Assembly: GCA_013152275.1 (NCBI GenBank)
Contig: JAADGS010000092.1
Coordinates: forward strand, 12,793 to 76,792
DNA from: Actinomycetota bacterium
GTDB taxonomy: Bacteria; Actinomycetota; Acidimicrobiia; Spongiisociales; UBA4744
Direction: 5' to 3'
Length of the DNA stretch: 64,000 nt
Shown here: one piece after another, positions 1 to 64,000 of the stretch
How positions within the stretch are numbered: position 1 is the first letter of the stretch
How the letters are laid out: each line of letters starts with the position of its first letter
Position numbers and translations under genes: made by a program
The notes under the pieces: model-generated
Seen by the model: only the letters and a program-made list of their open reading frames with translations
What the model was told of the DNA's origin: nothing
Database searches by the model: none

Positions 1-1
1 G

Positions 2-274
2 GTGGCGATCGGAGCGGTCAACGCGTCGGTCCCTCACGCCGAACTCGAGTCCTTCGCTCTCGAATGGGCGGCCGAGATCAACGCGAAGAGCCCCACGTCC
101 ATCCGGATGCTCAAGTACGCGTTCAACCTCCCCGACGACGGACTCGTCGGCCAGCAGCTCTTCGCGGGCGAGGCCACCAGGCTGGCCTATGGGACCGAGG
201 AGGCCGAAGAGGGGCGGGATGCCTTCCTCGAGAAACGCAAACCCGATTGGTCCCCCTTCCCCCATCACTTCTGA
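2..274 (+). CDS. menB: 1,4-dihydroxy-2-naphthoyl-CoA synthase (crotonase superfamily), C-terminal fragment; 5' end lies outside the window
   Basis: The translation ends ...MLKYAFNLPDDGLVGQQLFAGEATRLAYGTEEAEEGRDAFLEKRKPDW, a typical MenB C-terminus. It lies immediately upstream of menA, and its stop codon is 1 nt from the menA ATG. Confidence 0.8.
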   Translation: MAIGAVNASVPHAELESFALEWAAEINAKSPTSIRMLKYAFNLPDDGLVGQQLFAGEATRLAYGTEEAEEGRDAFLEKRKPDWSPFPHHF

Positions 275-275
275 G

Positions 276-1172
276 ATGACGCTGGATCCCACGACGAAGA
301 GCGGTGCCTGGTACCTGGCTTCGCGACCGCACACCCTGCCTGCGGCCCTCGCCCCCGTGGCGGTCGCCGCAGGGCTCGCCATCGGCGACGGTGCCTTCAG
401 ATGGGGACCGCTCATCGCAACGGCGATCGGCGCTCTCGCCATCCAGGTGGCCGCGAACTTCACCAACGATCTCTCGGATGCGCGCAAGGGCGCGGACAAC
501 GAGGACCGGATCGGCCCGCAACGTGCCGTCGCGTCCGGTCTGCTCACCGAACGTGCGATGGAGCTCGGCACCTGGGTCGCGTTCGCCGTCGCGACGGTCG
601 CAGGGGTGTATCTCTTTGCGATCGCAGGGTGGGTGATCGTGATCGTCGGGGTCGCATCGATCCTCGCGACCCTCGGCTATGTGGGCGGGCCGAAACCCTA
701 CGGGTACCGGGGCCTCGGCGAGGTGTTCGTGTTCGTGTTCTTCGGTCTCGTCGCGACCGTCGTGTCGCGTTTCGTGTATGACCGTGCGGCACCACTGGAC
801 GCCTGGCTGTTGGCGATCCCGATGGGGTTCCTGGTCACCGCCATCCTGGTGGCGAACAACGTCAGAGACATCGAGACGGACCGTAGCGCCGGCAAACGCA
901 CCCTTGCGGTGATCATGGGGCGAGATCGCACGAGGATCCTCTTCGACGTGCTCGTGTGGGGATCGTTCGTCCTGATCGGCGTGTTCGCACTCGCCGGATG
1001 GACGCCGGCCTGGACGGCGCTTGCACTGGTCACCGCTCCGCTCGCGATTCCCTTGACGGGCACGATCCATCGCGAGACGTCGGGGCCCGCGTTGATCGGC
1101 GTGCTGAAGGGGGTCGCCCGTCTCGACCTGGTGTTCGGCATTCTGGTGGCCATCGGCGCCGCAATCGGCTGA
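276..1172 (+). CDS. menA: 1,4-dihydroxy-2-naphthoate polyprenyltransferase (UbiA superfamily, about 8 TM helices)
   Basis: ATG at 276 is in frame with ORF 189..1172. The protein is a polytopic membrane protein with the UbiA-type motif NDLSDARKGADNEDRIGPQR and follows menB. The longer ORF start at 189 overlaps menB and is unlikely. Confidence 0.85.
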   Translation: MTLDPTTKSGAWYLASRPHTLPAALAPVAVAAGLAIGDGAFRWGPLIATAIGALAIQVAANFTNDLSDARKGADNEDRIGPQRAVASGLLTERAMELGTWVAFAVATVAGVYLFAIAGWVIVIVGVASILATLGYVGGPKPYGYRGLGEVFVFVFFGLVATVVSRFVYDRAAPLDAWLLAIPMGFLVTAILVANNVRDIETDRSAGKRTLAVIMGRDRTRILFDVLVWGSFVLIGVFALAGWTPAWTALALVTAPLAIPLTGTIHRETSGPALIGVLKGVARLDLVFGILVAIGAAIG

Positions 1173-1317
1173 CGGGCCTTCACGGCGCGCCCGGGACCGC
1201 TCGGCGACGGTGGGCCCGGGACGAACCGGCCGAAACTAAGGCCGAACGGCCCTACTCAAGATCAGCCCACTCCATCAGACTGAATTTGGAAACGTTATAT
1301 CGCTTGCGTGGAGGCAC

Positions 1318-3477
1318 GTGATGACCCGATTGAGATATCTCGTGGTCGGCGTTCTCGGATTGTTCCTCATTCTGTTGGTCGCAGGGTGCGACAACAAGGC
1401 CGCCGAGACGACCACGACGACGAGTCCACCACAGACCACAACCACAGCCACCGCTACCACAGCCCCGCCGACCGTCGAGCCGGCGGTGGAGATACCATTC
1501 CTCGCCGACTGGCAGGGATCCGGCCACGCCGATGCGAGCGCCGAGGCGTTCAATCACTGGAACGATGACGACCCGGCGATCATCCCCGCCCGCTGCGCGA
1601 AGTGTCACAGCACACCGGGCTTCCAGGACTACGTCGGCGCCGACGGCACCGCATTCGGGACGGTCGATGCCGACGCTGCGATCGGGACGACGGTGGAGTG
1701 CGTCGCCTGTCACAACGACGCGACCCTGAAACTCGACCATGTGACGATGCCTTCCGGTGTCGAACTCACCGGCCTCGACGCCGAGGCGCGATGCATGACC
1801 TGCCACCAGGGTCGGGCATGGAAGGGCACCGTGGACGAAGCCGTTCAGGGAATCGATGAGGACACGGTCTCCGAAGACCTCGGCTTCATCAACATCCACT
1901 ACTTCGCAGCGGCAGCGACCAAGTACGGGACCGTGACGAAGGGCGGCTACGAATACGACGGCAAGTCGTACGACGCGGTCTTCGCACATGTGGACGGATA
2001 CTCGACGTGTATCCAGTGCCACGATCAACACACGCTCGAACTCAAGGTCGACGAGTGCTCGACGTGCCACGCGGGAGTGTCGTCGGTCCAAGACCTCGAG
2101 AACATCCGGATGGCCGGCTCGGAAGTCGATTACGACGGCGATGGCGACATCACCGAAGGCATCGCCTCCGAGATCGAAGGTCTGCAAGAGAAGCTGTACG
2201 CAGCAATCCAGGCGTACGCCTCGTCCAAGGTCGGCACACCGATCGTCTACGCCGCAGAGTCGTACCCGTACTTCTTCGTCGACACGAACGCGAACGGCGA
2301 CGCCGACGGGGAGGAAGCCTCCTACGGCAACAAGTATGCGAGCTGGACCCCGCGACTCCTGAAGGCGACCTACAACTATCAGGTCTCCATCAAGGATCCC
2401 GGCGGGTATGCCCACGGCGGCAAGTACATCATCGAGCTGCTCGTCGACTCGACCGACGACCTGAACTCGGTGCTGTCATCGCCGATCGCCATGACCGACG
2501 TGCACCGCATCGACGCCGGCCACTTCGCAGGATCCGAAGCGGCGTTCCGCCACTGGGACAAAGACGGTGAGATCCCGGCGTCGTGCAGCAAGTGCCACTC
2601 GGCGACCGGTCTCCCGCTCTTCTTCAAAGAAGGCGTCACGATCGCGCAGCCGGTTTCCAACGGCCTCTTGTGCTCGACCTGCCACAGCGATCTGTCGACC
2701 TTTGATCGATACGAGGTTGCTTCGGTGACCTTCCCGAGTGGGGCAAAGATCGACAGCGGCAGCAACAACATGAACCTGTGCATGACGTGTCACCAAGGCA
2801 GGGAGTCGACCGTGTCGGTCGACAAGCTGATCGGCGACACGAAGGCCGATGTGGTGAGCGACTCGCTCCGGTTCCTGAACGTGCACTACTTCGCGGCCGG
2901 AGCGACGATCTTCGGAGACCAGGCGAAGGGCGCCTACGAGTACGCGGGCAAGACCTATGTCGGCTACAACGAGGATCACCCGCTGAACCAGTGCACCCAG
3001 TGTCACGATCAGCACGCCCTGGAAGTCCGGGTCGACAAGTGCTCGGCCTGTCACGGCACGGTCGCCACCGAGGACGACCTGCACGCCATCCGCATGTCCA
3101 GCATCGACTACGACGGTGACGGCGACACGACCGAAGGCATGTGGGACGAGATCCAAACCATGCGGGCCGACCTGCTCGCCGCCATCCAGGCCTACGCGGC
3201 CAAGACGGCGGGGGCCGAAGCGATCGTCTACGACCCGAACTCGTACCCGTACTACTTCATCGACACGAACGGCGATGGAGTGGCCGGCGCCGACGAGGCG
3301 AACTACGGAAACCGCTACGGCACATGGACACCCCGCTTGCTGCGGGCCGCGTACAACTATCAGTACGCGACGAAGGATCCGGGCGGGTTCGCCCACAACG
3401 GCGAGTACATCGTCCAGACCCTGTACGACAGCATCAAGGACGTCGGCGGCGATGTCTCGGGGATGACCCGACCGTAG
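1318..3477 (+). CDS. Decahaem c-type cytochrome lipoprotein with internal tandem duplication (two pentahaem modules, each followed by a ~150 aa haem-free domain)
   Basis: Signal peptide with lipobox LVAGC, then a Thr/Pro-rich linker (ETTTTTSPPQTTTTATATTAPPTVEP). There are 10 CxxCH motifs: CAKCH, CVACH, CMTCH, CIQCH, CSTCH, then CSKCH, CSTCH, CMTCH, CTQCH, CSACH. The two halves are clearly paralogous (e.g. ...RCMTCHQGRAWKGTVDEAV... versus ...LCMTCHQGRESTVSVDKL...; YPYFFVDTNANGD versus YPYYFIDTNGDGV). RBS GGAGG lies 8 nt upstream of the ATG. Confidence 0.9.
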   Translation: MMTRLRYLVVGVLGLFLILLVAGCDNKAAETTTTTSPPQTTTTATATTAPPTVEPAVEIPFLADWQGSGHADASAEAFNHWNDDDPAIIPARCAKCHSTPGFQDYVGADGTAFGTVDADAAIGTTVECVACHNDATLKLDHVTMPSGVELTGLDAEARCMTCHQGRAWKGTVDEAVQGIDEDTVSEDLGFINIHYFAAAATKYGTVTKGGYEYDGKSYDAVFAHVDGYSTCIQCHDQHTLELKVDECSTCHAGVSSVQDLENIRMAGSEVDYDGDGDITEGIASEIEGLQEKLYAAIQAYASSKVGTPIVYAAESYPYFFVDTNANGDADGEEASYGNKYASWTPRLLKATYNYQVSIKDPGGYAHGGKYIIELLVDSTDDLNSVLSSPIAMTDVHRIDAGHFAGSEAAFRHWDKDGEIPASCSKCHSATGLPLFFKEGVTIAQPVSNGLLCSTCHSDLSTFDRYEVASVTFPSGAKIDSGSNNMNLCMTCHQGRESTVSVDKLIGDTKADVVSDSLRFLNVHYFAAGATIFGDQAKGAYEYAGKTYVGYNEDHPLNQCTQCHDQHALEVRVDKCSACHGTVATEDDLHAIRMSSIDYDGDGDTTEGMWDEIQTMRADLLAAIQAYAAKTAGAEAIVYDPNSYPYYFIDTNGDGVAGADEANYGNRYGTWTPRLLRAAYNYQYATKDPGGFAHNGEYIVQTLYDSIKDVGGDVSGMTRP

Positions 3478-3495
3478 GGACCGCAACCCAAGCCG

Positions 3496-3523
3496 GAGGG
3501 GCCCGACGTATGTCGGGCCCCTC
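3496..3523. terminator. Perfect GC-rich hairpin (12-bp stem GAGGGGCCCGAC / GTCGGGCCCCTC, 4-nt loop) downstream of the decahaem gene; likely intrinsic (I-shaped) terminator
   Basis: Inverted repeat read directly from the sequence, 19 nt after the stop codon. There is no T-tract, as is common in high-GC actinobacteria. Confidence 0.6.
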
Positions 3524-3716
3524 TCGACAGGGAGCGCTCCCCTCCACGGGACGCCTCTCTCGTTCCATCCTTATGGTTCCGGTCCTGTGTCATCAGCACA
3601 CCTGATCAGCCTCTCTGATATACGACCATGAATGGGTCTTTTGGCCCTAGCCCAACGGGACGTCGACAAGAGAGTATCCCTTACAGATCCTGAGGATCGG
3701 AAGGAGGGACGGAGAT

Positions 3717-4913
3717 ATGAAACGATCCCTACTGCTGCTGGTAGTCGTTTTTGCAATGATTCTCGCCGCGTGTGCCGGACCGGCCGGCGACACAGGACCT
3801 GCAGGGCCCGCGGGGCCCCAAGGACCTGCCGGGCCGGCCGGACCTGCCGGACCCGCGGCGCCTGCCGCCGCAACCGTCGGAGCCGACTACGTGGGAACAC
3901 AGACGTGTGCCGGATGCCATCCGGACAACGCCGAGAAGTTCCTCAAGTCGGGACATCCGTACAAACTGAACAAGGTGGTCGACGGACAACCGCCGACGTA
4001 CCCGTTCACCGAGATCACCCAGGTTCCTGAGGGGTACACCTGGGACGACATCACGTACGTGATCGGTGGGTACAACTGGAAGGCCCGTTTCATCGGACTC
4101 GACGGTTTCATCATCACCGGCGACGAAAACGCCAAAACGCAGTACAACCTGCCGAACCCGACCATCGGGCTCGGAGACAATTGGGTCGCGTACCACGCGG
4201 GTCAACAGAAGGCGTATGACTGCGGTCCTTGTCATACGACGGGATACCGGCCCGAAGGCCATCAGGATGGACTCGAGGGGATTATCGGAACCTGGGCGGA
4301 GCCCGGGATCCAGTGTGAAGAGTGCCACGGCCCTGGAAGCAACCACGTGGCGGATCCGTATGGAGTCGCGATGAAGGTGGACGTGTCGTCCGAGGCATGT
4401 ACTTCATGTCACCGACGCGGGTCGACCCTGACGATCGACGCCAAAGGAGGATTCATCAAGCACCACGAGCAGGGTGAGGAGCTGTTGCAGACAAAGCACG
4501 CGTCCCTCAGCTGTGTCACGTGCCATGATCCGCATACAGGCGTCATCGCGCTACGTAAGGCCGGAGAGGACTTCGCAGCGAACTTCCCGTGTCAAACCTG
4601 CCACGAGGAACAGGCCGACTACCAGAAGTCGACCGTCATGTCGGGCTTCGTCAAATGCATCGACTGTCACATGCCACGGATCGTCAAGTCCGCGGTCGGT
4701 GATCCCGCTGCATGGACCGGCGACATCCGAACACACCTGTTCGCCATCGACCCCAACCTGACCAACCAGTTCTCCGAGGACGGCTCGGTAGCCAACTCGG
4801 CGATCACGCTGGATTGGGCCTGCAAGTCGTGTCACCGTGACGGTGGTACGGCGAGCGTCAAGACGGACGAGGAACTGAAGGCGACGGCCGAGGGATACCA
4901 CTCGAAACCGTAA
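3717..4913 (+). CDS. Octahaem c-type cytochrome lipoprotein with collagen-like (GPAGP)n N-terminal linker
   Basis: Signal peptide with lipobox ILAACAG, then GPAGDTGPAGPAGPQGPAGPAGPAGPAAPAAA. There are 8 CxxCH motifs: CAGCH, CGPCH, CEECH, CTSCH, CVTCH, CQTCH, CIDCH, CKSCH. RBS GGAAGGAGG precedes the ATG. Confidence 0.9.
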   Translation: MKRSLLLLVVVFAMILAACAGPAGDTGPAGPAGPQGPAGPAGPAGPAAPAAATVGADYVGTQTCAGCHPDNAEKFLKSGHPYKLNKVVDGQPPTYPFTEITQVPEGYTWDDITYVIGGYNWKARFIGLDGFIITGDENAKTQYNLPNPTIGLGDNWVAYHAGQQKAYDCGPCHTTGYRPEGHQDGLEGIIGTWAEPGIQCEECHGPGSNHVADPYGVAMKVDVSSEACTSCHRRGSTLTIDAKGGFIKHHEQGEELLQTKHASLSCVTCHDPHTGVIALRKAGEDFAANFPCQTCHEEQADYQKSTVMSGFVKCIDCHMPRIVKSAVGDPAAWTGDIRTHLFAIDPNLTNQFSEDGSVANSAITLDWACKSCHRDGGTASVKTDEELKATAEGYHSKP

Positions 4914-4936
4914 TACGCCTGAACTACCAGCAGCTC

Positions 4937-4965
4937 GAGAGGCCCGGGCAAGCCCCGGGCCTCTC
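4937..4965. terminator. GC-rich hairpin (GAGAGGCCCGGG-caagc-CCCGGGCCTCTC) followed by a T-rich stretch, downstream of the octahaem gene; likely intrinsic terminator
   Basis: 12-bp perfect inverted repeat read from the sequence, 24 nt after the stop codon. Confidence 0.6.
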
Positions 4966-5070
4966 GCTTCTTCCACCTCCCCCTCGCTACGCTCACGTGG
5001 GAGCGCCACGAGACCTCGGGAGCGTCTGGCGCTCGGCGCGTCCTCCGGCGGGAACGCAACCCTCGATCCG

Positions 5071-5433
5071 ATGACGGGAGACCGGACAGTGGACCACACA
5101 GACATCGCCCGAACGCTGCAGGAGAGAAAGCGGGTTCTCGAGACAGAGTTGGCACACCTTGTCGAGCCTCCCGTCGCCGGAACGAACCTGTCCTTCGGAA
5201 AGCGAATCGGAGACGGGACCACCGAAGCGGTCGAGCGCATCAACACCACGGCGGCGGCACGTTCTCTCGCGGCCTCCCTCGCCGCCACCGACCGGGCGCT
5301 CGCCAAACTCGACGAGGGCACCTACGGCATCTGTGACCTCTGCGGCGACGCGATACCCCGGGAACGACTCGACGCCCGCCCCACGACGGCGACGTGTGTC
5401 GACTGCAGCCGACAGGGAACTGCCACCGGTTGA
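5071..5433 (+). CDS. TraR/DksA-family C4-type zinc-finger protein
   Basis: 120 aa with a C-terminal CDLCG...(17 aa)...CVDC four-cysteine finger and an N-terminal coiled-coil-like region. This matches DksA/TraR family architecture. Confidence 0.7.
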   Translation: MTGDRTVDHTDIARTLQERKRVLETELAHLVEPPVAGTNLSFGKRIGDGTTEAVERINTTAAARSLAASLAATDRALAKLDEGTYGICDLCGDAIPRERLDARPTTATCVDCSRQGTATG

Positions 5434-5460
5434 CGGCTCGCTGGGCTCGCCGTACTTCGT

Positions 5461-5497
5461 ATCTCGTATTTCGTACTTCGTATCGCTCGGCGCGCTC
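5461..5497. repeat. Heptanucleotide tandem array (CGTAYYT)x5 with GTAC phased every 7 bp
   Basis: The sequence reads cgtactt cgtatct cgtattt cgtactt cgtatcg. A second, longer copy of the same array is at 8457-8499. Confidence 0.7.
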
Positions 5498-5498
5498 C

Positions 5499-6656
5499 TC
5501 AGGCCTCATCCTGCTTTCCGGTGACCGGCAGCGGTACGGCTCGCCCCTCGGCGGCGCTCGTGAGAGCGGCGGCGAATATCCGGTGGCCGGCCAGCGCCTC
5601 TTCGGGAGTGGCACAACCGAATCGGTCGCCCAACTCGCCTGCCCTCTCGGTGAGAAACGCCGCCCACATCTGGAGCAGGGCATCAGGAAACCCGAACTCG
5701 AAGATGGATCCCGTGATGGTGGGGAAGACGGAAGCGTGTCCGGGCTGGATCTCTTCCCACATCTGCCGGCCCGACGGATCGATACGAAAGCGGCGCACGA
5801 TCTGGGGCGAACGGGTCGAGAAAGACACCCCGCCCTCCATGCCCAGCACTTCGAACGTCCAGGTGTTGGACTGGCCGGGAGCGATTCGCTTGGTCTCGAG
5901 ATGAAGCGGGAACGAACCCTCCGCAGAGTCGATGGTGCAGACGAGGGAGGCGTTGTCGATGGTGTCACAGGCGACCGGCTCACCGTTCGGTCCAGGCCGG
6001 TGGGTAACGATGTCCTGAAGGGTTGCGTACACCGAGGTGGGGAGCCACCCGAGCCGGAGCGGAACATGGACGACGTGCATACCGAGGTCCCCCATGACTC
6101 CGATCTCGCCACACGTGGCGACCTTGCGCTTCCAATTGATCGGCTTGTCCCGGTTCATGTCGGATGAGTGGAGCAACGCTGCGCGCGCCTCGATGATCTG
6201 GCCGAGACGACCGGAGGCGACCTCGGCCATCGCCATCTGCGCACCCGGGAAGAACGGCAGCTCCGACGAGCAGCGCGAGAAGACGCCCGAGTCTCCTACC
6301 GCGGTGACGATGGACTGCGCCGTCGGAAGGTCGATACCGAACGGCTTCTCCCCGAAGAGGTCGATGCCCGCATCGAGGACGTCACGGTAGATGGCGCCGT
6401 GAAGGACGTGTGGGACCGCAACGTACACGACGTCGAGGCCGGCCTCGATGAGCCGGGCGTGGTCACCGGTTGTCATCTCCACCGTGTCGATCTGCTCGAA
6501 CCAGGCTCTCCGCTCGGCGTCGATGTCGCAGACGGCGACGAGGCGGGGAACCACGGGAACGTCCAGGAGTGCCATCCAGCGACCGAACGCCGCGGCGGCC
6601 TCGCGGCCCATCAAGCCGCCACCGATGATCCCGACGCGTACCTGTCGAGCCATCAT
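5499..6656 (-). CDS. Gfo/Idh/MocA-family NAD(P)-dependent oxidoreductase
   Basis: N-terminal Rossmann motif MMARQVRVGIIGGGLMG with a typical GFO_IDH_MocA N and C domain arrangement. Its start overlaps the aldolase stop (ATGA). The longer ORF to 6875 is an Arg-rich antisense extension. Confidence 0.8.
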   Translation of the reverse strand: MMARQVRVGIIGGGLMGREAAAAFGRWMALLDVPVVPRLVAVCDIDAERRAWFEQIDTVEMTTGDHARLIEAGLDVVYVAVPHVLHGAIYRDVLDAGIDLFGEKPFGIDLPTAQSIVTAVGDSGVFSRCSSELPFFPGAQMAMAEVASGRLGQIIEARAALLHSSDMNRDKPINWKRKVATCGEIGVMGDLGMHVVHVPLRLGWLPTSVYATLQDIVTHRPGPNGEPVACDTIDNASLVCTIDSAEGSFPLHLETKRIAPGQSNTWTFEVLGMEGGVSFSTRSPQIVRRFRIDPSGRQMWEEIQPGHASVFPTITGSIFEFGFPDALLQMWAAFLTERAGELGDRFGCATPEEALAGHRIFAAALTSAAEGRAVPLPVTGKQDEA

Positions 6657-7483
6657 GCGGCGTCGAGATGCTCGACGGCCTCCTCGGGGGTCCAGCCTCG
6701 ATGAAGTATCCCCATCAGCGCCTGGGTGATGACGGCGGGCTTCGGATGCTGGACGATGTTCCGGCCGTACACGATCCCGGCCGCACCTTGCTCCAGGACG
6801 GCGGCCGTCCGCCGGAAGAGCTCGGCGGAATCGACCTTGCCGCCACCACGAACGAGAACCGGGATCGGTGCACATGCCTCGATCACGTCCCCGTAGCGGT
6901 CCGCCGGGTCGCTGGGATCCGCCTTCACGACGTCCGCTCCCAGCTCGACGGCCTGACGAGCCAGAGCCTTGATCCGGTCCACGTCGCGGACCCCGGTGTA
7001 GGCGCCTCCGTCGGGGCGCATCACCAGCGGCTCGACCATGAGCGGCATCGCCGCCAGGTCGCAGGCGGCGCGCAGTGCCATGACGTTACGAACGCACGCG
7101 CGGTGCAGCTCGGGGCGACCGTCGATGTCGAGGAGGTTCACGACCACGCACGCGGCGTCGAGCCGAACGGCCTGGCCCACCGCGTCCTCGATCAGCTCGG
7201 AGAACGGGCGGTCCGGCACGTCGGAGCCGTAGACGTTGGCGATGTCGGTCCGCAACACGAGCGCCGGTCGCGGGCGAACGGGCATCGACTGGAGAAGCCT
7301 CGCCTGCCCGGGAGAGAGTTGGATGGCGTCGGGTGCGGCTTCGACAAGGCTTGCGATGACGCTCGGCATGTGCGCGATGCCTTGAAGGAAGCCGGGCTCG
7401 TTGAAGAAGCCGTGGTCGACGGCCACGTCCAGGCAACGCTCGGAGACCGGATCGAACAGTCGGTGTAGCCGCGGGCCATTCAT
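6653..7483 (-). CDS. Class I aldolase of the DhnA/FbaB/LsrF family
   Basis: 276 aa. N-terminus RLHRLFDPVSERCLDVAVDHGFFNEPGFLQG resembles DhnA-type class I fructose-bisphosphate or sulfofructose-phosphate aldolases. Its ends overlap the adjacent kinase and oxidoreductase genes. Confidence 0.7.
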   Translation of the reverse strand: MNGPRLHRLFDPVSERCLDVAVDHGFFNEPGFLQGIAHMPSVIASLVEAAPDAIQLSPGQARLLQSMPVRPRPALVLRTDIANVYGSDVPDRPFSELIEDAVGQAVRLDAACVVVNLLDIDGRPELHRACVRNVMALRAACDLAAMPLMVEPLVMRPDGGAYTGVRDVDRIKALARQAVELGADVVKADPSDPADRYGDVIEACAPIPVLVRGGGKVDSAELFRRTAAVLEQGAAGIVYGRNIVQHPKPAVITQALMGILHRGWTPEEAVEHLDAA

Positions 7484-8445
7484 CTGTCTGGTTCCTCCAG
7501 CCCGGCCATGCGCCAGGCTTCGTCGGGATCGTTCAGTCCGGCGAATGTCTCGCTGGCGGTGGCTGCCAGGGCACCGAGGGCGGTGCCCAGCCGGACGGCT
7601 TTCGGCGATGGTAGGCCCCGCAGGAGGCCGATGAGGACACCGGCCGTGAAGGCGTCTCCTGCACCGGTACTATCGACCGAGTCGACCTCGATTGCGGCCA
7701 CATGGCCACGTGTCTCGTCACAGTCGAACCAGCAGCCGTCGACTCCGTCGGTGACGACGGCCACCCGCACCCCTCGCCGTCTCAGCTCGGCGGCGGCGTC
7801 CTCGGGAGCGGATTCGCCCGTGATCGCCCGAGCCTCGGCCAGACTGGGGCAGAACAGGTCGGTGTGGGCAAGAGCCGGGTTCACCAGGTCCCAGTCGTTG
7901 GCGGCGTTGTAGACGACGTCGAGGCTGGTCTGCATCCCGTTCCGCTTGGCGTGGGCGAAGAGCTCTGCAAGGGGCTCGCCGTCGAGTGCCGGCAGCACCA
8001 GCGCACCTCCGACGTGGAGAAACCGCCCTTTCGTCCGCTCACGGATGTGCTCGGCGGTGAGGAATCGGTTGGCTCCGATCTGATGGAAGATGGTGCGCTC
8101 ACCGGCGTCGTCGACCAGGATGGCCGACGACGAGGTGTTGGCGTCGACCTCCACCCATCGGGTGTCGAGCCTGTCGCCCTCCACCGACCGGCGGAGTACC
8201 TCGCCGAAGAGATCCGGGCCGACCGGAGCGATCAGCGTCGTGCCGACCCCCATGCCGGCGAGTGCCCTGGCGGTGCGAAGCGCGCATCCGCCTTCCACCA
8301 GTGTCAGGTCGTCGACCAGTTGCAGGAGGCCGAGCGGAAAGGGGTGGCGGACGGTGCGGACAACGACGTCGCACACCGCTATGCCGGCACAGGTCACCTC
8401 GACCGAGGTCACGGCATCACCGGCGAATCGCCGGCGGTCGGGCAT
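7480..8445 (-). CDS. PfkB-family carbohydrate (sugar/sugar-acid) kinase
   Basis: Ribokinase-like fold motifs: an N-terminal di-Gly region, and the C-terminal DSTGAGDAFTAGVLIGLL anion-hole/ATP motif. The likely start is MPDRRRF at 8445, because the upstream part of the ORF covers the heptamer repeat. Confidence 0.8.
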   Translation of the reverse strand: MPDRRRFAGDAVTSVEVTCAGIAVCDVVVRTVRHPFPLGLLQLVDDLTLVEGGCALRTARALAGMGVGTTLIAPVGPDLFGEVLRRSVEGDRLDTRWVEVDANTSSSAILVDDAGERTIFHQIGANRFLTAEHIRERTKGRFLHVGGALVLPALDGEPLAELFAHAKRNGMQTSLDVVYNAANDWDLVNPALAHTDLFCPSLAEARAITGESAPEDAAAELRRRGVRVAVVTDGVDGCWFDCDETRGHVAAIEVDSVDSTGAGDAFTAGVLIGLLRGLPSPKAVRLGTALGALAATASETFAGLNDPDEAWRMAGLEEPDR

Positions 8446-8456
8446 TCGAGAGACTC

Positions 8457-8499
8457 CGTACTTCGTACTTTGTATCTCGTACTTTGTACTTCGTATCGC
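8457..8499. repeat. Heptanucleotide tandem array (YGTAYYT)x6, second copy; lies 12 bp upstream of the PfkB kinase start
   Basis: The sequence reads cgtactt cgtactt tgtatct cgtactt tgtactt cgtatcg. It shares the flanks ccgtacttcgta...tcgtatcgc with the 5461 copy. Confidence 0.7.
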
Positions 8500-8569
8500 G
8501 ACCTCGCGTCGATGCAAGACCGTGGGGCGGGCGTGGCCGCTCCCACGGACGACCGATCACCGACGACCG

Positions 8570-10135
8570 TCAATACCCCTGCGCCGGGGTGTGACACTGC
8601 GTGCACTTGATCTGTTTCCACGCGTCTCCGATGTCGACAGGATGCTGGAAGGCAAGACCGGCCACGCTGTTCTCGATGTCGGCGAGGTTGTCCGAGGGGC
8701 CCTGGGCGGCGATCGTATGACACGAGTTGCACGAAGAGGAGATCCGTGTCCCGTCATCGCTCTCCAGATCCGAGAAGTGGCACCGGAAACAGCCGTCGTT
8801 GACAAAGTGGCTGAGGTTGTCCTCGCGGGCCCGGTAGTCGGTCTTCATCTCCGGGAAGAAGTTGGCGTCGTAGATGCGCACCAGGGTGTCGGCGGCCTTC
8901 TCGACCTGGCCCTGATCCACCTTGCCGGGATACTGCTTCGCGTAGTAGGCCAGGAGCCCGGACCGGATCGCCTCGTCTGCCTCCGGTTTCGTGTCATATG
9001 GCGCGTTGAGCAAGGTCAGCCCCTGCCAGCGGACGAACGGGAGGTCCTTGGAGATCGTGCCCTTGGTCATCTCGAGGTTGATCGCCGTCGCCGGAGGGAG
9101 GAAGTCGTGACTGGGCCGGTTGTGGCAGTCCATGCAGTCCAAGATACGAACTTCGACGTCGGGCGAATCGGGATCGACCACCGCATCGGGACGCTTGAAG
9201 ACGGTGACCTTCCCCGTCTCGCCGTCCGTGAACCGCACCCAGATCATCTGCTGGCGCTTCTTGTCGGTCGTCACGTATTCGATCTTGTTCTCGCCGAGCA
9301 TGTGCCAGTGGATGCCCTCCTGCTTGCCGGTTCGGGGGTTCCCCCCACCGACTTTCATGAGCAGACTGATCGTCCACGGCGAGTTCGCCTCGTTGGTCCG
9401 GTAGTACGTTTTCGTGACGAGCTTCTCGCCATAGAACTGATCGGGCCAGTGGCATCCCTCACAGGTCTGTTGAGCAGGTCGCAGACTCGTCACCGGTGTC
9501 GGCACGGGACGGTCGTACGAGTTGGTCAGCACCGCCACCACCTGGCGGATACCGTCGATCTTGGCGCGCACGAAGAACGATGCGCCGGGGCCGATGTGGC
9601 ACTCTGCACAGGCGACGCGAGCGTGCGGAGACTGCTGATAGGTGACCCACTGTGGGTTCATCACCGTGTGGCACGCCTCCCCGCAGAACGTTGCGGAGTC
9701 GGTGACTTCGTACCCCTTGTAACCACCCCAGGCGACCGTGCCGAGCAACATCGCCGTGAGGATGCCGAACAGCGCAAGGGAGCGCATGTACCGGGGGTTC
9801 GACGGCTCGAACCGAAGGTTGAACCGGACGTGTTCTCCGCGCCGGCGAGCCCTGACGACCTGGATGCGGATGGCGAGCAGGAAGAGGATGAGGCCGAGCA
9901 GAACCACCGAGGGAAAACCGATGAATGTGACGAGTCCTCGATACGGGTTGCCGGCGGGTGAACTCAGGTCGACGAATGCGAGGATGGCGAACCCGAGTAT
10001 CCCGGCGACGACGAGCGCGCCGCCCACCGCAGCCAAAGGATGGCGGTAGAGGCTCCTGCCCTCGACCGCCTCGGCCTTGGTCTCGCTCTCCCTGTCACTC
10101 ACGCTCGATCCCTCCTCAACCGATCTCTGATCCAC
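8570..10135 (-). CDS. Membrane-anchored heptahaem c-type cytochrome (N-terminal TM helices plus 7 CxxCH); ImcH-like putative quinol oxidase
   Basis: Two N-terminal hydrophobic helices (ALVVAGILGFAILAFV; VTFIGFPSVVLLGLILFLLAI; SLALFGILTAMLLGTVAW). The 7 CxxCH motifs are CGEACH, CAECH, CEGCH, CMDCH, CFRCH, CNSCH, CTQCH. It is the last gene of the minus-strand cytochrome operon. Confidence 0.85.
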   Translation of the reverse strand: MDQRSVEEGSSVSDRESETKAEAVEGRSLYRHPLAAVGGALVVAGILGFAILAFVDLSSPAGNPYRGLVTFIGFPSVVLLGLILFLLAIRIQVVRARRRGEHVRFNLRFEPSNPRYMRSLALFGILTAMLLGTVAWGGYKGYEVTDSATFCGEACHTVMNPQWVTYQQSPHARVACAECHIGPGASFFVRAKIDGIRQVVAVLTNSYDRPVPTPVTSLRPAQQTCEGCHWPDQFYGEKLVTKTYYRTNEANSPWTISLLMKVGGGNPRTGKQEGIHWHMLGENKIEYVTTDKKRQQMIWVRFTDGETGKVTVFKRPDAVVDPDSPDVEVRILDCMDCHNRPSHDFLPPATAINLEMTKGTISKDLPFVRWQGLTLLNAPYDTKPEADEAIRSGLLAYYAKQYPGKVDQGQVEKAADTLVRIYDANFFPEMKTDYRAREDNLSHFVNDGCFRCHFSDLESDDGTRISSSCNSCHTIAAQGPSDNLADIENSVAGLAFQHPVDIGDAWKQIKCTQCHTPAQGY

Positions 10136-10201
10136 GCTAGTCGATCGGCCCTCACCGGCCTCACGACCGACCGTCTCTTCTTGTCGAACCTGTTCCTCGA
10201 A

Positions 10202-11461
10202 TCAGCCTTGCGGCGCGCCGGCGCCGATCCATGCCTTCACCAACGCCAGGTCCTCGTCCGTGAACTTGCCGAAATGCGACCCGTCCCCCACTTTGACGAT
10301 CACATGGCTCGCATCCGCATCACCGGCCACGAACCCGGGCTCACCACTATCACCCCCGGCCAGCAACCCCGCATACGACGTAACGTCCAGACCGGAGGCC
10401 GGCGCACTGCCACCGTGACATGACCCGCACGCCGCCTCGAACACCGCCGCCACACCGGAGTTCCATGTCACGCCGGCAGAAGCCGCCGTGGTCGAGGGCG
10501 TCGCAGCCGACGTGGTCGCCGACGCGGCCGCGGTCGTCGTCGGAGCCGCGGTCGTCGGTGGAAGGGTCGTCGTGGGAGGCGTGGTCGACGGTGGAAGGGT
10601 CGTCGTCGGCAGCGGCGTGTAGATGGGTCCGGCGAGCGGCGAAGGCGCGACGGTCGTGATCGCCGTCTGCTCGAACGTCACGAACTCGTAGACCCCCATC
10701 AGCATCACGGCGGCCAGGACGGTGAAGGCCGGCCAGTACCTGAGCGCTCGGTTGCGTCGCTCCTCGGGATCGGTCTCGATCCGATCCGTTTCCGCGTCGA
10801 TCGTGGCCAGTTCGAGCGGGTGGAGCTCTTTCATCTGGGCACGCGACAGGTACCCGGTGAAGATCGAAGGGTTGAAGTGCCGCCAATGGACGTCGTAGGA
10901 GTGCCAGACGATGATGGCCAGCACGGCGAGGACCGCCTCCCAACCGTGGGCCGCCTTGGCCGCCGGCACGAAGACCCCCGGGAGGAACCGGGTGGTGGCG
11001 ATCGGATTCCAGAGCATGAAGCCGGTCACCGCCATCAGTACGGTGCCCCACACCAGCGACCAGTACTCCATCTTCTCGCCGACCGTATACCGGCCCTCGG
11101 GAGGCGGGCCCGACGCCAAACCGAGGTTGAACCTGATCCAGCCCCACGCGGCCGACAGGTCCGCCTTCCCCGGGATCAGCGAATGGGGTCTGCGGAGCAC
11201 GAAGCGCTTGTAGCCCAGCACACCGAGGTGGTACACGAGCGAGAGCAGCAGAATGGTTGCGAGAATGTGGTGGATTCTGCGGGTGTAGTCGATCCCTCCG
11301 AAGAGCCCGATGATCCAGTCCGAGAACCAGCGGTCGGCGTATTTCTGCACCAGTCCGGTGATCGCCAGACCGGTGAACGTGATGACCTGGACGGCGTGCT
11401 CGATCCGGTCCGACACCGTGAACCTCAGGATCTTCTCGTCGGGACGCGTCGTCTCAGTCAT
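10202..11461 (-). CDS. Dihaem cytochrome b (FdnI/HydC/CybH-like membrane domain) fused via a Pro/Thr-rich linker to a C-terminal monohaem cytochrome c domain
   Basis: The N-terminal ~250 aa has 4-5 TM helices with conserved His residues (RIEHAVQV, RRIHHILATI, AAHGWEAV...VWHSYDVHWRH). The linker reads PLPTTTLPPSTTPPTTTLPPTTAAPTTTAAASATTSAATPSTTAASAG. The C-terminal domain carries CGSCHG. The start overlaps the nonahaem gene end by 8 nt. Confidence 0.85.
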   Translation of the reverse strand: MTETTRPDEKILRFTVSDRIEHAVQVITFTGLAITGLVQKYADRWFSDWIIGLFGGIDYTRRIHHILATILLLSLVYHLGVLGYKRFVLRRPHSLIPGKADLSAAWGWIRFNLGLASGPPPEGRYTVGEKMEYWSLVWGTVLMAVTGFMLWNPIATTRFLPGVFVPAAKAAHGWEAVLAVLAIIVWHSYDVHWRHFNPSIFTGYLSRAQMKELHPLELATIDAETDRIETDPEERRNRALRYWPAFTVLAAVMLMGVYEFVTFEQTAITTVAPSPLAGPIYTPLPTTTLPPSTTPPTTTLPPTTAAPTTTAAASATTSAATPSTTAASAGVTWNSGVAAVFEAACGSCHGGSAPASGLDVTSYAGLLAGGDSGEPGFVAGDADASHVIVKVGDGSHFGKFTDEDLALVKAWIGAGAPQG

Positions 11462-12554
11462 GTCGTCGCCTCCTGAGGCGAGCGGCGAGCCTTCTCCGCA
11501 CGTCGAGTCCCACGGCGAGGAGCATCGCGCCGATCACGAGCGGGATGAGGATCTTGTAGAACATGTTCACCCAGTACACGAGCGGGGCCTCGGTGGTGCT
11601 CGGCGCATAGTGACTCAGCCATGCGTCGGGGAAGTTCGCCGTGGCATCCGGGTGGCACCGCCGGCACGTGCCGAGCAGATTCTTCTTGTACACGGAGCTG
11701 TCCGTGTCGCTGGGCGCCTTGATGTCATGAACACCGTGACAATCGACGCACACGGGCTTGTTCGTGTCCTGACCGGGAGCCAGCTTCTCGAAGAGAACGA
11801 CCGTCGTGCCGTGAAAGTCCGACAGGTACGAACTGAACACGTTCGTGGAGATGCCGTACTTGTCCATCAGGGCCTTGTTGGCGTGACAGTCCGCGCAGAT
11901 CTGCGGCGAGAACAGCCGGAACGGCGAATCGTCATGCGGACCCTTCACGTCATGGACGCCGTGACAGTCCGTGCAGGTCGGGACGTCCGGGTTGCCGGTC
12001 GTGAGCGCCTCCCCGTGCACGCTGTCCTCGTAGGCGTTGTAGATCTCCGAATGACATTTCCTGCACATCAGCGGAATGTTGGTTCGAGGCTCGCCGGGCG
12101 GTTGGACGTTGTGGGAACCGTGGCAGTCGGTGCAGACGGCCGCCTCCGTGACGCCGGCCTGGCGTGCGAGCTCGTGGTCGCTGTCGCGAGTCCCCGTGTA
12201 CTCGGAGTAGTGGCACGTCGCACAGGACGTATACATCTGTAGCGTGAAGCCGCGGCGGCTCTCGGCGGTGATCGGAGCGTGCGGATACGTGGAGATGTCC
12301 GTGTGACAGAGAACGCACGCCACATCGAGCTTGCCGTGAACCGAATCGGCGTACTCGTGACCGTCGACGGCAATGTCGAGCGTCTCCCCCGAGGGCAGTG
12401 GTATTCCCAGCGAGCTTCCCTCGTGACAGGAGAGACAGTAGGAGTTGTCCCACCGAGGGTCGGTCTGCGCGGCTGCCCGAGATTGCCCACCGAGCAGGAT
12501 CGCCGTACCGATGATCAGTGCACCGAGTACAACGATCCTTCTACATCTTTGCAT
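11454..12554 (-). CDS. Nonahaem c-type cytochrome, secreted, with a C-terminal transmembrane anchor
   Basis: Sec signal peptide (cleavage near AAAQT). The 9 CxxCH motifs are CLSCH, CVLCH, CATCH, CTDCH, CRKCH, CTDCH, CADCH, CVDCH, CRRCH. The C-terminal hydrophobic helix ILIPLVIGAMLLAVGL is followed by RRRLAARLRRRRHD. Confidence 0.9.
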   Translation of the reverse strand: MQRCRRIVVLGALIIGTAILLGGQSRAAAQTDPRWDNSYCLSCHEGSSLGIPLPSGETLDIAVDGHEYADSVHGKLDVACVLCHTDISTYPHAPITAESRRGFTLQMYTSCATCHYSEYTGTRDSDHELARQAGVTEAAVCTDCHGSHNVQPPGEPRTNIPLMCRKCHSEIYNAYEDSVHGEALTTGNPDVPTCTDCHGVHDVKGPHDDSPFRLFSPQICADCHANKALMDKYGISTNVFSSYLSDFHGTTVVLFEKLAPGQDTNKPVCVDCHGVHDIKAPSDTDSSVYKKNLLGTCRRCHPDATANFPDAWLSHYAPSTTEAPLVYWVNMFYKILIPLVIGAMLLAVGLDVRRRLAARLRRRRHD

Positions 12555-12615
12555 GCGCGAACTGTCTCTTTTCCGAGTTGCGCCCCCACTCTAAGTACGG
12601 GTCCTCCATCCCCTC

Positions 12616-12633
12616 GGGACCTTTGGACCTTTG
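12616..12633. promoter_or_regulatory. Tandem direct repeat GGACCTTT GGACCTTT in the 106-bp region upstream of the cytochrome b/c operon; candidate operator
   Basis: Read directly from the sequence. It is the only intergenic space upstream of 12554. Confidence 0.3.
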
Positions 12634-12660
12634 CCGACCGCAAAAGACCCTTACTGGATC

Positions 12661-13965
12661 TCAGAGCCCGGCGAGGATCTCTCGCAAAGAGGGGCCCTTG
12701 ACGATCTCGATCCCGTAGGTGACGCGCGTTCCCGGCATGTCGAGGTCCAGCAGCGGAAGCAGATTGACCGGTGTGGCGACAACCACGACTTCGGGGTTCG
12801 CCCGCCTGATCGTTTCGGCGAGTTCGGCCCGCTGCTCTTCTCCGTAGCCCATCGCCGGGAGGAGCCGGCCGATGTGGGAGAACTTCGCAAACGTGTCGGC
12901 GATCGAACCGACGGCGAAGGGACGAGGGTCGATCAACTCGGCCGCCCCGAACTGCCTGGAGGCGATGACACCGGCACCGTACGCCATACCGCCGTGGGTC
13001 AGCGTCGGTCCATCCTCGACGACAAGCACACGCCTGCCGGCGATGAGGTCCGGGTCGGCGACGGTGATCGGCGAGTGGGCCTCGAGCACGACCGCGCTCG
13101 GGTTCGCCTCCCTCACGTCGGCGAGCACCGCGGCCACGTTCTTCTCCTCCGCAGTGCCGACCTTGTTGATCATCACCACATCGGCGCGCCGCAGGTTGGC
13201 CTCGCCCGGCCAGTATCTCAGTTCATGCCCCGGGCGGTGCGGGTCGACGACACAGATGTGCAGGTCGGGCCGGTAGAAGGGAAGATCGTTGTTCCCGCCG
13301 TCCCAGAGGATGACATCGGCTTCCTGCTCGGCGAGACGCAAGATCGCCTCGTAATCGACACCGGCGAAGATGACGCCGCCCTGCTCGATGTACGGTTCGT
13401 ACTCCTCGCGCTCTTCGATCGAGCAATCCGCGTCGATGAGGTCCTGATTGCTCGCGAACCGCTGAACCGCCTGTCTGACGAGATCTCCATAGGGCATGGG
13501 GTGGCGAATCGCCGCGACGCGTCTCCCCGCGGCGTTGAGCGTATGCCAGACGGCACGGCTGGTCGGAGATTTCCCCGCGCCCGTTCTGGCGGCCGTGACG
13601 GCGACGACGGGCAGGTCCGAAGGGATCATCGTCTGCGCACCGGGAAGCTCGTAGGAGGCGCCTGCCGCCACGGCACGCGCAGCGAGGTGCATCACGTGCT
13701 CGTGGGTGACGTCCGAATAGGCGAAGACGACCCGATCGACGTTGTAGACGGCGATCAGACGTTCCATGTCCTCCTCGGGGAGGATCGGGATCCCGTACGG
13801 ATACAACTCGCCCGCCAGCGATGCGGGATACCTCCTGCCGTCGATGTTCGGAATCTGTGTGGCGGTGAACGCCACGACGTCATAGTGAGGATCGTCCCGG
13901 TACAGAACGTTGAAGTTGTGAAAGTCCCGTCCGGCAGCCCCCAGAATCAGTATCCGTTCGCTCAT
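12661..13965 (-). CDS. Rossmann-like plus P-loop NTPase domain protein (cyclic 2,3-diphosphoglycerate synthetase-like or DUF1611-like); function uncertain
   Basis: Start MSERILILGAAGRDFHNF is preceded by GGAGG. The internal Walker-A-like motif is VTAARTGAGKSPTS. Length is 434 aa. The longer ORF to 14022 lacks an RBS. Confidence 0.55.
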   Translation of the reverse strand: MSERILILGAAGRDFHNFNVLYRDDPHYDVVAFTATQIPNIDGRRYPASLAGELYPYGIPILPEEDMERLIAVYNVDRVVFAYSDVTHEHVMHLAARAVAAGASYELPGAQTMIPSDLPVVAVTAARTGAGKSPTSRAVWHTLNAAGRRVAAIRHPMPYGDLVRQAVQRFASNQDLIDADCSIEEREEYEPYIEQGGVIFAGVDYEAILRLAEQEADVILWDGGNNDLPFYRPDLHICVVDPHRPGHELRYWPGEANLRRADVVMINKVGTAEEKNVAAVLADVREANPSAVVLEAHSPITVADPDLIAGRRVLVVEDGPTLTHGGMAYGAGVIASRQFGAAELIDPRPFAVGSIADTFAKFSHIGRLLPAMGYGEEQRAELAETIRRANPEVVVVATPVNLLPLLDLDMPGTRVTYGIEIVKGPSLREILAGL

Positions 13966-14022
13966 TGCGACCTCCGTAACAACAGTCCCACTATTGTCGC
14001 CGGATCGAGGGAACGCTCCCAA

Positions 14023-14775
14023 TCAACCGAGAAACCGCTCGATCTCGAGAGCGACCTTGCGGGGCGCCTCCCCGACGACGGCATGTCCTGCGTCCTCGAC
14101 GACCACGAGACGGCCTCCCGTGGCGGCGGCCACCCGTTCGGCGATGGCGACATACCGGGGATCCCGCTCTCCGGCGATGACCAGCACCGGCATTTCCAGC
14201 TCTTCGAGGCGATCCCCGTACCACGGCTGTGCCCCCTGGCCCATCCCCCGCAGGGCACCGGCGATGCCTCGAGCGGTGTTCTCCAGCCGAAGCGCCACGT
14301 CCGCTTCGAGCCACGCGGCACCCCTTCGGTGAAGACCATCGAAGATCGGCCGGTTCATCCAGCGTTCGAAGAAGGACTCCAGGTCCTCACTCTCGATGAC
14401 ACGCGCCAGTGCCTCGTCACGGGTCTGCCGGACGAGGCGGCGCCGCTCGTCGGCGATCCCGATTCCCGTAGAGATCAGGATGAGGTGCGAGACGGCCTGC
14501 GGATGTTCGAGCGCGACACCGAGCGCGATGCGCCCGCCTTGCGAGTAGCCGAGGAGCGCTCGACCACCCGTCACGGCGGCGACCGCCGCGATCGCCGCGG
14601 GGAAGGTTGCCGGAAACGCTGCGGCTCCTCCATGACCGGGAAGGTCCGGAGCCAGGATCTCGCGTCCGGTGATCGCTGCCAGTTCCGCGAACATGCCTCC
14701 GTGCTGCGTGAAGCCGTGCAGCGCGACGATGGCAGGCGGCCGACCGGCGAATCTTCTGACGGGGAGTCCTTCCAT
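14023..14775 (-). CDS. Alpha/beta-hydrolase; positional MenH/BpoC-like (SHCHC synthase candidate), divergent from menD
   Basis: Nucleophile elbow GYSQGG. HG oxyanion motif in IVALHGFTQHG. Catalytic His near the C-terminus (DAGHAV). Synteny with menD resembles mycobacterial bpoC-menD. Confidence 0.65.
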   Translation of the reverse strand: MEGLPVRRFAGRPPAIVALHGFTQHGGMFAELAAITGREILAPDLPGHGGAAAFPATFPAAIAAVAAVTGGRALLGYSQGGRIALGVALEHPQAVSHLILISTGIGIADERRRLVRQTRDEALARVIESEDLESFFERWMNRPIFDGLHRRGAAWLEADVALRLENTARGIAGALRGMGQGAQPWYGDRLEELEMPVLVIAGERDPRYVAIAERVAAATGGRLVVVEDAGHAVVGEAPRKVALEIERFLG

Positions 14776-14783
14776 GGACTGTA

Positions 14784-16433
14784 TTGTTGCTGCTCGTGAG
14801 CAACTCCGCCTACAGAGCGACCGCCGTGCTCGTAGCCGCCCTCGCCCGCCTGGGTCTGCGGCATGCGTGCCTCACGCCGGGATCGAGGAACACGCCGCTG
14901 TCACTCGCATTCGCCGAGCACCCCGACGTCACCGATTGGATCCACCACGACGAGCGGTCGTCGTCCTTCTTCGCCCTCGGGCTCGCCAAGGCGACGAGGG
15001 CACCGGTTGCCGTGGTGACCACCTCCGGAACCGCCGCTGCGGAGCTCTTCCCTGCCGCCGTGGAAGCCCGCCACGGGACGGTGCCCCTCCTGCTGATCAC
15101 CGCGGATCGTCCCCCGGAACTTCGCGGTATCGGCGCTCCCCAGACGATCGACCAGGTCGGCATGTTCGGGGAGATGGTGCGCCGGTCGACCGACGCGATG
15201 CTCACCGAACTGGGTCCGGACGGAATCACCGATCTGGCCGTCGCGACGTGGAACGAGGCGATCCGGCGCCCGGGCGGCCCGGTCCACCTCAATCTCGGCT
15301 TCCGCGAACCGTTCGTTCCCACCGATCTCACCGTTGCCGAGGTCGACGTGCCCGCGGCCGACCCTGTCGGAAAGACGCCGGATGCGGGTTCCCTCCGGAC
15401 GGCTGCAGCGCTGCTGTCGGGCAAGCGAGCGCTCGTCGCCGCCGGCCCCCTCGACCATCCGGGTTTCACCGATGCCGTCACCGCACTGGCCGCCCAGGCC
15501 GGCTGGCCGATCCTGGCCGATCCGCTCAGCCAGCTGCGCGCAGGCCCCCACGATCGATCGCACGTGGTCACCTCCGGGGACGCACTCTTTCGCACGGACC
15601 GCATCCCGGGACCGATCGAAGCCGTGTTGCGCTTCGGGGCGCCTCCGACCTCCAAGGCGTTCATGACCTGGCTGGAGGGACATCCGCACGTCCCCCAAGT
15701 CGTCGTGGACGAGGTCGGCGGCCGGGACCCTTCCCGGACGGCACGGCTGATGATCACCGCCGATCCCGTCGAGTTCGCCGAAGCCCTGTCCGTCGAGCCT
15801 GTGGCCGCGGACTGGACGCACGCCTGGATGGATGCCGATGGACACGCCCGGGACGCCCTGGCGGGGATGGTGTTCCCCTCCGGGCCTGCCGTCGTGCAGA
15901 CCCTGGCGGAGCGACTCCCGGCCCGCTCGAACCTCTACGTCGCCTCCTCGATGCCGGTGAGAGATGTCGACCTGTTCTTCCCCTCGATCGACCGGCCGAT
16001 CCGACTGCTGGCGAACCGCGGCGTCAACGGCATCGATGGTCTCGTCTCTTCGGGTCTGGGCGCCTCCGCCACCGGCACGACGACGTTTGTCCTCACCGGC
16101 GACTTGTCCGCTCTGCACGACCTGGGGGCGCTCGCAACCGCTGCACGGCTTCGCCTGCCGGTCACGATCGTCGTGGTGAACAACGACGGCGGTGGCATCT
16201 TCTCGTTCCTCCCGCAGGCGAAGCTGCCGCGCCATTTCGAGCGGGTGTTCTCCACCCCGCACGGTCTGTCCTTCGTGCCCGTGGCCGAGGCGTTGGGTCT
16301 GCGCGCCGTCCACGTCGACCGCCGCGATCGGTTCGTTTCGGCGCTCGGTGAACCGGGGCCGTTGCTCATCGAGGTGACGACCGATCGCGATGCGAACGTC
16401 CGGATCCACGAGGAGGCGCTCGCGAGACTCTGA
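14784..16433 (+). CDS. menD: 2-succinyl-5-enolpyruvyl-6-hydroxy-3-cyclohexene-1-carboxylate synthase (ThDP-dependent)
   Basis: N-terminus ...NSAYRATAVLVAALARLGLRHACLTPGSRNTPL aligns with MenD N-termini. The ThDP-binding region GDLSALHDLG...VVVNNDGGGIFSF is present. The longest ORF starts at TTG 14784; GTG at ~14796 is an alternative. Confidence 0.85.
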   Translation: MLLLVSNSAYRATAVLVAALARLGLRHACLTPGSRNTPLSLAFAEHPDVTDWIHHDERSSSFFALGLAKATRAPVAVVTTSGTAAAELFPAAVEARHGTVPLLLITADRPPELRGIGAPQTIDQVGMFGEMVRRSTDAMLTELGPDGITDLAVATWNEAIRRPGGPVHLNLGFREPFVPTDLTVAEVDVPAADPVGKTPDAGSLRTAAALLSGKRALVAAGPLDHPGFTDAVTALAAQAGWPILADPLSQLRAGPHDRSHVVTSGDALFRTDRIPGPIEAVLRFGAPPTSKAFMTWLEGHPHVPQVVVDEVGGRDPSRTARLMITADPVEFAEALSVEPVAADWTHAWMDADGHARDALAGMVFPSGPAVVQTLAERLPARSNLYVASSMPVRDVDLFFPSIDRPIRLLANRGVNGIDGLVSSGLGASATGTTTFVLTGDLSALHDLGALATAARLRLPVTIVVVNNDGGGIFSFLPQAKLPRHFERVFSTPHGLSFVPVAEALGLRAVHVDRRDRFVSALGEPGPLLIEVTTDRDANVRIHEEALARL

Positions 16434-16436
16434 TCT

Positions 16437-16493
16437 CCCCGTTCTCGTGACGGTTGAGCAGGATTATTCCCGTCAACCGTCACGAGAACGGGG
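16437..16493. repeat. REP-like palindromic element copy 1 (21-bp arms CCCCGTTCTCGTGACGGTTGA / TCAACCGTCACGAGAACGGGG, 15-nt loop)
   Basis: Read directly from the sequence. It lies between convergent menD (stop 16431-16433) and menF. The right arm encodes the last residues and the TGA of menF. Confidence 0.8.
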
Positions 16494-17685
16494 GGATTTG
16501 GAGGATGTCGAGCAGCCCCCGCAGTTTCGCCTCGGTCTCCGCCACTTCGGCCACCACGTTCGAGTCCCGCACGATCCCGGCACCCGCGTACACGCGTGCC
16601 TCGTGGTTCCGAAGAAGGGCGCAGCGCAGGGCCACGGCCGCCTCCCCATCGCCGGAGGCGTCGGTCCATCCGACACCGCCCGCATACCAACCCCGATCGA
16701 TCGCTTCGACCTCTCGAATGTAGGCGAGGGCGGCGGCGGTGGGTGTGCCGCACACCGCGGGGGTCGGGTGCAGCGCCAGAGCGAGTTGGAGCACGCCCAT
16801 CGGCCTGGCGAGCAGCCCCCGGATCTCCGTCCCCAGGTGCAGGATGTTGGCGAGGCGCATGACCGTCGGACCGCCGGGAACCGACAGCTCCGACGTCAAC
16901 GGACCCAGCACGCGGACGATGTCATCGACGACGAACTGATGCTCCCTACGATCCTTCGCGCTCTCCAGCAGCGTCCGCGCCGACTCCTCGTCCTCGATCG
17001 AGCCCCTGCCACGCACCGCGCTGCCCGCCAGCGGAAACGATCGGATCGATGCCCCCCACCGTTCCACGAGCAACTCCGGGCTGGCACCCACGAACGCACT
17101 CCCATTCTCCACCCACCCGTACGCGAACGCGTCCGGAAACCGTTCCCGGAGCAAGGCCACGACGTCGAACGGCCGGATGTCGTCGAAGGCCAGCATCACC
17201 GAACGCGCCAACACGACCTTGGAGAGAAGCCCGGCTTCGATCGTCTCGCGTGCCCGTTCGACCATGTCCGCCCACACGTCGGATTCGGGATCCCTGGCCG
17301 TCACCCGGCCGACCGGCACGAGCGTCTCTCCCGGGTGATCGAGCCGACGGAGCATCGCCGGCATCTCCTCCTGGCCCGGAGCGATGCGAAGACGGCCTCC
17401 TCCCTCTCCCTTGACCAGGGTCACCGCCGGCAGGACGACGCTTCCGGTCTTCTTGGAACCGTCGAACGGAAACGCGAAGAACAGCCTGCCCTCGGAGGGA
17501 GGCCGAGCCAGGAGATCATCGCTGCGCCAGGCCACACCGACCCCGACTGCTTCCTCCCGACCTCCGAAGAAGAAGACGGGAGCGCCGGCGCGCGACGCTG
17601 CGCGGGCGAGATCGATCGGTTGCACCGCGCATGGCACCGACAGGCCCGCCGCCAGGTCGGTGCAGACATCGTTGGGAAAAAGCAC
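16480..17685 (-). CDS. menF: Isochorismate synthase (menaquinone-specific)
   Basis: Chorismate-binding enzyme motifs (PELLVER..., SFPLAGSAVRG, GWYAGGVGW). The longest ORF extends to 17793 and would overlap the upstream hydrolase by ~100 nt. A GTG at ~17685 (VLFPNDV) gives a 10-bp spacer and is preferred. Confidence 0.8.
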   Translation of the reverse strand: MLFPNDVCTDLAAGLSVPCAVQPIDLARAASRAGAPVFFFGGREEAVGVGVAWRSDDLLARPPSEGRLFFAFPFDGSKKTGSVVLPAVTLVKGEGGGRLRIAPGQEEMPAMLRRLDHPGETLVPVGRVTARDPESDVWADMVERARETIEAGLLSKVVLARSVMLAFDDIRPFDVVALLRERFPDAFAYGWVENGSAFVGASPELLVERWGASIRSFPLAGSAVRGRGSIEDEESARTLLESAKDRREHQFVVDDIVRVLGPLTSELSVPGGPTVMRLANILHLGTEIRGLLARPMGVLQLALALHPTPAVCGTPTAAALAYIREVEAIDRGWYAGGVGWTDASGDGEAAVALRCALLRNHEARVYAGAGIVRDSNVVAEVAETEAKLRGLLDILQIPPFS

Positions 17686-17695
17686 GGGACCGAGT

Positions 17696-18487
17696 TTACG
17701 GAGCCACGAAGGACACGATCTGCGCTGCGACGAGGTCCGGCCGCTCCATGGGAGCGAAGTGCGAGGCGTTCGGCAGTATCTCGAACCGTGCATTCGGAAT
17801 CAGCGCGGTGAACTCGGCGATGTAGTCGGCGGTGAATGCGGCGGATCGTTCACCGGCGAGCACCAGAACGGGCAGGTCCAGTTCCCCCAGGCGCAAGTAG
17901 GCGCCGTGAGTGATACCACCGCGGTACACCTCCGCCTCGACCTCCGGCCGGCACTTCAGCCGCCAGACACCGTCTCTTTCGACGAGACCTCCGCGCACAT
18001 AGGCTTCGAGGGCACGCCGATCCCACGATGCGAACGGTCTGCGGTAATGCTCGACCGCCGCATCGATACTCTTGAATCCGTCCCTGCGCCGTAAGGCGCC
18101 CTGGACAAGCAGAGACAGCTCTCTCCTCCCGACCGCGAGCGGGAAGATCACGGGCTCGATCAGAACGAGCCCGGCGAACCTGCCCGGAGCCAGCAACTCG
18201 GCCATGGCGAGCGCCGCACCACCCATCGAATGTCCGACACCGACGACCGGCTCGGTGATCCCCGAGATGACCTCGAGCCCGTGCCTGGCGAAGTCCCACC
18301 AGTCGACCGGAAAGGAGGACAACGGCTCGGCGTCACCGTGTCCGGGCGCATCCCAGGCGATGATCGATCGCTCCTCCCCGGCGGCGCGCAGTTCGGTGAC
18401 CACCGGCGCCCACACCTCCTTGCAGAACCCCGTTGCGTGAGCGAGGGCAAGCCGGCCGTGCCCGGATGCGGGCCAACGCCGGGTCAA
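17696..18487 (-). CDS. Alpha/beta-hydrolase (second MenH-like candidate)
   Basis: Nucleophile elbow GHSMGG, HG motif in WDAPGHG, C-terminal His (NASHFAP). It lies upstream of menF in the same orientation. Confidence 0.65.
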   Translation of the reverse strand: MTRRWPASGHGRLALAHATGFCKEVWAPVVTELRAAGEERSIIAWDAPGHGDAEPLSSFPVDWWDFARHGLEVISGITEPVVGVGHSMGGAALAMAELLAPGRFAGLVLIEPVIFPLAVGRRELSLLVQGALRRRDGFKSIDAAVEHYRRPFASWDRRALEAYVRGGLVERDGVWRLKCRPEVEAEVYRGGITHGAYLRLGELDLPVLVLAGERSAAFTADYIAEFTALIPNARFEILPNASHFAPMERPDLVAAQIVSFVAP

Positions 18488-19119
18488 GCGTCATCCACGT
18501 CGAACGTGATGTGCGATTCCAGCCTGACGACGCCGTCGATGCGGCGAATCAGCTCCTCCAACAGGCGGGCGTCCGTCGCCGTCGGCACGATCCCGGAGAC
18601 GGTGACGACGCCGTCCTTGACCGTCACGTCGATGCTGTCGGCTTCGAGGAGCAGCACCCTTCGGACGATGTCCTCGCGGATCTCGTCCTCGATGACGTCG
18701 TCCGGACGGGTGAACACCGCGACGACATCGGCCCGGCTCACGATCCCGACCAGCTTGCCCCCTGCGCCCACCACCGGCAGCCGCTTGACATGATGGTGCG
18801 CCATGACACGGGCCGCTTCGGTGACGCTCGCTTCGGGAAAGATCACGACAGGATCCCTGGTCATCACCTCGCCCACCGTCTCCGCGTCGACGACGGACTC
18901 ACGCTCTTTGAACATTGCATTGAGCAGCCGCCGCCGGGAACGGTCCGCTTCGCGCTCCAGGAAATCGGCTTCGGTGATGATTCCCACCAGTTCGCCCGAT
19001 TCGTCGATGACCGGCAGGCCGCTGACACCTGCTCTCACCATCTTGCGAGCGGCTTCCTTCAACGAGGTCGAAGGGCTCGTTGTCAGCACGTCCATGGTCA
19101 TAATGTCGAGCACCCTCAT
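18484..19119 (-). CDS. CBS-pair plus BON domain protein (Hrp1-like hypoxic response protein architecture)
   Basis: Two CBS repeats (VMTMDVLTTSP...; VGEVMTRDPVVIF...) and a C-terminal BON-like segment. It has a 4-nt overlap with the USP gene. Confidence 0.75.
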   Translation of the reverse strand: MRVLDIMTMDVLTTSPSTSLKEAARKMVRAGVSGLPVIDESGELVGIITEADFLEREADRSRRRLLNAMFKERESVVDAETVGEVMTRDPVVIFPEASVTEAARVMAHHHVKRLPVVGAGGKLVGIVSRADVVAVFTRPDDVIEDEIREDIVRRVLLLEADSIDVTVKDGVVTVSGIVPTATDARLLEELIRRIDGVVRLESHITFDVDDA

Positions 19120-19565
19120 TCGAACGGTCCTTTCACAACCAGGACGTCACACGGCGAGATGTGCACGATCCTGTGACTCGTACTGCCCAGCACCAACGCT
19201 GCGAGCTCCCCCCTCCCCCGGGAGCCGACAACGATGAGGTCTGCCTCCACCTTCTTCGCGTACTCGACGATCGCGTCCGCCGGATACCCGTCCAGGTCGA
19301 CCCGGTGCATTTGCACCGACGCTCCTTCGACCACCGGATCGATGACGTCCCACACCATCTGGCGCTGCGCCTGCTCCAGTGATGCGAGGTCTGCGGGCAC
19401 CTGGCTGAGGGCGCCGAGAAGGGCGCTGGGAATATGCATGACGTGTATGACGTGCAGCTCGGCGCCCCACGCCTCGGCGAACTGGACCGCCCTCCGAAGC
19501 GCCACGGTCGAACGATCGGATCCATCCGCTCCGACGACGATGATCATGACAATGCATCTCCCCAC
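19116..19565 (-). CDS. Universal stress protein (UspA family)
   Basis: Motifs IIVVGADGSDRS...LIVVGSRGRGELAALVLGSTSHRIVHISPCDVLVV are typical of USP. The true start may be the internal MIIVV (19547). Confidence 0.85.
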   Translation of the reverse strand: MGRCIVMIIVVGADGSDRSTVALRRAVQFAEAWGAELHVIHVMHIPSALLGALSQVPADLASLEQAQRQMVWDVIDPVVEGASVQMHRVDLDGYPADAIVEYAKKVEADLIVVGSRGRGELAALVLGSTSHRIVHISPCDVLVVKGPFE

Positions 19566-20230
19566 TGCTCGGGTGCGTACTCCCGTTCCCGTTTGGCCGC
19601 CAGGCGGGCCGAGAACGCAGCCGCTTCCGTCCGCCGGGTCATCCCAAGTTTGTTGAGCAGGTTCGAGACGTAGTTCTTGACCGTCTTCTCGGCCAGGAAC
19701 AACCTCTCGGCGATCTCCTTGTTCGTAAGACCCTCGGAGATCAGGTCCAGGATGTTGCGCTCCTGCGGTGAGAGGCGCGCGATCAGCGGGTCGGTCGGTT
19801 CGTCGCCCCGAATCCTGCGGAAGACATGCTCGGTCATCGTCGGATCGAGCAGCGACTCTCCCGCCCCGACCCGGCGGATACTGTCGATGAGCTGACGCGC
19901 ATCGACCCTCTTGAGCACGTAGCCGGCCGCCCCGGCGACGATCGAGGCGAACAGCGCCTCCTCATCGGCAAACGACGTCAGCATCAGAACACGCACCTCG
20001 GGCCACCGCTCCCTGATCTCCCGGCACGCCTCGATCCCGGTTCCGTCCGGAAGGCGCACATCCATCACCACGACTTCGGGAGAGTCGTATCCGACCCTCC
20101 GGATGGCCTCCTCGGCCGTCCCCGCCTCGCCCACCACTTCGAGGCCTTCCTCGCCTTCGAGCAGCATGACGAGGCCCTTCCTCACGATCTCGTGGTCATC
20201 GACGATCAGTATCCGCAATCTGCCTTCCTC
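19544..20230 (-). CDS. NarL/LuxR-family two-component response regulator (DosR/DevR-like)
   Basis: REC domain LRILIVDDHEIVRKGL...VVMDVRLPDGTGIEA...LMLTSF. C-terminal HTH LuxR (LSPQERNILDLISEGLTNKEIAERLFLAEKTVKNYVSNLLNKLG). TTG start with GGAGGAAGG RBS at ~20230. The longest ORF to 20956 is antisense to the kinase gene region. Confidence 0.85.
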   Translation of the reverse strand, partial: EEGRLRILIVDDHEIVRKGLVMLLEGEEGLEVVGEAGTAEEAIRRVGYDSPEVVVMDVRLPDGTGIEACREIRERWPEVRVLMLTSFADEEALFASIVAGAAGYVLKRVDARQLIDSIRRVGAGESLLDPTMTEHVFRRIRGDEPTDPLIARLSPQERNILDLISEGLTNKEIAERLFLAEKTVKNYVSNLLNKLGMTRRTEAAAFSARLAAKREREYAPEQWGDALS

Positions 20231-20389
20231 CTTACCCCCAAGGCTACCGGGTGATCGTTCCTGTCGCTGCCACCGGCGGCCGGTCATCGGGCGACAGCCG
20301 GTCGTCGGCGGGTAGAAATCGCGACGCTCGCCCCACGGTCCTGGTGCCGGACAGGTCGCGATACCGGGTACCCGGAAGGTCACTAGCCT

Positions 20390-21511
20390 ATGCATGTGGA
20401 CCGACCGACGATCCCGGCCTCGCGCCTCGCCGATCTCATCAGTGCCGCCGCGGCGGTGACCGGACAAACCGAGCTGACGGCCGTGCTGGAAACCGTTGTC
20501 GCAACGGCCAAGGAACTCACCGGTGCGCCGTTCGGTGCGCTCGGTGTCGTCAGCGAGAAAGGGCAGCTGATCCAGTTCGTCCATCAGGGCGTCCCGGAGG
20601 AGATCGTCGAGATGATCGGCGGCCCGCCGGAGGGCAAGGGGCTGCTCGGCGCAGTCACGTGGCAGCCCGACCCTATCCGGCTCGACCGCACGCAGACGCA
20701 CCCACGAGCGACCGGGTTTCCCGATCATCACCCCAAGTTCGAAGGTTTTCTCGGCACGTCGATCCGTATCGGCGAAGACATCTTCGGCAATCTCTACCTG
20801 GGAGCGTCCGACGGCGGCTTCACCGAGCAGGACGAGACGCTGATTCGCGCGCTGGCCCTCATCGCGGGGTCCGCCATCTCCACGATCCGCGTTCAGGCGC
20901 GTCTGCGCAGGGCAGCGGTCCTCGAAGACCGCCAGCGCATCGCCCGGGATCTGCACGACTCCATCATCCAGGATCTCTTCGCCGTCGGTCTGTCACTCCA
21001 GGCGTTGACCGCCAAGCTGGTCGACCAGGAGATGCGGGAGCGCCTCGAAGAAGCCGCTTCGCACCTCGATGCTTCGATCACCTCGTTGCGACGGTTCATC
21101 TTCGATCTCCGCCCCCCGACGTTGGGCGCGCGCAACCTCAAGGACGAACTCTCCGAGCTGCTGGGGCGGCTCGCCGTCCCCTACGAGGCGAGCATCGGGA
21201 TCGGCGTCACCGGGCCGGTCGACGACCTGCCCAATGAGATCATCGAAGACACGCTCCACATCATCCGGGAGGCGGTGAGCAACGCGTTGCGGCACTCCGG
21301 AGCGGATGTCGTGAGTGTCTCGGTGAGCCGCGGCATCGATCGGCTGGTCCTCGCTGTCTCCGACCGTGGGAAGGGGTTCGATCTCGAAACCGTCACACGG
21401 GGAATGGGTCTCGACAACATCCGCAGCCGTGCCGAAACGGCGGGTGGAGAAGCCGACATCACCAGCCGTCCCGGTGGGGGGACGACCATCCGGGTCGTGC
21501 TTCCCCTGTAG
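20390..21511 (+). CDS. GAF-domain sensor histidine kinase (HisKA_3/NarX-type, DosS/DosT-like)
   Basis: N-terminal GAF domain. H-box ARDLHDSIIQDLFAVGL. HATPase_c N, G1 and G2 boxes (EAVSNALRHSGA, DRGKGF, GMGLDNIRSRAETAGG). It is divergent from the response regulator. Confidence 0.85.
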   Translation: MHVDRPTIPASRLADLISAAAAVTGQTELTAVLETVVATAKELTGAPFGALGVVSEKGQLIQFVHQGVPEEIVEMIGGPPEGKGLLGAVTWQPDPIRLDRTQTHPRATGFPDHHPKFEGFLGTSIRIGEDIFGNLYLGASDGGFTEQDETLIRALALIAGSAISTIRVQARLRRAAVLEDRQRIARDLHDSIIQDLFAVGLSLQALTAKLVDQEMRERLEEAASHLDASITSLRRFIFDLRPPTLGARNLKDELSELLGRLAVPYEASIGIGVTGPVDDLPNEIIEDTLHIIREAVSNALRHSGADVVSVSVSRGIDRLVLAVSDRGKGFDLETVTRGMGLDNIRSRAETAGGEADITSRPGGGTTIRVVLPL

Positions 21512-21575
21512 GCGGACCGACTGCGCACGGACCATCTCGCGGAGTACGATTGCCCTGAACCAAGTAAAGGACGCC

Positions 21576-21833
21576 ATGCAACTCGACGAGCAATCCAAGA
21601 AGACCGTCCTTCCCCGGCTTCGCCGCATCGAAGGCCAGGTGGCCGGGATCATCCGCATGATCGAGGACGGTCGCGAATGTACCGAAATCCTCACGCAGGT
21701 GGCCGCCGCATCGAAGGCTCTCGACAAGGTCGGATTCAAGCTTCTCGCCGCCAACCTCACACGCTGCATTCTCGAAGATGCGGACTTCAAGGACACGGCT
21801 TCTCTGGAGAAGCTCTTCATGACCCTCGCCTGA
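21576..21833 (+). CDS. CsoR/RcnR/FrmR-family (DUF156) transcriptional repressor; candidate Cys-Asn-Cys ligand set (CstR-like?)
   Basis: 85 aa beginning MQLDEQSKKTV, with the conserved RLRRIEGQVAGIIRMIEDGRECTEIL...ANLTRCILED. Asn sits at the position where copper-sensing CsoR proteins carry a ligand His. The longer ORF from 21366 lacks homology. Confidence 0.7.
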   Translation: MQLDEQSKKTVLPRLRRIEGQVAGIIRMIEDGRECTEILTQVAAASKALDKVGFKLLAANLTRCILEDADFKDTASLEKLFMTLA

Positions 21834-21886
21834 GGAGACCGGCCGAATCGCTTCGCCCGCCGCACGCGGCAGCACGACATCGGGAC

Positions 21887-21960
21887 CCCACTCCAACCGT
21901 TCTCGTGACGCTTCACGGGAATAATCCGGCCCAACCGTCACGAGAACGGGGTTGGTGGGG
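21887..21960. repeat. REP-like palindromic element copy 2 (extended arms CCCCACTCCAACCGTTCTCGTGACG...CGTCACGAGAACGGGGTTGGTGGGG); loop ggaataatcc is inverted relative to copies 1 and 3
   Basis: Read directly from the sequence. It lies between the convergent csoR-like gene and the aminotransferase gene. Confidence 0.8.
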
Positions 21961-21972
21961 TCGGATGCGTCC

Positions 21973-23172
21973 TCAGGACCGCAAGAAGGCTGCAATCCCT
22001 TCCAGCAGCCGGTCGATGTCGTCCTCGTCGTTGAAGAAGTGGACACTCGCCCGAACCCCTCCGGTATCGGCGGTGTACCGCTGGGACACGAAGATCCGCT
22101 TGGCCAGCAAGAACTCGAGGCACGCGCGATCCCTGTCACGGCTCCCGAGGGAGCACGAGACGATCCCGCTGCGATGCGCCGCTTCGAACGGCGTCTCGAG
22201 TCCGACGTCCAGTCGCCTGAAACCTTCGATGAGCCGCCCACCGAGATCCCACACGCGTGCGGCCACCGCATCCATGCCGATCTCGTTGACCAGCTCGACG
22301 CTCTTCGCCAAGGCGATGCTTCCCGGATAATTGGCGGTCCCGGCGATCTCGAAACGCTTGGCATCGTCGACGAACTCGTAGGCGCGGTCAGGCGTGATGT
22401 CGGGTGTCGAGAAGTATCGACCCCAGCCACCTTCCGGCGGTTGGAGGGCCAGATAACCCCAGCTTGCCGGGTCGAGTTGGGTCAAGACCCGTTTCGAGAG
22501 GTACATGAAGCCGGTCCCCATCGGGGCGTTGAGCCATTTGTGGCCACCGGCTATGAGGAAGTCCACACCATCGAGGTCGAAGGGAACAGCGCCCGCCTGC
22601 TGGATACCGTCGACCACGAGCCACGCCCCCACCGAGTGGGCGACTTCGGCCAGGCCGCTCAGATCGATCCGATAGCCATTGCTCCACTGTGTGGAGCTCA
22701 CGACGATGGCCCGCGTGGACGGGCCCACCTTGGCGGCATAGGCATCCACGTCCGCCACGCCGTCACGATGACGTACGAACCGCAGTTCGACCCCGTTCTG
22801 CGCGGACAACTTCGCGAAGGGGATGGCCACCTGAAGGAACTCGAGATCACACATGACGATGTCGTCACCGGCCTGCCAGGGAATCGACTGGGCCGCGATA
22901 TTGAGGCCGTGGGTCGTGCTCTCGATCTGAGCGATCTGATCGACGCCACAACCGAGCATCCGGGCAACCTCTCGGGTCGCCTGCTCCCGTTGCTGATCCA
23001 TCCAGATGTGATGCTCGGTGGCGGAGTCGGCCTCCGGTCTCACCAGCCGTGACGAGAACTGCCGAACCGCTTCGTGTGCACGCCGGGGCAACAGGCTCAC
23101 ACAGGCCGCGTCGAGAAACGTCCGATCGTCAAGGCCCGGGAACTCCGCTGCAACCGACACCCAGTCTGTCAT
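21973..23172 (-). CDS. Class V (fold type I) PLP-dependent aminotransferase / cysteine-desulfurase-like enzyme
   Basis: Aminotran_5 features: the GGHKWLNAPMG PLP-lysine region and the SSTQWSNGYRID motif. Start MTDWVSV at 23172; the upstream ORF extension has no RBS context. Confidence 0.75.
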   Translation of the reverse strand: MTDWVSVAAEFPGLDDRTFLDAACVSLLPRRAHEAVRQFSSRLVRPEADSATEHHIWMDQQREQATREVARMLGCGVDQIAQIESTTHGLNIAAQSIPWQAGDDIVMCDLEFLQVAIPFAKLSAQNGVELRFVRHRDGVADVDAYAAKVGPSTRAIVVSSTQWSNGYRIDLSGLAEVAHSVGAWLVVDGIQQAGAVPFDLDGVDFLIAGGHKWLNAPMGTGFMYLSKRVLTQLDPASWGYLALQPPEGGWGRYFSTPDITPDRAYEFVDDAKRFEIAGTANYPGSIALAKSVELVNEIGMDAVAARVWDLGGRLIEGFRRLDVGLETPFEAAHRSGIVSCSLGSRDRDRACLEFLLAKRIFVSQRYTADTGGVRASVHFFNDEDDIDRLLEGIAAFLRS

Positions 23173-23347
23173 GACAATCTCCTTCGATAGCAGGTGAATC
23201 CTATCCGTTTCGTCCAAGATGAAACCCTCATGGCACGGCCGCATCGATGGCCCGTGGCCGGTGTGGACCACCCGCCCATCGGATGCAACTCGACCCGCTC
23301 GCGTCGATGCGCCGTCTCGCAGTTCCGGGCGCAACGGAACCGCCGAC

Positions 23348-24364
23348 TCATCGTGCGCGAGAACGAAGCAACGGCCACTTGAGTTCGTGTCCTCCGGTGA
23401 TTCCGTCGGGTCGGAAGAGCAGGACGAGCAGCATGACGAGCCCCAAGGTCACCAGACGGGTTCCCGTGGGCAGATTGATCGTGTGCCCCACCAGTGTCAC
23501 CCCGTTCTCCATCTCGATCAGAAGGGCACTGAGGCCGGCGACGAACACGGCCCCGATCACCGCACCCCAGAGGCTTCCGATCCCACCGACGACGAGCATG
23601 GCCAGTGTGACGAAAGTGAGGTCGAGGAACACCTGCTCGGTCGTGATGCTGCCCAGCAGGTGCACGAGCAGTCCCCCGCTGAACCCCGCCAAGGCTCCGC
23701 TCAGCGTGAACGCGAGGAGCCGCTGGCGGTGAACTTCGATGCCCGACCCCTCGGCCGCGGCGAGGTCCTCCCGAGTCGCCCTCAGCATCCTGCCCCACCG
23801 TGAACGCTGGTAGACGAAGGCAATCCCCATGACCAGCAACACACCGACCGTCGCCTGCACGAAGCCGGTCGTCGCCGGAACCAGAGCCAGCGTCTTGGCG
23901 CCCGGACCGATGTACTCCCAGTTCCGCAGCACGTTGTGCGTGATGATGAGGACGGCGAAGGTCCCGATGCCGGCGGAAAGCCCGTTGAGACGCATCAGCG
24001 GGATCCCCACCCAGAAGGCATAGATGCCTCCGACCAGCGCCGCCAGGATCAGGGATTCGACGTTGTTCAACTGGAGGTGGGCCAGAAACGGCGCCATGTT
24101 CGAAAACGTCGACGGTTTCACGGCGACGGGCACGGTGGCGAGACCCGCGGCGAAGGCACCGACGGCGGCGAAACTGATGTGACCGAACGAGATCACACCC
24201 GAGTTCCCGACAAAGACGTAGATCGACAGGACGATGGCGGTCGTCACCAGCACCGACCGGAACTGCAGCTGCAGCGTCGCGGATGTCACGCTCCCGACGA
24301 GTGCGACGATGACAACGAGCAGAGCGGGTCCGACGAGCTGCCACGTTCGTGAGGGCCGGGTCAT
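23348..24364 (-). CDS. livM: Branched-chain amino acid (HAAT family) ABC transporter permease, LivM-type
   Basis: ~338 aa polytopic membrane protein with a BPD_transp_2 profile. Its start overlaps the livH stop (ATGA). The 646-aa ORF is an artefactual upstream extension. Confidence 0.85.
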   Translation of the reverse strand: MTRPSRTWQLVGPALLVVIVALVGSVTSATLQLQFRSVLVTTAIVLSIYVFVGNSGVISFGHISFAAVGAFAAGLATVPVAVKPSTFSNMAPFLAHLQLNNVESLILAALVGGIYAFWVGIPLMRLNGLSAGIGTFAVLIITHNVLRNWEYIGPGAKTLALVPATTGFVQATVGVLLVMGIAFVYQRSRWGRMLRATREDLAAAEGSGIEVHRQRLLAFTLSGALAGFSGGLLVHLLGSITTEQVFLDLTFVTLAMLVVGGIGSLWGAVIGAVFVAGLSALLIEMENGVTLVGHTINLPTGTRLVTLGLVMLLVLLFRPDGITGGHELKWPLLRSRAR

Positions 24365-25242
24365 ACGCGCTCCGTGTTCTGACTCCGACCGGCGAACAGC
24401 CCGGCCGGTTTGACGAGCAGGACGGTGATCACGAGAGCGAACAGCACGCTGTTGAGGAACACCCGTTGCGAACCGGGCAACGCCACGCTGATCAGCACGG
24501 TCGCAACTCCGATCGAGAAACCTCCGAGCGTCGCCGGCACGAGTCGATCGATCCCACCGACGACGACGCCGACGAGCGCCGGGATGAGCACCTGGAACCC
24601 GAACGTGGGCGTGACCAACGGTCGCTGAACCGCGAGCGCCAGGGTGACGACTCCGGCCAGCACCCCGCCGAGAAGGAAGGCCGCTCGAACCACACGCGTG
24701 GTCGGGACCCCGAGGAGCTTGGCCATCCGAACGTCTGCAGCCGCCGCCCGCATCTGCAGTCCCAGGTCGGTGCGCCGCAGAAAGAGTGCCATGGCGGCCA
24801 GGGAGAGACTCCCCACGACCAGACCGACGAGCGTGATCCATCTGACCTGGAGCGGGCCGATGCGGAACGCCTGGTTCAGCCCGGAGAGGAAACCGATGTT
24901 CCCGCCCTGGGCGCCGAAGACGACGAGGGCGACATTCTGCAGCAGGAACGACACCGCGAACGTCGCGACGAGCATCGTGGCGGGTGCGACATTCTTCAGT
25001 GGTCGATAGACGATCTCCATCAGTGCGGCGAGCGCGACGACCACGCCGACGGCGATCACCGCCCGAAGGCCGGTTGGAAGATCCTTCGTGAGAAACAGCG
25101 CGTAGGCACCTGCGGTGATCAATTCGCCGTGTGCGAAGTTCACCAGGCGGATGACCCCGAATACGAGACCCACCCCCATGGCGACGAGTGCAAACAGCGT
25201 GCCGAGGGCGATGGCGTCCGGGATCGCCTGGACGATGCTCAT
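24361..25242 (-). CDS. livH: Branched-chain amino acid (HAAT family) ABC transporter permease, LivH-type
   Basis: 293 aa. N-terminus AIALGTLFALVAMGVGLVFGVIRLVNFAHGELITAGAY is the canonical LivH signature. Confidence 0.9.
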   Translation of the reverse strand: MSIVQAIPDAIALGTLFALVAMGVGLVFGVIRLVNFAHGELITAGAYALFLTKDLPTGLRAVIAVGVVVALAALMEIVYRPLKNVAPATMLVATFAVSFLLQNVALVVFGAQGGNIGFLSGLNQAFRIGPLQVRWITLVGLVVGSLSLAAMALFLRRTDLGLQMRAAAADVRMAKLLGVPTTRVVRAAFLLGGVLAGVVTLALAVQRPLVTPTFGFQVLIPALVGVVVGGIDRLVPATLGGFSIGVATVLISVALPGSQRVFLNSVLFALVITVLLVKPAGLFAGRSQNTERV

Positions 25243-25955
25243 GAGCCGAAGTATGCCGACGCCATCGCATCGACATCCATCTCTTCATTCGGTCCGAGTG
25301 TCATCACGAACCTGCCATTGCGCATCACGTGGGTTCGATCCGCGAACTCGACGGCGAGTTGTGCCCGCTGTTCCACGAGCAGGATGGCGACGCCGCGATC
25401 CCGAACCTCGGCAAGGGCGCCGAAGACGTCTGCGACGACCGAAGGAGCCAGACCGAGCGACGGTTCATCGAGGAGGAGGACACGTGGCCGGCTCAGCAAC
25501 GCTCTCGCGATCACGAGCATCTGCTGCTGACCGCCCGAGAGGACGCCTGCGAGATCTTCCCGGCGTTCGGCCACCACCGGGAACAGCTCTTCGACCCAGG
25601 CCATGTCGTCGGCCAGGGAGTCCGGCGTCGGCCTGCCGAGCGCTCCGAGTCGAAGGTTATCTCGGACCGTGAATTCGGGAAACACGTGGCGACCCTCCGG
25701 CACCAGCGCGATCCCGCGCCGGACGATCTGTTCGGTCGGGACCCCGAGAATGGAATCGCCGTCATAGAACACGTCGCCCCGGTCGGGTTTCACGACGCCG
25801 GTCACTCCGAACAGCAGCGAGGACTTTCCCGCGCCGTTGGGACCGATGAGACCCACGACCTCGCCCGCGCCGATCGACAGCTCGACACCGTCGACCGCTC
25901 GAACGGGTCCGTACCTCACCAGCAGATCGGAGATCTGCAGCAGCGCGTCAGCCAC
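25239..25955 (-). CDS. livF: HAAT ABC transporter ATP-binding protein, LivF-type
   Basis: Walker A GPNGAGKSS, signature LSGGQQQM, Walker B LLLDEP. Probable GTG start at ~25955, overlapping the livG stop. Confidence 0.85.
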   Translation of the reverse strand: MADALLQISDLLVRYGPVRAVDGVELSIGAGEVVGLIGPNGAGKSSLLFGVTGVVKPDRGDVFYDGDSILGVPTEQIVRRGIALVPEGRHVFPEFTVRDNLRLGALGRPTPDSLADDMAWVEELFPVVAERREDLAGVLSGGQQQMLVIARALLSRPRVLLLDEPSLGLAPSVVADVFGALAEVRDRGVAILLVEQRAQLAVEFADRTHVMRNGRFVMTLGPNEEMDVDAMASAYFGS

Positions 25956-26739
25956 CGGCGACTCCCGATGGGATCGTTCCCAGATAGGCGGCCACCACCT
26001 CGGGATGGCGTCTGATCTCGTCCGGACTGCCGACGGCCAGGGTCCGGCCCTCTTCGAGCACATGGATCCGATCGCAGACCTGAACGATGAGGTCGAAATT
26101 GTGCTCGATCAGGAGTACCCCTGCCTCTTGTACTTCTCTGACCGTCCGCACGACCTCTGCGAACGCCGGTATCTCTGCCTCGTCGAGTCCCGCGGCAGGC
26201 TCGTCGAGCAACACGAAACTCGGATGCGTGGCCAGCGCCCGTGCGACACCGAGTTTCTGCTCCTCACCGTGCGGGAGCGCATGGGCCAGCAGCTCTGCCA
26301 CATCCGACAGATCGAGCAGCCGAAGGAGGTTGTCTGCCCGTTTCGCCGCCTGCCCCGGCGTCGCGCCCGCTCCCAGTGCGCTCACCTCGATGTTCTCGCG
26401 TACCGACAGACCCCGAAAGGTCCGGGCGTGTTGAAAGGTCCGAGCGATCCCCATCCTGACCCGGTTGTGGGCCGCGACGGCCGTAATGTCCTCATCGTCG
26501 AGCCGGATTCGACCATCGGTCGGCTGATCGAACCCGGTCAGGATATTCACGAGTGTCGATTTGCCGGCGCCGTTGGGACCGATGAGCCCCACGACCTCGT
26601 TGCGTCCGATGTCCAGGTCGACGTCCGACAGCGCCACCAGCCCCGCGAAGGTCCGGCTGATCGAGACGGCCCGCAGGTTCAATGCGGGCCGTCTCTCATC
26701 AACCGCAGAGGCGGCTGAGGCGATTGCGTTCATGCTCAA
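25948..26739 (-). CDS. livG: HAAT ABC transporter ATP-binding protein, LivG-type
   Basis: Walker A GPNGAGKST, Walker B FVLLDEPAAGL, and the LivG-specific C-terminal extension. Confidence 0.9.
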   Translation of the reverse strand: MSMNAIASAASAVDERRPALNLRAVSISRTFAGLVALSDVDLDIGRNEVVGLIGPNGAGKSTLVNILTGFDQPTDGRIRLDDEDITAVAAHNRVRMGIARTFQHARTFRGLSVRENIEVSALGAGATPGQAAKRADNLLRLLDLSDVAELLAHALPHGEEQKLGVARALATHPSFVLLDEPAAGLDEAEIPAFAEVVRTVREVQEAGVLLIEHNFDLIVQVCDRIHVLEEGRTLAVGSPDEIRRHPEVVAAYLGTIPSGVAGG

Positions 26740-28013
26740 GGAATTGTCGCAGGTGAGGTCGCCGAAAGCACGTCCACGACCGCGTGCTCCCCGTTGGTGA
26801 TGCGGATCACCCGATATGGGCGGCCGAACACCGTGTGGGTGTCTTTCGAGAAGGAGATCGGTCCGGCAACCCCCGGGAAGTTCTTGAGGTTCTCCAGGAA
26901 GCCGGCGAGTGCCTGCCCGTCGGTGCCACCGGTCGCCTCGATCGCCGCGGCTATGGCCTTTGCGGCATCGGCTCCGCCGACGAATCCACCGGTGGTGGGT
27001 TTCGAACCCGCCGCATCCATCCGTGCGATCAGATCGGTCACCTCGGGAGAAGGATCATCACCGAACACGGACGCATACGTCACGTAGTAGAAGTTCGACA
27101 GGTCCTTCGGCACCCAGTACGCACCGTCGCACGCCCAGGAGCAGAGAATGGGCTTGTTGTCGGCCAGACTCCGGTCCGCGGTCACGAATCCGGGCAGATC
27201 GTTGAAACTGGTCGAGATCGCCACGACGTCGGCCTGGGTGTTGGCTACGGACGATGCCACGTTTCCGATGGTCCCGTCACCGTTGGTGAAGTTCTCCTCC
27301 AGAACGATCTCGCCGCCAAGCTCGACGAACCGCTGCTTGAACGCATCGACGACATTCTGGAAGTACACCAGCATGTTGTCGCGAACGATCACGGCCGTCT
27401 TCCATCCCTGACCGATGGCATACTCGGCCATCGCCGCGCCCTCGTCCTGAGCCTCGTTCCCGAAGCTGAATGCGAGATTCCCCGCCTCGCCGAAGCGCTT
27501 GGGTCCCATCTGGTCGGTTCCGATGCACGGCGCCACGGTCAGCAGACCGGCCTCGAGACCGACCTGGATCGCCGGAGTGGCGATGTCGACGTCGCACGTC
27601 ACCCAGATCACGCTGGCGCCGTCCGCCACATCTCCTGTCGCGGCCGCCTTGTACTGCTCTGCCACGGCCTGAGTATCCGTTTGGACGAACTTGAACTGGC
27701 GGCCATCCACGCCACCCGCCGCATTCGTGTCATCGAAGATCAGCTTGCCCGCCAGGGCGGCCGGTGCATCGAACGGAGCCATGAAGCTCGTGAGGTCGAT
27801 GGCGGCGCCGACCATGATCGGCTTTGCGGGAACGGTGGTCGTCGTAGCCTCCGTCGTGGCCGTCGTGGCCGTTGTCGTGGCCGTCGTGGCCGCTGTCGTG
27901 GCCGTCGTGGCCGCTGTCGTGGCGGTCGTGGTGGCTGTCGATCCGCCACTGCACGCAGCCGCCAACAACGCCATCGCCACCACCATGATTCCGATCAAAC
28001 TCCGCATGCGCAT
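26736..28013 (-). CDS. HAAT-family ABC substrate-binding lipoprotein (LivJ/LivK-like; amino acid/amide specificity unknown) with long Thr/Ala linker
   Basis: Lipobox LLAAACSG, then TATTTATTAATTATTAATTATTTATTATTEATTTT, then a periplasmic_binding type I fold. It is the first gene of operon 1. Confidence 0.85.
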   Translation of the reverse strand: MRMRSLIGIMVVAMALLAAACSGGSTATTTATTAATTATTAATTATTTATTATTEATTTTVPAKPIMVGAAIDLTSFMAPFDAPAALAGKLIFDDTNAAGGVDGRQFKFVQTDTQAVAEQYKAAATGDVADGASVIWVTCDVDIATPAIQVGLEAGLLTVAPCIGTDQMGPKRFGEAGNLAFSFGNEAQDEGAAMAEYAIGQGWKTAVIVRDNMLVYFQNVVDAFKQRFVELGGEIVLEENFTNGDGTIGNVASSVANTQADVVAISTSFNDLPGFVTADRSLADNKPILCSWACDGAYWVPKDLSNFYYVTYASVFGDDPSPEVTDLIARMDAAGSKPTTGGFVGGADAAKAIAAAIEATGGTDGQALAGFLENLKNFPGVAGPISFSKDTHTVFGRPYRVIRITNGEHAVVDVLSATSPATIP

Positions 28014-28217
28014 TTGGCCTGCCTCCTCTCCGATGACCACGTCGGCCGGCCGTCCGGATGACTACTGGCCGAGTGGACTGTATCACAGGAATGATAACAT
28101 TTCATCAAATATCAAACATAGTCCCAACTCGAGCGGGCTCAAATGGCCTCCCGGCGATGTGACCGGACCGTCGGCGGGCGGTCGCGATCCCGGAGGGCAC
28201 TCCGACACCGCAGCCCC

Positions 28218-29363
28218 TCAGGCGAGCAGATCGCGATTGCGGCGCAGCGCATCGAGAAGACGGGCCACGTCCTCCTGCGAGTTGTAGCCATGACACGACA
28301 CTCTCAGGTTGCCGTCCCGGGACGAGGTCACGATCCCCTCGGATCCCAGCCGGTCGACGAGCACGTCCACGTCCGCCGCCGCAATCGCGACCATCGGGCC
28401 TCTCGGCTTCGCCGAGCTCGGTGTGACGACGCGCGCCGCCATCTCCTCGACCCCGGCGATCAGCGCACTCGTCAATCCGGCGATATGCCGTTCGATGGTG
28501 GCCACGCCCACGTCGCGAATCATCTCGATGCCGGCCAGCCCCGCGTAGATCGCGGGAATCGGCGGCGTGCCGGTCTGGAAACGGCGAGCCGTCGTCGACG
28601 GGCTGTAGTCGCCGACATCCATGGCGAACACGTCCTCGTCGGCGAACCATCCGGTCGCCGTCGGAACGATCTCCTCGATGAGATCGCTGCGGCAGTAGAG
28701 GAAACCCAGACCCGCCGACCCGAGCAGGTACTTGAGCGCTCCCGTGACGAGGAAATCGACACCCAGGCGTTTCACGTCGATGTCCACGGCCCCGATGGCC
28801 TGATAGGAATCGAGCAGGACCGGCGCACCGGCTGCACGTGCGAGCGCGACGATGCCTTCGACGTCGCTCCTCGCCCCATTCCGGTAGCAGACGTGCGTCA
28901 CGGCGACCAAGGCGGTCCGTTCGTCGATCACTCCGGCGAACGACTCCGGCCGGAGCACGCCGTCCTCCGCCGGGACGTGGACCACCTCGAGCCCGCGTCG
29001 TTCCTGCGCATGCATGATCTGACCGATCGTGGGGAACTCGAGATCCGTGGTGACGATGCGATTCCGTGCCGGATCGAGAGGGAAGCCGCCGATCAGGCTG
29101 CTCACCCCGGCCGACACCGACGTGGTCACCGCGATCTCGTCGGAGGTCGCTCCGATGAGTCGTGAGAACGCCGTTCGCACCGCCTCTTCCTGCTCGATCC
29201 AGTACTCCCAGGGAGATCCCTTCTCGTCCCAGTCCTGAAGAAACCGACGATACGCCTGTGCGGCGGCATCAGACTGGGCTCCTTGCGAGCACGAGTTGAA
29301 ATACGTCTTGCGCGCCAGGATCGGAAACCGGGAACGCCATTCTGTCAACATCGGGTCGGACAT
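28218..29363 (-). CDS. Class V PLP-dependent aminotransferase / cysteine-desulfurase-like enzyme (paralogous in type to 21973..23172)
   Basis: Aminotran_5 motifs (TGALKYLLGSAGLGFLY region; SCHGYN C-terminus). Start MSDPMLTEW. It lies downstream of the second liv operon. Confidence 0.75.
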   Translation of the reverse strand: MSDPMLTEWRSRFPILARKTYFNSCSQGAQSDAAAQAYRRFLQDWDEKGSPWEYWIEQEEAVRTAFSRLIGATSDEIAVTTSVSAGVSSLIGGFPLDPARNRIVTTDLEFPTIGQIMHAQERRGLEVVHVPAEDGVLRPESFAGVIDERTALVAVTHVCYRNGARSDVEGIVALARAAGAPVLLDSYQAIGAVDIDVKRLGVDFLVTGALKYLLGSAGLGFLYCRSDLIEEIVPTATGWFADEDVFAMDVGDYSPSTTARRFQTGTPPIPAIYAGLAGIEMIRDVGVATIERHIAGLTSALIAGVEEMAARVVTPSSAKPRGPMVAIAAADVDVLVDRLGSEGIVTSSRDGNLRVSCHGYNSQEDVARLLDALRRNRDLLA

Positions 29364-29382
29364 CGCCCTTACTCCTTTGGCT

Positions 29383-30102
29383 TCATGCTCCGAGATACGC
29401 CTTCCGAAGCTCTTCATTGTCGAGGAGTTCGTCAGCCCTCCCCTGCAGTACGATGCTGCCCGTCGACAGCACATAACCTCGATCGGCGATCGAGAGTGCG
29501 ATGTTCGCGTTCTGCTCGACGACGAGTATGCCGACGCCGGATCGGTGCACCTCGTCGATCAACCGAAAGCTCTGCTCCACGAGCACCGGGGCCAACCCCA
29601 TCGACGGCTCATCCATCAACAGGAGCCGCGGGCGTGACATGAGGGCGCGACCCATCGCCAACATCTGTTGTTCGCCGCCCGACAGCGTCCCGGCGAGCTG
29701 CGAGCTGCGCTCGCGCAGCAGGGGGAACAACGCATACACCCTCTCCAGGTCCTCGCTGTGATCACCCCGCCGCAGATACGCCCCCATTTCGAGGTTCTCC
29801 AAGACGGTCATCGGCCCGAACACCCGCCGGTTCTCGGGCACGATCGCCATCCCGAGTTCGATGCGTCGACTCGTCGTCCACCGTGTCACATCACGGTTCT
29901 CGAAGCGCACGCTTCCCTTTCGGGCCGGGACCAGTCCGAGAATCGTCTTCAACGTCGTCGACTTGCCCGAGGCGTTTCCTCCCAGGAGGCACACGAGCTC
30001 GCCCGCCCCGACCCGCAGCGACACGCTCTGAAGGATATGGATCTCGCCGTAGTAGGTGTCGATCCCCTCCAATTCGAGAAGTGGCTCTTCACTCATCCGC
30101 AT
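29383..30102 (-). CDS. livF: HAAT ABC transporter ATP-binding protein, LivF-type (operon 2)
   Basis: Walker A GGNASGKST, signature LSGGEQQML, Walker B LLLMDEPS. Confidence 0.85.
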   Translation of the reverse strand: MRMSEEPLLELEGIDTYYGEIHILQSVSLRVGAGELVCLLGGNASGKSTTLKTILGLVPARKGSVRFENRDVTRWTTSRRIELGMAIVPENRRVFGPMTVLENLEMGAYLRRGDHSEDLERVYALFPLLRERSSQLAGTLSGGEQQMLAMGRALMSRPRLLLMDEPSMGLAPVLVEQSFRLIDEVHRSGVGILVVEQNANIALSIADRGYVLSTGSIVLQGRADELLDNEELRKAYLGA

Positions 30103-30880
30103 CCAAGCCCTTGCGGCCGAGGTAGGCCTCGATCACCCGTGGGTCGCCGGCCACCTCGAGAAATGTCCCCTCGACGAGCTTCTCACCATGATCGAGCGCG
30201 GCCACCCGGTCCGAGATCCCCTCGACCACATGCATGTCATGTTCGATGACCAGAATCGCGTGGCCACCTTCATCACGAAGCCGGCCGATGAGGTCGGTCA
30301 TCTCATTGGTCTCCGCGGGATTCATGCCCGCCGCCGGCTCGTCGAGAAGGATCAGCTTCGGCTCGGTCATGAGCGCTCGGGCGATCTCGAGACGCCGCCG
30401 GTTCGCATACGAGAGGCTGTACGCGGGCTGCTCAAAGCGATAGCCGATCAGACGAGACCCGAAGAATGCCAGCTTCCGCTCGGCCTGTTCCCTGATCTCC
30501 TTCTCCTCCCTGCGGGCACCCGGCGTGCCCAGGGCGCTCGCCCACCATGGCGAACGGGTTCTCCCGAACGCACCCACCATCACGTTGTCCCTCACCGAGA
30601 TGTTGAGAAACACGCGAAGCGACTGGAAGGTTCGGGCGATGCCGGCATCGGCAATCACATGCGGCTCGAGCCCGACGATGCTCTCCCCGTCGAGAAGGAT
30701 CTCGCCTTCATCCGGGCGGTACACGCCGGTGATGAGGTTGAACATCGTCGTCTTGCCCGCGCCGTTCGGCCCGATGACGCTGACGATCTCGCCCGGCATG
30801 ACCATGAGATCGAGATGCTTGATCGCGGCCAGTCCGCCAAACCCCTTCGAGACATCCCGGAGCTCGAGCATCGGACCCAT
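30089..30880 (-). CDS. livG: HAAT ABC transporter ATP-binding protein, LivG-type (operon 2)
   Basis: Start MGPMLELRDVSKGF overlaps the livM stop (TGATG). Walker A GPNGAGKTT, Walker B LILLDEPAAGM. The longer ORF to 31213 is antisense. Confidence 0.85.
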   Translation of the reverse strand: MGPMLELRDVSKGFGGLAAIKHLDLMVMPGEIVSVIGPNGAGKTTMFNLITGVYRPDEGEILLDGESIVGLEPHVIADAGIARTFQSLRVFLNISVRDNVMVGAFGRTRSPWWASALGTPGARREEKEIREQAERKLAFFGSRLIGYRFEQPAYSLSYANRRRLEIARALMTEPKLILLDEPAAGMNPAETNEMTDLIGRLRDEGGHAILVIEHDMHVVEGISDRVAALDHGEKLVEGTFLEVAGDPRVIEAYLGRKGLDADE

Positions 30881-32319
30881 CAGACGATCTCCACGCGCGG
30901 TTTTCCCAGGAGTCCTTGCGGCCTGATCGCCATCATGACGACGAGCAGGACCCCGAAGATCAGCTGGCGTGTGATGCTCGGCTCGGTGACGAGCCGGTTC
31001 TCCCACACGAACACGGCGAGATACACCACGGGGATCAAGAGCGCCGTTCGCCACGGTTCGATCGCGATCACCGCGGTGAGCACCAGGATCACGAGGAGCA
31101 CGAACGCCAGATTCGCCACCCAGAGTTTCGTCGGTGCCAGCTGCACCAGCCACCGACCGAAGAGACGGCCGATCCCGCTTCCGTCCTGTGGGCCCGCGAT
31201 GACCTCGGGCCACCAGGTCGCCGTCATGAGGCGCACGCCGAGGCCGAGGGCCAACGTCCCCACTCCGACCACCACCAGTCGCCGGCGTGGACGCAGCCAG
31301 ATGAGGCCGCCTGCCAGCAGCGCCCCGTAGAAGAGCACCCTCCCACCGCCCGGGATCCGCAGGATCTCGGGGATCGCGCCGATGACCACGGCGCCAAACA
31401 CCGCGCCGGCGATACTTCCCGACCCGCCGAGTATCAATGCCGCGTAGACGACGATCAGCAACGTGACCGTGAAGTTCTGGGGGAACACGCCGGTCTGCAC
31501 CGCGGCGAAGACCGTTCCTGTCAGCCCCGCCACGGCGGCGCCGATCGCGTACGCCATGACCTTCATCCGTGCGACCGGCACCGTCATGTGCTCTGCCGCC
31601 AGAGGATCCTCACGTATGGCCATCCACGCGCGCCCGGTGCGGCTGTGTTCGAGACGGACGAGGCCCGAGATCATCACGATGATCAGGCCGAGGAGAAGAT
31701 AGTAATAGTCGCTCACACGTTGAAAATGGAGTCCCAGAATGCTCATCGGATCGACACCGGCGATACCGTTCGGTCCGCCGGTGATCGACAGTGTTCGGTC
31801 GATGAAGGGAAGCCGCAGCCGATCGAGGTTGAGGGTCAGCTCGACGAACACCTGCAGGAAGAACAGCGTCAAGATGGCGAGATAGTCGCCGGAGAGCCGC
31901 CGCGTCGGAAGACCGAGAAGATACCCGATGACGCCCATGGCGATCACCACGATCCCGATCACCGCCAACGTCGGCAGATGAATACCAAACTGGTCCGAGG
32001 CAAGAAAGGCGTATCCGTACGCACCCATCCCGTAGTACGCGACATACCCCAGATCGAGCAATCCGGTCCACCCGACGACGATGTTGAGGCCCAGGGCCAG
32101 CAGCATCAACAACAAGACGTTGACACCGACCCGCACGAGGAACTCGGACCGGAGCAGCAAGGGATATGCCACGGCGACGGCCCCGACCACCAGGGGAACC
32201 CACCGACGACCCGAGCCGCCGATGCGCCGGCGGAAGAGACCGAGACCTCCGGAATCCTCGTCGCGCCGGGCCTCGACCGAGTCCACCCACTCGTCGCGGC
32301 CTATGCCCGGCATGATCAC
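30880..32319 (-). CDS. livM: HAAT ABC transporter permease, LivM-type, with N-terminal extension (operon 2)
   Basis: 479 aa polytopic protein. The N-terminal ~100 aa is an extra hydrophilic-plus-TM region, as often seen in LivM. Confidence 0.85.
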   Translation of the reverse strand: MIMPGIGRDEWVDSVEARRDEDSGGLGLFRRRIGGSGRRWVPLVVGAVAVAYPLLLRSEFLVRVGVNVLLLMLLALGLNIVVGWTGLLDLGYVAYYGMGAYGYAFLASDQFGIHLPTLAVIGIVVIAMGVIGYLLGLPTRRLSGDYLAILTLFFLQVFVELTLNLDRLRLPFIDRTLSITGGPNGIAGVDPMSILGLHFQRVSDYYYLLLGLIIVMISGLVRLEHSRTGRAWMAIREDPLAAEHMTVPVARMKVMAYAIGAAVAGLTGTVFAAVQTGVFPQNFTVTLLIVVYAALILGGSGSIAGAVFGAVVIGAIPEILRIPGGGRVLFYGALLAGGLIWLRPRRRLVVVGVGTLALGLGVRLMTATWWPEVIAGPQDGSGIGRLFGRWLVQLAPTKLWVANLAFVLLVILVLTAVIAIEPWRTALLIPVVYLAVFVWENRLVTEPSITRQLIFGVLLVVMMAIRPQGLLGKPRVEIV

Positions 32320-33233
32320 ACCTTCACGATCTCGGATCGGCCGAAGAACCCGACCGGTCGCACCAGAAGGAAGATGATCAGGAGACCGAATACGATGAGG
32401 TTCTGGAACGTCGAGGAGATGTACCCGGCGGTGAACGACTCCGCCATCCCGATCAGGAGACCCCCCAACATCGCTCCGGGGATCGACCCGATTCCACCGA
32501 TCACCGCGGCGGTGAATCCCTTGAGGCCGGCCACGAAGCCCATGAAGTGGAACACCCGGTTGTACACCAGTCCCATCATGACGCCCGCGGCACCCGCAAG
32601 GGCCGAACCGATGAGGAACGTCGCCACGACGACCCGATCGACGTCGACCCCCATCATGGCGGCGGCCTCCATGTCGAACGACGTCGCACGCATCGCCCGT
32701 CCAAGTCGCGTTCTGTTGACGAGAAGCTGCAGTGCCACCATCAGCACGACGGCCGAGACGATCACAATGATGCGAACGAGCGACACGTGCACGGGTCCGA
32801 TCTGGATCCCGGTCCTCACATCGATCATCGACGGAGTGTTGTAGGAGCGGAACTGCGCCCCGAAGAGCAGCAGGGCGACGCTTTCGAGGAAGAACGACAC
32901 GCCGATGGCGCTGATCAGTGGAGCGATGCGCGGAGCCCGGCGCAGCGGTCGATAGGCGAACCGCTCGATGGCCACGCCGAGAACTCCTGCAAAGACCATC
33001 GCCACCACGAACATGAAGATGACCAGCAACACGACCGGAATGGTGGGAGCCTTCGGGCCACCGAACGTGATCAGCACGCCGTAGCCGGCAAAGGCCCCCA
33101 TCATGTAGATGTCACCGTGTGCGAAGTTCAACAACTTCAGGATGCCGTAGACCATGGAGTACCCCAGGGCGATCAGCGCATACACACTGCCCAACGTCAA
33201 GCCGTTGACGAAGAGCACCAAGAAGAACTCCAT
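32316..33233 (-). CDS. livH: HAAT ABC transporter permease, LivH-type (operon 2)
   Basis: N-terminus LTLGSVYALIALGYSMVYGILKLLNFAHGDIYMMGAF. Confidence 0.9.
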   Translation of the reverse strand: MEFFLVLFVNGLTLGSVYALIALGYSMVYGILKLLNFAHGDIYMMGAFAGYGVLITFGGPKAPTIPVVLLVIFMFVVAMVFAGVLGVAIERFAYRPLRRAPRIAPLISAIGVSFFLESVALLLFGAQFRSYNTPSMIDVRTGIQIGPVHVSLVRIIVIVSAVVLMVALQLLVNRTRLGRAMRATSFDMEAAAMMGVDVDRVVVATFLIGSALAGAAGVMMGLVYNRVFHFMGFVAGLKGFTAAVIGGIGSIPGAMLGGLLIGMAESFTAGYISSTFQNLIVFGLLIIFLLVRPVGFFGRSEIVKV

Positions 33234-33247
33234 GGTCTTGGCGTCGT

Positions 33248-34462
33248 TCAGCCGGCAACCAGGGTGTACGCCCCACCCTTGATCTGGAAGATGAAGAACT
33301 TCGCTCCCTCGAGATCACCGTTGCTCGTGAACTTGATGGGCTGTCCGAGAATCGACGTAGACAGGTCGGTCGCGCCGATCGCGGCAACCACCGCTCCTCG
33401 ACTCAACGCGGTCCCGGAATCGCACACGCTCTTCATCGCGGTCATGACGACATTGGCGGCAGCGAAGGTGGGGGGACCGAACGTCCCGAACTCGCCGTAC
33501 TGCTTCCCATAGTCGTCGACCAGTGCTGCATCGGCCGAGATGTTCTTGATATCTGGAGCGAACGCCGAGACGTATGCCCCTTCGATCGTGAAGTCCTGCG
33601 GAGAGAACAACCCGTCCGATCCGAAGATGATCGCCTTCTTCCCTTGGGCTTGCATCTGCTGGCCGAAGAGTTCCGCATTCGCCGCAATCTGCCAGGGAAG
33701 GAACACAACATCCGTGTCGGCCGAGATCTTCGCCACGAGAGACGAGTAGTCGGTCTGGTCCCGACTCACCGAGTCGCGGGCGACGGTCACGTTCGCGGCA
33801 TCGAGGGCCGCTGCAACCGCATCCGCGAGGCCGGTGGAGTACGAAGTCTGATCGTCGATGATGAAGACCTTCTTCGCTCCGAGCTGCGACATCATGAAGT
33901 TGGCATCCGTCGGCCCCTGAACGTCGTCACGCGGAACCACCCTGAAGAATGTGGGATAGGTGCCGTCGGTCAGGTCCGTCCTCGTCGCCGACATCGATAC
34001 GAAGGCGAGATCGGCCTTTGTGAACAGGGGTCCGATCGCCTGCACGCTCTGGCTGCCGGCCGGTCCGACCACTCCCATGACATCCGCCGACGAGACGAAC
34101 TGCTGGGCCACCGTCGAGGCCTGGGCCGGATCCAACTGTGTGTCACCCTCGACGATCTCGAACTCCGTGCCGTTGGCGGTATTGAACCGGTCCACTGCGA
34201 ACTTCGCCCAGTTCAGCTGCTCGACCCCGATCGAAGCCGCAGGCCCGGTGATCGGCGCCATCACACCTATCTTGGCGACACATGCCGTGGCCATCGTCGT
34301 TGTCGTCCCTGCGGTCGTCACGGTGGATGCGGGGGCCGCCGTCGTCGTGGGGGCCGCCGTCGTCGTGGTCGTCGCCGTCGTCGTGGTCGTCGTGCCGCCT
34401 GTGCTACAGGCCGCTGCAACGAGCGCGAGCACAGCGATGAATCCGAGTATCCGTTTGTTCAT
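33248..34462 (-). CDS. HAAT-family ABC substrate-binding lipoprotein (operon 2) with Thr-rich linker
   Basis: Start MNKRILGFIAVLALVAAACS (lipobox), then a linker TGGTTTTTTATTTTTAAPTTTAAPASTVTTAGTTTT, then a Peripla_BP_6-like domain. Confidence 0.85.
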   Translation of the reverse strand: MNKRILGFIAVLALVAAACSTGGTTTTTTATTTTTAAPTTTAAPASTVTTAGTTTTMATACVAKIGVMAPITGPAASIGVEQLNWAKFAVDRFNTANGTEFEIVEGDTQLDPAQASTVAQQFVSSADVMGVVGPAGSQSVQAIGPLFTKADLAFVSMSATRTDLTDGTYPTFFRVVPRDDVQGPTDANFMMSQLGAKKVFIIDDQTSYSTGLADAVAAALDAANVTVARDSVSRDQTDYSSLVAKISADTDVVFLPWQIAANAELFGQQMQAQGKKAIIFGSDGLFSPQDFTIEGAYVSAFAPDIKNISADAALVDDYGKQYGEFGTFGPPTFAAANVVMTAMKSVCDSGTALSRGAVVAAIGATDLSTSILGQPIKFTSNGDLEGAKFFIFQIKGGAYTLVAG

Positions 34463-34698
34463 GCCCAACCTCTCCTTCCGTACTCCTGACGCACCATTCG
34501 ATGCGCCGCATCCGTGGATCGCCGATTCGATGGATGGAGCACATCCGTGGTGATCCGCGCCGGCAACCAGGTACCGAATTACGCGGACCAAGTTTGAGCA
34601 AGTATCATAGTATCATATCGTTCTTACGACCGAGGGCAGAACGACCGAGGACAGAAGGGCAGGGCAGCATCGTGTCGGTACCGTTTCGAGTAGGAGTG

Positions 34699-35748
34699 AT
34701 GCAGCTCACGATGGAGCCACTCGAGGAGATCCTCGATCATGCCCGAGCCGCCGACGCCGCCGGCATCGACACCCTCTGGCTCGCCGAGGCCTATCCCTGG
34801 TGGCGCAAGCACGGCATGGAAGCCCGGTCCTCCACCGCTCTCTCCCCCGTCATCGCCCGCGAGACCTCGAAGATCGCCATCGGATGGGGCATCATCTCCC
34901 CCTATACGCGCCACCCACTCCAGATCGCGATGGAGGCGCGCGTCGTCCAGGAGGCGGCGGGGCCCGGCCGGTTCCTCCTCGGCCTGGGAGCATCGAAGAT
35001 CTTCATGAAGGAGGTGGCCTCCGGCGGTCGCACCGCTGCACGGCCACTCGCGGCCATCCGAGAAAGCATCGAGATCATCCGGGCCACGCTGTCCGGCAGC
35101 GCCCTCGAGTTCGACGGAACGGCGTTTTCGGCCCACATTCCCGCCCTGGCACCCGAAGCGGACGCGCCCGTGTGGCCGGTACCGATGTACATCGCCGCCA
35201 CCGGACCGAAGATGCTCGACATGGCCGGTGAGATCGCCGACGGGGTGCTGACCGCCAGTATCACCACTCCCGAATTCGTCCGATACGCCAAGGAGAAGGC
35301 TCGCATCGGTGCGCTCCGGGCCGGTCGCGACATCGACGACATCGACATCGGGTGCACCATCGTGGCAAGCATCGACGAGGATCGGGATCGAGGTCGTGAC
35401 GGTGCGCGCGAGATCGCGGGGATGTATCTTGCCAACAAGGTACAGAACATTCGCGGGTCCGCCGATGTCCTCCTCGAGAAGGCCGGGCTGACCTTCGACG
35501 AGATTCGCCCGGTCGCGGCCGCGATGGAACGCGGGGGGCGTCTGGCTGCGAAAGAAGAGGTCACCGACGAGATTCTCGACAAGGTCCATCCCATTGCCGG
35601 CACACCGCAAGACTGTGTCGCCGCCATCGAGGAGTACCGGGCGGCAGGTTGCACCCACATCATGCTGGAACTCTGGGGTGCCGACCGTGTGCGCCAACTC
35701 GAGCTGTTCGGATCAGACGTGCTACCCAAGGTAAGGGCAGTCGAATGA
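34699..35748 (+). CDS. Luciferase-like monooxygenase (LLM) family flavin/F420-dependent oxidoreductase
   Basis: TIM-barrel LLM motifs (LWLAEAY..., and the C-terminal IAGTPQDCVAAIEEYRAAGCTHIML). ATG at 34699; a possible GTG at 34672. Its stop overlaps the next start (ATGA). Confidence 0.8.
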   Translation: MQLTMEPLEEILDHARAADAAGIDTLWLAEAYPWWRKHGMEARSSTALSPVIARETSKIAIGWGIISPYTRHPLQIAMEARVVQEAAGPGRFLLGLGASKIFMKEVASGGRTAARPLAAIRESIEIIRATLSGSALEFDGTAFSAHIPALAPEADAPVWPVPMYIAATGPKMLDMAGEIADGVLTASITTPEFVRYAKEKARIGALRAGRDIDDIDIGCTIVASIDEDRDRGRDGAREIAGMYLANKVQNIRGSADVLLEKAGLTFDEIRPVAAAMERGGRLAAKEEVTDEILDKVHPIAGTPQDCVAAIEEYRAAGCTHIMLELWGADRVRQLELFGSDVLPKVRAVE

Positions 35749-36995
35749 TCCCGGCCGACGCGATCCGCCTCGTCGGTGAGGCGGTGGACCGAGACCGACT
35801 CGTCGAAACGGCCATGGAACTCGTTGCCATTCCCAGCCCGACCGGCCGGGAAGAGGAGGCAGCCGCCTACCTCTGCACCGTCTTCTCCGATCTCGGGCTC
35901 ACCACGATCCAACAGCGAATCGAGCCCGGGCGCGCGAACGCGGTCGGCCGGCTCGCCGGGGCGGGCGTCGGGCGATCGCTCATGTTCAACGGACACCTCG
36001 ACACGTCCTATTCGGGGGACGAACCGTGGTTGAAAGGCCCAGGTTTCAAGCCGGATCCGATCATCCGAGACGACGCCATCCTCGGGCTCGGGATCATGAA
36101 CATGAAAGGTTCGGTCGCATGCTACGTCGAAGCCGTCCGTGCGATCCTCGACGCCGGCATCCGACTCGAGGGCGATGTCATCGTCGCCGGCGTCGCCGGA
36201 GAGATCGAAAAGGCGGAATGGAGCGATGCCTTCAAGGGTGCCGAATACCGCGGGTACGGAGTCGGGACGCGCCACCTGGTGACCCACGGCGTCCTCGCCG
36301 ATGCCTGCGTGCTCGGCGAGCCGACCGAGGAGAAGGTCGTCCTCGGGCATTTCGGAACGATGTGGGTTCGCATCTCGACGCAAGGACCCTTCTTCCACTC
36401 CGCCTACAGCCAAGGCCGAATCCGCGAGAACTCGATCATCCGGATGCAGAGCGTCCTGGATGACATCACCGCGTGGATCCCCTCCTGGGAGAAACGATCC
36501 ACCTTCCACGGTGTCCCGGGTGTCGTCAACATCGGAGCGATCCGAGGAGGGTTCCCGTGGCGCGTCAGTCGAACTCCACACCAGACGGATCTGTTCCTCG
36601 ATGTCCGTGTCCCACCGACCATGCCGATGAAGGCTGCGGAGGCGGCGATCCGCGAGCTCGTACACGACCTCGATGAACGCCACCCGGAGTCGGGCATCGG
36701 GATGGAGGTCTACGTGACCGCCTGTGGAGCCGAGATCGATGCGGACCACCCCATCGTGGCGGCCATCGACCAGGCGCATCGAACGGCCTTCGGGAACGCT
36801 CCCGAGTACGGCTACGTGCGCTGGGCGTCCGACGCCTCCACGCTGCAGCGATACGACGTGCCGGCCGTGAACTACGGTCCGATCTCGTCGGCCCTTCCAG
36901 GGCCCGAAGGCGAGAGCGTTCCGATCGAGTCTCTCGTCAACATCGCGAAATCGTATGCAATGACAGCCGTCTCCTTCTGTGGGGTGAAAGCATGA
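35745..36995 (+). CDS. M20-family metallopeptidase / deacylase (ArgE/DapE/amidohydrolase-like)
   Basis: M20 metal-binding motifs (MFNGHLDT; GxxD region; GVAGEIEKAE). ATGA overlaps at both ends. Confidence 0.8.
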   Translation: MIPADAIRLVGEAVDRDRLVETAMELVAIPSPTGREEEAAAYLCTVFSDLGLTTIQQRIEPGRANAVGRLAGAGVGRSLMFNGHLDTSYSGDEPWLKGPGFKPDPIIRDDAILGLGIMNMKGSVACYVEAVRAILDAGIRLEGDVIVAGVAGEIEKAEWSDAFKGAEYRGYGVGTRHLVTHGVLADACVLGEPTEEKVVLGHFGTMWVRISTQGPFFHSAYSQGRIRENSIIRMQSVLDDITAWIPSWEKRSTFHGVPGVVNIGAIRGGFPWRVSRTPHQTDLFLDVRVPPTMPMKAAEAAIRELVHDLDERHPESGIGMEVYVTACGAEIDADHPIVAAIDQAHRTAFGNAPEYGYVRWASDASTLQRYDVPAVNYGPISSALPGPEGESVPIESLVNIAKSYAMTAVSFCGVKA

Positions 36996-37891
36996 AACTG
37001 ATCACGTTCGACGACCCGACCGGTACACGACACCCCGGTCTCATTCGCGACGATCGTGCAGTCGCCATCGATGCGCCCGACATGCGAAGCGTGTTCGAGA
37101 ACGGCAACGCCCAGGGAGATGCGGCGAACAGCCGAGGCCCGTCCTGGCCGCTCGCCGATGTCACACTCCGGGCGCCGATCATCCCGAAGAAGTTCTTCCA
37201 CACCGCCGGGAACTTTCGGGAGCACGAGGACGAGTCGAAGCGAGTCGGCTGGTCGCACGAGATCGCCCCATGGATCGTGTTCTTTCAGAATGTCGATGCC
37301 ATCATCGGGCCGGACGAACCGATCATCTACCCCTCCCACCTCACCTCGGAGCTCGACTACGAGTTGGAGCTCGCGATCGTCATCAAGAAGGCAGGCAAGC
37401 ACTTCGGCCCCGAGGAGGCCGAGGACTACATCGGCGGCTACCTGATCTTCAACGATGTCACGGCTCGTGACATCCAGCGAGTCGAGATGAAATCGGGTGT
37501 CTTCAGCTTCTGCAAGGCGATCGACACGTTCTGCCCGATCGGTCCGTGGATCGTGACGCCGGACGAGCTCGGAGACCCGCGCCAACTGGACATGCTGCTT
37601 CGCGTCAACGGAGAGACACGGCAGAAGTCACACTCCTCCAACATGACGGTCACGATCCCCCAGATCATCGCCCACTACTCCCCGCTCGGATACAGCCCCG
37701 GCGACATCGTCTCGACCGGGACGGTGGCAGGCGTCGCCGCGTTCCGAGCCGATGCAGAGGACTTCTACCTGCAACCGGGTGATCAGGTCGAATGCGAGAT
37801 CGAGAACATCGGGATTCTCGCGAACCCGATCATCTCGTGGGAACAGGCGTACGGAACCCCACCGCCGGCGACCAGGAGGCCAGGACCGTGA
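36992..37891 (+). CDS. Fumarylacetoacetate-hydrolase (FAH) family protein (2-keto-4-pentenoate hydratase / oxaloacetate decarboxylase-type fold)
   Basis: FAH core YELELAIVIKKAGKH...GGYLIFNDVTARDIQ...IDTFCPIGPWIVT. Stop overlaps the next start (GTGA). Confidence 0.85.
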   Translation: MKLITFDDPTGTRHPGLIRDDRAVAIDAPDMRSVFENGNAQGDAANSRGPSWPLADVTLRAPIIPKKFFHTAGNFREHEDESKRVGWSHEIAPWIVFFQNVDAIIGPDEPIIYPSHLTSELDYELELAIVIKKAGKHFGPEEAEDYIGGYLIFNDVTARDIQRVEMKSGVFSFCKAIDTFCPIGPWIVTPDELGDPRQLDMLLRVNGETRQKSHSSNMTVTIPQIIAHYSPLGYSPGDIVSTGTVAGVAAFRADAEDFYLQPGDQVECEIENIGILANPIISWEQAYGTPPPATRRPGP

Positions 37892-39057
37892 CCTATCCGA
37901 TCGACACCACGAAACTCGACCGGGTTCGGGCGTTGATGGCCGGCGACGGTCTGGATGCGCTCGTCGTTCGAGCTCCCGACAACGTCTGCTACCTGACCAA
38001 TTACTGGCCGATGAAGGGCTATGCCATGGCGGTCTTCCCTCGCGAGGGCGACCCGATCCTCATGGTCCTCGTACCCCAGGAGGAGGAAGCCCACGAGATG
38101 GCATGGACCTCCGACATCCACCTCTTCAACGGGTACGATCCCACAGATCCGCGACCACCGGCCGCCCGCTCACTCGACCGAACCCTGGAAGTCCTCCGTG
38201 AACGGGGCCTCACGGGGCGAATCGGGATCGAACGGTCCCAACTCTCCCAGGGCGCGGATCGGATGGCTGGAGAACCGACCGTGTTCACCGAGGCATACTT
38301 CCGTGCCTTCGACGGCGTCGCCGAGGAGGTCGTCGATGCCGTCCCACTCCTCACTCGCGCCCGGCTGATCAAGACCCCCCAGGAGATCGAGCGGATGGGC
38401 ATCGCCAATGAGCTTGCCGCCCTCGCCCTGGAACATTGCCGGGAGCGCATCCGCGTCGGAATGAGCACCGCCGAACTCGGCGCCCTCTGGGAAGGTCACG
38501 TCCACGAGGTGGGCGTCGGGTATGACGACAAGGTGCTCATGGCCCGCGGCTTCTCGCTCGTCTGGTCCGGAGACGGGATCCGCACCTTCACGCCGACCAA
38601 GGGGGAGCCTGTCGTCTCCGACGAGCCCACGCTCTTCGAGATCTGGGTCTGTGCCGACGGATACTGGAACGACCTCACGAAGAATCTGCTCGTGGGTACC
38701 CTCACTCCCCGCTATGACCGACTCCTCGACGACCTCCTGGCCGTCTTCCGGCGCGCGATCGAGTACGCGAGACCGGGCGTCCCCCTGGCCGGACTCGACC
38801 GGATCATTCGGGAAGGCATCGTCGAGGCAGGGTACGATTCGCCCTCTCACCCGGTCTCGCACGGTGTCGGTACCCGAGCACACGAGGCACCATGGCCCCA
38901 CCAGGCGGGTGAAGGCATGATCGAGGAGGGAATGGTGCTCGCCATCGAACCCGGGACATACTTCCCAGGAGGCGGCGGGCTCCGCCTCGAAGACAACTTC
39001 CTCATCACCGCCGACGGTGCCAGAAAACTCTGCCGGTACGAGGACGACTTCCGATGA
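37888..39057 (+). CDS. M24-family metallopeptidase (creatinase/prolidase/ectoine-hydrolase-like)
   Basis: Creatinase_N-like N-domain and a pita-bread catalytic domain with metal ligands (HGVGTRAHE; EPGTYF). GTG start at 37888. Confidence 0.8.
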   Translation: MTYPIDTTKLDRVRALMAGDGLDALVVRAPDNVCYLTNYWPMKGYAMAVFPREGDPILMVLVPQEEEAHEMAWTSDIHLFNGYDPTDPRPPAARSLDRTLEVLRERGLTGRIGIERSQLSQGADRMAGEPTVFTEAYFRAFDGVAEEVVDAVPLLTRARLIKTPQEIERMGIANELAALALEHCRERIRVGMSTAELGALWEGHVHEVGVGYDDKVLMARGFSLVWSGDGIRTFTPTKGEPVVSDEPTLFEIWVCADGYWNDLTKNLLVGTLTPRYDRLLDDLLAVFRRAIEYARPGVPLAGLDRIIREGIVEAGYDSPSHPVSHGVGTRAHEAPWPHQAGEGMIEEGMVLAIEPGTYFPGGGGLRLEDNFLITADGARKLCRYEDDFR

Positions 39058-40238
39058 TCGACCGATCCCGAGTCTGGACCGGCACACTCAACGAGAAAGC
39101 CATCGATCGTCCTCTCGGTCATGTCGGTATCTACGACACGAGCCTGCGCGACGGCGAGCAGGCCGTCGGGTGCGTCCTCGGCGCCGAACTGAAACTCGAG
39201 ATCGCCCGTGCACTCGACACACTGGGCGTCGACCGGATCGAGGCCGGCTTCCCGAGAGTGACGCCCGAGGATGCCCGCGCCTACGAGCTCATCATGGCCG
39301 ATGGCCTCGACGCCGAGATCTGGGGATTCTCCCGTGCGGTCCCCGCCGACGTGGAGCAGCTCACCGAACTCGGCGTCGGTTCTGCGGTCATCGAGGCGCC
39401 GGTCAGCGACGGCAAGCTCGCCGCCTACGGCCTCGACCGGGCGAAGGTGACCGAACGGGTCGTTCGGGCGGTCGAATATGCCACCGGGCACGGCGTCACG
39501 GTATGTTTCTTCGGAGTCGACGGCTCCCGCGCCGATCCGGTCTTCATGGAACGTATCTATCGGGCGGCGGTGGACGCGGGTGCGGCCGAGGTCGCCATGG
39601 TCGACACCCTCGGCGTCGCATCCCCGGAAGCGGTCACACTGCTCGTCGAACGGTGCCGCGCGTGGGTGGGCCCCGACATCCCGATCCACTGGCACGGCCA
39701 CAACGACTTCGCCCTCGCCGTCGCGGGCTCTCTCGCGGCCGTCCGGGCCGGCGCCTCCTGGGTGCAAGGGTCGATCAACGGAATGGGGGAACGAGCGGGC
39801 AACACCGACCTCGGAGAGTTCGCGCTCGCCCTCGAAGCACTCTACGGCGGTTCCACACGACTGCGATTCGAGCGGATGACCGCCGTCGCCGGTCTCATCC
39901 AGGAACTCTCCGGCTACGACCTCGCACCGTGGAAGGCGGTCACCGGAAAGAACCTCTTCGTGCGGGAGTCGGGAGCCGTCGCCATGCAGTTTCACGAGCC
40001 GGCCGCCGTGGAACCGTACTCCTGCGAACTCGTCGGAGCCGAACGCGGGATCGTCCTCGGCAAGAAGAGTGGAATCGTGAGCATCCGCATCAAAGCCGTC
40101 GAGCTCGGCATCGACCTCCCCGACGAACTCGAAGCCGCAGTGCTCGCGGACGTCAAGGCCCTCGGATCGGCCAAACGAGACCTCGTGACCGACGCCGAGT
40201 TCCGACATATCGTCGCCCACCGCCAAGAGCAGGGGTGA
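39054..40238 (+). CDS. DRE-TIM metallolyase (HMGL-like / 2-isopropylmalate-homocitrate-citramalate synthase family; pyruvate carboxyltransferase domain)
   Basis: IYDTSLRDGEQA catalytic motif and HxH metal motif (IHWHGHNDFALAVA). 394 aa. ATGA overlap with the previous gene. Confidence 0.8.
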   Translation: MIDRSRVWTGTLNEKAIDRPLGHVGIYDTSLRDGEQAVGCVLGAELKLEIARALDTLGVDRIEAGFPRVTPEDARAYELIMADGLDAEIWGFSRAVPADVEQLTELGVGSAVIEAPVSDGKLAAYGLDRAKVTERVVRAVEYATGHGVTVCFFGVDGSRADPVFMERIYRAAVDAGAAEVAMVDTLGVASPEAVTLLVERCRAWVGPDIPIHWHGHNDFALAVAGSLAAVRAGASWVQGSINGMGERAGNTDLGEFALALEALYGGSTRLRFERMTAVAGLIQELSGYDLAPWKAVTGKNLFVRESGAVAMQFHEPAAVEPYSCELVGAERGIVLGKKSGIVSIRIKAVELGIDLPDELEAAVLADVKALGSAKRDLVTDAEFRHIVAHRQEQG

Positions 40239-40242
40239 GCCG

Positions 40243-41193
40243 ATGACCTTGGCGAGGATCTGTGTCGTCGGGGCAGGGACGATCGGCTCGCTCTGTGCCG
40301 GCCATCTGGCTCGCGTCGCCGATGTCTCGATCCTCGTGCGGCGCCCGGAGCAGGCCCGAGCACTCAACGGCGCGGGGCTCCGTATCTCCGGCAAGTCGGA
40401 CTTCACGGTACGCGTGCACGCCACGACCGATCCCGCCACCCTTCCCGAGTTCGACCTTGCCATCGTCGCCACGAAGGCTCCACACGTCGCAACCGCCGTG
40501 TCTTCTCTCACCGGACACTCTCCCGATGCCACCGTCATGTCGATACAGAACGGTCTCGGCGTGGAAGAGGTCATCCGTCGCCACGGCCCGTGGCGGCTCA
40601 TCTCGGCGGTGACCTTCATGAGCGGTACTCGACGTGACGATCGCCACGTCGAGTACGAACTGGACACCGCCACGTGGATGGGGCCCTACGCCGGCACGTC
40701 CACACCGCTCCCCGACGTCGAGGACGTCGGGCGTCTGTTCCAGGAAGCCGGGCTCCGTGTCGAAGTGCTCGCCGACCTGCGCCCCGCCCAGTGGTCCAAG
40801 CTGATCTTCAATTCCGCAGTCAACGGTGTGGCGGCCGTCACCGACCTCCCGCATGTGGCCCTGTTCGCACGGCGCGATCGTGAGAGCGACCTCGGACATC
40901 TCGTCCACGACCTCATGGAGGAAGGCCTACAGGTGGCAGCGGCGCAAGGCCTGACCCTCTGGGAAGACCCGTGGAAGATGAATGTCGAAGCCGTCAGCCG
41001 CGGGAGCACACTCGCCGAGGACTACGCACACGTCCCGTCGATGCTTGCCGACGTCCGGGCCGGGCGCCGCACCGAGGCAGACTTCATCCAGGGCTCACTT
41101 GTGCGGGAGGCGGCCCTGGCCGGCGTGGCGGTGCCGTTGACCACCGCTCTGTACCGGCTCGTGAAGGCACGCGACCGCTCGTTCGACGACTGA
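40243..41193 (+). CDS. 2-dehydropantoate 2-reductase family (ApbA/PanE, ketopantoate reductase fold) oxidoreductase, paralog 1
   Basis: N-terminal ICVVGAGTIGSL Rossmann motif and the ApbA_C domain. Confidence 0.8.
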   Translation: MTLARICVVGAGTIGSLCAGHLARVADVSILVRRPEQARALNGAGLRISGKSDFTVRVHATTDPATLPEFDLAIVATKAPHVATAVSSLTGHSPDATVMSIQNGLGVEEVIRRHGPWRLISAVTFMSGTRRDDRHVEYELDTATWMGPYAGTSTPLPDVEDVGRLFQEAGLRVEVLADLRPAQWSKLIFNSAVNGVAAVTDLPHVALFARRDRESDLGHLVHDLMEEGLQVAAAQGLTLWEDPWKMNVEAVSRGSTLAEDYAHVPSMLADVRAGRRTEADFIQGSLVREAALAGVAVPLTTALYRLVKARDRSFDD

Positions 41194-41205
41194 GGAAGGA
41201 TCGAT

Positions 41206-42129
41206 GTGAAGATCGGGATCATTGGATGTGGCGCAGTCGGAAGCCTGTTCGCCGCACATCTTGCCGCACTCGACGACGTCGAAGTCTGGATCTTCGACGT
41301 CTGGCGGGAGCACGTGGAAGCGATCGAGCGCGACGGCTTGCGGCTGACCGGAATCGGAGAGCTTCACACGCGACCACGAGCCACGGCCGACGCGAACAGG
41401 CTTCCCGCACTCGACTTCGGCATCGTGGCCACCAAGGGCCTCTACACCCGCGACGCCATCGCCGCATCTGCCCACGCGTTCGCCGATGCCGCCGTCTGCT
41501 CGGTGCAGAACGGCGTCGGCAATGAGGAAGTCATCGCCGAGTACGTGCCGCGCGTGATCCGGGGGACGACGTTCCCGGCGGGACGCGTCACCGCCCCGGG
41601 TCTCGTGCAGTGGGATGCGGCAGGAAAGACCTGGATCGGCCCCTTCGAGCCGAAACCGGCGTCCATGGAGGATGTCACCCGACTGGCCGAAACGCTGACA
41701 CGCTCCGGCATGGAGACCGAGGCACTTGCGGATGCTCGCGGAGCACAGTGGACGAAACTCATCTTCAACGCGGCATCGAACGCCCTGTGCTCCTTGACGC
41801 ACCTCCCCCACGGCCGGGCCGCCCTGCACCCCGACGTTCGCTGGGTGATGGACGCGGTCATCGCCGAGGGCAAGACGGTCGCCGACGCACTCGGCATCAC
41901 GATGGAGAAGGATCCCGCGGATCTGCTCGAGGAGAGCATCGCCGTCGCACTCGATCACAAGCCGAGCATGCTCCAGGACGTCTCCTCACGGCGCCGCACC
42001 GAGATCGATCAGCTCAACGGAGGGATCTGCCGCTTCGGTGACGAGGTCGGGATCGCGACACCGTTCAACCGCACCGCCTGGTATCTCGTCCGAGGTCTCG
42101 AAGCCTCGTGGCAACTGGAGGAGACATGA
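41206..42129 (+). CDS. 2-dehydropantoate 2-reductase family (ApbA/PanE) oxidoreductase, paralog 2
   Basis: IGIIGCGAVGSL Rossmann motif. Same architecture as the previous gene; tandem paralogs. Confidence 0.8.
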   Translation: MKIGIIGCGAVGSLFAAHLAALDDVEVWIFDVWREHVEAIERDGLRLTGIGELHTRPRATADANRLPALDFGIVATKGLYTRDAIAASAHAFADAAVCSVQNGVGNEEVIAEYVPRVIRGTTFPAGRVTAPGLVQWDAAGKTWIGPFEPKPASMEDVTRLAETLTRSGMETEALADARGAQWTKLIFNAASNALCSLTHLPHGRAALHPDVRWVMDAVIAEGKTVADALGITMEKDPADLLEESIAVALDHKPSMLQDVSSRRRTEIDQLNGGICRFGDEVGIATPFNRTAWYLVRGLEASWQLEET

Positions 42130-43277
42130 CGACGCCCACACCCAGCCGTGCCGAGATCGACCGCCGCCACCGCGTGATCCGTGATGCGCTCGCCCGCGAC
42201 GATCTCGACGCCCTCGTCGTCGCCGGCTCCGAGTACACCGGCTTCGAGGGGGCAATCCGATGGGTCTCGGGATTTCGGATGGTGCACCGCTATGCGTATG
42301 CGGTGGTGCCGCGAGACGGAGATCCGATCGCCGTGTTCCCCACCGAGGCCAGATGGGTGGGCAGGCATGCGGAGTGTTGGCTCGACGAACAGGTCTTCGC
42401 GGACATACCCGGTTTGTGGATCCGCCAACTCGCACAGGCACGGGGATGGCGCCGTATCGGCGTGTACGGTGTCAACTTCATCATGCCGGTACGTGACCAC
42501 GTCGCGCTCACGGCGGGAAACGTCGAGATCGTCGACTACGACGTCGAGTTCGATCTCATCCGTGCGGTCAAGAGCGAGGAGGAGCTCACGTTCGTCCGCT
42601 CGAGCTTCGATCTCAACGAGCAAGGATTCTGGGAGGTTCTCGACGCCTACGAACCCGGGAAGACGGAAGCGGAGATCATGGCCCCCGCCGAGGCGTTCTT
42701 CGTCGCTCACGGCACCACCCGCACGACGATGAACATGGTCCTTTCGGGCAGGCACGGCACGGCCGGCCCGGAGTTCAAACACCCCGATCCGTCGCGTCCC
42801 GTTGCGGCCGACGACCTCCTCCTCTACTCGATCGAGATCGCCGGCCCATCCGGATACTGGGCCGAGTTCGCCCGCCCGATCTGCGCCGGCGGCCTCGCCT
42901 CCCCCACGATCGAGATCATGGCCGCATATCAGGACTGTTTCGAGCGGGCCCGCACGACCCTGCGCGCCGGCAACACCGCCCACGACGTCCACACCGCCGT
43001 CTTCGGGGCCTTCGCGGGTCTCGACGTCAAGGCGGGCCACGTGACCGGGCATTCGATCGACATGATCATGGTGGCGCATCCGCGCATCGGAGTCGGTGTC
43101 GAGACCGTGCTCGAGGAGAACATGATCATCTCCATCCACCCCCACATCGTGACGAACGACGAGCGCCATTGCCTCTACGTGCAAGAGACGTTCCGGGTCA
43201 CCGCGTCGGGCGGGAAGCAGCTCTCGGGGGTTCCCATCGTGAGCTTCGACGGATCCGAACGAAGGAAGGCGCCGTGA
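42126..43277 (+). CDS. M24-family metallopeptidase, second copy (creatinase/prolidase fold)
   Basis: Start MTTPTPSRAEIDRRH overlaps the PanE2 stop (ATGA). Pita-bread domain metal ligands (VTGHSID; HPHI). Confidence 0.75.
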   Translation: MTTPTPSRAEIDRRHRVIRDALARDDLDALVVAGSEYTGFEGAIRWVSGFRMVHRYAYAVVPRDGDPIAVFPTEARWVGRHAECWLDEQVFADIPGLWIRQLAQARGWRRIGVYGVNFIMPVRDHVALTAGNVEIVDYDVEFDLIRAVKSEEELTFVRSSFDLNEQGFWEVLDAYEPGKTEAEIMAPAEAFFVAHGTTRTTMNMVLSGRHGTAGPEFKHPDPSRPVAADDLLLYSIEIAGPSGYWAEFARPICAGGLASPTIEIMAAYQDCFERARTTLRAGNTAHDVHTAVFGAFAGLDVKAGHVTGHSIDMIMVAHPRIGVGVETVLEENMIISIHPHIVTNDERHCLYVQETFRVTASGGKQLSGVPIVSFDGSERRKAP

Positions 43278-43305
43278 CACGCGAAACGGCCCGTGGCCGG
43301 CACGC

Positions 43306-44886
43306 TCAGCTCAACGCCTTGCCGACCAGGTACCCGGAGTTTCCTCCCAGCCCCGGCCCCGGATGTGTCGACGCGCCGATGTGGAAGACGTTCTTGATCG
43401 CCGTGCGATGCCCCCGACTACCGGGAAACGGTCGCCAGAGGAGGAACTGATCGATCGTGCACGACCCCGAGTAGGGGTCGCCGCCGACGAGGTTCACATT
43501 GAGCGACTCGAGGTCCGCCGGCGAGAATGTCCGGCGGCCGACGACGATCTCATCCAGGTTCTCGATGTGCTCGGCGAGCCGTGCCTGGATGCGGTCGGCG
43601 TACGCCTCGCGCACCTCCACGTTCCACCGGCCATCGGCCGGAACGTCGATCTCCCCGGCAGCATCCCCGTCGATCTTCGAGGGCAGCTCCTGGAGCTGGA
43701 TCCACAGGACCGCACCGCCCTGCGGCGCCCGCGAAGGATCCAGTACCGTCGGCTGCCCGACGACGACCGTCGCACGGGCCGGGAGTAGCCCGCGTTCGGC
43801 TTCGTTCACCGCTCGGGAGACCCCATCGAGCCCGTCGGTGAGATGCACCAGGGCGACGCTGCCCATCTCCGGGTCCGACCACACGGGCGACGCGCCGAGC
43901 GCGAAGTGGATCTGCATGGCGGCCCTGCCGTACCGGTAGGCGCGAGCCGACCCGGCGACCGCCTCCGGGACGACTTCCGAGGGAAGAAGGCGCCCATAGA
44001 GCTGCGTGGGCGTGACGTTGCATACCACCGCATCTCCGGCCTCGTAGACGTCCCCGTCGACCGTGCGCACACCGCCGGCCTTCCCGCCGACGAGAAGGAC
44101 TTCCGCAACCTCCACGCCGGTCCGCATCACCCCGCCCCGCTCCTCGACCATGGAGCGGAAGACCTCGGTGATCCGTTCACTTCCACCGACCACGACGGGG
44201 AGGCCGCCCATCTCGAGGGCGGCGATGATGATCTTGCCGATGAGACCCGAGAACGCCTGGTCCGGCCCGAGCCCGTTGTGAAGAACCCACGGAGCGATGA
44301 GAGCCCGCACCGTCTCGGACCGGATATCGCGCTCCAGCCACGCCCGGCAGGTCTCGAGCCCCTCACCAAAGAACGCTGCGACCCCCTTCACACTCCGGCG
44401 TCGCGCCTCCTTCATGAGAAGCTTCGCCGTCGAACGCGACCAGATCTCATTCCCGAGGAGACCAAAGGAGATCGCGGCGTCCCGTTCGAGGAACCTGTCC
44501 ATCGCAGCCGCGAAACGGTCCCCGTCGCCGTCGCCGGCATCGTTCATGCGGCGAACGTTCTCGGCCCGGTCCGTTCCAAAGACGAGGCTGCGGCCATCGG
44601 GGAGCAGAACCCCGGTCGGCGTCGTCGTGTTCTCCAAGACGAGCCCCCTGTCATGGAGCTCCTCACCGAGCTCCGCGTAGGCGGGGCCGCCGGTGAACAA
44701 TGGGTACCACGACGAAAGGACGTCGTGGCTGAAGCCGGGAAAGAGCTCCTCGGTCCGGATGCAGCCGCCGAGGCGCTCGTTGCGTTCGAGCACCGCGACC
44801 CGCTTCCCCGCCCGTGCGAGAATCGCCGCGCATACCAGCGAGTTCATCCCGCTGCCCACGATGACGATGTCGTACCGGTCAGCCAT
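43306..44886 (-). CDS. Phytoene-desaturase-family (CrtI-like, COG1233) FAD-dependent oxidoreductase, paralog 1
   Basis: N-terminal DIVIVGSGMNSLVCAAILARAG FAD motif. 526 aa, with a C-terminal GASTHPGPGLGG motif. Confidence 0.8.
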   Translation of the reverse strand: MADRYDIVIVGSGMNSLVCAAILARAGKRVAVLERNERLGGCIRTEELFPGFSHDVLSSWYPLFTGGPAYAELGEELHDRGLVLENTTTPTGVLLPDGRSLVFGTDRAENVRRMNDAGDGDGDRFAAAMDRFLERDAAISFGLLGNEIWSRSTAKLLMKEARRRSVKGVAAFFGEGLETCRAWLERDIRSETVRALIAPWVLHNGLGPDQAFSGLIGKIIIAALEMGGLPVVVGGSERITEVFRSMVEERGGVMRTGVEVAEVLLVGGKAGGVRTVDGDVYEAGDAVVCNVTPTQLYGRLLPSEVVPEAVAGSARAYRYGRAAMQIHFALGASPVWSDPEMGSVALVHLTDGLDGVSRAVNEAERGLLPARATVVVGQPTVLDPSRAPQGGAVLWIQLQELPSKIDGDAAGEIDVPADGRWNVEVREAYADRIQARLAEHIENLDEIVVGRRTFSPADLESLNVNLVGGDPYSGSCTIDQFLLWRPFPGSRGHRTAIKNVFHIGASTHPGPGLGGNSGYLVGKALS

Positions 44887-45170
44887 GCGTCCTCCCGTTC
44901 CCTCGGTTCTCCACCAAGAACGTCACCCATCGCCCGAGTCCCGCCGTGACGGCCCCCGAGGGGGTCGGGCTCACAGAACACGAACGAACTCGACCGCCCG
45001 GCTTCTCCGACGACCGTGCAACGATCTGCATCGAGGACACCCCAGGATCGGCGTGTCCCTCTCGACGTCCGGCGAACGACCTGCCGTGTCGCGATGCCGG
45101 CCCACCGGTCACGACGACGGAGCCGCCACAGAACCCGAAAGACCTGTGTCGGACGCGCCGCATGGGCGGC

Positions 45171-45866
45171 TCATTCGTCCTCGGAGGCCTCGGTCGCACG
45201 CTTCGCCTCGGCCTCCCGAAGCCGCTCGATCGCCGCCTCGAACGTGTGACGCAAGTGCACCTCGAGGGCCTTCGCCGCCGCCTCCGGGCGATGCTGGCGG
45301 CACGCCTCGACGATCTGGCGATGCTCCTCGATCCGATCCTCTATCGTCCCTCGGACCGGCAGGGACAGCCGCCGGTACCGTTCGCTGTTGTCCCACATCA
45401 TGGGGATGAGTCGAAGCAGCCACTTCGATCCGGAAGCCTCGTACAAGAGGTAGTGGAGCTGCTCATGAATGTCGTGGGCGGACAGCGGATCGTTCGGAGC
45501 CAGCGCGGCGTACCGTTCGAGGAGATCCTCCGCCTCGTCGAGTTTGTCATCTTCGATCTTCTCTGCGGCGAACGCGATGGCGACGCCTTCGAGCGCCTGC
45601 CGGATCGTGTACGTCTCCTCGAGATCCTGGGCGGACATCTCGGCCACATGGGTACCGCGATGAGGTGTCCGTTCGACGAGGCCGCTTCGCTCGAGATACC
45701 GCAGCGCCTCTCTGATCGGGACGGAGCTCATCGAAAGGGCCTCCACCTGCTCCTGCAGTCGGATGGGACTCCCTGGGGGAATCTTGCCCGAGATGATCAA
45801 TTCTTTGAGTTCGGCCAACGCCACATCGGCCAGAGTCCGAACCCCTCGATAGTCTGCCACCGCCAT
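45171..45866 (-). CDS. GntR-family (FadR/FCD subfamily) transcriptional regulator
   Basis: N-terminal wHTH (LKELIISGKIPPGSPIRLQEQVEALSMSSVPIREALRYLERSGLV) plus an all-helical FCD domain. Confidence 0.85.
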   Translation of the reverse strand: MAVADYRGVRTLADVALAELKELIISGKIPPGSPIRLQEQVEALSMSSVPIREALRYLERSGLVERTPHRGTHVAEMSAQDLEETYTIRQALEGVAIAFAAEKIEDDKLDEAEDLLERYAALAPNDPLSAHDIHEQLHYLLYEASGSKWLLRLIPMMWDNSERYRRLSLPVRGTIEDRIEEHRQIVEACRQHRPEAAAKALEVHLRHTFEAAIERLREAEAKRATEASEDE

Positions 45867-46140
45867 CTAGCTTCCCTCCTGAGCGATCGGACCACGACAG
45901 CCCTTCATCGGCACGATCTCCACCGACATCACGGTGAAGCGACCGGACGATCACGACCTTGCGACGCCGCCACCGGACGTTCTCCGGCCCGAAGCCGGGC
46001 CGGCTCGATGCTCGACGGGTGAACGGACGACCGGAGCGGCGCTGCACGGCCGATCCTCCTCCGAGGATGCAGCCGCACACGACCCGACGGCACCGCCGGC
46101 CTCTCGTTCACCATACGCATCTTCCCTCCTGCGGCCGTGG

Positions 46141-46599
46141 TCACAATGTCGTAAGTGACCGCTCTGCGGCACCGAAGAATTCCGCCAAGATCATCTCGGC
46201 CTTTTTCTGGATGGTACTCGCACCCATCGTGGCGACCGTCCCAAGGACCTTGTACTCCCCCGAGACGTGGATCAACGTCCCGTCCTCCGTCGGATCGAGT
46301 CGCAGCTCCGCCTCCACGCTGATGTGCGTGTTCACGTGTCGATCCTGCCCTTCGGCATGGAAGCGAATCCGGCGCCCTTCCTCGAGTTCGACGACCTTCA
46401 CGGAGAGATCCGCCTTCAGGTTGAACATACCGAACCGGTCCGCAAGGACCGCCTCGTAGGAGGACAGGTGCTCCAGCTCGACGACCCCGCTGATCAGCGA
46501 CACCCATCCGGCAACTTTGTCGACGTCGATCAGTACCGGCCAGCACACCTCCGCGGGCGCTCCGACGCGGATCGAACGTTCGAAGTTTGCACTCGGCAT
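46141..46599 (-). CDS. coxG: CoxG/SRPBCC-family protein (carbon monoxide dehydrogenase subunit G-like)
   Basis: 152 aa with a SRPBCC/polyketide_cyc2 profile, immediately downstream of the large Mo subunit. Confidence 0.75.
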   Translation of the reverse strand: MPSANFERSIRVGAPAEVCWPVLIDVDKVAGWVSLISGVVELEHLSSYEAVLADRFGMFNLKADLSVKVVELEEGRRIRFHAEGQDRHVNTHISVEAELRLDPTEDGTLIHVSGEYKVLGTVATMGASTIQKKAEMILAEFFGAAERSLTTL

Positions 46600-46602
46600 G
46601 AC

Positions 46603-49071
46603 TCAGCCCACACTCTCGCGAGAGATGACCGTCACACCACGGCCCAGATCGGTTCCGAAACCCCGCAACAGCCCGTACACGCGTTCGGGCGGATTGAAGG
46701 AGTCCTCGACGATCCGAGAGGAGTCGTCGAGAGCGTCATTGATGGCCGAAGAGATCGTGTGCAAAGGCGCGCCACCGCCTTCTCCCATGCCCTTGGCGCC
46801 GGTCCCCGTGAACGGTGAAGGCGACTCCAGGTAGTCCGTGGCGATCGGTGGTACGTCTACCGCCCTCACCGCGTGGTAGTGGAGGAAGTTGGCGTTGAGG
46901 AGCTGCCCGTCCTCGTCGTATTCCAGCGACTCTTGCAGCGCCGCCCCGATTCCCTGAGCCGTTGCCCCATGGACCTGACCTTCGACGATCAGCGGATTGA
47001 TTCTCGTACCGCAGTCGTCCACGGCGGCATATCGGAGGATCTCGACTTTCCCGGTCTCCTCGTCTATCTCGATCACGCACGCGTGGATCTGTATTGCGTA
47101 CGTCAAGGTCAGATTCCCGAACTTGCGGTCGAGATCCGGCACTTCGAACGGCGGCACATAGTTGTACCGGCAGTTCAGCGTGACACGCTCCAGGAGATCC
47201 GCCGGCAGGCCGGCGTTGTTCGAATAGATCATGTTGGCGATGCCGATGAACGGGATCATCGCATCGTGATTGTCGATGACCCGAGCGTTGCCGTCCACCA
47301 ATTCGATCTCATCCGGCGGCACGCCCAGTGCAACTGATGCGACATCGAGGATCTCGCCCCGAAGCTTCTCCACCGCCCCGATCACGGCGTTGATGCCCGT
47401 CACGGCGAACTGGCTGGCGTAGGTGCCGGAGAACCCGACGTAGGCGCTCCTCGACTGGTCGAATCCGGGGAACACGTGCACCTGGTCGGGTGCCATGCCC
47501 AGGACGTCGGCTGCGACCTGCGCCGCGGTCGTCTCGTGGCTCTGCCCCTGCGGCGTCGTCCCGATGGCGATCGTGACTTCTCCATAGAGGTCGAGCCGCG
47601 CGATCGCCGCCTCTCCGTTGCCGGAGAATGGAAGGTCCTTGTTGATGATGCGCGCCTGACCAAAGTTGTTGGTGCCCGAGTCGAGCGTGCTCCCGATGCC
47701 GATGCCGATTCGCTTGCCGGTCCCGCGGGTCGTTGCCTGAAGCTCGCGAGCCTCCGGGTAGTCGATCAGTTCCAGCACCCTCTCCAGCGCACGCGGGAGG
47801 TCACCCGAGTCGTACACACACCCGTTCGGTGTCTCATACGGGTAGTCCTCGGGCTGGACGTAGTTCAGCTTGCGGATCTCGACCGGGTCGAAGGACAGTT
47901 CCTTCGCCACGACATCGATGATGCGCTCGAGCATCCACAGATGCTGATGCCTCGAATACCCGCGGCTCGGCACCGTCGGACACTTGTTGGTGAGGCTCTG
48001 TGAGTAGTTGATGTCGAAATGCTTCATCGTGTAGCAGCCCGGCACCACCTGGCTCCAGATGACCGCTCCGAGCGGTTCGTAGTGAAGGTATGCGCCGCCG
48101 TCGTCCACCACGCGTGCACGAACGCCGAGAATCCTTCCATCGGCCATCACCGGCACCTCGATGTCGAGGAACCAGCGTTCATTCCCGTGTCCGGCCGACT
48201 GAAAGTGCTCCGTGCGTGTCTCGGTCCACTTGACCGGACGGCCCGCCTTGCGCGACAGCAACGCCAGCGCACCGGTCTGGGTATAGATGTTGATCTTGAT
48301 GCCGAATCCGCCTCCGATGTCCTGGGACCGGAAATCGAACTGATCGATCCCCACACCCAACGAAGGGCCGATCACCATGGCACCGAACAGCGGCATCTGA
48401 TTGTTCGAGATCACCTCGATGCGGTCGGTGCCGGGATCCCAGTTGATCACCACACCGAAACACTCGAGGGGAGCCGCCGAGAATCGGTGGAAGTGCAGCT
48501 TGTCGATCTTGACGACGTGATCCGCATTCTCGAGAGCCCAGTCGATGTCGCCGTAGACATAGTCGCCTTGCCAGGAGATGTTCGAACCGATCGACTCGTG
48601 GAGGATCGGTGCGTCCGGCTCCTGGGCGGCCGGCGCGTCCGTGACGACCGGCAGCTGCTCGTATTCGACCTCGACGAGATCGGCCGCATCCCGGGCGACC
48701 TCCCTCGATTCGGCCAGAACCAGTGCGACCGGGTCGCCTTGATAGCGCACCTTGTCGACCGCGAGAAGGTACTCCTCGAGCTTTCCCCCCGGTTCGGACG
48801 CTATCTGGAACAGGGGCGTGGTCATCGCCTTGACTTCGTCGCCGGTCAGCGTGGCGTACACACCGGGCATCGCCTCCGCCGCCGACGTGTCGACCGAGAT
48901 GATGCGGGCGTGGGCGAACGGGGAACGAACGAACTGCGCATACCCCATTCTGCGCATGCCCTCATCGTCCACGAACGAGCCCTTGCCCTCCAACAACCTG
49001 CGGTCTTCTTTTCGTGGATAGCTCTGGCCAAGCCATGTCTTGCGATCTTGCTGAACACCACTCGTGGTCAT
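46603..49071 (-). CDS. Xanthine-dehydrogenase-family molybdopterin-binding large subunit (CoxL/CutL-like; substrate unknown)
   Basis: 822 aa. Ald_Xan_dh_C plus MoCoBD domains. GGGFG motif (QDIGGGFGIKIN). No canonical form-I VAYRCSFR or form-II AYRGAGR active-site loop is recognisable. Confidence 0.85.
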   Translation of the reverse strand: MTTSGVQQDRKTWLGQSYPRKEDRRLLEGKGSFVDDEGMRRMGYAQFVRSPFAHARIISVDTSAAEAMPGVYATLTGDEVKAMTTPLFQIASEPGGKLEEYLLAVDKVRYQGDPVALVLAESREVARDAADLVEVEYEQLPVVTDAPAAQEPDAPILHESIGSNISWQGDYVYGDIDWALENADHVVKIDKLHFHRFSAAPLECFGVVINWDPGTDRIEVISNNQMPLFGAMVIGPSLGVGIDQFDFRSQDIGGGFGIKINIYTQTGALALLSRKAGRPVKWTETRTEHFQSAGHGNERWFLDIEVPVMADGRILGVRARVVDDGGAYLHYEPLGAVIWSQVVPGCYTMKHFDINYSQSLTNKCPTVPSRGYSRHQHLWMLERIIDVVAKELSFDPVEIRKLNYVQPEDYPYETPNGCVYDSGDLPRALERVLELIDYPEARELQATTRGTGKRIGIGIGSTLDSGTNNFGQARIINKDLPFSGNGEAAIARLDLYGEVTIAIGTTPQGQSHETTAAQVAADVLGMAPDQVHVFPGFDQSRSAYVGFSGTYASQFAVTGINAVIGAVEKLRGEILDVASVALGVPPDEIELVDGNARVIDNHDAMIPFIGIANMIYSNNAGLPADLLERVTLNCRYNYVPPFEVPDLDRKFGNLTLTYAIQIHACVIEIDEETGKVEILRYAAVDDCGTRINPLIVEGQVHGATAQGIGAALQESLEYDEDGQLLNANFLHYHAVRAVDVPPIATDYLESPSPFTGTGAKGMGEGGGAPLHTISSAINDALDDSSRIVEDSFNPPERVYGLLRGFGTDLGRGVTVISRESVG

Positions 49072-49589
49072 GCCTCCACCCTCCTTCCGGCCTTACTGGC
49101 GTCACGGACGGCCTCGACGATGTGCATGTAGCCGGTGCACCGGCAGATGTTTCCGCTGATGCCTTCCCGAATCTCCTCATCGGAGGGGGAAGGATTGCGC
49201 TCGAGGAGGAACTCGCTGCTCATCAACATCCCGGACGTGCAGTAGCCGCATTGCAGTGCGTGGTGCTCGTGGAATGCCTCCTGCAGGGGGCTCAACTCGC
49301 CGTCCGAGGCCAGGGATTCGACGGTCTCGATCTCGGCGCCATCCGCCTGAACCGCAAGCATCATGCAGCTCTTGATCGTCACACCGTTGTAGCGGATGGT
49401 GCAGGCACCACAGTGACCGGTATCACATCCGATCTTCGGGCCTCTGAGACCCAGATCGTCGCGAAGGACGTGGATGAGCAGTCGGCGGGCCGAAACCGTG
49501 CAACTGACCTCCTCTCCGTTCAGGACGAAGTTGATTTCGTGAATCATCCCATCGCTCATGTCAACTGCCTCCCTCATCGATGGCAGCAA
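49068..49589 (-). CDS. coxS: (2Fe-2S)-binding small subunit of Mo hydroxylase (CoxS/CutS-like)
   Basis: Two [2Fe-2S] motifs: CDTGHCGACT and CGYCTSGM...CRCTGY. Confidence 0.9.
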   Translation of the reverse strand: MLPSMREAVDMSDGMIHEINFVLNGEEVSCTVSARRLLIHVLRDDLGLRGPKIGCDTGHCGACTIRYNGVTIKSCMMLAVQADGAEIETVESLASDGELSPLQEAFHEHHALQCGYCTSGMLMSSEFLLERNPSPSDEEIREGISGNICRCTGYMHIVEAVRDASKAGRRVEA

Positions 49590-50412
49590 GCACCGCCCTC
49601 TTCGTCACGACCGGAATCATCGCTCGCCGGTAATCGGCGCTCGCGTCCGGATCGCTCATCGGCTCCAATCCTTCGGCGGCATCGGAAGTTGCGGCCGAGA
49701 CCGATTCCTCGTCGGTGCCACCGCCTCGAAGTGCATCCTCGACCGCCCGCCGGCGGACCGGAACCGGAAGGCATGCGACGACCACCACGGCGTCGTCGAT
49801 GCGATCTCCCGTCGTTCGGACCACGGCAACCGCCCGGGCGACGGCCTCACCAATCTCGATATCGACGTACCCGACCCCTGCGTCGCCGATGGGTGGCACG
49901 ATCACCGACCTGAGCACCTCGCCCGGCTGAAGATCCGTGACGTAGAAGCCGGTGATGAATCGTTCCGCGGGCACCGAACGCTCCCCGTCGGGCCCGATCA
50001 GCCGCATGGTCGCTCCCAGGGCGACAAAGAGCGGCGGGAAATTGTTGATCGGGTCGGCGTGGCACACGTTGCCTCCGATCGTGCCCCGATCTCGCACCTG
50101 CTGGTCGACCGTGCGTGCCGCGACCTCGGCGATGATCTTGTGGCCGGCGGCCACTTCCTCGGAGTGGGCCACCTGGTCATAGGTCACTCCCGCTCCGATC
50201 TCGATGGAACCGTCGTCGAGCCTCCGAATCTCTTGCAGTTCGGCCAGCCGGCTGATGTCGACCAGCATCTCGACCCGAGCCGCCCGAAGCTTGAGGACGC
50301 TGATGAGGCTCTGCCCGCCTGCAAGGACCCTGGCTCCGGGATTCTCCGCAAGGACCCGAACCGCCTCATCGAGGCTCGTCGGCCGCTGGTAGGCGAGAGG
50401 AGCGAGAATCAT
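49561..50412 (-). CDS. coxM: FAD-binding medium subunit of Mo hydroxylase (CoxM/CutM-like)
   Basis: FAD_binding_5 motifs (AGGQSLISVL; TIGGNVCHADP) and a CO_deh_flav_C domain. Confidence 0.9.
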   Translation of the reverse strand: MILAPLAYQRPTSLDEAVRVLAENPGARVLAGGQSLISVLKLRAARVEMLVDISRLAELQEIRRLDDGSIEIGAGVTYDQVAHSEEVAAGHKIIAEVAARTVDQQVRDRGTIGGNVCHADPINNFPPLFVALGATMRLIGPDGERSVPAERFITGFYVTDLQPGEVLRSVIVPPIGDAGVGYVDIEIGEAVARAVAVVRTTGDRIDDAVVVVACLPVPVRRRAVEDALRGGGTDEESVSAATSDAAEGLEPMSDPDASADYRRAMIPVVTKRAVLAAIDEGGS

Positions 50413-50628
50413 GATCCGACCTCACCGATCGCGTGTCCCTCGATTCGTGACATGGGCTCCTCTCTTTCCTCTCCGTCGGTGACGACACCGAACGTGACTT
50501 CACGTTCCGACTCGACATCGCGGACGAGGCGCGTACCTCGACCTGCGAACCGAGACTGCCGACATCATATTTGATATCTGATAAGACCCGTCTTGGTGAC
50601 GAGTATAGAACCAACGATCGAGCTGTGC

Positions 50629-52239
50629 TCAGACCTTGATCCGGGACGACAAACGAGATCTCCTGGAGTGCGCCGCAAGGATGCCGCTTCCGGCCAAGAG
50701 GCCCGAACCGGCTCCCACTCCGGCGCCCGGCCAGGTGCTCGCACCGCACATCCACAAACGCTCGACGGGAGTCTTGTACCGGCTCCAGCCCGCCATCGGC
50801 CGAAGGAACAGGTACTGCATGAGATGGTGGCTGCCGGAGAGCGAGTCGCCCCCGACGAGGTTCGCGTCCGCCGCCTCGAGATCGGCGGGCGACAGGACCG
50901 CACGTCCCAGCACACGCTGGCCGAGCCCGGGCGCGTACGACTCGAGTATCGACATCACCCGATCGGCGTACGGTTCCTTCGCCTCGGCCCACGATGTCGT
51001 GTCGATCTCGCCGAGTGCGTCACGCCGGATCTGTCCGGGGACCATGCGGACCTGCACCCACAGGACATGCTTCCCCGCCGGGGCGCGGCTCGGATCGACG
51101 ACGGTCGGCTGACCGACGACGAGCGTAGGCGTCTCCGGGAGCAGACCCGCCTGCACCCGCTGATAGGCCAGCGCCATGTCGTCGACGTACGGACCGATGT
51201 GCACGTACGCGTAGTCGGCGGTCTCATCATTCCGCCACGGCGCGGGCCCGTCCATGGCGAGATGGATCATCATGGTTCCCGGCCCATATCGGTACGCGGC
51301 CGCCTGCCTACGAAGCCGATCCGGCAGATCGACGTCGCGTAGAAGCCGGCCGAACAGGGCGGTCGGCGTCAGATTCGCCAGGACCGCACGTCGACAGGTG
51401 AGCCGTTCGCCGGTCGTCAGCACCACCCCGGAGGTCTTGCCGCCTTCCACGAGGATGCGATCCACTTCGGCGTCGCAGCGCAGCGTCCCCCCTCGCGCCT
51501 CCAGCAGTGAGACCATGGCATCGATCATGTTCCCTGCGCCTCCCCGGCCCAGCACCATGCCATTGGCGAACGATGCCATCGATTCGAGGAACGGGAAGAG
51601 CGCACCTCCCGACACGTCGGGGGCAAAGTCCAGATGCATCCCCCAGCTCGCGCACAGCGCCTGGACCTCCGGCGTGCCGAAGCGCTCCTCGACGAACTCG
51701 CGCGGAGACTGGAACACCAGTCTCGTGAGATCGCCGGGCCACGATCGACCCAAGGCTCGCGTGCCCTTCAGGAGCGCACGGACCGCCCGGACGGACGGGA
51801 GCGGAGTCGCCAGCAGGGGAAACAGGTGCGGTGCCACACGCGAAAACCATTCGGACAGCTCGAACCAGGCGTCGGCGTCATCGGCGGAGAACGCGGCGAT
51901 CGATGCTCTCGTGGCGTCCCTGTCCGTGCTGATCCCCAGAAACCGGCCATCCGGAAACGCCGACGAGAACGGCCGATCGCAGGCAACGAAGGACAATCCA
52001 TGGTCGGCCAGCTCGGCACCGTATCGGGCGAAGAAAGGCGATCCGGCGAAGAGATTGAGATTGGTGGCGAACAGATCGTGACGGAACCCCGGGAGCGTGA
52101 CTTCCTCCGTCCGCACCGCTCCCCCGGCAACCGAATTCCGTTCGAGCACCGTAACGTCCCAACCGGCGTCGGCAAGCACGATCGCTGCCGCAAGCCCGTT
52201 GTGTCCTGCCCCGATCACCAGCGCGTCATTCATCCGCAA
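50629..52239 (-). CDS. Phytoene-desaturase-family (CrtI-like) FAD-dependent oxidoreductase, paralog 2
   Basis: DALVIGAGHNGLAAAIVLADAG FAD motif. Collinear similarity with 43306..44886 along its whole length. Confidence 0.8.
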   Translation of the reverse strand: MRMNDALVIGAGHNGLAAAIVLADAGWDVTVLERNSVAGGAVRTEEVTLPGFRHDLFATNLNLFAGSPFFARYGAELADHGLSFVACDRPFSSAFPDGRFLGISTDRDATRASIAAFSADDADAWFELSEWFSRVAPHLFPLLATPLPSVRAVRALLKGTRALGRSWPGDLTRLVFQSPREFVEERFGTPEVQALCASWGMHLDFAPDVSGGALFPFLESMASFANGMVLGRGGAGNMIDAMVSLLEARGGTLRCDAEVDRILVEGGKTSGVVLTTGERLTCRRAVLANLTPTALFGRLLRDVDLPDRLRRQAAAYRYGPGTMMIHLAMDGPAPWRNDETADYAYVHIGPYVDDMALAYQRVQAGLLPETPTLVVGQPTVVDPSRAPAGKHVLWVQVRMVPGQIRRDALGEIDTTSWAEAKEPYADRVMSILESYAPGLGQRVLGRAVLSPADLEAADANLVGGDSLSGSHHLMQYLFLRPMAGWSRYKTPVERLWMCGASTWPGAGVGAGSGLLAGSGILAAHSRRSRLSSRIKV

Positions 52240-52725
52240 CAGCCTCCAACCACGGAATCTCCACTATTCGTGCCGACACCTTACCCGTGCAGCCGCCCCT
52301 CGTCCGGGCGCGACATCGCGCCTCCCGCACGACTGTCCAGTCGCTTCGTGTACACCGGCCGCTCCCCACAGACCGATGCCGGGCACCCTCCCGAAAGCCT
52401 GCGCGCCGGGCATCCTGATGCATCGCCGACGTGCGTCGGAGGCCCGGCACGGGATACGAGGCACGTCCATACGCGAGCAAGGCGCACGACCGTCGATCGG
52501 CACGGATGGACCCCCACCGTTCGTCGGGAAGTCCCCTCACCGCCCCCACCACCTCCGAACGGTGCCGCCGGCGGCTCATCGCCGATGCGTAACGTGGCCG
52601 TGACGGACGGCATCCGCATCGGTACCGCTATCCTGGCTGGCGACTCGACCGGACATCGTCTGTCGCGTGCCATGACATATCCGACAGTCCCCGGTCGAGA
52701 CGCTGCACGATGAGGAGGCCAAGAC

Positions 52726-56286
<3,561 letters not shown>

Positions 56287-56290
<4 letters not shown>

Positions 56291-57297
56291 CCGTGGACCT
56301 GCGCACCAGCTATCTGGGACTGGAACTGGCACATCCGATCGTGCCGTCGGCGTCTCCCGCGACGGGGACACTCGACGCTCTGCACAGGCTGGAGGCCGCA
56401 GGGGCCTCCGCGATCGTGCTCCCGTCTCTGTTCGAGGAACAGATCAAACACGAGGAAGCCGAGATCCAGCGGCTGGCGGAGTTCGCGGCCGAGAGTTTCG
56501 CCGAGGCGACGTTCGGATACTTCCCCGAGATGACGGACTACAACACGGGGCCGGGCCCGTATCTCAAACTCATACGAGACGCCAAGGCGACACTCGGGAT
56601 TCCGGTCATCGCGAGCCTGAACGGATTCTCGGCGGGAGGATGGATCGCCTACGCGAAGAAGATCCAGGATGCCGGAGCGGATGCGCTCGAACTCAACATC
56701 TATTTCGTCCCCGGCGATCCCGCCGAGCCGGGGACGGCCGTGGAGCAGCAGTATCTCGAGCTCATCCAACAGTGCAGAGAGTCGGTCGAGATCCCGATCG
56801 CCGTCAAGATCGGACCGTATTTCAGTTCGGTCGCCAACATGGTGAGCCGGATCGTCGACGCCGGGGCGGACGGCCTGGTTCTGTTCAATCGTTACATGAT
56901 GCCCGACGTCGATCTCGAGGCGTTGACCGTCACACCCGCGCTGCAGTTGTCCGACCCTTCCGAGCTGCGGCTGCCGCTGCGCTGGATAGCGCTTCTTCAC
57001 GGCAAGGTGAACGCCTCGCTCGCCCTGTCGAGTGGAGTCCATTCCGCCCAGGATGCCCTGAAGGGCCTGTTGACCGGCGCGGACGTCACCATGATGACTT
57101 CGGCGCTCCTGGATCACGGTCCCGAGTATCTGACGACGGTCATCGATGGGGTCGCACAGTGGCTCCACGAGCACGAGTACGTCTCGGTCGAGCAGGCGAA
57201 GGGCTCCCTCAGTGAGCAGGCGGCCCCGGATCCCGAAGCATTCTCCCGGTCCAGCTACATGCAGACCCTCATCAGCTACACGGGTCCGGCGGTCTGA
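56287..57297 (+). CDS. Dihydroorotate-dehydrogenase-like (PyrD class 1 fold, TIM-barrel flavoprotein) protein, coupled to PFOR
   Basis: DHO_dh-like motifs (NGFSAGG, ELNIYFVPGD, IAVKIGPY, LVLFNRY). TTG/GTG start overlapping the PFOR stop. Confidence 0.7.
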
Positions 57298-57375
57298 CGT
57301 CACCGGGCGCGTGACCACTTTGCCGGATGTCCGATCAGGATGAGCTACGACGGTTCGTGATCACTCGGAAGCCCC

Positions 57376-57436
57376 GGGACCCGCCCCATCCCGTTCTCGT
57401 GACGGTTGACGAGGATTATTCCTGTGAAGCGTCACG
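57376..57436. repeat. REP-like palindromic element copy 3 (CCCGTTCTCGTGACGGTTGA-cgaggattattcctg-TGAAGCGTCACGAGAACGGGG)
   Basis: Read directly from the sequence. It lies between the convergent pyrD-like and sdpI-like genes. Confidence 0.8.
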
Positions 57437-57470
57437 AGAACGGGGATGTTGGGTCATCCCTCACCCGCGA

Positions 57471-58160
57471 TCACGCTTCCTCACGACCTTGTTTCGACTT
57501 TCTCGGGTCGGATCGCCACACGACATAGGAGTACGGCACGCTGATCACGGTGATCCCGATCGGGCCGCCGATCACCAGCCACAGCATGACGCTCGGCCTG
57601 ACGAAGGCTCCGACGAGCATCAACGCGCCGACGGCCATGAAGAGTTTCCCTGCGAGTCGATGCGTCTTGTTCCACGAGAGGTCACTCGTCAACGTCCATG
57701 GAGTCCGCACCCCCATCAGAAAGTTGCTCTTGACCTTCGGCAGGAAGTTTCCGATCACCACGAACATCACGCCGACGAGACCGAAAGCGATGAACGAGAC
57801 ATTGACCGTCCGCCCGACGGCGGTGAACACGATGGCGGCGTGGATTCCGCCGAGGAACAGGAGGAGGACTGCCCAGATCGCGAGAAACGCCTTCCCGGAT
57901 TGGAGCAGATTGGTGCGACGCGGCTCGATCCTCGGCAGCACGGCGAACAGCGCGGCGACGCCCATCGTGACAAGCGGCATGAGGTAGAGACCTTCGAACC
58001 TTCCGCCGTACCGGTCGGGTGTGCCGTCGGGACCGAAGTGCACCGGGATCTGCGCACCCGCCGGTAGGCGTCCAGAAGCCCAAAGCGACAGGGCAAACAT
58101 GGCCGCGACAATGAGCAGACTCCAGAGCATTCCCGTTCGAATCGTTCGCTTGTCGATCAT
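57471..58160 (-). CDS. SdpI/YhfL-family membrane protein (DUF1648; immunity-protein-like)
   Basis: 229 aa with 6 predicted TM helices. It has a 4-nt overlap with the upstream ArsR-type regulator, the typical sdpR-sdpI arrangement. Confidence 0.7.
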   Translation of the reverse strand: MIDKRTIRTGMLWSLLIVAAMFALSLWASGRLPAGAQIPVHFGPDGTPDRYGGRFEGLYLMPLVTMGVAALFAVLPRIEPRRTNLLQSGKAFLAIWAVLLLFLGGIHAAIVFTAVGRTVNVSFIAFGLVGVMFVVIGNFLPKVKSNFLMGVRTPWTLTSDLSWNKTHRLAGKLFMAVGALMLVGAFVRPSVMLWLVIGGPIGITVISVPYSYVVWRSDPRKSKQGREEA

Positions 58161-58438
58161 GGCTCCCTCGCAATACCGAACACGTCGAGCAGCGCGAGGA
58201 GAGCCTCTTCGAGCACCGAGACGTTGAGCCGGTACACGATCGTCCTCCCCACCTTGCTTCCCTGGATGAGATCGGCGTCTCGGAGCACGTTGAAGTGACC
58301 GGACATGGTCGGCTTCGACAGATCGAAATGCTCCGCCAGCTCCCCCGCGGTCATGTCACGCTGCCGCAGCAGCTGCAGGATCCTCCTTCGGGTCGGATCC
58401 GACAGCGCCCGATACACCTTGTTTCTCATTTTGGTCAT
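58157..58438 (-). CDS. ArsR/SmtB-family transcriptional regulator (SdpR-like autorepressor)
   Basis: Start MTKMRNKVYRALSDPTRRRILQLL...MTAGELAEHFDLSKPTMSGHFNVL (wHTH). The ORF extension to 58498 is unlikely. Confidence 0.8.
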   Translation of the reverse strand: MTKMRNKVYRALSDPTRRRILQLLRQRDMTAGELAEHFDLSKPTMSGHFNVLRDADLIQGSKVGRTIVYRLNVSVLEEALLALLDVFGIAREP

Positions 58439-58501
58439 TGCCGAAACGATAGCGGACCGCCGTTGCCGGTGCCCACCCGGGCAACATGCACGCAGCAAGG
58501 A

Positions 58502-61231
58502 TCACTTCACCGGATTCGTCAGTCCTGGCAGGTCGATCAGCTCCGGCGTCCAACCCGACTGCACCGGCTTGACGCGAATCCGGGCATCCACGATGGCGAT
58601 GCCTTCGCCGGGGGCGAGGACCTTGACCGGGTTGAGATCCATCTCCGAGATCTCCGGAACCGCCTCAGACAGGGCCGACACCCGCAGGATGACCTGCTCG
58701 AGGGCGGGAACATCGACCGGAGGGTAGGAGCGATAGCCTTCGAGCAACTTGGCGGACTTGATGGAGCGCACCATCTCCGCCGCCTCGAGGTCCGTCACCG
58801 GATTGATCCTGAAGGCGACGTCGCCGACCAACTCGACGAGAATGCCGCCCATCCCGAACACGATGAGTGGCCCGAACGCCGGATCCTCGGTCATCCCTAC
58901 CAACACTTCGAGACCGTCCTCGATCATCTCCTGGACCAGGACCCCCTCGGCATCGTCGACCAGCCCCATCAGGCGCCCAAATGTGTCCCGTACCGCCTTG
59001 TCGCCGTGGACGTCGAGCACGACCCCGCCGAAATCCGATTTGTGGACCGCAGAAGCCGACACGACCTTCATCGCCACGGACGAGCTCAACCCCTTGGCGA
59101 ACTCGACCGCCTGATCCGGAGTCGTCGCGACCATCGAAGAGGGCAGGCAGAGACCGAACGCACCGAGGACCTCGCCGACCTCGGCCGGATCGAGCCATCC
59201 CCCATCGTCGCCGAACCGCTCGAGCGCCTTGTGAGCAATCGCCCGCGCATCGTCGGGCCGCGCATCGTCGAACACCGGCACCGTTCCCTCCGGTTTGACG
59301 AGCCACTCGCCATGGCGAATGACCCGGGCGAGCGCCACGGCTCCCGCCTCGGGGAACTGGTACGTCGGGATCCTGACGCGCTCATCCGCAAGCAGCTCGG
59401 CAGGGTTCTCCGCAGACATGAACACCGAGAGCAGCGTCTTGTCCCCTTTGTACTGCGCTCCGGCGTCTCGGACGACCTCGGCGATCGCCGGGCCGCCGCC
59501 CGGAGTTGCCGGGACGTAGCTGACGATCAGCGAATCGACCTCGTCGGAGCCCAACAGCGTCTCGATGCTGCGCCGGTATTCGTCGGGACCGGCGGTGGCG
59601 ATCATGTCGACTGGGTTTCGCGTGGAAGCGTCGGTTGACAGCCCCTCCGCGAGCTTTGCACGCAGCTCGGGAGAGAACTCGGGTACGTCCAGCCCGTTCG
59701 ATTCGAGCGCGTCGGCGGCGAGGATGCCCGGTCCTCCCGCGTTGGTGAGAATGCCCACGCGCCGCCCTTTCGGAATCGGCTGGTTTGCCAGGAGCACCGC
59801 CACGTCGAAGAGTCCCTCGAGTGTCGCCGTCCGGATGACTCCTGCCTGATGGAACAGCGCATCCACGGCGACGTCCACGGAGGCCAGCGCCCCCGTGTGA
59901 CTGCTCGCAGCCCGAGTTCCCGCCTTGGTTCGTCCCGACTTGACCGCGATGATCGGCTTCTTGCGGGCGATGCGCCGGGCGAGGCGGCCGAAGCGCCGCG
60001 GGTTTCCGAACGACTCCAGGTACAGAACGATCACGTCGGTGTTGGGATCGCCTTCCCAGTAGAGCAGGAGATCGTTACCGCTGATGTCGGCTTTGTTGCC
60101 GACCGAGATGAAGGACGATATCCCGATGCTGTTTCTGACCGCGTAGTCCAGGATCGCGATTCCGAGAGCACCGGACTGGCTCGACATGGCCACATTGCCG
60201 GCAGGCGGAAACACCGGGGAGAACTGCCCGTTCACGGCAACCCTCGGATCGGTGTTGAGCAGACCCATGCAGTTCGGCCCGACCACCCTCATGCCGGCGG
60301 CTCGGGCCGTCTCCACGAGCTCACGTTCGAGTGCGGCTCCCTCCGGACCCACTTCGGAGAATCCGGCGGAGATGACCACAAGACCCCGCACCCCCTTCTC
60401 CGCACACTCCTTCACCGCCGGGATGACCAGCGGTGCCGGCACCACGATGAACGCCAGGTCGACCGGGTCCGGGATGTCGAGCACACTCTTGTACGCCCGA
60501 ACCGAGTGCACGTAGGTTGCGGCCGGGTTCACAGGGTAGATCGGACCGGAGAACCTGCCGCTCAACAGGTTGTGGAACAGTCGGGCGCCGATCGAGTCTT
60601 CCTTGCGACTTGCACCGACCACGGTGATCGACCGGGGATAGAAGATGGGGTTCAACGACGCGGCGATGGCCCGCTTCTCGCGCTCCTCCTCCGCGGCCCG
60701 GGTTCCTTCGGATTGCGCGACGGGGAAGGTGACGCTGTAGACGCCCTCGTCCATGGTGCGCTCGATCTCGTAGCCGGAATGGCGGAACATCCGAATCATC
60801 TGGACGTTGTCGGGAAGCACGAGTGCCTTGAACCCTTTGAGGCCCGTGGTTCTCGCGTAGGCGGTCATCAGCTGCAACAGCTGCGTCCCGATTCCCCGGT
60901 TCTGGTGCGCGTCCACGACGGCGAAGGCGACCTCGGCCTGTGAGGGATCGTCCTCCTCCCGGTCGTAACGACCAACCCCGATCATCTTGTCATCGAGCAG
61001 AACCGCGAATGCCATCCGGTTGTCGTAGTCGACGTTGGTGAAGTACTCGAGCTCTCGTGGCGACAGATCTTCCTTGTCCTGAAAGAAGCGGAAGTACCGG
61101 GACCTCTGCCCCATGCTCTCGAAGAGATCGTGGAGCAGCTCCTTGTCGTCCGGGGTGATTGGCCTGATGTGGACGACACCACCATCTCGTAAAACGGCAT
61201 CGACTTCGAATTCGGCGGGGTACTCGGCCAT
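58502..61231 (-). CDS. Bifunctional GNAT N-acetyltransferase / acetyl-CoA synthetase (ADP-forming, NDP-forming acyl-CoA ligase alpha+beta domains) family protein; Pat-like protein acetyltransferase architecture
   Basis: N-terminal GNAT (QNRGIGTQLLQ). A CoA-binding/succinyl-CoA-synthetase-like domain (SITVVGASRKEDSIGARLFHNL...). A C-terminal ATP-grasp domain. Start MAEYPAEF with AAGGAGGG RBS. Confidence 0.8.
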   Translation of the reverse strand: MAEYPAEFEVDAVLRDGGVVHIRPITPDDKELLHDLFESMGQRSRYFRFFQDKEDLSPRELEYFTNVDYDNRMAFAVLLDDKMIGVGRYDREEDDPSQAEVAFAVVDAHQNRGIGTQLLQLMTAYARTTGLKGFKALVLPDNVQMIRMFRHSGYEIERTMDEGVYSVTFPVAQSEGTRAAEEEREKRAIAASLNPIFYPRSITVVGASRKEDSIGARLFHNLLSGRFSGPIYPVNPAATYVHSVRAYKSVLDIPDPVDLAFIVVPAPLVIPAVKECAEKGVRGLVVISAGFSEVGPEGAALERELVETARAAGMRVVGPNCMGLLNTDPRVAVNGQFSPVFPPAGNVAMSSQSGALGIAILDYAVRNSIGISSFISVGNKADISGNDLLLYWEGDPNTDVIVLYLESFGNPRRFGRLARRIARKKPIIAVKSGRTKAGTRAASSHTGALASVDVAVDALFHQAGVIRTATLEGLFDVAVLLANQPIPKGRRVGILTNAGGPGILAADALESNGLDVPEFSPELRAKLAEGLSTDASTRNPVDMIATAGPDEYRRSIETLLGSDEVDSLIVSYVPATPGGGPAIAEVVRDAGAQYKGDKTLLSVFMSAENPAELLADERVRIPTYQFPEAGAVALARVIRHGEWLVKPEGTVPVFDDARPDDARAIAHKALERFGDDGGWLDPAEVGEVLGAFGLCLPSSMVATTPDQAVEFAKGLSSSVAMKVVSASAVHKSDFGGVVLDVHGDKAVRDTFGRLMGLVDDAEGVLVQEMIEDGLEVLVGMTEDPAFGPLIVFGMGGILVELVGDVAFRINPVTDLEAAEMVRSIKSAKLLEGYRSYPPVDVPALEQVILRVSALSEAVPEISEMDLNPVKVLAPGEGIAIVDARIRVKPVQSGWTPELIDLPGLTNPVK

Positions 61232-61279
61232 AAACCCTCCTTGTAGCCTTGATTCTGGCACGATCGGGGATTCGTACGG

Positions 61280-62488
61280 GTGACCACCGAATCGCGGGGA
61301 CCCGTATCCCTCATCCGGCGGGACGGTATCGTTCGCTCAGTGAGTGCAGTCGTATTCCCCTTCAAGGACGAAGACCCCGAGGTGGTCACCCGAAACGTGC
61401 TCGCGGCCGCCTCCCACCCCAGGGTCACCGAGGTGACGTGTGTCGGACTCGACCGCAACGCCACGTTCGACATACTCGAGGAGATCGCCCCTGCCGTGCC
61501 CGACGCGAACGTCACGGTGATCCTTCAGCGTCGCGTAGGGTCGCTGCGGCCAGGCAAGGGCGACGCGATGAACACCGGCCTGCTCGCGTTCCTGGAGCGA
61601 TCCGACGAGCAGCGCCTGCACTTCTACGACGCCGACATCACGAATTTCGATGCGGGCTGGATCGAGCAGGCGGAACAGGCTGCGGACACCGGGTTCGACG
61701 TCGTCCGGCACTTCTTCCCGAGAGCCTCGACGGACGCCATGATCACCTGGATGATCACGCGGGTCGGCTTCGCCGTCCTGTGGCCGGACACCGAACTTCC
61801 CCGCATCGGACAGCCCCTCGGCGGCGAGATGCTGCTCACCCGCGAGGCCGCCGAAGCCGTCGCATCGGATCGTCGTGTCCTGGCTCAGAGCGACTGGGGT
61901 GTCGACACGCTCTACACGTTCGCCATGGTCCAGCGCGAACGGCGCATGTACGAGACCTATGTGGCGTCGGGCAAGCAGCACCGCCTGTACGGTGGCCTCC
62001 AAGAGCTCGGGACCATGCTCGTCGAGTGTTTCGCCGCCGTGCAGACACTCCGGTACGAGGCGGTGCCGGTGGGGACACCCCACGTGATGGAGCCCGCCCG
62101 GCCGGCGACCGATGCGATCGCCACGAAGATCGGCTACGACGTCGATGCGACGCTCCCGCTGCTTGCATCCGGTTGGACGGAGCGCCAGGACGACCTGCTC
62201 GATGCGCTGCCGCCACGTGTCGCTCATGGCATGCGGGCAGCCCGCCAGTATCCGACCGTCGCCTTCATGGACGAGGACGCGTGGTACGAGACCTACCTGA
62301 GCCTGCTCTCGGATTTCGACGTATCCGATGCCGACTGGAGAAGGCTGCTGTTCAGACTCTGGGTGGCGCGCGTGTTGCAGTACACGTTCACCGAGGCGCT
62401 GCGCGGCCACGCGTCGGCCTCCGCGTACCTCGAAGCGATGGTCGAGCGGACGATCCACCGCTCGGCCCGCAAGGAATCGAGCCGTTAG
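61280..62488 (+). CDS. GT-A fold glycosyltransferase, glucosyl/mannosyl-3-phosphoglycerate synthase-like (tentative)
   Basis: DxD motif YDADITNFD and PGKGDAMNTG, reminiscent of GpgS/MpgS-type enzymes. GTG start at 61280 or at ~61340 (VSAVVFPF). Confidence 0.55.
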   Translation: MTTESRGPVSLIRRDGIVRSVSAVVFPFKDEDPEVVTRNVLAAASHPRVTEVTCVGLDRNATFDILEEIAPAVPDANVTVILQRRVGSLRPGKGDAMNTGLLAFLERSDEQRLHFYDADITNFDAGWIEQAEQAADTGFDVVRHFFPRASTDAMITWMITRVGFAVLWPDTELPRIGQPLGGEMLLTREAAEAVASDRRVLAQSDWGVDTLYTFAMVQRERRMYETYVASGKQHRLYGGLQELGTMLVECFAAVQTLRYEAVPVGTPHVMEPARPATDAIATKIGYDVDATLPLLASGWTERQDDLLDALPPRVAHGMRAARQYPTVAFMDEDAWYETYLSLLSDFDVSDADWRRLLFRLWVARVLQYTFTEALRGHASASAYLEAMVERTIHRSARKESSR

Positions 62489-62499
62489 CATCCCGCGCC

Positions 62500-64000
62500 A
62501 TGGACGAAGTGATCTGGCAACCATCGCATCCTGAGGCAACCCGCCTGCACGAATTCATGCAGCGGCTCCCCCACCGTCCCTCCAGCTACGACGAACTGTG
62601 GGAATGGTCCATCTCGAACAGGGGCGATTTCTGGCAGGCGCAGTGGGAGTTCGCCGACGTCGTCGCGTCGGTCCCGCCATCCCGGCCGATCGGGCGCGAA
62701 GCCATGCCGGGGACGGAATGGTTCCCCGATGCGAGACTCAACTACGCGGAGAACCTGCTGCGCAGGAGCGACGACACCGTCGCCATCTACGCCGCGGGAG
62801 AGGGACGCACACTCGAACGGATCACATGGGCGGACCTCGCGCGTCGAGTCGCCCGGGTGCAGGCCGGCCTCGAAGCGCTGGGCGTGGGACCGGGAGACCG
62901 CGTCGCCGCGCTCATCCCCAACTCGGTGTTCGCGGTCGTCGGGCTGCTGGCCACCGCCGCGATCGGAGCGATCTGGTCGTCGTGCTCCCCCGACTTCGGT
63001 CCGCTCGGCGTCATCGACCGGTTCGGTCAGATCGAGCCGAAGGTGTTCATCACCGCAGACGGTTACCGGTACAACGGCAAGACCCATCTGCTCGCCGACA
63101 CGGTGCGGGCGGTGACTGCGCAGCTTCCCGACCTGGAGCGGCTCGTCCTCATCGACTTCGTCGGCGAGCCGTGGAGCGTCGACGGGGTACCGACGATGAC
63201 GTGGTCACAGCTCGAATCCGGAGATGCCACCGAGCCGCACTTCGCCCAGCTTCCCTTCGATCATCCGCTGCTCATCATGTACTCGTCGGGCACGACCGGA
63301 CCTCCCAAGAGCATCGTCCACGGAGCCGGCGGCACCCTGCTCAAGCATCTGTCCGAGCATCAGCTGCACTCGGATGTGCGCAAGGGCGACGTGGTGTTCT
63401 GGTTCAGCACCTGCGGATGGATGATGTGGAACTGGCTCGTGACGGCGCTCGCCTCCGAAGCATCGATCGTCGTCTACGACGGCAGCCCGGCCCACCCCGA
63501 TCTCGAGGTCCTCTGGAAGCTCGCGGAGAAGATCGGTATCACACATTTCGGCACGAGCCCGAAGTTCCTCTCGGCGAACGCCAACGCCGGCGTCGTACCG
63601 GGCGACATCGCCGACCTGTCCGCCGTGCGCTGGCTCGGCTCGACCGGCATGCCGCTGAATCCCGACCAGTTCGACTGGGTATACGCCAATGTGAAGGACG
63701 ACGTCCAGCTCGCCTCGATCTCCGGAGGAACCGACATCATCGGGTGTTTCGCCCTCGGAGTGCCGATCCTGCCGGTGCGCCGCGGTCAGCTCCAGGCACG
63801 CGCGCTCGGGATGGCCGTGGAGTCCTGGGACGAGGAGGGAAAACCGCACATCGGCCGCAAGGGCGAACTCGTGTGCACCCAACCGTTTCCGTCGATGCCG
63901 GTGTCGTTCTGGAAAGATCCCGACGGGGCACGCTATCGCTCCGCGTACTTCGAGAAGTTTCCAGGAGTTTGGACGCATGGCGACTTCATCGAGATTCGCC
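62500..64000 (+). CDS. Acetoacetyl-CoA synthetase (acetoacetate--CoA ligase, ANL superfamily), 3' end outside the window
   Basis: I translated this from ATG 62500; the frame is open to the end of the window. AACS-specific N-terminus DFWQAQWEF...WFPDARLNYAENLL. AMP-binding motif LIMYSSGTTGPPKSIVHG. Confidence 0.85.
   Translation, partial: MDEVIWQPSHPEATRLHEFMQRLPHRPSSYDELWEWSISNRGDFWQAQWEFADVVASVPPSRPIGREAMPGTEWFPDARLNYAENLLRRSDDTVAIYAAGEGRTLERITWADLARRVARVQAGLEALGVGPGDRVAALIPNSVFAVVGLLATAAIGAIWSSCSPDFGPLGVIDRFGQIEPKVFITADGYRYNGKTHLLADTVRAVTAQLPDLERLVLIDFVGEPWSVDGVPTMTWSQLESGDATEPHFAQLPFDHPLLIMYSSGTTGPPKSIVHGAGGTLLKHLSEHQLHSDVRKGDVVFWFSTCGWMMWNWLVTALASEASIVVYDGSPAHPDLEVLWKLAEKIGITHFGTSPKFLSANANAGVVPGDIADLSAVRWLGSTGMPLNPDQFDWVYANVKDDVQLASISGGTDIIGCFALGVPILPVRRGQLQARALGMAVESWDEEGKPHIGRKGELVCTQPFPSMPVSFWKDPDGARYRSAYFEKFPGVWTHGDFIEIR

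Follow-up and report, generated by a model that had tools for sequence, protein, structure and literature searches.

In the 64,000-nucleotide stretch of actinobacterial DNA analysed here (hereafter the window), eight consecutive genes encode an enzyme set that, as an earlier note made from the sequence had remarked, fits no textbook pathway. The locus therefore raises the question of whether these genes constitute a functional unit and, if so, what compound that unit acts upon. Our answer, in which we place somewhat better than even confidence, is that the operon is the enzymatic centre of an uncharacterised, widely conserved and modular catabolic cluster of Acidimicrobiia/Thermoleophilia-type Actinomycetota, by which a nitrogen-containing acid would be degraded. 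The features of the locus are listed in Table 1.

Table 1. Features of the eight-gene operon and its surroundings (coordinates are those of the window).
Feature	Position	Strand	Basis or remark
Second LIV-type ABC operon with own class-V PLP enzyme	21973..28040	-	Pfam
Class-V PLP enzyme of SBP2 operon	21973-23334	-	
ABC permeases of SBP2 operon	24361-25242; ~23348-24344	-	
ABC ATPases of SBP2 operon	25948-26739; 25239-26063	-	
SBP2	26736-28040	-	second LIV-type operon
Divergent LIV/HAAT-type ABC importer operon, class-V PLP enzyme last	28218..34462	-	Pfam
Class-V PLP enzyme of SBP1 operon	28218-29474	-	Pfam
ABC ATPases of SBP1 operon	30089-30880; 29383-30102	-	Pfam
ABC permeases of SBP1 operon	32316-33233; 30880-32319	-	Pfam
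Lipoprotein SBP1	33248-34462	-	Pfam
Divergent intergenic control region	34464..34671	.	between SBP1/ABC operon (- strand) and eight-gene operon (+ strand)
LLM, luciferase-like TIM-barrel oxidoreductase	34672..35748	+	Pfam Bac_luciferase, 179 bits
M20-fold hydrolase, degenerate dinuclear site	35745..36995	+	Pfam M20 + M20_dimer
FAH-family enzyme	36992..37891	+	Pfam FAA_hydrolase, 224 bits
M24a, creatinase_N + pita-bread M24 hydrolase	37888..39057	+	Pfam
DRE-TIM protein, IPMS/homocitrate/citramalate-synthase lineage	39054..40238	+	Pfam HMGL-like + HCS_D2
KPR1, ketopantoate-reductase-family 2-oxo/2-hydroxy-acid dehydrogenase	40243..41193	+	ApbA + ApbA_C
KPR2, second distinct KPR-family dehydrogenase	41206..42129	+	Pfam, NCBIfam, PDB
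M24b, creatinase/DoeA-fold protein, remodelled His-rich site	42126..43277	+	Pfam M24, 71 bits
CrtI/CrtO-like FAD oxidoreductase (Amino_oxidase fold)	43306..44886	-	Pfam; convergent with operon
GntR/FCD-family transcription regulator	45171..45866	-	Pfam GntR + FCD
CoxM-CoxS-CoxL-CoxG-type molybdenum hydroxylase operon	46141..50412	-	Pfam
CoxG	46141-46599	-	Pfam
Mo hydroxylase Mo subunit (CoxL)	46603-49071	-	Pfam
Mo hydroxylase 2Fe-2S subunit	49068-49589	-	Pfam
Mo hydroxylase flavoprotein	49561-50412	-	Pfam
Second CrtI/CrtO-like FAD oxidoreductase	50629..52239	-	paralogue of 43306-44886, same cluster

Operon layout and control region

The eight co-directional ORFs run in the order LLM, M20, FAH, M24a, IPMS-like, KPR1, KPR2 and M24b, and Pfam agrees with all eight domain assignments of the earlier note. 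Their seven junctions, re-read from the sequence, comprise five 4-nt start/stop overlaps (ATGA at 35745 for LLM/M20, 36992 for M20/FAH, 39054 for M24a/IPMS-like and 42126 for KPR2/M24b; GTGA at 37888 for FAH/M24a) and two very short spacers (4 nt for IPMS-like/KPR1, 12 nt for KPR1/KPR2), the overlaps lying where that note had placed them. Shine-Dalgarno-like purine-rich stretches lie ahead of the gene starts, and the absence of any detectable sigma-70-like promoter or intrinsic terminator inside 34300-44000 is consistent with a single transcription unit. The eight genes form one real operon, across whose overlaps translational coupling is likely. The further claim that the overlaps imply stoichiometric co-expression was an over-reading: overlaps of 4 nt and 1 nt are commonplace in the operons of this genome (65% G+C), with others elsewhere in the window (GTGA between two ABC permease genes, ATGA for CoxS/CoxL, TGATG for permease/ATPase), and they are thus evidence of an operon and of likely coupling, not of anything unusual. 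The first gene, formerly read from ATG 34699, most likely begins at GTG 34672, since the additional nine residues (VSVPFRVGV) can be aligned to orthologue N-termini (e.g. MKLPLRIGVMQLT).

The intergenic control region contains the sole AT-rich patch, and no Rfam family matched within it. A conserved motif, TTTGAGCAAGTATCATA (34594-34610), is extended in the window to a tandem GTATCATAGTATCATA (34602-34617); it occurs once in the window, where the LLM start follows it at ~65-70 nt, an offset shared by loci L004, L022 and L023. We infer that it may be a promoter or a GntR operator.

Enzymes of the operon

All eight proteins missed the NCBIfam equivalog cut-offs, the broad apbA_panE subfamily model alone being passed, which indicates that they are not LeuA, PanE, PepQ or ArgE and is in line with the absence of a textbook pathway. 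The functional links drawn here are distant family similarities, at 17-35% identity to characterised enzymes. LLM is probably of the Mer-like F420-dependent hydride-transferase type, F420 use being read from family membership: its best NCBIfam matches are F420-class LLMs throughout and its best PDB matches are Mer (126 bits) and Fgd (95 bits). It was rejected as Mer itself (NCBIfam score 165 bits, cut-off 349). The M20 protein falls below the ArgE/DapE subfamily cut-off (151 versus 218 bits), and its nearest solved relative is the 5-nitroanthranilate aminohydrolase NaaA (5k8m, 163 bits, with ArgE/DapE structures all at 62 bits or less). The family invariants are H84, D86, N119, E153-I-E155 and E192, with Asn119 where the bridging Asp is expected and the C-terminal His missing, so that the metallo-deacylase originally proposed is not a canonical one. 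The FAH-family protein matches 2,4-didehydro-3-deoxy-L-rhamnonate hydrolase best (144 bits, cut-off 500) and, among PDB entries, HpcE/HpaG-type enzymes, diketo-deoxyrhamnonate hydrolase and maleylpyruvate hydrolase (105-128 bits); its translation shows the metal/Lys motifs ELE, NDVTARD and CKAIDTF, and we predict a C-C hydrolase, decarboxylase or isomerase.

The two M24 proteins differ in their metal sites. Aligned to prolidases 5cdl and 1pv9, M24a has a complete ligand set (E251, D262, H, E, E; first Asp replaced by Glu) and appears prolidase-like and metal-competent; it was rejected as a PepQ orthologue (PepQ_Arch 119 bits, cut-off 630). M24b lacks four of the five ligands relative to 1pv9 (D209 to S235, D220 to E247, E313 to H338 and E327 to Q353, with H284 retained as H309), and its site residues are invariant across a family whose members are 52-96% identical. 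Its AF2 model (pLDDT 85) has creatinases and EutD/DoeA as top Foldseek matches (TM 0.75-0.80, 17-20% identity). Judged by these residues, the M24b active site is rebuilt and non-dinuclear; the creatinase/prolidase fold that it had been assigned holds, and the lost ligands exclude a dinuclear metallopeptidase.

The IPMS-like protein has no regulatory domain, and its best matches are an NCBIfam model at 314 bits (cut-off 517) and, in the PDB, homocitrate synthase 6ktq (170 bits; DmpG aldolases 40-47 bits). Compared with E. coli LeuA it keeps R13, D14, H202, H204 and GERAGN, whereas V155 and V309 stand where LeuA has E141 and H300, a pair of changes that 10 of 10 orthologues share. By alignment, therefore, the Claisen Glu/His dyad is gone (Val/Val) and the 2-oxoacid/metal site is still there; having lost the dyad that deprotonates acetyl-CoA, the protein plausibly has a lyase-type or other non-condensing role. 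Its earlier description as an HMGL/IPMS-like aldol-type lyase is upheld as to an IPMS/homocitrate-synthase lineage, and a lyase role is plausible. KPR1 and KPR2 exceed the apbA_panE subfamily cut-off (TIGR00745; 220 and 216 bits, cut-off 141) and both retain the PanE catalytic residues and SMLxD motif, KPR1 keeping N98, K176, N180, N184, S244, D248, R253 and E256 of E. coli PanE. In both, N194 and N241 are His. KPR1 also keeps R31, which binds the NADPH 2'-phosphate in PanE; KPR2, whose best PDB match is the T. kodakarensis KPR (144 bits), has Phe at this position. Residue conservation suggests that both are catalytically intact.

Conservation and modularity

An M24b relative is encoded in 526 species genomes, making it the system's most conserved marker; the carriers are hundreds of mostly uncultured actinobacterial species, and the loci surveyed are mostly MAG contigs. 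KPR2 and M24b are adjacent in 82 of 84 loci, and the universal core of the system is KPR1-KPR2-M24b. Add-on module A, LLM-M20-FAH(-M24a), was found in 28 of the 46 long loci, 20 of which also carry CoxL, versus none of the 18 without the module (Fisher p = 5.6e-7, phylogeny ignored). The IPMS-like gene, present in 20 of the 46, is optional. The identical eight-gene order recurs in metagenomic contigs (M24b identity 76%), a JGI contig has the same order with an MFS gene inserted, locus L088 keeps that order with other genes interspersed, and the cultured Egibacter rhizosphaerae possesses the full set in that order too. Across classes of Actinomycetota the order is reshuffled among lineages and membership is kept, which argues for functional coupling over inherited order alone.

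The functional unit extends beyond the eight genes and is modular, the core being joined repeatedly by LIV-type ABC importers, class-V PLP enzymes, CrtI-like flavoproteins and the GntR/FCD regulator. Triad-only loci (Gaiellales type) lack both the Mo hydroxylase and module A. They carry instead other LLMs, a sugar-isomerase-fold protein and two kinds of gene found in 7 loci each: an ADI-superfamily (guanidino-modifying) gene that comes after M24b and after an LLM, and a threonine-dehydratase/EutB-like PALP gene that comes after M24b.

Flanking genes

The association of HAAT transporters with the operon, proposed in the earlier note, recurs across loci as linkage to HAAT/LIV ABC importers. SBP1 (89 bits to LivJ/LivK) keeps S79, A101, T102 and Y150 of LivJ, with E226 replaced by Asp, and looks like an amino-acid binder; its operon is co-directional with the eight genes in loci L019-L021. 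SBP2 is without most LivJ amino-acid-binding residues and has orthologues in 30 loci, SBP2-type binders being those linked to triad-only loci. The class-V PLP enzyme of the SBP1 operon matches SufS and kynureninase models below cut-off. [quoted passage not shown] The GntR gene has orthologues in 18 loci, every one of which contains module-A genes and/or CoxL (no triad-only locus is among them), and also in Egibacter; it is a candidate regulator of the system. For CoxL the best PDB match is quinoline 2-oxidoreductase (1t3q, 375 bits), and Mo hydroxylase NCBIfam matches are below cut-offs. CoxL has neither AYRCSFR nor AYRGAGR, and a CO dehydrogenase was rejected by motif.

Catabolic logic and competing explanations

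Four hydrolase-type enzymes, binding-protein-dependent importers and a GntR regulator, together with an absence of ligases and synthetases, point to a catabolic logic. In the route that we propose, a nitrogen-containing carboxylic acid would be imported, oxidised or hydroxylated by the Mo hydroxylase and flavoproteins and/or reduced through hydride transfer by LLM, and then hydrolysed at C-N bonds by M24a, M20 and M24b; the FAH enzyme would cleave a beta-dicarbonyl intermediate, and the KPR pair would interconvert the resulting 2-oxo/2-hydroxy acids, which the DRE-TIM enzyme might trim as a lyase or decarboxylase, not as a synthase. That housekeeping genes (LeuA, PanE x2, PepQ x2, ArgE/DapE, an FAH-family enzyme and an LLM) lie side by side by chance is hardly credible: every family does have housekeeping members, but the missed equivalog cut-offs and the changed catalytic and ligand residues contradict this, as does the way in which the set, reshuffled in order, recurs across classes in dozens of genomes. 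The earlier note had named housekeeping orthologues in an unconserved arrangement as the outcome that would tell against it; we found no equivalog and a set strongly conserved across relatives. A biosynthetic operon seems very improbable. Its product might be, for instance, a metabolite containing a hydroxy acid, the IPMS-like protein condensing acetyl-CoA and a 2-oxoacid and the keto intermediates being reduced by the KPRs. Biosynthesis is the classical role of the IPMS/HCS lineage and of the KPR family, yet the Claisen dyad is missing from all IPMS-like orthologues, many otherwise complete clusters are without the gene, and hydrolases, linked importers and a GntR/FCD regulator are found where no ligase, synthetase or tailoring transferase is.

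We consider it improbable, too, that the target of the core triad is an N-(2-hydroxyacyl) or N-acyl amino acid or a pseudo-dipeptide (pantothenate-like, N-lactoyl, N-acyl imino acids), hydrolysed by M24b or M24a as amidase, the KPR pair oxidising the freed D-2-hydroxy acid (e.g. pantoate) and other genes processing the products. The subfamily scores and PanE-like residues of the KPRs, the intact metal site of prolidase-like M24a and the amino-acid-type importers would suit it; set against these are the two His substitutions and missed equivalogs of the KPRs, the absence nearby of beta-alanine/malonate-semialdehyde enzymes and pan genes, the size and spread of the cluster, unlikely for a trace vitamin, and the lack of a role for the Mo hydroxylase, LLM, NaaA-like M20 and flavoproteins. 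The main rival, doubtful in our view, is degradation of a small aliphatic cyclic amidine, guanidino or ureido amino-acid derivative (ectoine/hydroxyectoine-, creatine-, citrulline- or opine-like): an M24 enzyme would act on the amidine or guanidine in the manner of DoeA or creatinase, opening or cleaving it, M20 would remove an acyl or carbamoyl group like EutE or AbgB, and the remaining enzymes would handle the carbon skeleton. The M24b model and its lost ligands (creatinase is a metal-free M24 member), weak full-length DoeA matches of both M24 proteins, the LivJ-like SBP1, the ADI-superfamily and PALP genes and an OCD/mu-crystallin gene flanking locus L001 all speak for it, as does the layout of putative Gram-positive ectoine clusters, which have two eutD copies and, in place of eutE, an M20 gene (abgB) (PMC13188858). 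However, bit scores with the DoeA/EutD models are 37-49, the cut-offs being 575-613, and identity to creatinase/DoeA is 17-20%; threonine ammonia-lyase models give the PALP enzyme 243 bits, more than the 215 of the EutB model; no DoeC/DoeD-type aldehyde dehydrogenase, class-III transaminase, Ehu/Ueh/Tea transporter, urease or urea carboxylase was seen nearby; and the Mo hydroxylase, FAH, NaaA-like M20, LLM, StyA-like oxygenase and both KPRs would have no role. The ectoine/creatine-like substrate suggested in the earlier note fails the family models and is kept as a rival, several weak signals favouring instead an aminoaryl/N-heteroaromatic compound.

A possible aromatic substrate

Our leading guess for the full cluster, a decidedly tentative one, places its substrate in the tryptophan-indole-kynurenine/quinoline family, as an aminoaryl or N-heteroaromatic acid. 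Against this count the amino-acid-binder look of SBP1 and the creatinase/ectoine hydrolase folds nearest to M24b; a small aliphatic amidino or hydroxy-amino compound would fit the gene content of triad-only loci no less well. StyA-like and SDR genes are missing from the window itself, and no ring-cleaving dioxygenase or IifA (DLH) homologue was seen. The aromatic reading draws on the closeness of M20 to NaaA rather than to the deacylases, of CoxL to quinoline 2-oxidoreductase and of FAH to aromatic lower-pathway enzymes, on the full-length alignment of the class-V PLP enzyme to the kynureninase model, and on a ring-reducing member of the F420 LLHT family, picrate reductase (PMC8498797). It draws further on Egibacter rhizosphaerae, a cultured carrier that opens the substrate question to testing: its cluster is adjoined by a StyA/IifC-like oxygenase, an SDR and a flavin reductase (orthologues of the first two, not of the reductase, occur in loci L004, L006, L022 and L040), a set that mirrors IifC, IifB and IifD of the indole iif operon (PMC4577076, PMC6221969).

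Operon structure and genomic surroundings

Eight successive ORFs, all on the plus strand, run from 34.5 to 43.3 kb of the window, whose G+C content is ~65% throughout, and encode in order an LLM oxidoreductase, an M20 protein, an FAH-family protein, a first M24 protein (M24a), an IPMS-like protein, two 2-ketoacid reductases (KPR1 and KPR2) and a second M24 protein (M24b). Reading of the operon junctions placed ATGA overlaps at 35745, 36992, 39054 and 42126, a GTGA overlap at 37888, and spacers of 4 nt ahead of KPR1 (40243) and 12 nt ahead of KPR2 (41206), with a purine-rich stretch upstream of every gene start. A promoter and terminator scan returned neither a sigma-70-like promoter nor an intrinsic terminator inside the eight-gene block. 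Because the ORFs and junctions are read directly and the block holds no such internal signal, the eight coupled, co-directional genes described in the earlier note are confirmed, and they form a real operon. The special tightness that the note had seen in this coupling does not stand apart, since overlaps are the rule for operons of this genome (GTGA permease/permease, ATGA CoxS/CoxL and TGATG permease/ATPase); here they mark an operon with probable translational coupling and nothing more exotic. The LLM gene, formerly started at ATG 34699, most likely begins at GTG 34672, because the extra residues VSVPFRVGV match the N-termini of LLM orthologues. Several long antisense ORFs overlap the operon (table); lacking domain support, they are artefacts of the kind common in high-G+C DNA.

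The divergent intergenic region upstream of LLM spans 208 nt and holds a motif, TTTG(A/C)GCAAGTATCATA, at window positions 34594-34617, which is found again at ~2475-2491 in L004 and ~2488-2504 in L022 and L023. In the window and in these three closest related loci it lies ~65-70 nt upstream of the LLM start. Its GTATCATA unit is a tandem duplicate in the window, while a second block, TTGATAAAGTAGCAAAT, is kept in L004, L022 and L023 and degenerate in the window. We regard the motif as a candidate promoter or GntR operator. Rfam scans covered the whole window, the operon leader (at a relaxed threshold) and 14 related loci. No Rfam family matched anywhere in the window and no riboswitch was found in any of these scans, so RNA offers no clue to the ligand.

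Features of the window, with Pfam domains and closest solved relatives
Feature	Position	Strand or setting	Domains, closest solved relatives or remarks
MenD-like TPP enzyme	14784-16433	+	menaquinone-type group
Isochorismate-synthase-like chorismate-binding enzyme	16480-17793	-	menaquinone-type group
Alpha/beta hydrolase	17696-18487	-	menaquinone-type group
CBS-BON protein	18484-19119		beyond the menaquinone-type group
GAF-histidine kinase / LuxR response regulator pair	19544-21511		beyond the menaquinone-type group
Second LIV-type ABC operon	21973-28040	-; further upstream	has its own class-V PLP enzyme
SBP1 operon	28218-34462	-	LIV-type ABC operon
Class-V PLP enzyme	28218-29474	divergent, upstream	end of SBP1 operon
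SBP1	33248-34462	divergent, upstream	lipoprotein of LIV/HAAT ABC importer; with two permeases, two ATPases
Eight-gene operon	34672-43277	+	LLM start most likely GTG 34672
LLM			Bac_luciferase; F420-dependent Mer, 126 bits
M20			M20 + dimerisation domain; NaaA, 163 bits (every ArgE/DapE enzyme at most 62 bits)
FAH			FAA_hydrolase; HpcE/HpaG-type enzymes, diketo-deoxyrhamnonate hydrolase, maleylpyruvate hydrolase
M24a			Creatinase_N + M24; prolidases, ~100 bits
IPMS-like			HMGL-like + HCS_D2; homocitrate synthase, 170 bits; IPMS, 154 bits (DmpG aldolases only 40-47 bits)
KPR pair	40243-42129		ApbA + ApbA_C in both; KPR2: archaeal ketopantoate reductase, 144 bits
M24b			Creatinase_N + M24; prolidases, only ~45 bits
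Long antisense ORFs (357-625 aa)	34624-36779, 38847-40673, 42009-43280	-	overlap operon
CrtI/CrtO-like flavoprotein	43306-44886	convergent, downstream
GntR/FCD regulator	45171-45866	convergent, downstream
CoxG-CoxL-CoxS-CoxM molybdenum hydroxylase	46141-50412	convergent, downstream
CoxL (822 aa)	46603-49071		quinoline 2-oxidoreductase, 375 bits
Second CrtI-like flavoprotein	50629-52239	convergent, downstream
Single-polypeptide pyruvate:ferredoxin/flavodoxin oxidoreductase (1125 aa), then dihydroorotate-dehydrogenase-fold protein	52726-57297
GNAT/ADP-forming acyl-CoA synthetase fusion (919 aa)	58502-62488	-	Pat-like protein acetyltransferase
Mannosylglycerate synthase (402 aa)	58502-62488	+	compatible-solute synthesis; adjoins GNAT fusion, the two together spanning the range given

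The HAAT transporters reported upstream are indeed there, as a LIV/HAAT ABC importer operon directly upstream and a second LIV-type operon beyond it. The binding protein SBP1 keeps most of the amino-acid-contact residues of LivJ, which SBP2, the binding protein of the second importer, does not. Both ABC operons end in a SufS/kynureninase-like class-V PLP enzyme, a pairing that recurs in L010, L014, L015, L018-L021 and L070. Downstream, the linked CoxL contains neither the form I (AYRCSFR) nor the form II (AYRGAGR) CODH loop, and the CODH models score only 436-515 bits on the linked CoxLMS against cut-offs of 950-991; CO oxidation was therefore rejected, as was, from the context, carotenoid metabolism for the CrtI-like genes. 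The CoxL of the window is 100% identical to a protein on a 77-kb 'Actinobacteria bacterium' MAG contig; an exact-sequence look-up with the FAH protein gave no match. Relatives of CoxL are named '2-furoyl-CoA dehydrogenase large subunit' (JGI) and, in Egibacter, 'aldehyde oxidase' (NCBI), both by similarity. The pyruvate:ferredoxin/flavodoxin oxidoreductase and the dihydroorotate-dehydrogenase-fold protein further downstream hint at a low-oxygen or facultatively anaerobic lifestyle.

Family membership and active sites of the operon proteins

The earlier domain calls were correct for all eight proteins at the level of Pfam. None of the eight, however, reaches an NCBIfam equivalog cut-off, the sole NCBIfam model passed being the broad apbA_panE subfamily (TIGR00745), by both KPRs (220 and 216 bits, cut-off 141). 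By these and other defining tests, the operon proteins are placed outside the LeuA, PanE, ArgE/DapE and DoeA families and probably outside PepQ and Mer, and the linked CoxL outside CODH. The operon is not a housekeeping one: instead of LeuA, PanE and PepQ orthologues in an unconserved arrangement, the outcome that the note had set against its own reading, we find missed equivalog cut-offs and a gene set that recurs across loci. Three members, the IPMS-like protein, M20 and M24b, show rebuilt active sites in their alignments.

M24a retains the complete set of metal ligands when aligned to prolidases (E251, D262, His, Glu, Glu), and scores 119 bits against the PepQ model NF040821 (cut-off 630). 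In M24b, by alignment to the Pyrococcus furiosus prolidase, four of the five M24 metal ligands are changed (D209 to S235, D220 to E247, E313 to H338 and E327 to Q353; H284 corresponds to H309), and these replacements do not vary across a family that is 52-96% identical; the same holds for additional His and Arg residues of both domains. The closest folds to its AlphaFold model (pLDDT 85) are creatinases and the ectoine hydrolase EutD/DoeA, with Foldseek TM scores of 0.75-0.80 at 17-20% identity (creatinases, the top matches, at 0.75; EutD at 0.80), and M24b has the creatinase-type trait of a Creatinase_N domain and pita-bread fold with the dinuclear metal ligands lost. The only low-confidence segment of the model (pLDDT <50) is residues 305-324 (HVTGHSIDMIMVAHPRIG), a loop with the invariant H305 and H309, which may be a mobile active-site lid or may become ordered only by a ligand, metal or partner.

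The earlier proposal of an ectoine- or creatine-like route draws support from the creatinase/EutD fold of M24b, whereas model scores and partner genes speak against its ectoine form. On the DoeA models TIGR02993 and NF038259, M24a scores 49 and 40 bits and M24b 39 and 37 (cut-offs 575 and 613). The ectoine partners EutE/DoeB, Ssd/DoeC and Atf/DoeD, Ehu/Ueh/Tea transport and EnuR are absent from the window and from 84 related loci, the only ectoine-type partner genes seen being an OCD-family gene, once, and a EutB-like PALP gene, in 7 loci. Sarcosine oxidase and creatininase genes are likewise absent from the vicinity of the operon. In a plasmid collection, relatives of M24b are only 24-26% identical, and one lies near Ehu-type transporter genes, from which transfer of function was rejected as too distant.

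The M20 protein was formerly read as a metallo-deacylase, and as a canonical one it fails, since its five-residue dinuclear ligand set is incomplete and the ArgE/DapE model TIGR01910 is missed (151 bits, cut-off 218). In the family alignment, an invariant Asn (position 119) replaces the bridging Asp, E-I-E stands instead of the EE pair, and the C-terminal His ligand is absent. Its best PDB match, by ~100 bits, is NaaA, the 5-nitroanthranilate aminohydrolase, an M20 hydrolytic aryl-amine deaminase from Bradyrhizobium JS329 (PDB 5k8m). For LLM, the top 12 NCBIfam matches are all F420-class LLMs, all below cut-off (Mer, 165 bits against 349); F420 biosynthesis genes are lacking within the window.

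The IPMS-like protein keeps the DRE-TIM metal/2-oxoacid site: R13, D14, H202 and H204 of Escherichia coli LeuA correspond to its R32, D33, H214 and H216, GMGERAGN is present, and the site (LRDGEQ, HxH) and GxGERxGN motif are kept in 10 orthologues. In contrast, LeuA E141 and H300 (SGIH) are replaced by V155 and V309 in this protein and in 10 of 10 orthologues. We take these positions to be the Glu/His dyad that deprotonates acetyl-CoA (E218/H379 in MtIPMS, E146/H302 in LiCMS, E155/H309 in SpHCS); a literature search on citramalate synthase catalytic residues gave nothing usable. With both residues being Val, the protein is unlikely to act as a Claisen synthase. It also lies below the cut-offs of NF002085 (314 bits against 517), TIGR02090 (292 against 485) and nifV (269 against 463). 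Of the HMGL/IPMS-like aldol-type lyase proposed earlier, the fold holds; the closest solved relatives are homocitrate synthase and IPMS and not the DmpG aldolases.

The call of two 2-ketoacid reductases is upheld, both KPRs passing TIGR00745 and keeping the catalytic residues. By comparison with E. coli PanE, whose numbering was self-consistent, N98, K176, N180, S244 and E256 are retained in both, and N194 and N241, presumably substrate-contacting, are replaced by His. All 2-dehydropantoate reductase equivalog models remain below cut-off, and panB, panC and panD are absent from the window and the related loci. The PanE / D-mandelate dehydrogenase family reduces diverse 2-oxoacids, including aryl-glyoxylates, and the KPR structure matches include 3wfi/3wfj, which are D-mandelate dehydrogenase. 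At R31, the residue through which E. coli PanE contacts the 2'-phosphate of NADPH, KPR1 keeps the Arg and KPR2 has Phe; the two may therefore differ in nicotinamide cofactor, as would be fitting for an oxidation/reduction couple.

Conservation and modularity of the cluster

Close relatives of M24b are very many in metagenomes, named only 'Xaa-Pro peptidase', and at least 526 species-representative genomes encode one; the best 80 of these 526 are all MAGs, from Acidimicrobiia, Gaiellales, Solirubrobacterales, Thermoleophilia and a few others. Conservation was assessed from contig gene tables and by tblastn of the window proteins against 84 non-redundant loci, locus statistics coming from tblastn counts only; an ORF clustering that had missed some genes and yielded a few antisense artefacts (clusters 26, 38 and 39) did not enter them. 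KPR2 and M24b are adjacent in 82 of the 84 loci, and KPR1-KPR2-M24b forms a universal core. An add-on of LLM-M20-FAH(-M24a), which we call module A, is found in 28 of 46 long loci, whereas the IPMS-like gene (20/46) is missing from some otherwise complete operons and elsewhere accompanies the core alone. CoxL was detected in 20 of the 28 loci with module A and in none of the 18 without (Fisher p = 5.6e-7, not phylogeny-corrected), and a CrtI-like flavoprotein occurs in loci of both kinds.

Gene order varies from the full eight-gene arrangement to IPMS-LLM-M20-FAH divergent from M24a-KPR1-KPR2-M24b, and to loci in which ABC genes, a PALP enzyme and a class-V enzyme are appended co-directionally; in some lineages KPR1 is detached and shifted to the head of the Cox (molybdenum hydroxylase) operon. 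That membership survives such rearrangement argues for functional coupling. The cluster is thus conserved and modular, and importers, a regulator and more oxidoreductases are linked to it. Gaiellales-type loci, which have only the core triad, carry other LLMs, RidA, a flavin reductase and a sugar-isomerase-fold protein besides, as well as, in 7 loci each, an ADI-superfamily protein and a threonine-dehydratase/EutB-like PALP enzyme. In L044 (12161-13321), L066 (11107-12165) and five more such loci, the genes after M24b encode an F420-class LLM (TIGR04024-like, 197 bits) and a member of the ADI/amidinotransferase superfamily that matches no NCBIfam model, which hints at a guanidino or amidino substrate for the core of those lineages.

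The cluster is also carried by a cultured, completely sequenced actinobacterium, Egibacter rhizosphaerae (CP036402.1, 2764116-2786587), in the order flavin reductase, GAF/LuxR, SDR, StyA-like oxygenase ... class-V PLP ... CoxM-S-L-G, CrtI-like, LLM, GntR, LLM-M20-FAH-M24a-KPR1-KPR2... The flanking StyA/IifC-like oxygenase (410 aa) and SDR (261 aa) have orthologues in L004, L006, L022 and L040, which the flavin reductase (174 aa) does not; neither StyA-like nor SDR genes occur in the window. Also beside the Egibacter cluster are genes for an FMN reductase and a protein of acyl-CoA-dehydrogenase fold, which together recall indole oxygenases of the IacA type.

Candidate substrates

Four hydrolase-type enzymes, the lack of ligases, binding-protein importers and a GntR regulator suggest that the cluster is catabolic. 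As its substrate we infer a carboxylic acid that contains nitrogen; M24a, M20 and M24b would hydrolyse the C-N bonds of this acid, with FAH cleaving a beta-dicarbonyl and the resulting 2-oxo/2-hydroxy acids passing to the KPR pair and the DRE-TIM enzyme. FAH-family hydrolases act downstream in the NaaA-type aromatic pathway.

[quoted passage not shown] Although speculative, one could imagine a ring activated by the Qor-like Mo hydroxylase and flavoproteins and dearomatised by the Mer-like F420H2 hydride transferase; the amine would then be removed hydrolytically by the NaaA-like M20, the ring opened by the M24 proteins as lactam-/amidine-type hydrolases and by FAH as beta-diketone hydrolase, and the 2-oxoacid products finished by the KPR pair and the DRE-TIM protein as an ex-synthase lyase. 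That the full cluster is in fact an undescribed route for an indole-, kynurenine-, anthranilate- or quinoline-type acid without a ring-cleaving dioxygenase we consider improbable.

Counted against an aromatic substrate are the lack of StyA/SDR genes in the window and of any ring-cleaving dioxygenase, the resemblance of SBP1 to an amino-acid binder, the creatinase and DoeA folds nearest to M24b, and the ADI- and EutB-like genes of triad-only loci. The same points make a small amino-acid derivative of cyclic amidine, guanidino or ureido type the main rival, and it is helped by the putative ectoine clusters of Gram-positive bacteria, which combine two copies of eutD with the M20 gene abgB (PMC13188858); the DoeA scores of M24a and M24b are very low, however, and many cluster enzymes would be left without a role. 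Pantothenate degradation is of low probability, its gene content being judged a poor fit. Misfit of gene content also led us to reject purine/allantoin degradation, oxidative pyrimidine degradation, the beta-hydroxyaspartate cycle (glyoxylate assimilation), non-phosphorylative sugar-acid pathways and S-(2-succino)cysteine breakdown, which offers an LLM+M20 analogy only. Literature searches on the combined enzyme names, on NaaA/M20/creatinase and on Acidimicrobiia with creatinase found nothing relevant.

Being an orphan operon is unsurprising in itself; this one is widespread, consistently misannotated and mechanistically suggestive. Acidimicrobiia, Gaiellales and Solirubrobacterales are abundant sediment and soil heterotrophs, rarely cultured and with a poorly known substrate range, and a gene set in at least 526 species-level genomes without an assigned pathway is a real gap in maps of carbon and nitrogen cycling. 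Its members are systematically misannotated as 'isopropylmalate synthase', 'ketopantoate reductase', 'Xaa-Pro peptidase', 'acetylornithine deacetylase' and '2-furoyl-CoA dehydrogenase', and the three remodelled sites (loss of the Claisen dyad in the IPMS-like protein, loss of the bridging Asp in M20, a His-rich site in M24b) are concrete leads to new enzyme chemistry. Function is directly testable, given Egibacter as a cultured carrier, two identified binding proteins, and candidates for both the regulator and its operator. Should the aminoaryl/N-heteroaromatic route prove true, it would bring new reaction specificities for the M20, M24, IPMS-like and KPR families, and a function for a gene set in >500 mostly uncultured actinobacterial species of marine sediments and soils.

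Relation to known systems

In ectoine/hydroxyectoine catabolism (DoeA/EutD hydrolase, DoeB/EutE deacetylase, EutB/EutC), too, a small molecule is the substrate of an M24 enzyme with Creatinase_N and pita-bread domains, after which a second amidohydrolase acts; two M24 paralogues and an M20 per cluster recall the putative Gram-positive clusters (PMC13188858), and PALP EutB-like and OCD-family genes occur in some related loci. The present cluster differs in adding LLM, FAH, two KPRs, a DRE-TIM enzyme, a Mo hydroxylase and CrtI-like flavoproteins, to none of which ectoine breakdown gives a role. NaaA is the closest solved relative of the operon M20 over its full length, a family-level similarity from which the substrate of M20 cannot be inferred; unlike the naa pathway, the cluster has no NaaB-type ring-cleaving dioxygenase, and its M20 stands invariably in an LLM-M20-FAH gene order undescribed for naa. 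The best LLM matches are all F420-class LLHTs, a family that includes Mer, Fgd, the picrate reductase Fht/Npd and 4-alkyl-proline reductases, but the operon LLM lies below every family cut-off and its F420 use is predicted from family membership.

With LeuA-family synthases the IPMS-like protein shares the fold, the R-D...H-x-H site, GxGERxGN and an HCS-type accessory subdomain; it differs in lacking the Claisen dyad and a regulatory domain, in scoring below every family cut-off, and in being encoded by a gene dispensable in many clusters. The KPRs resemble the PanE family in model score and catalytic residues, and differ from it as two distinct paralogues always found together and coupled to an M24 protein.

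The indole oxidation operon iifABCD encodes a DLH, an SDR, a StyA-like oxygenase and a flavin reductase (PMC4577076, PMC6221969), and the Egibacter oxygenase, SDR and reductase have the same sizes as IifC, IifB and IifD. In contrast, IifA (DLH) was seen nowhere, the IifB/C/D-like genes beside the Egibacter cluster have no counterpart in the window, and the StyA model gave 137 bits against 550 on a cluster-44 paralogue from the locus L011, not on the Egibacter-type orthologue. In the known indole pathways, no part beyond anthranilate resembles the present operon. With the Mo-hydroxylase routes for N-heterocycles (Qor, nicotine/ketone dehydrogenases) the cluster shares a CoxLMS-type hydroxylase, which has Qor as its best solved relative and co-occurs with module A. 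We classify the whole as an uncharacterised catabolic gene cluster with neofunctionalised enzymes, akin to other hydrolase-rich catabolic operons.
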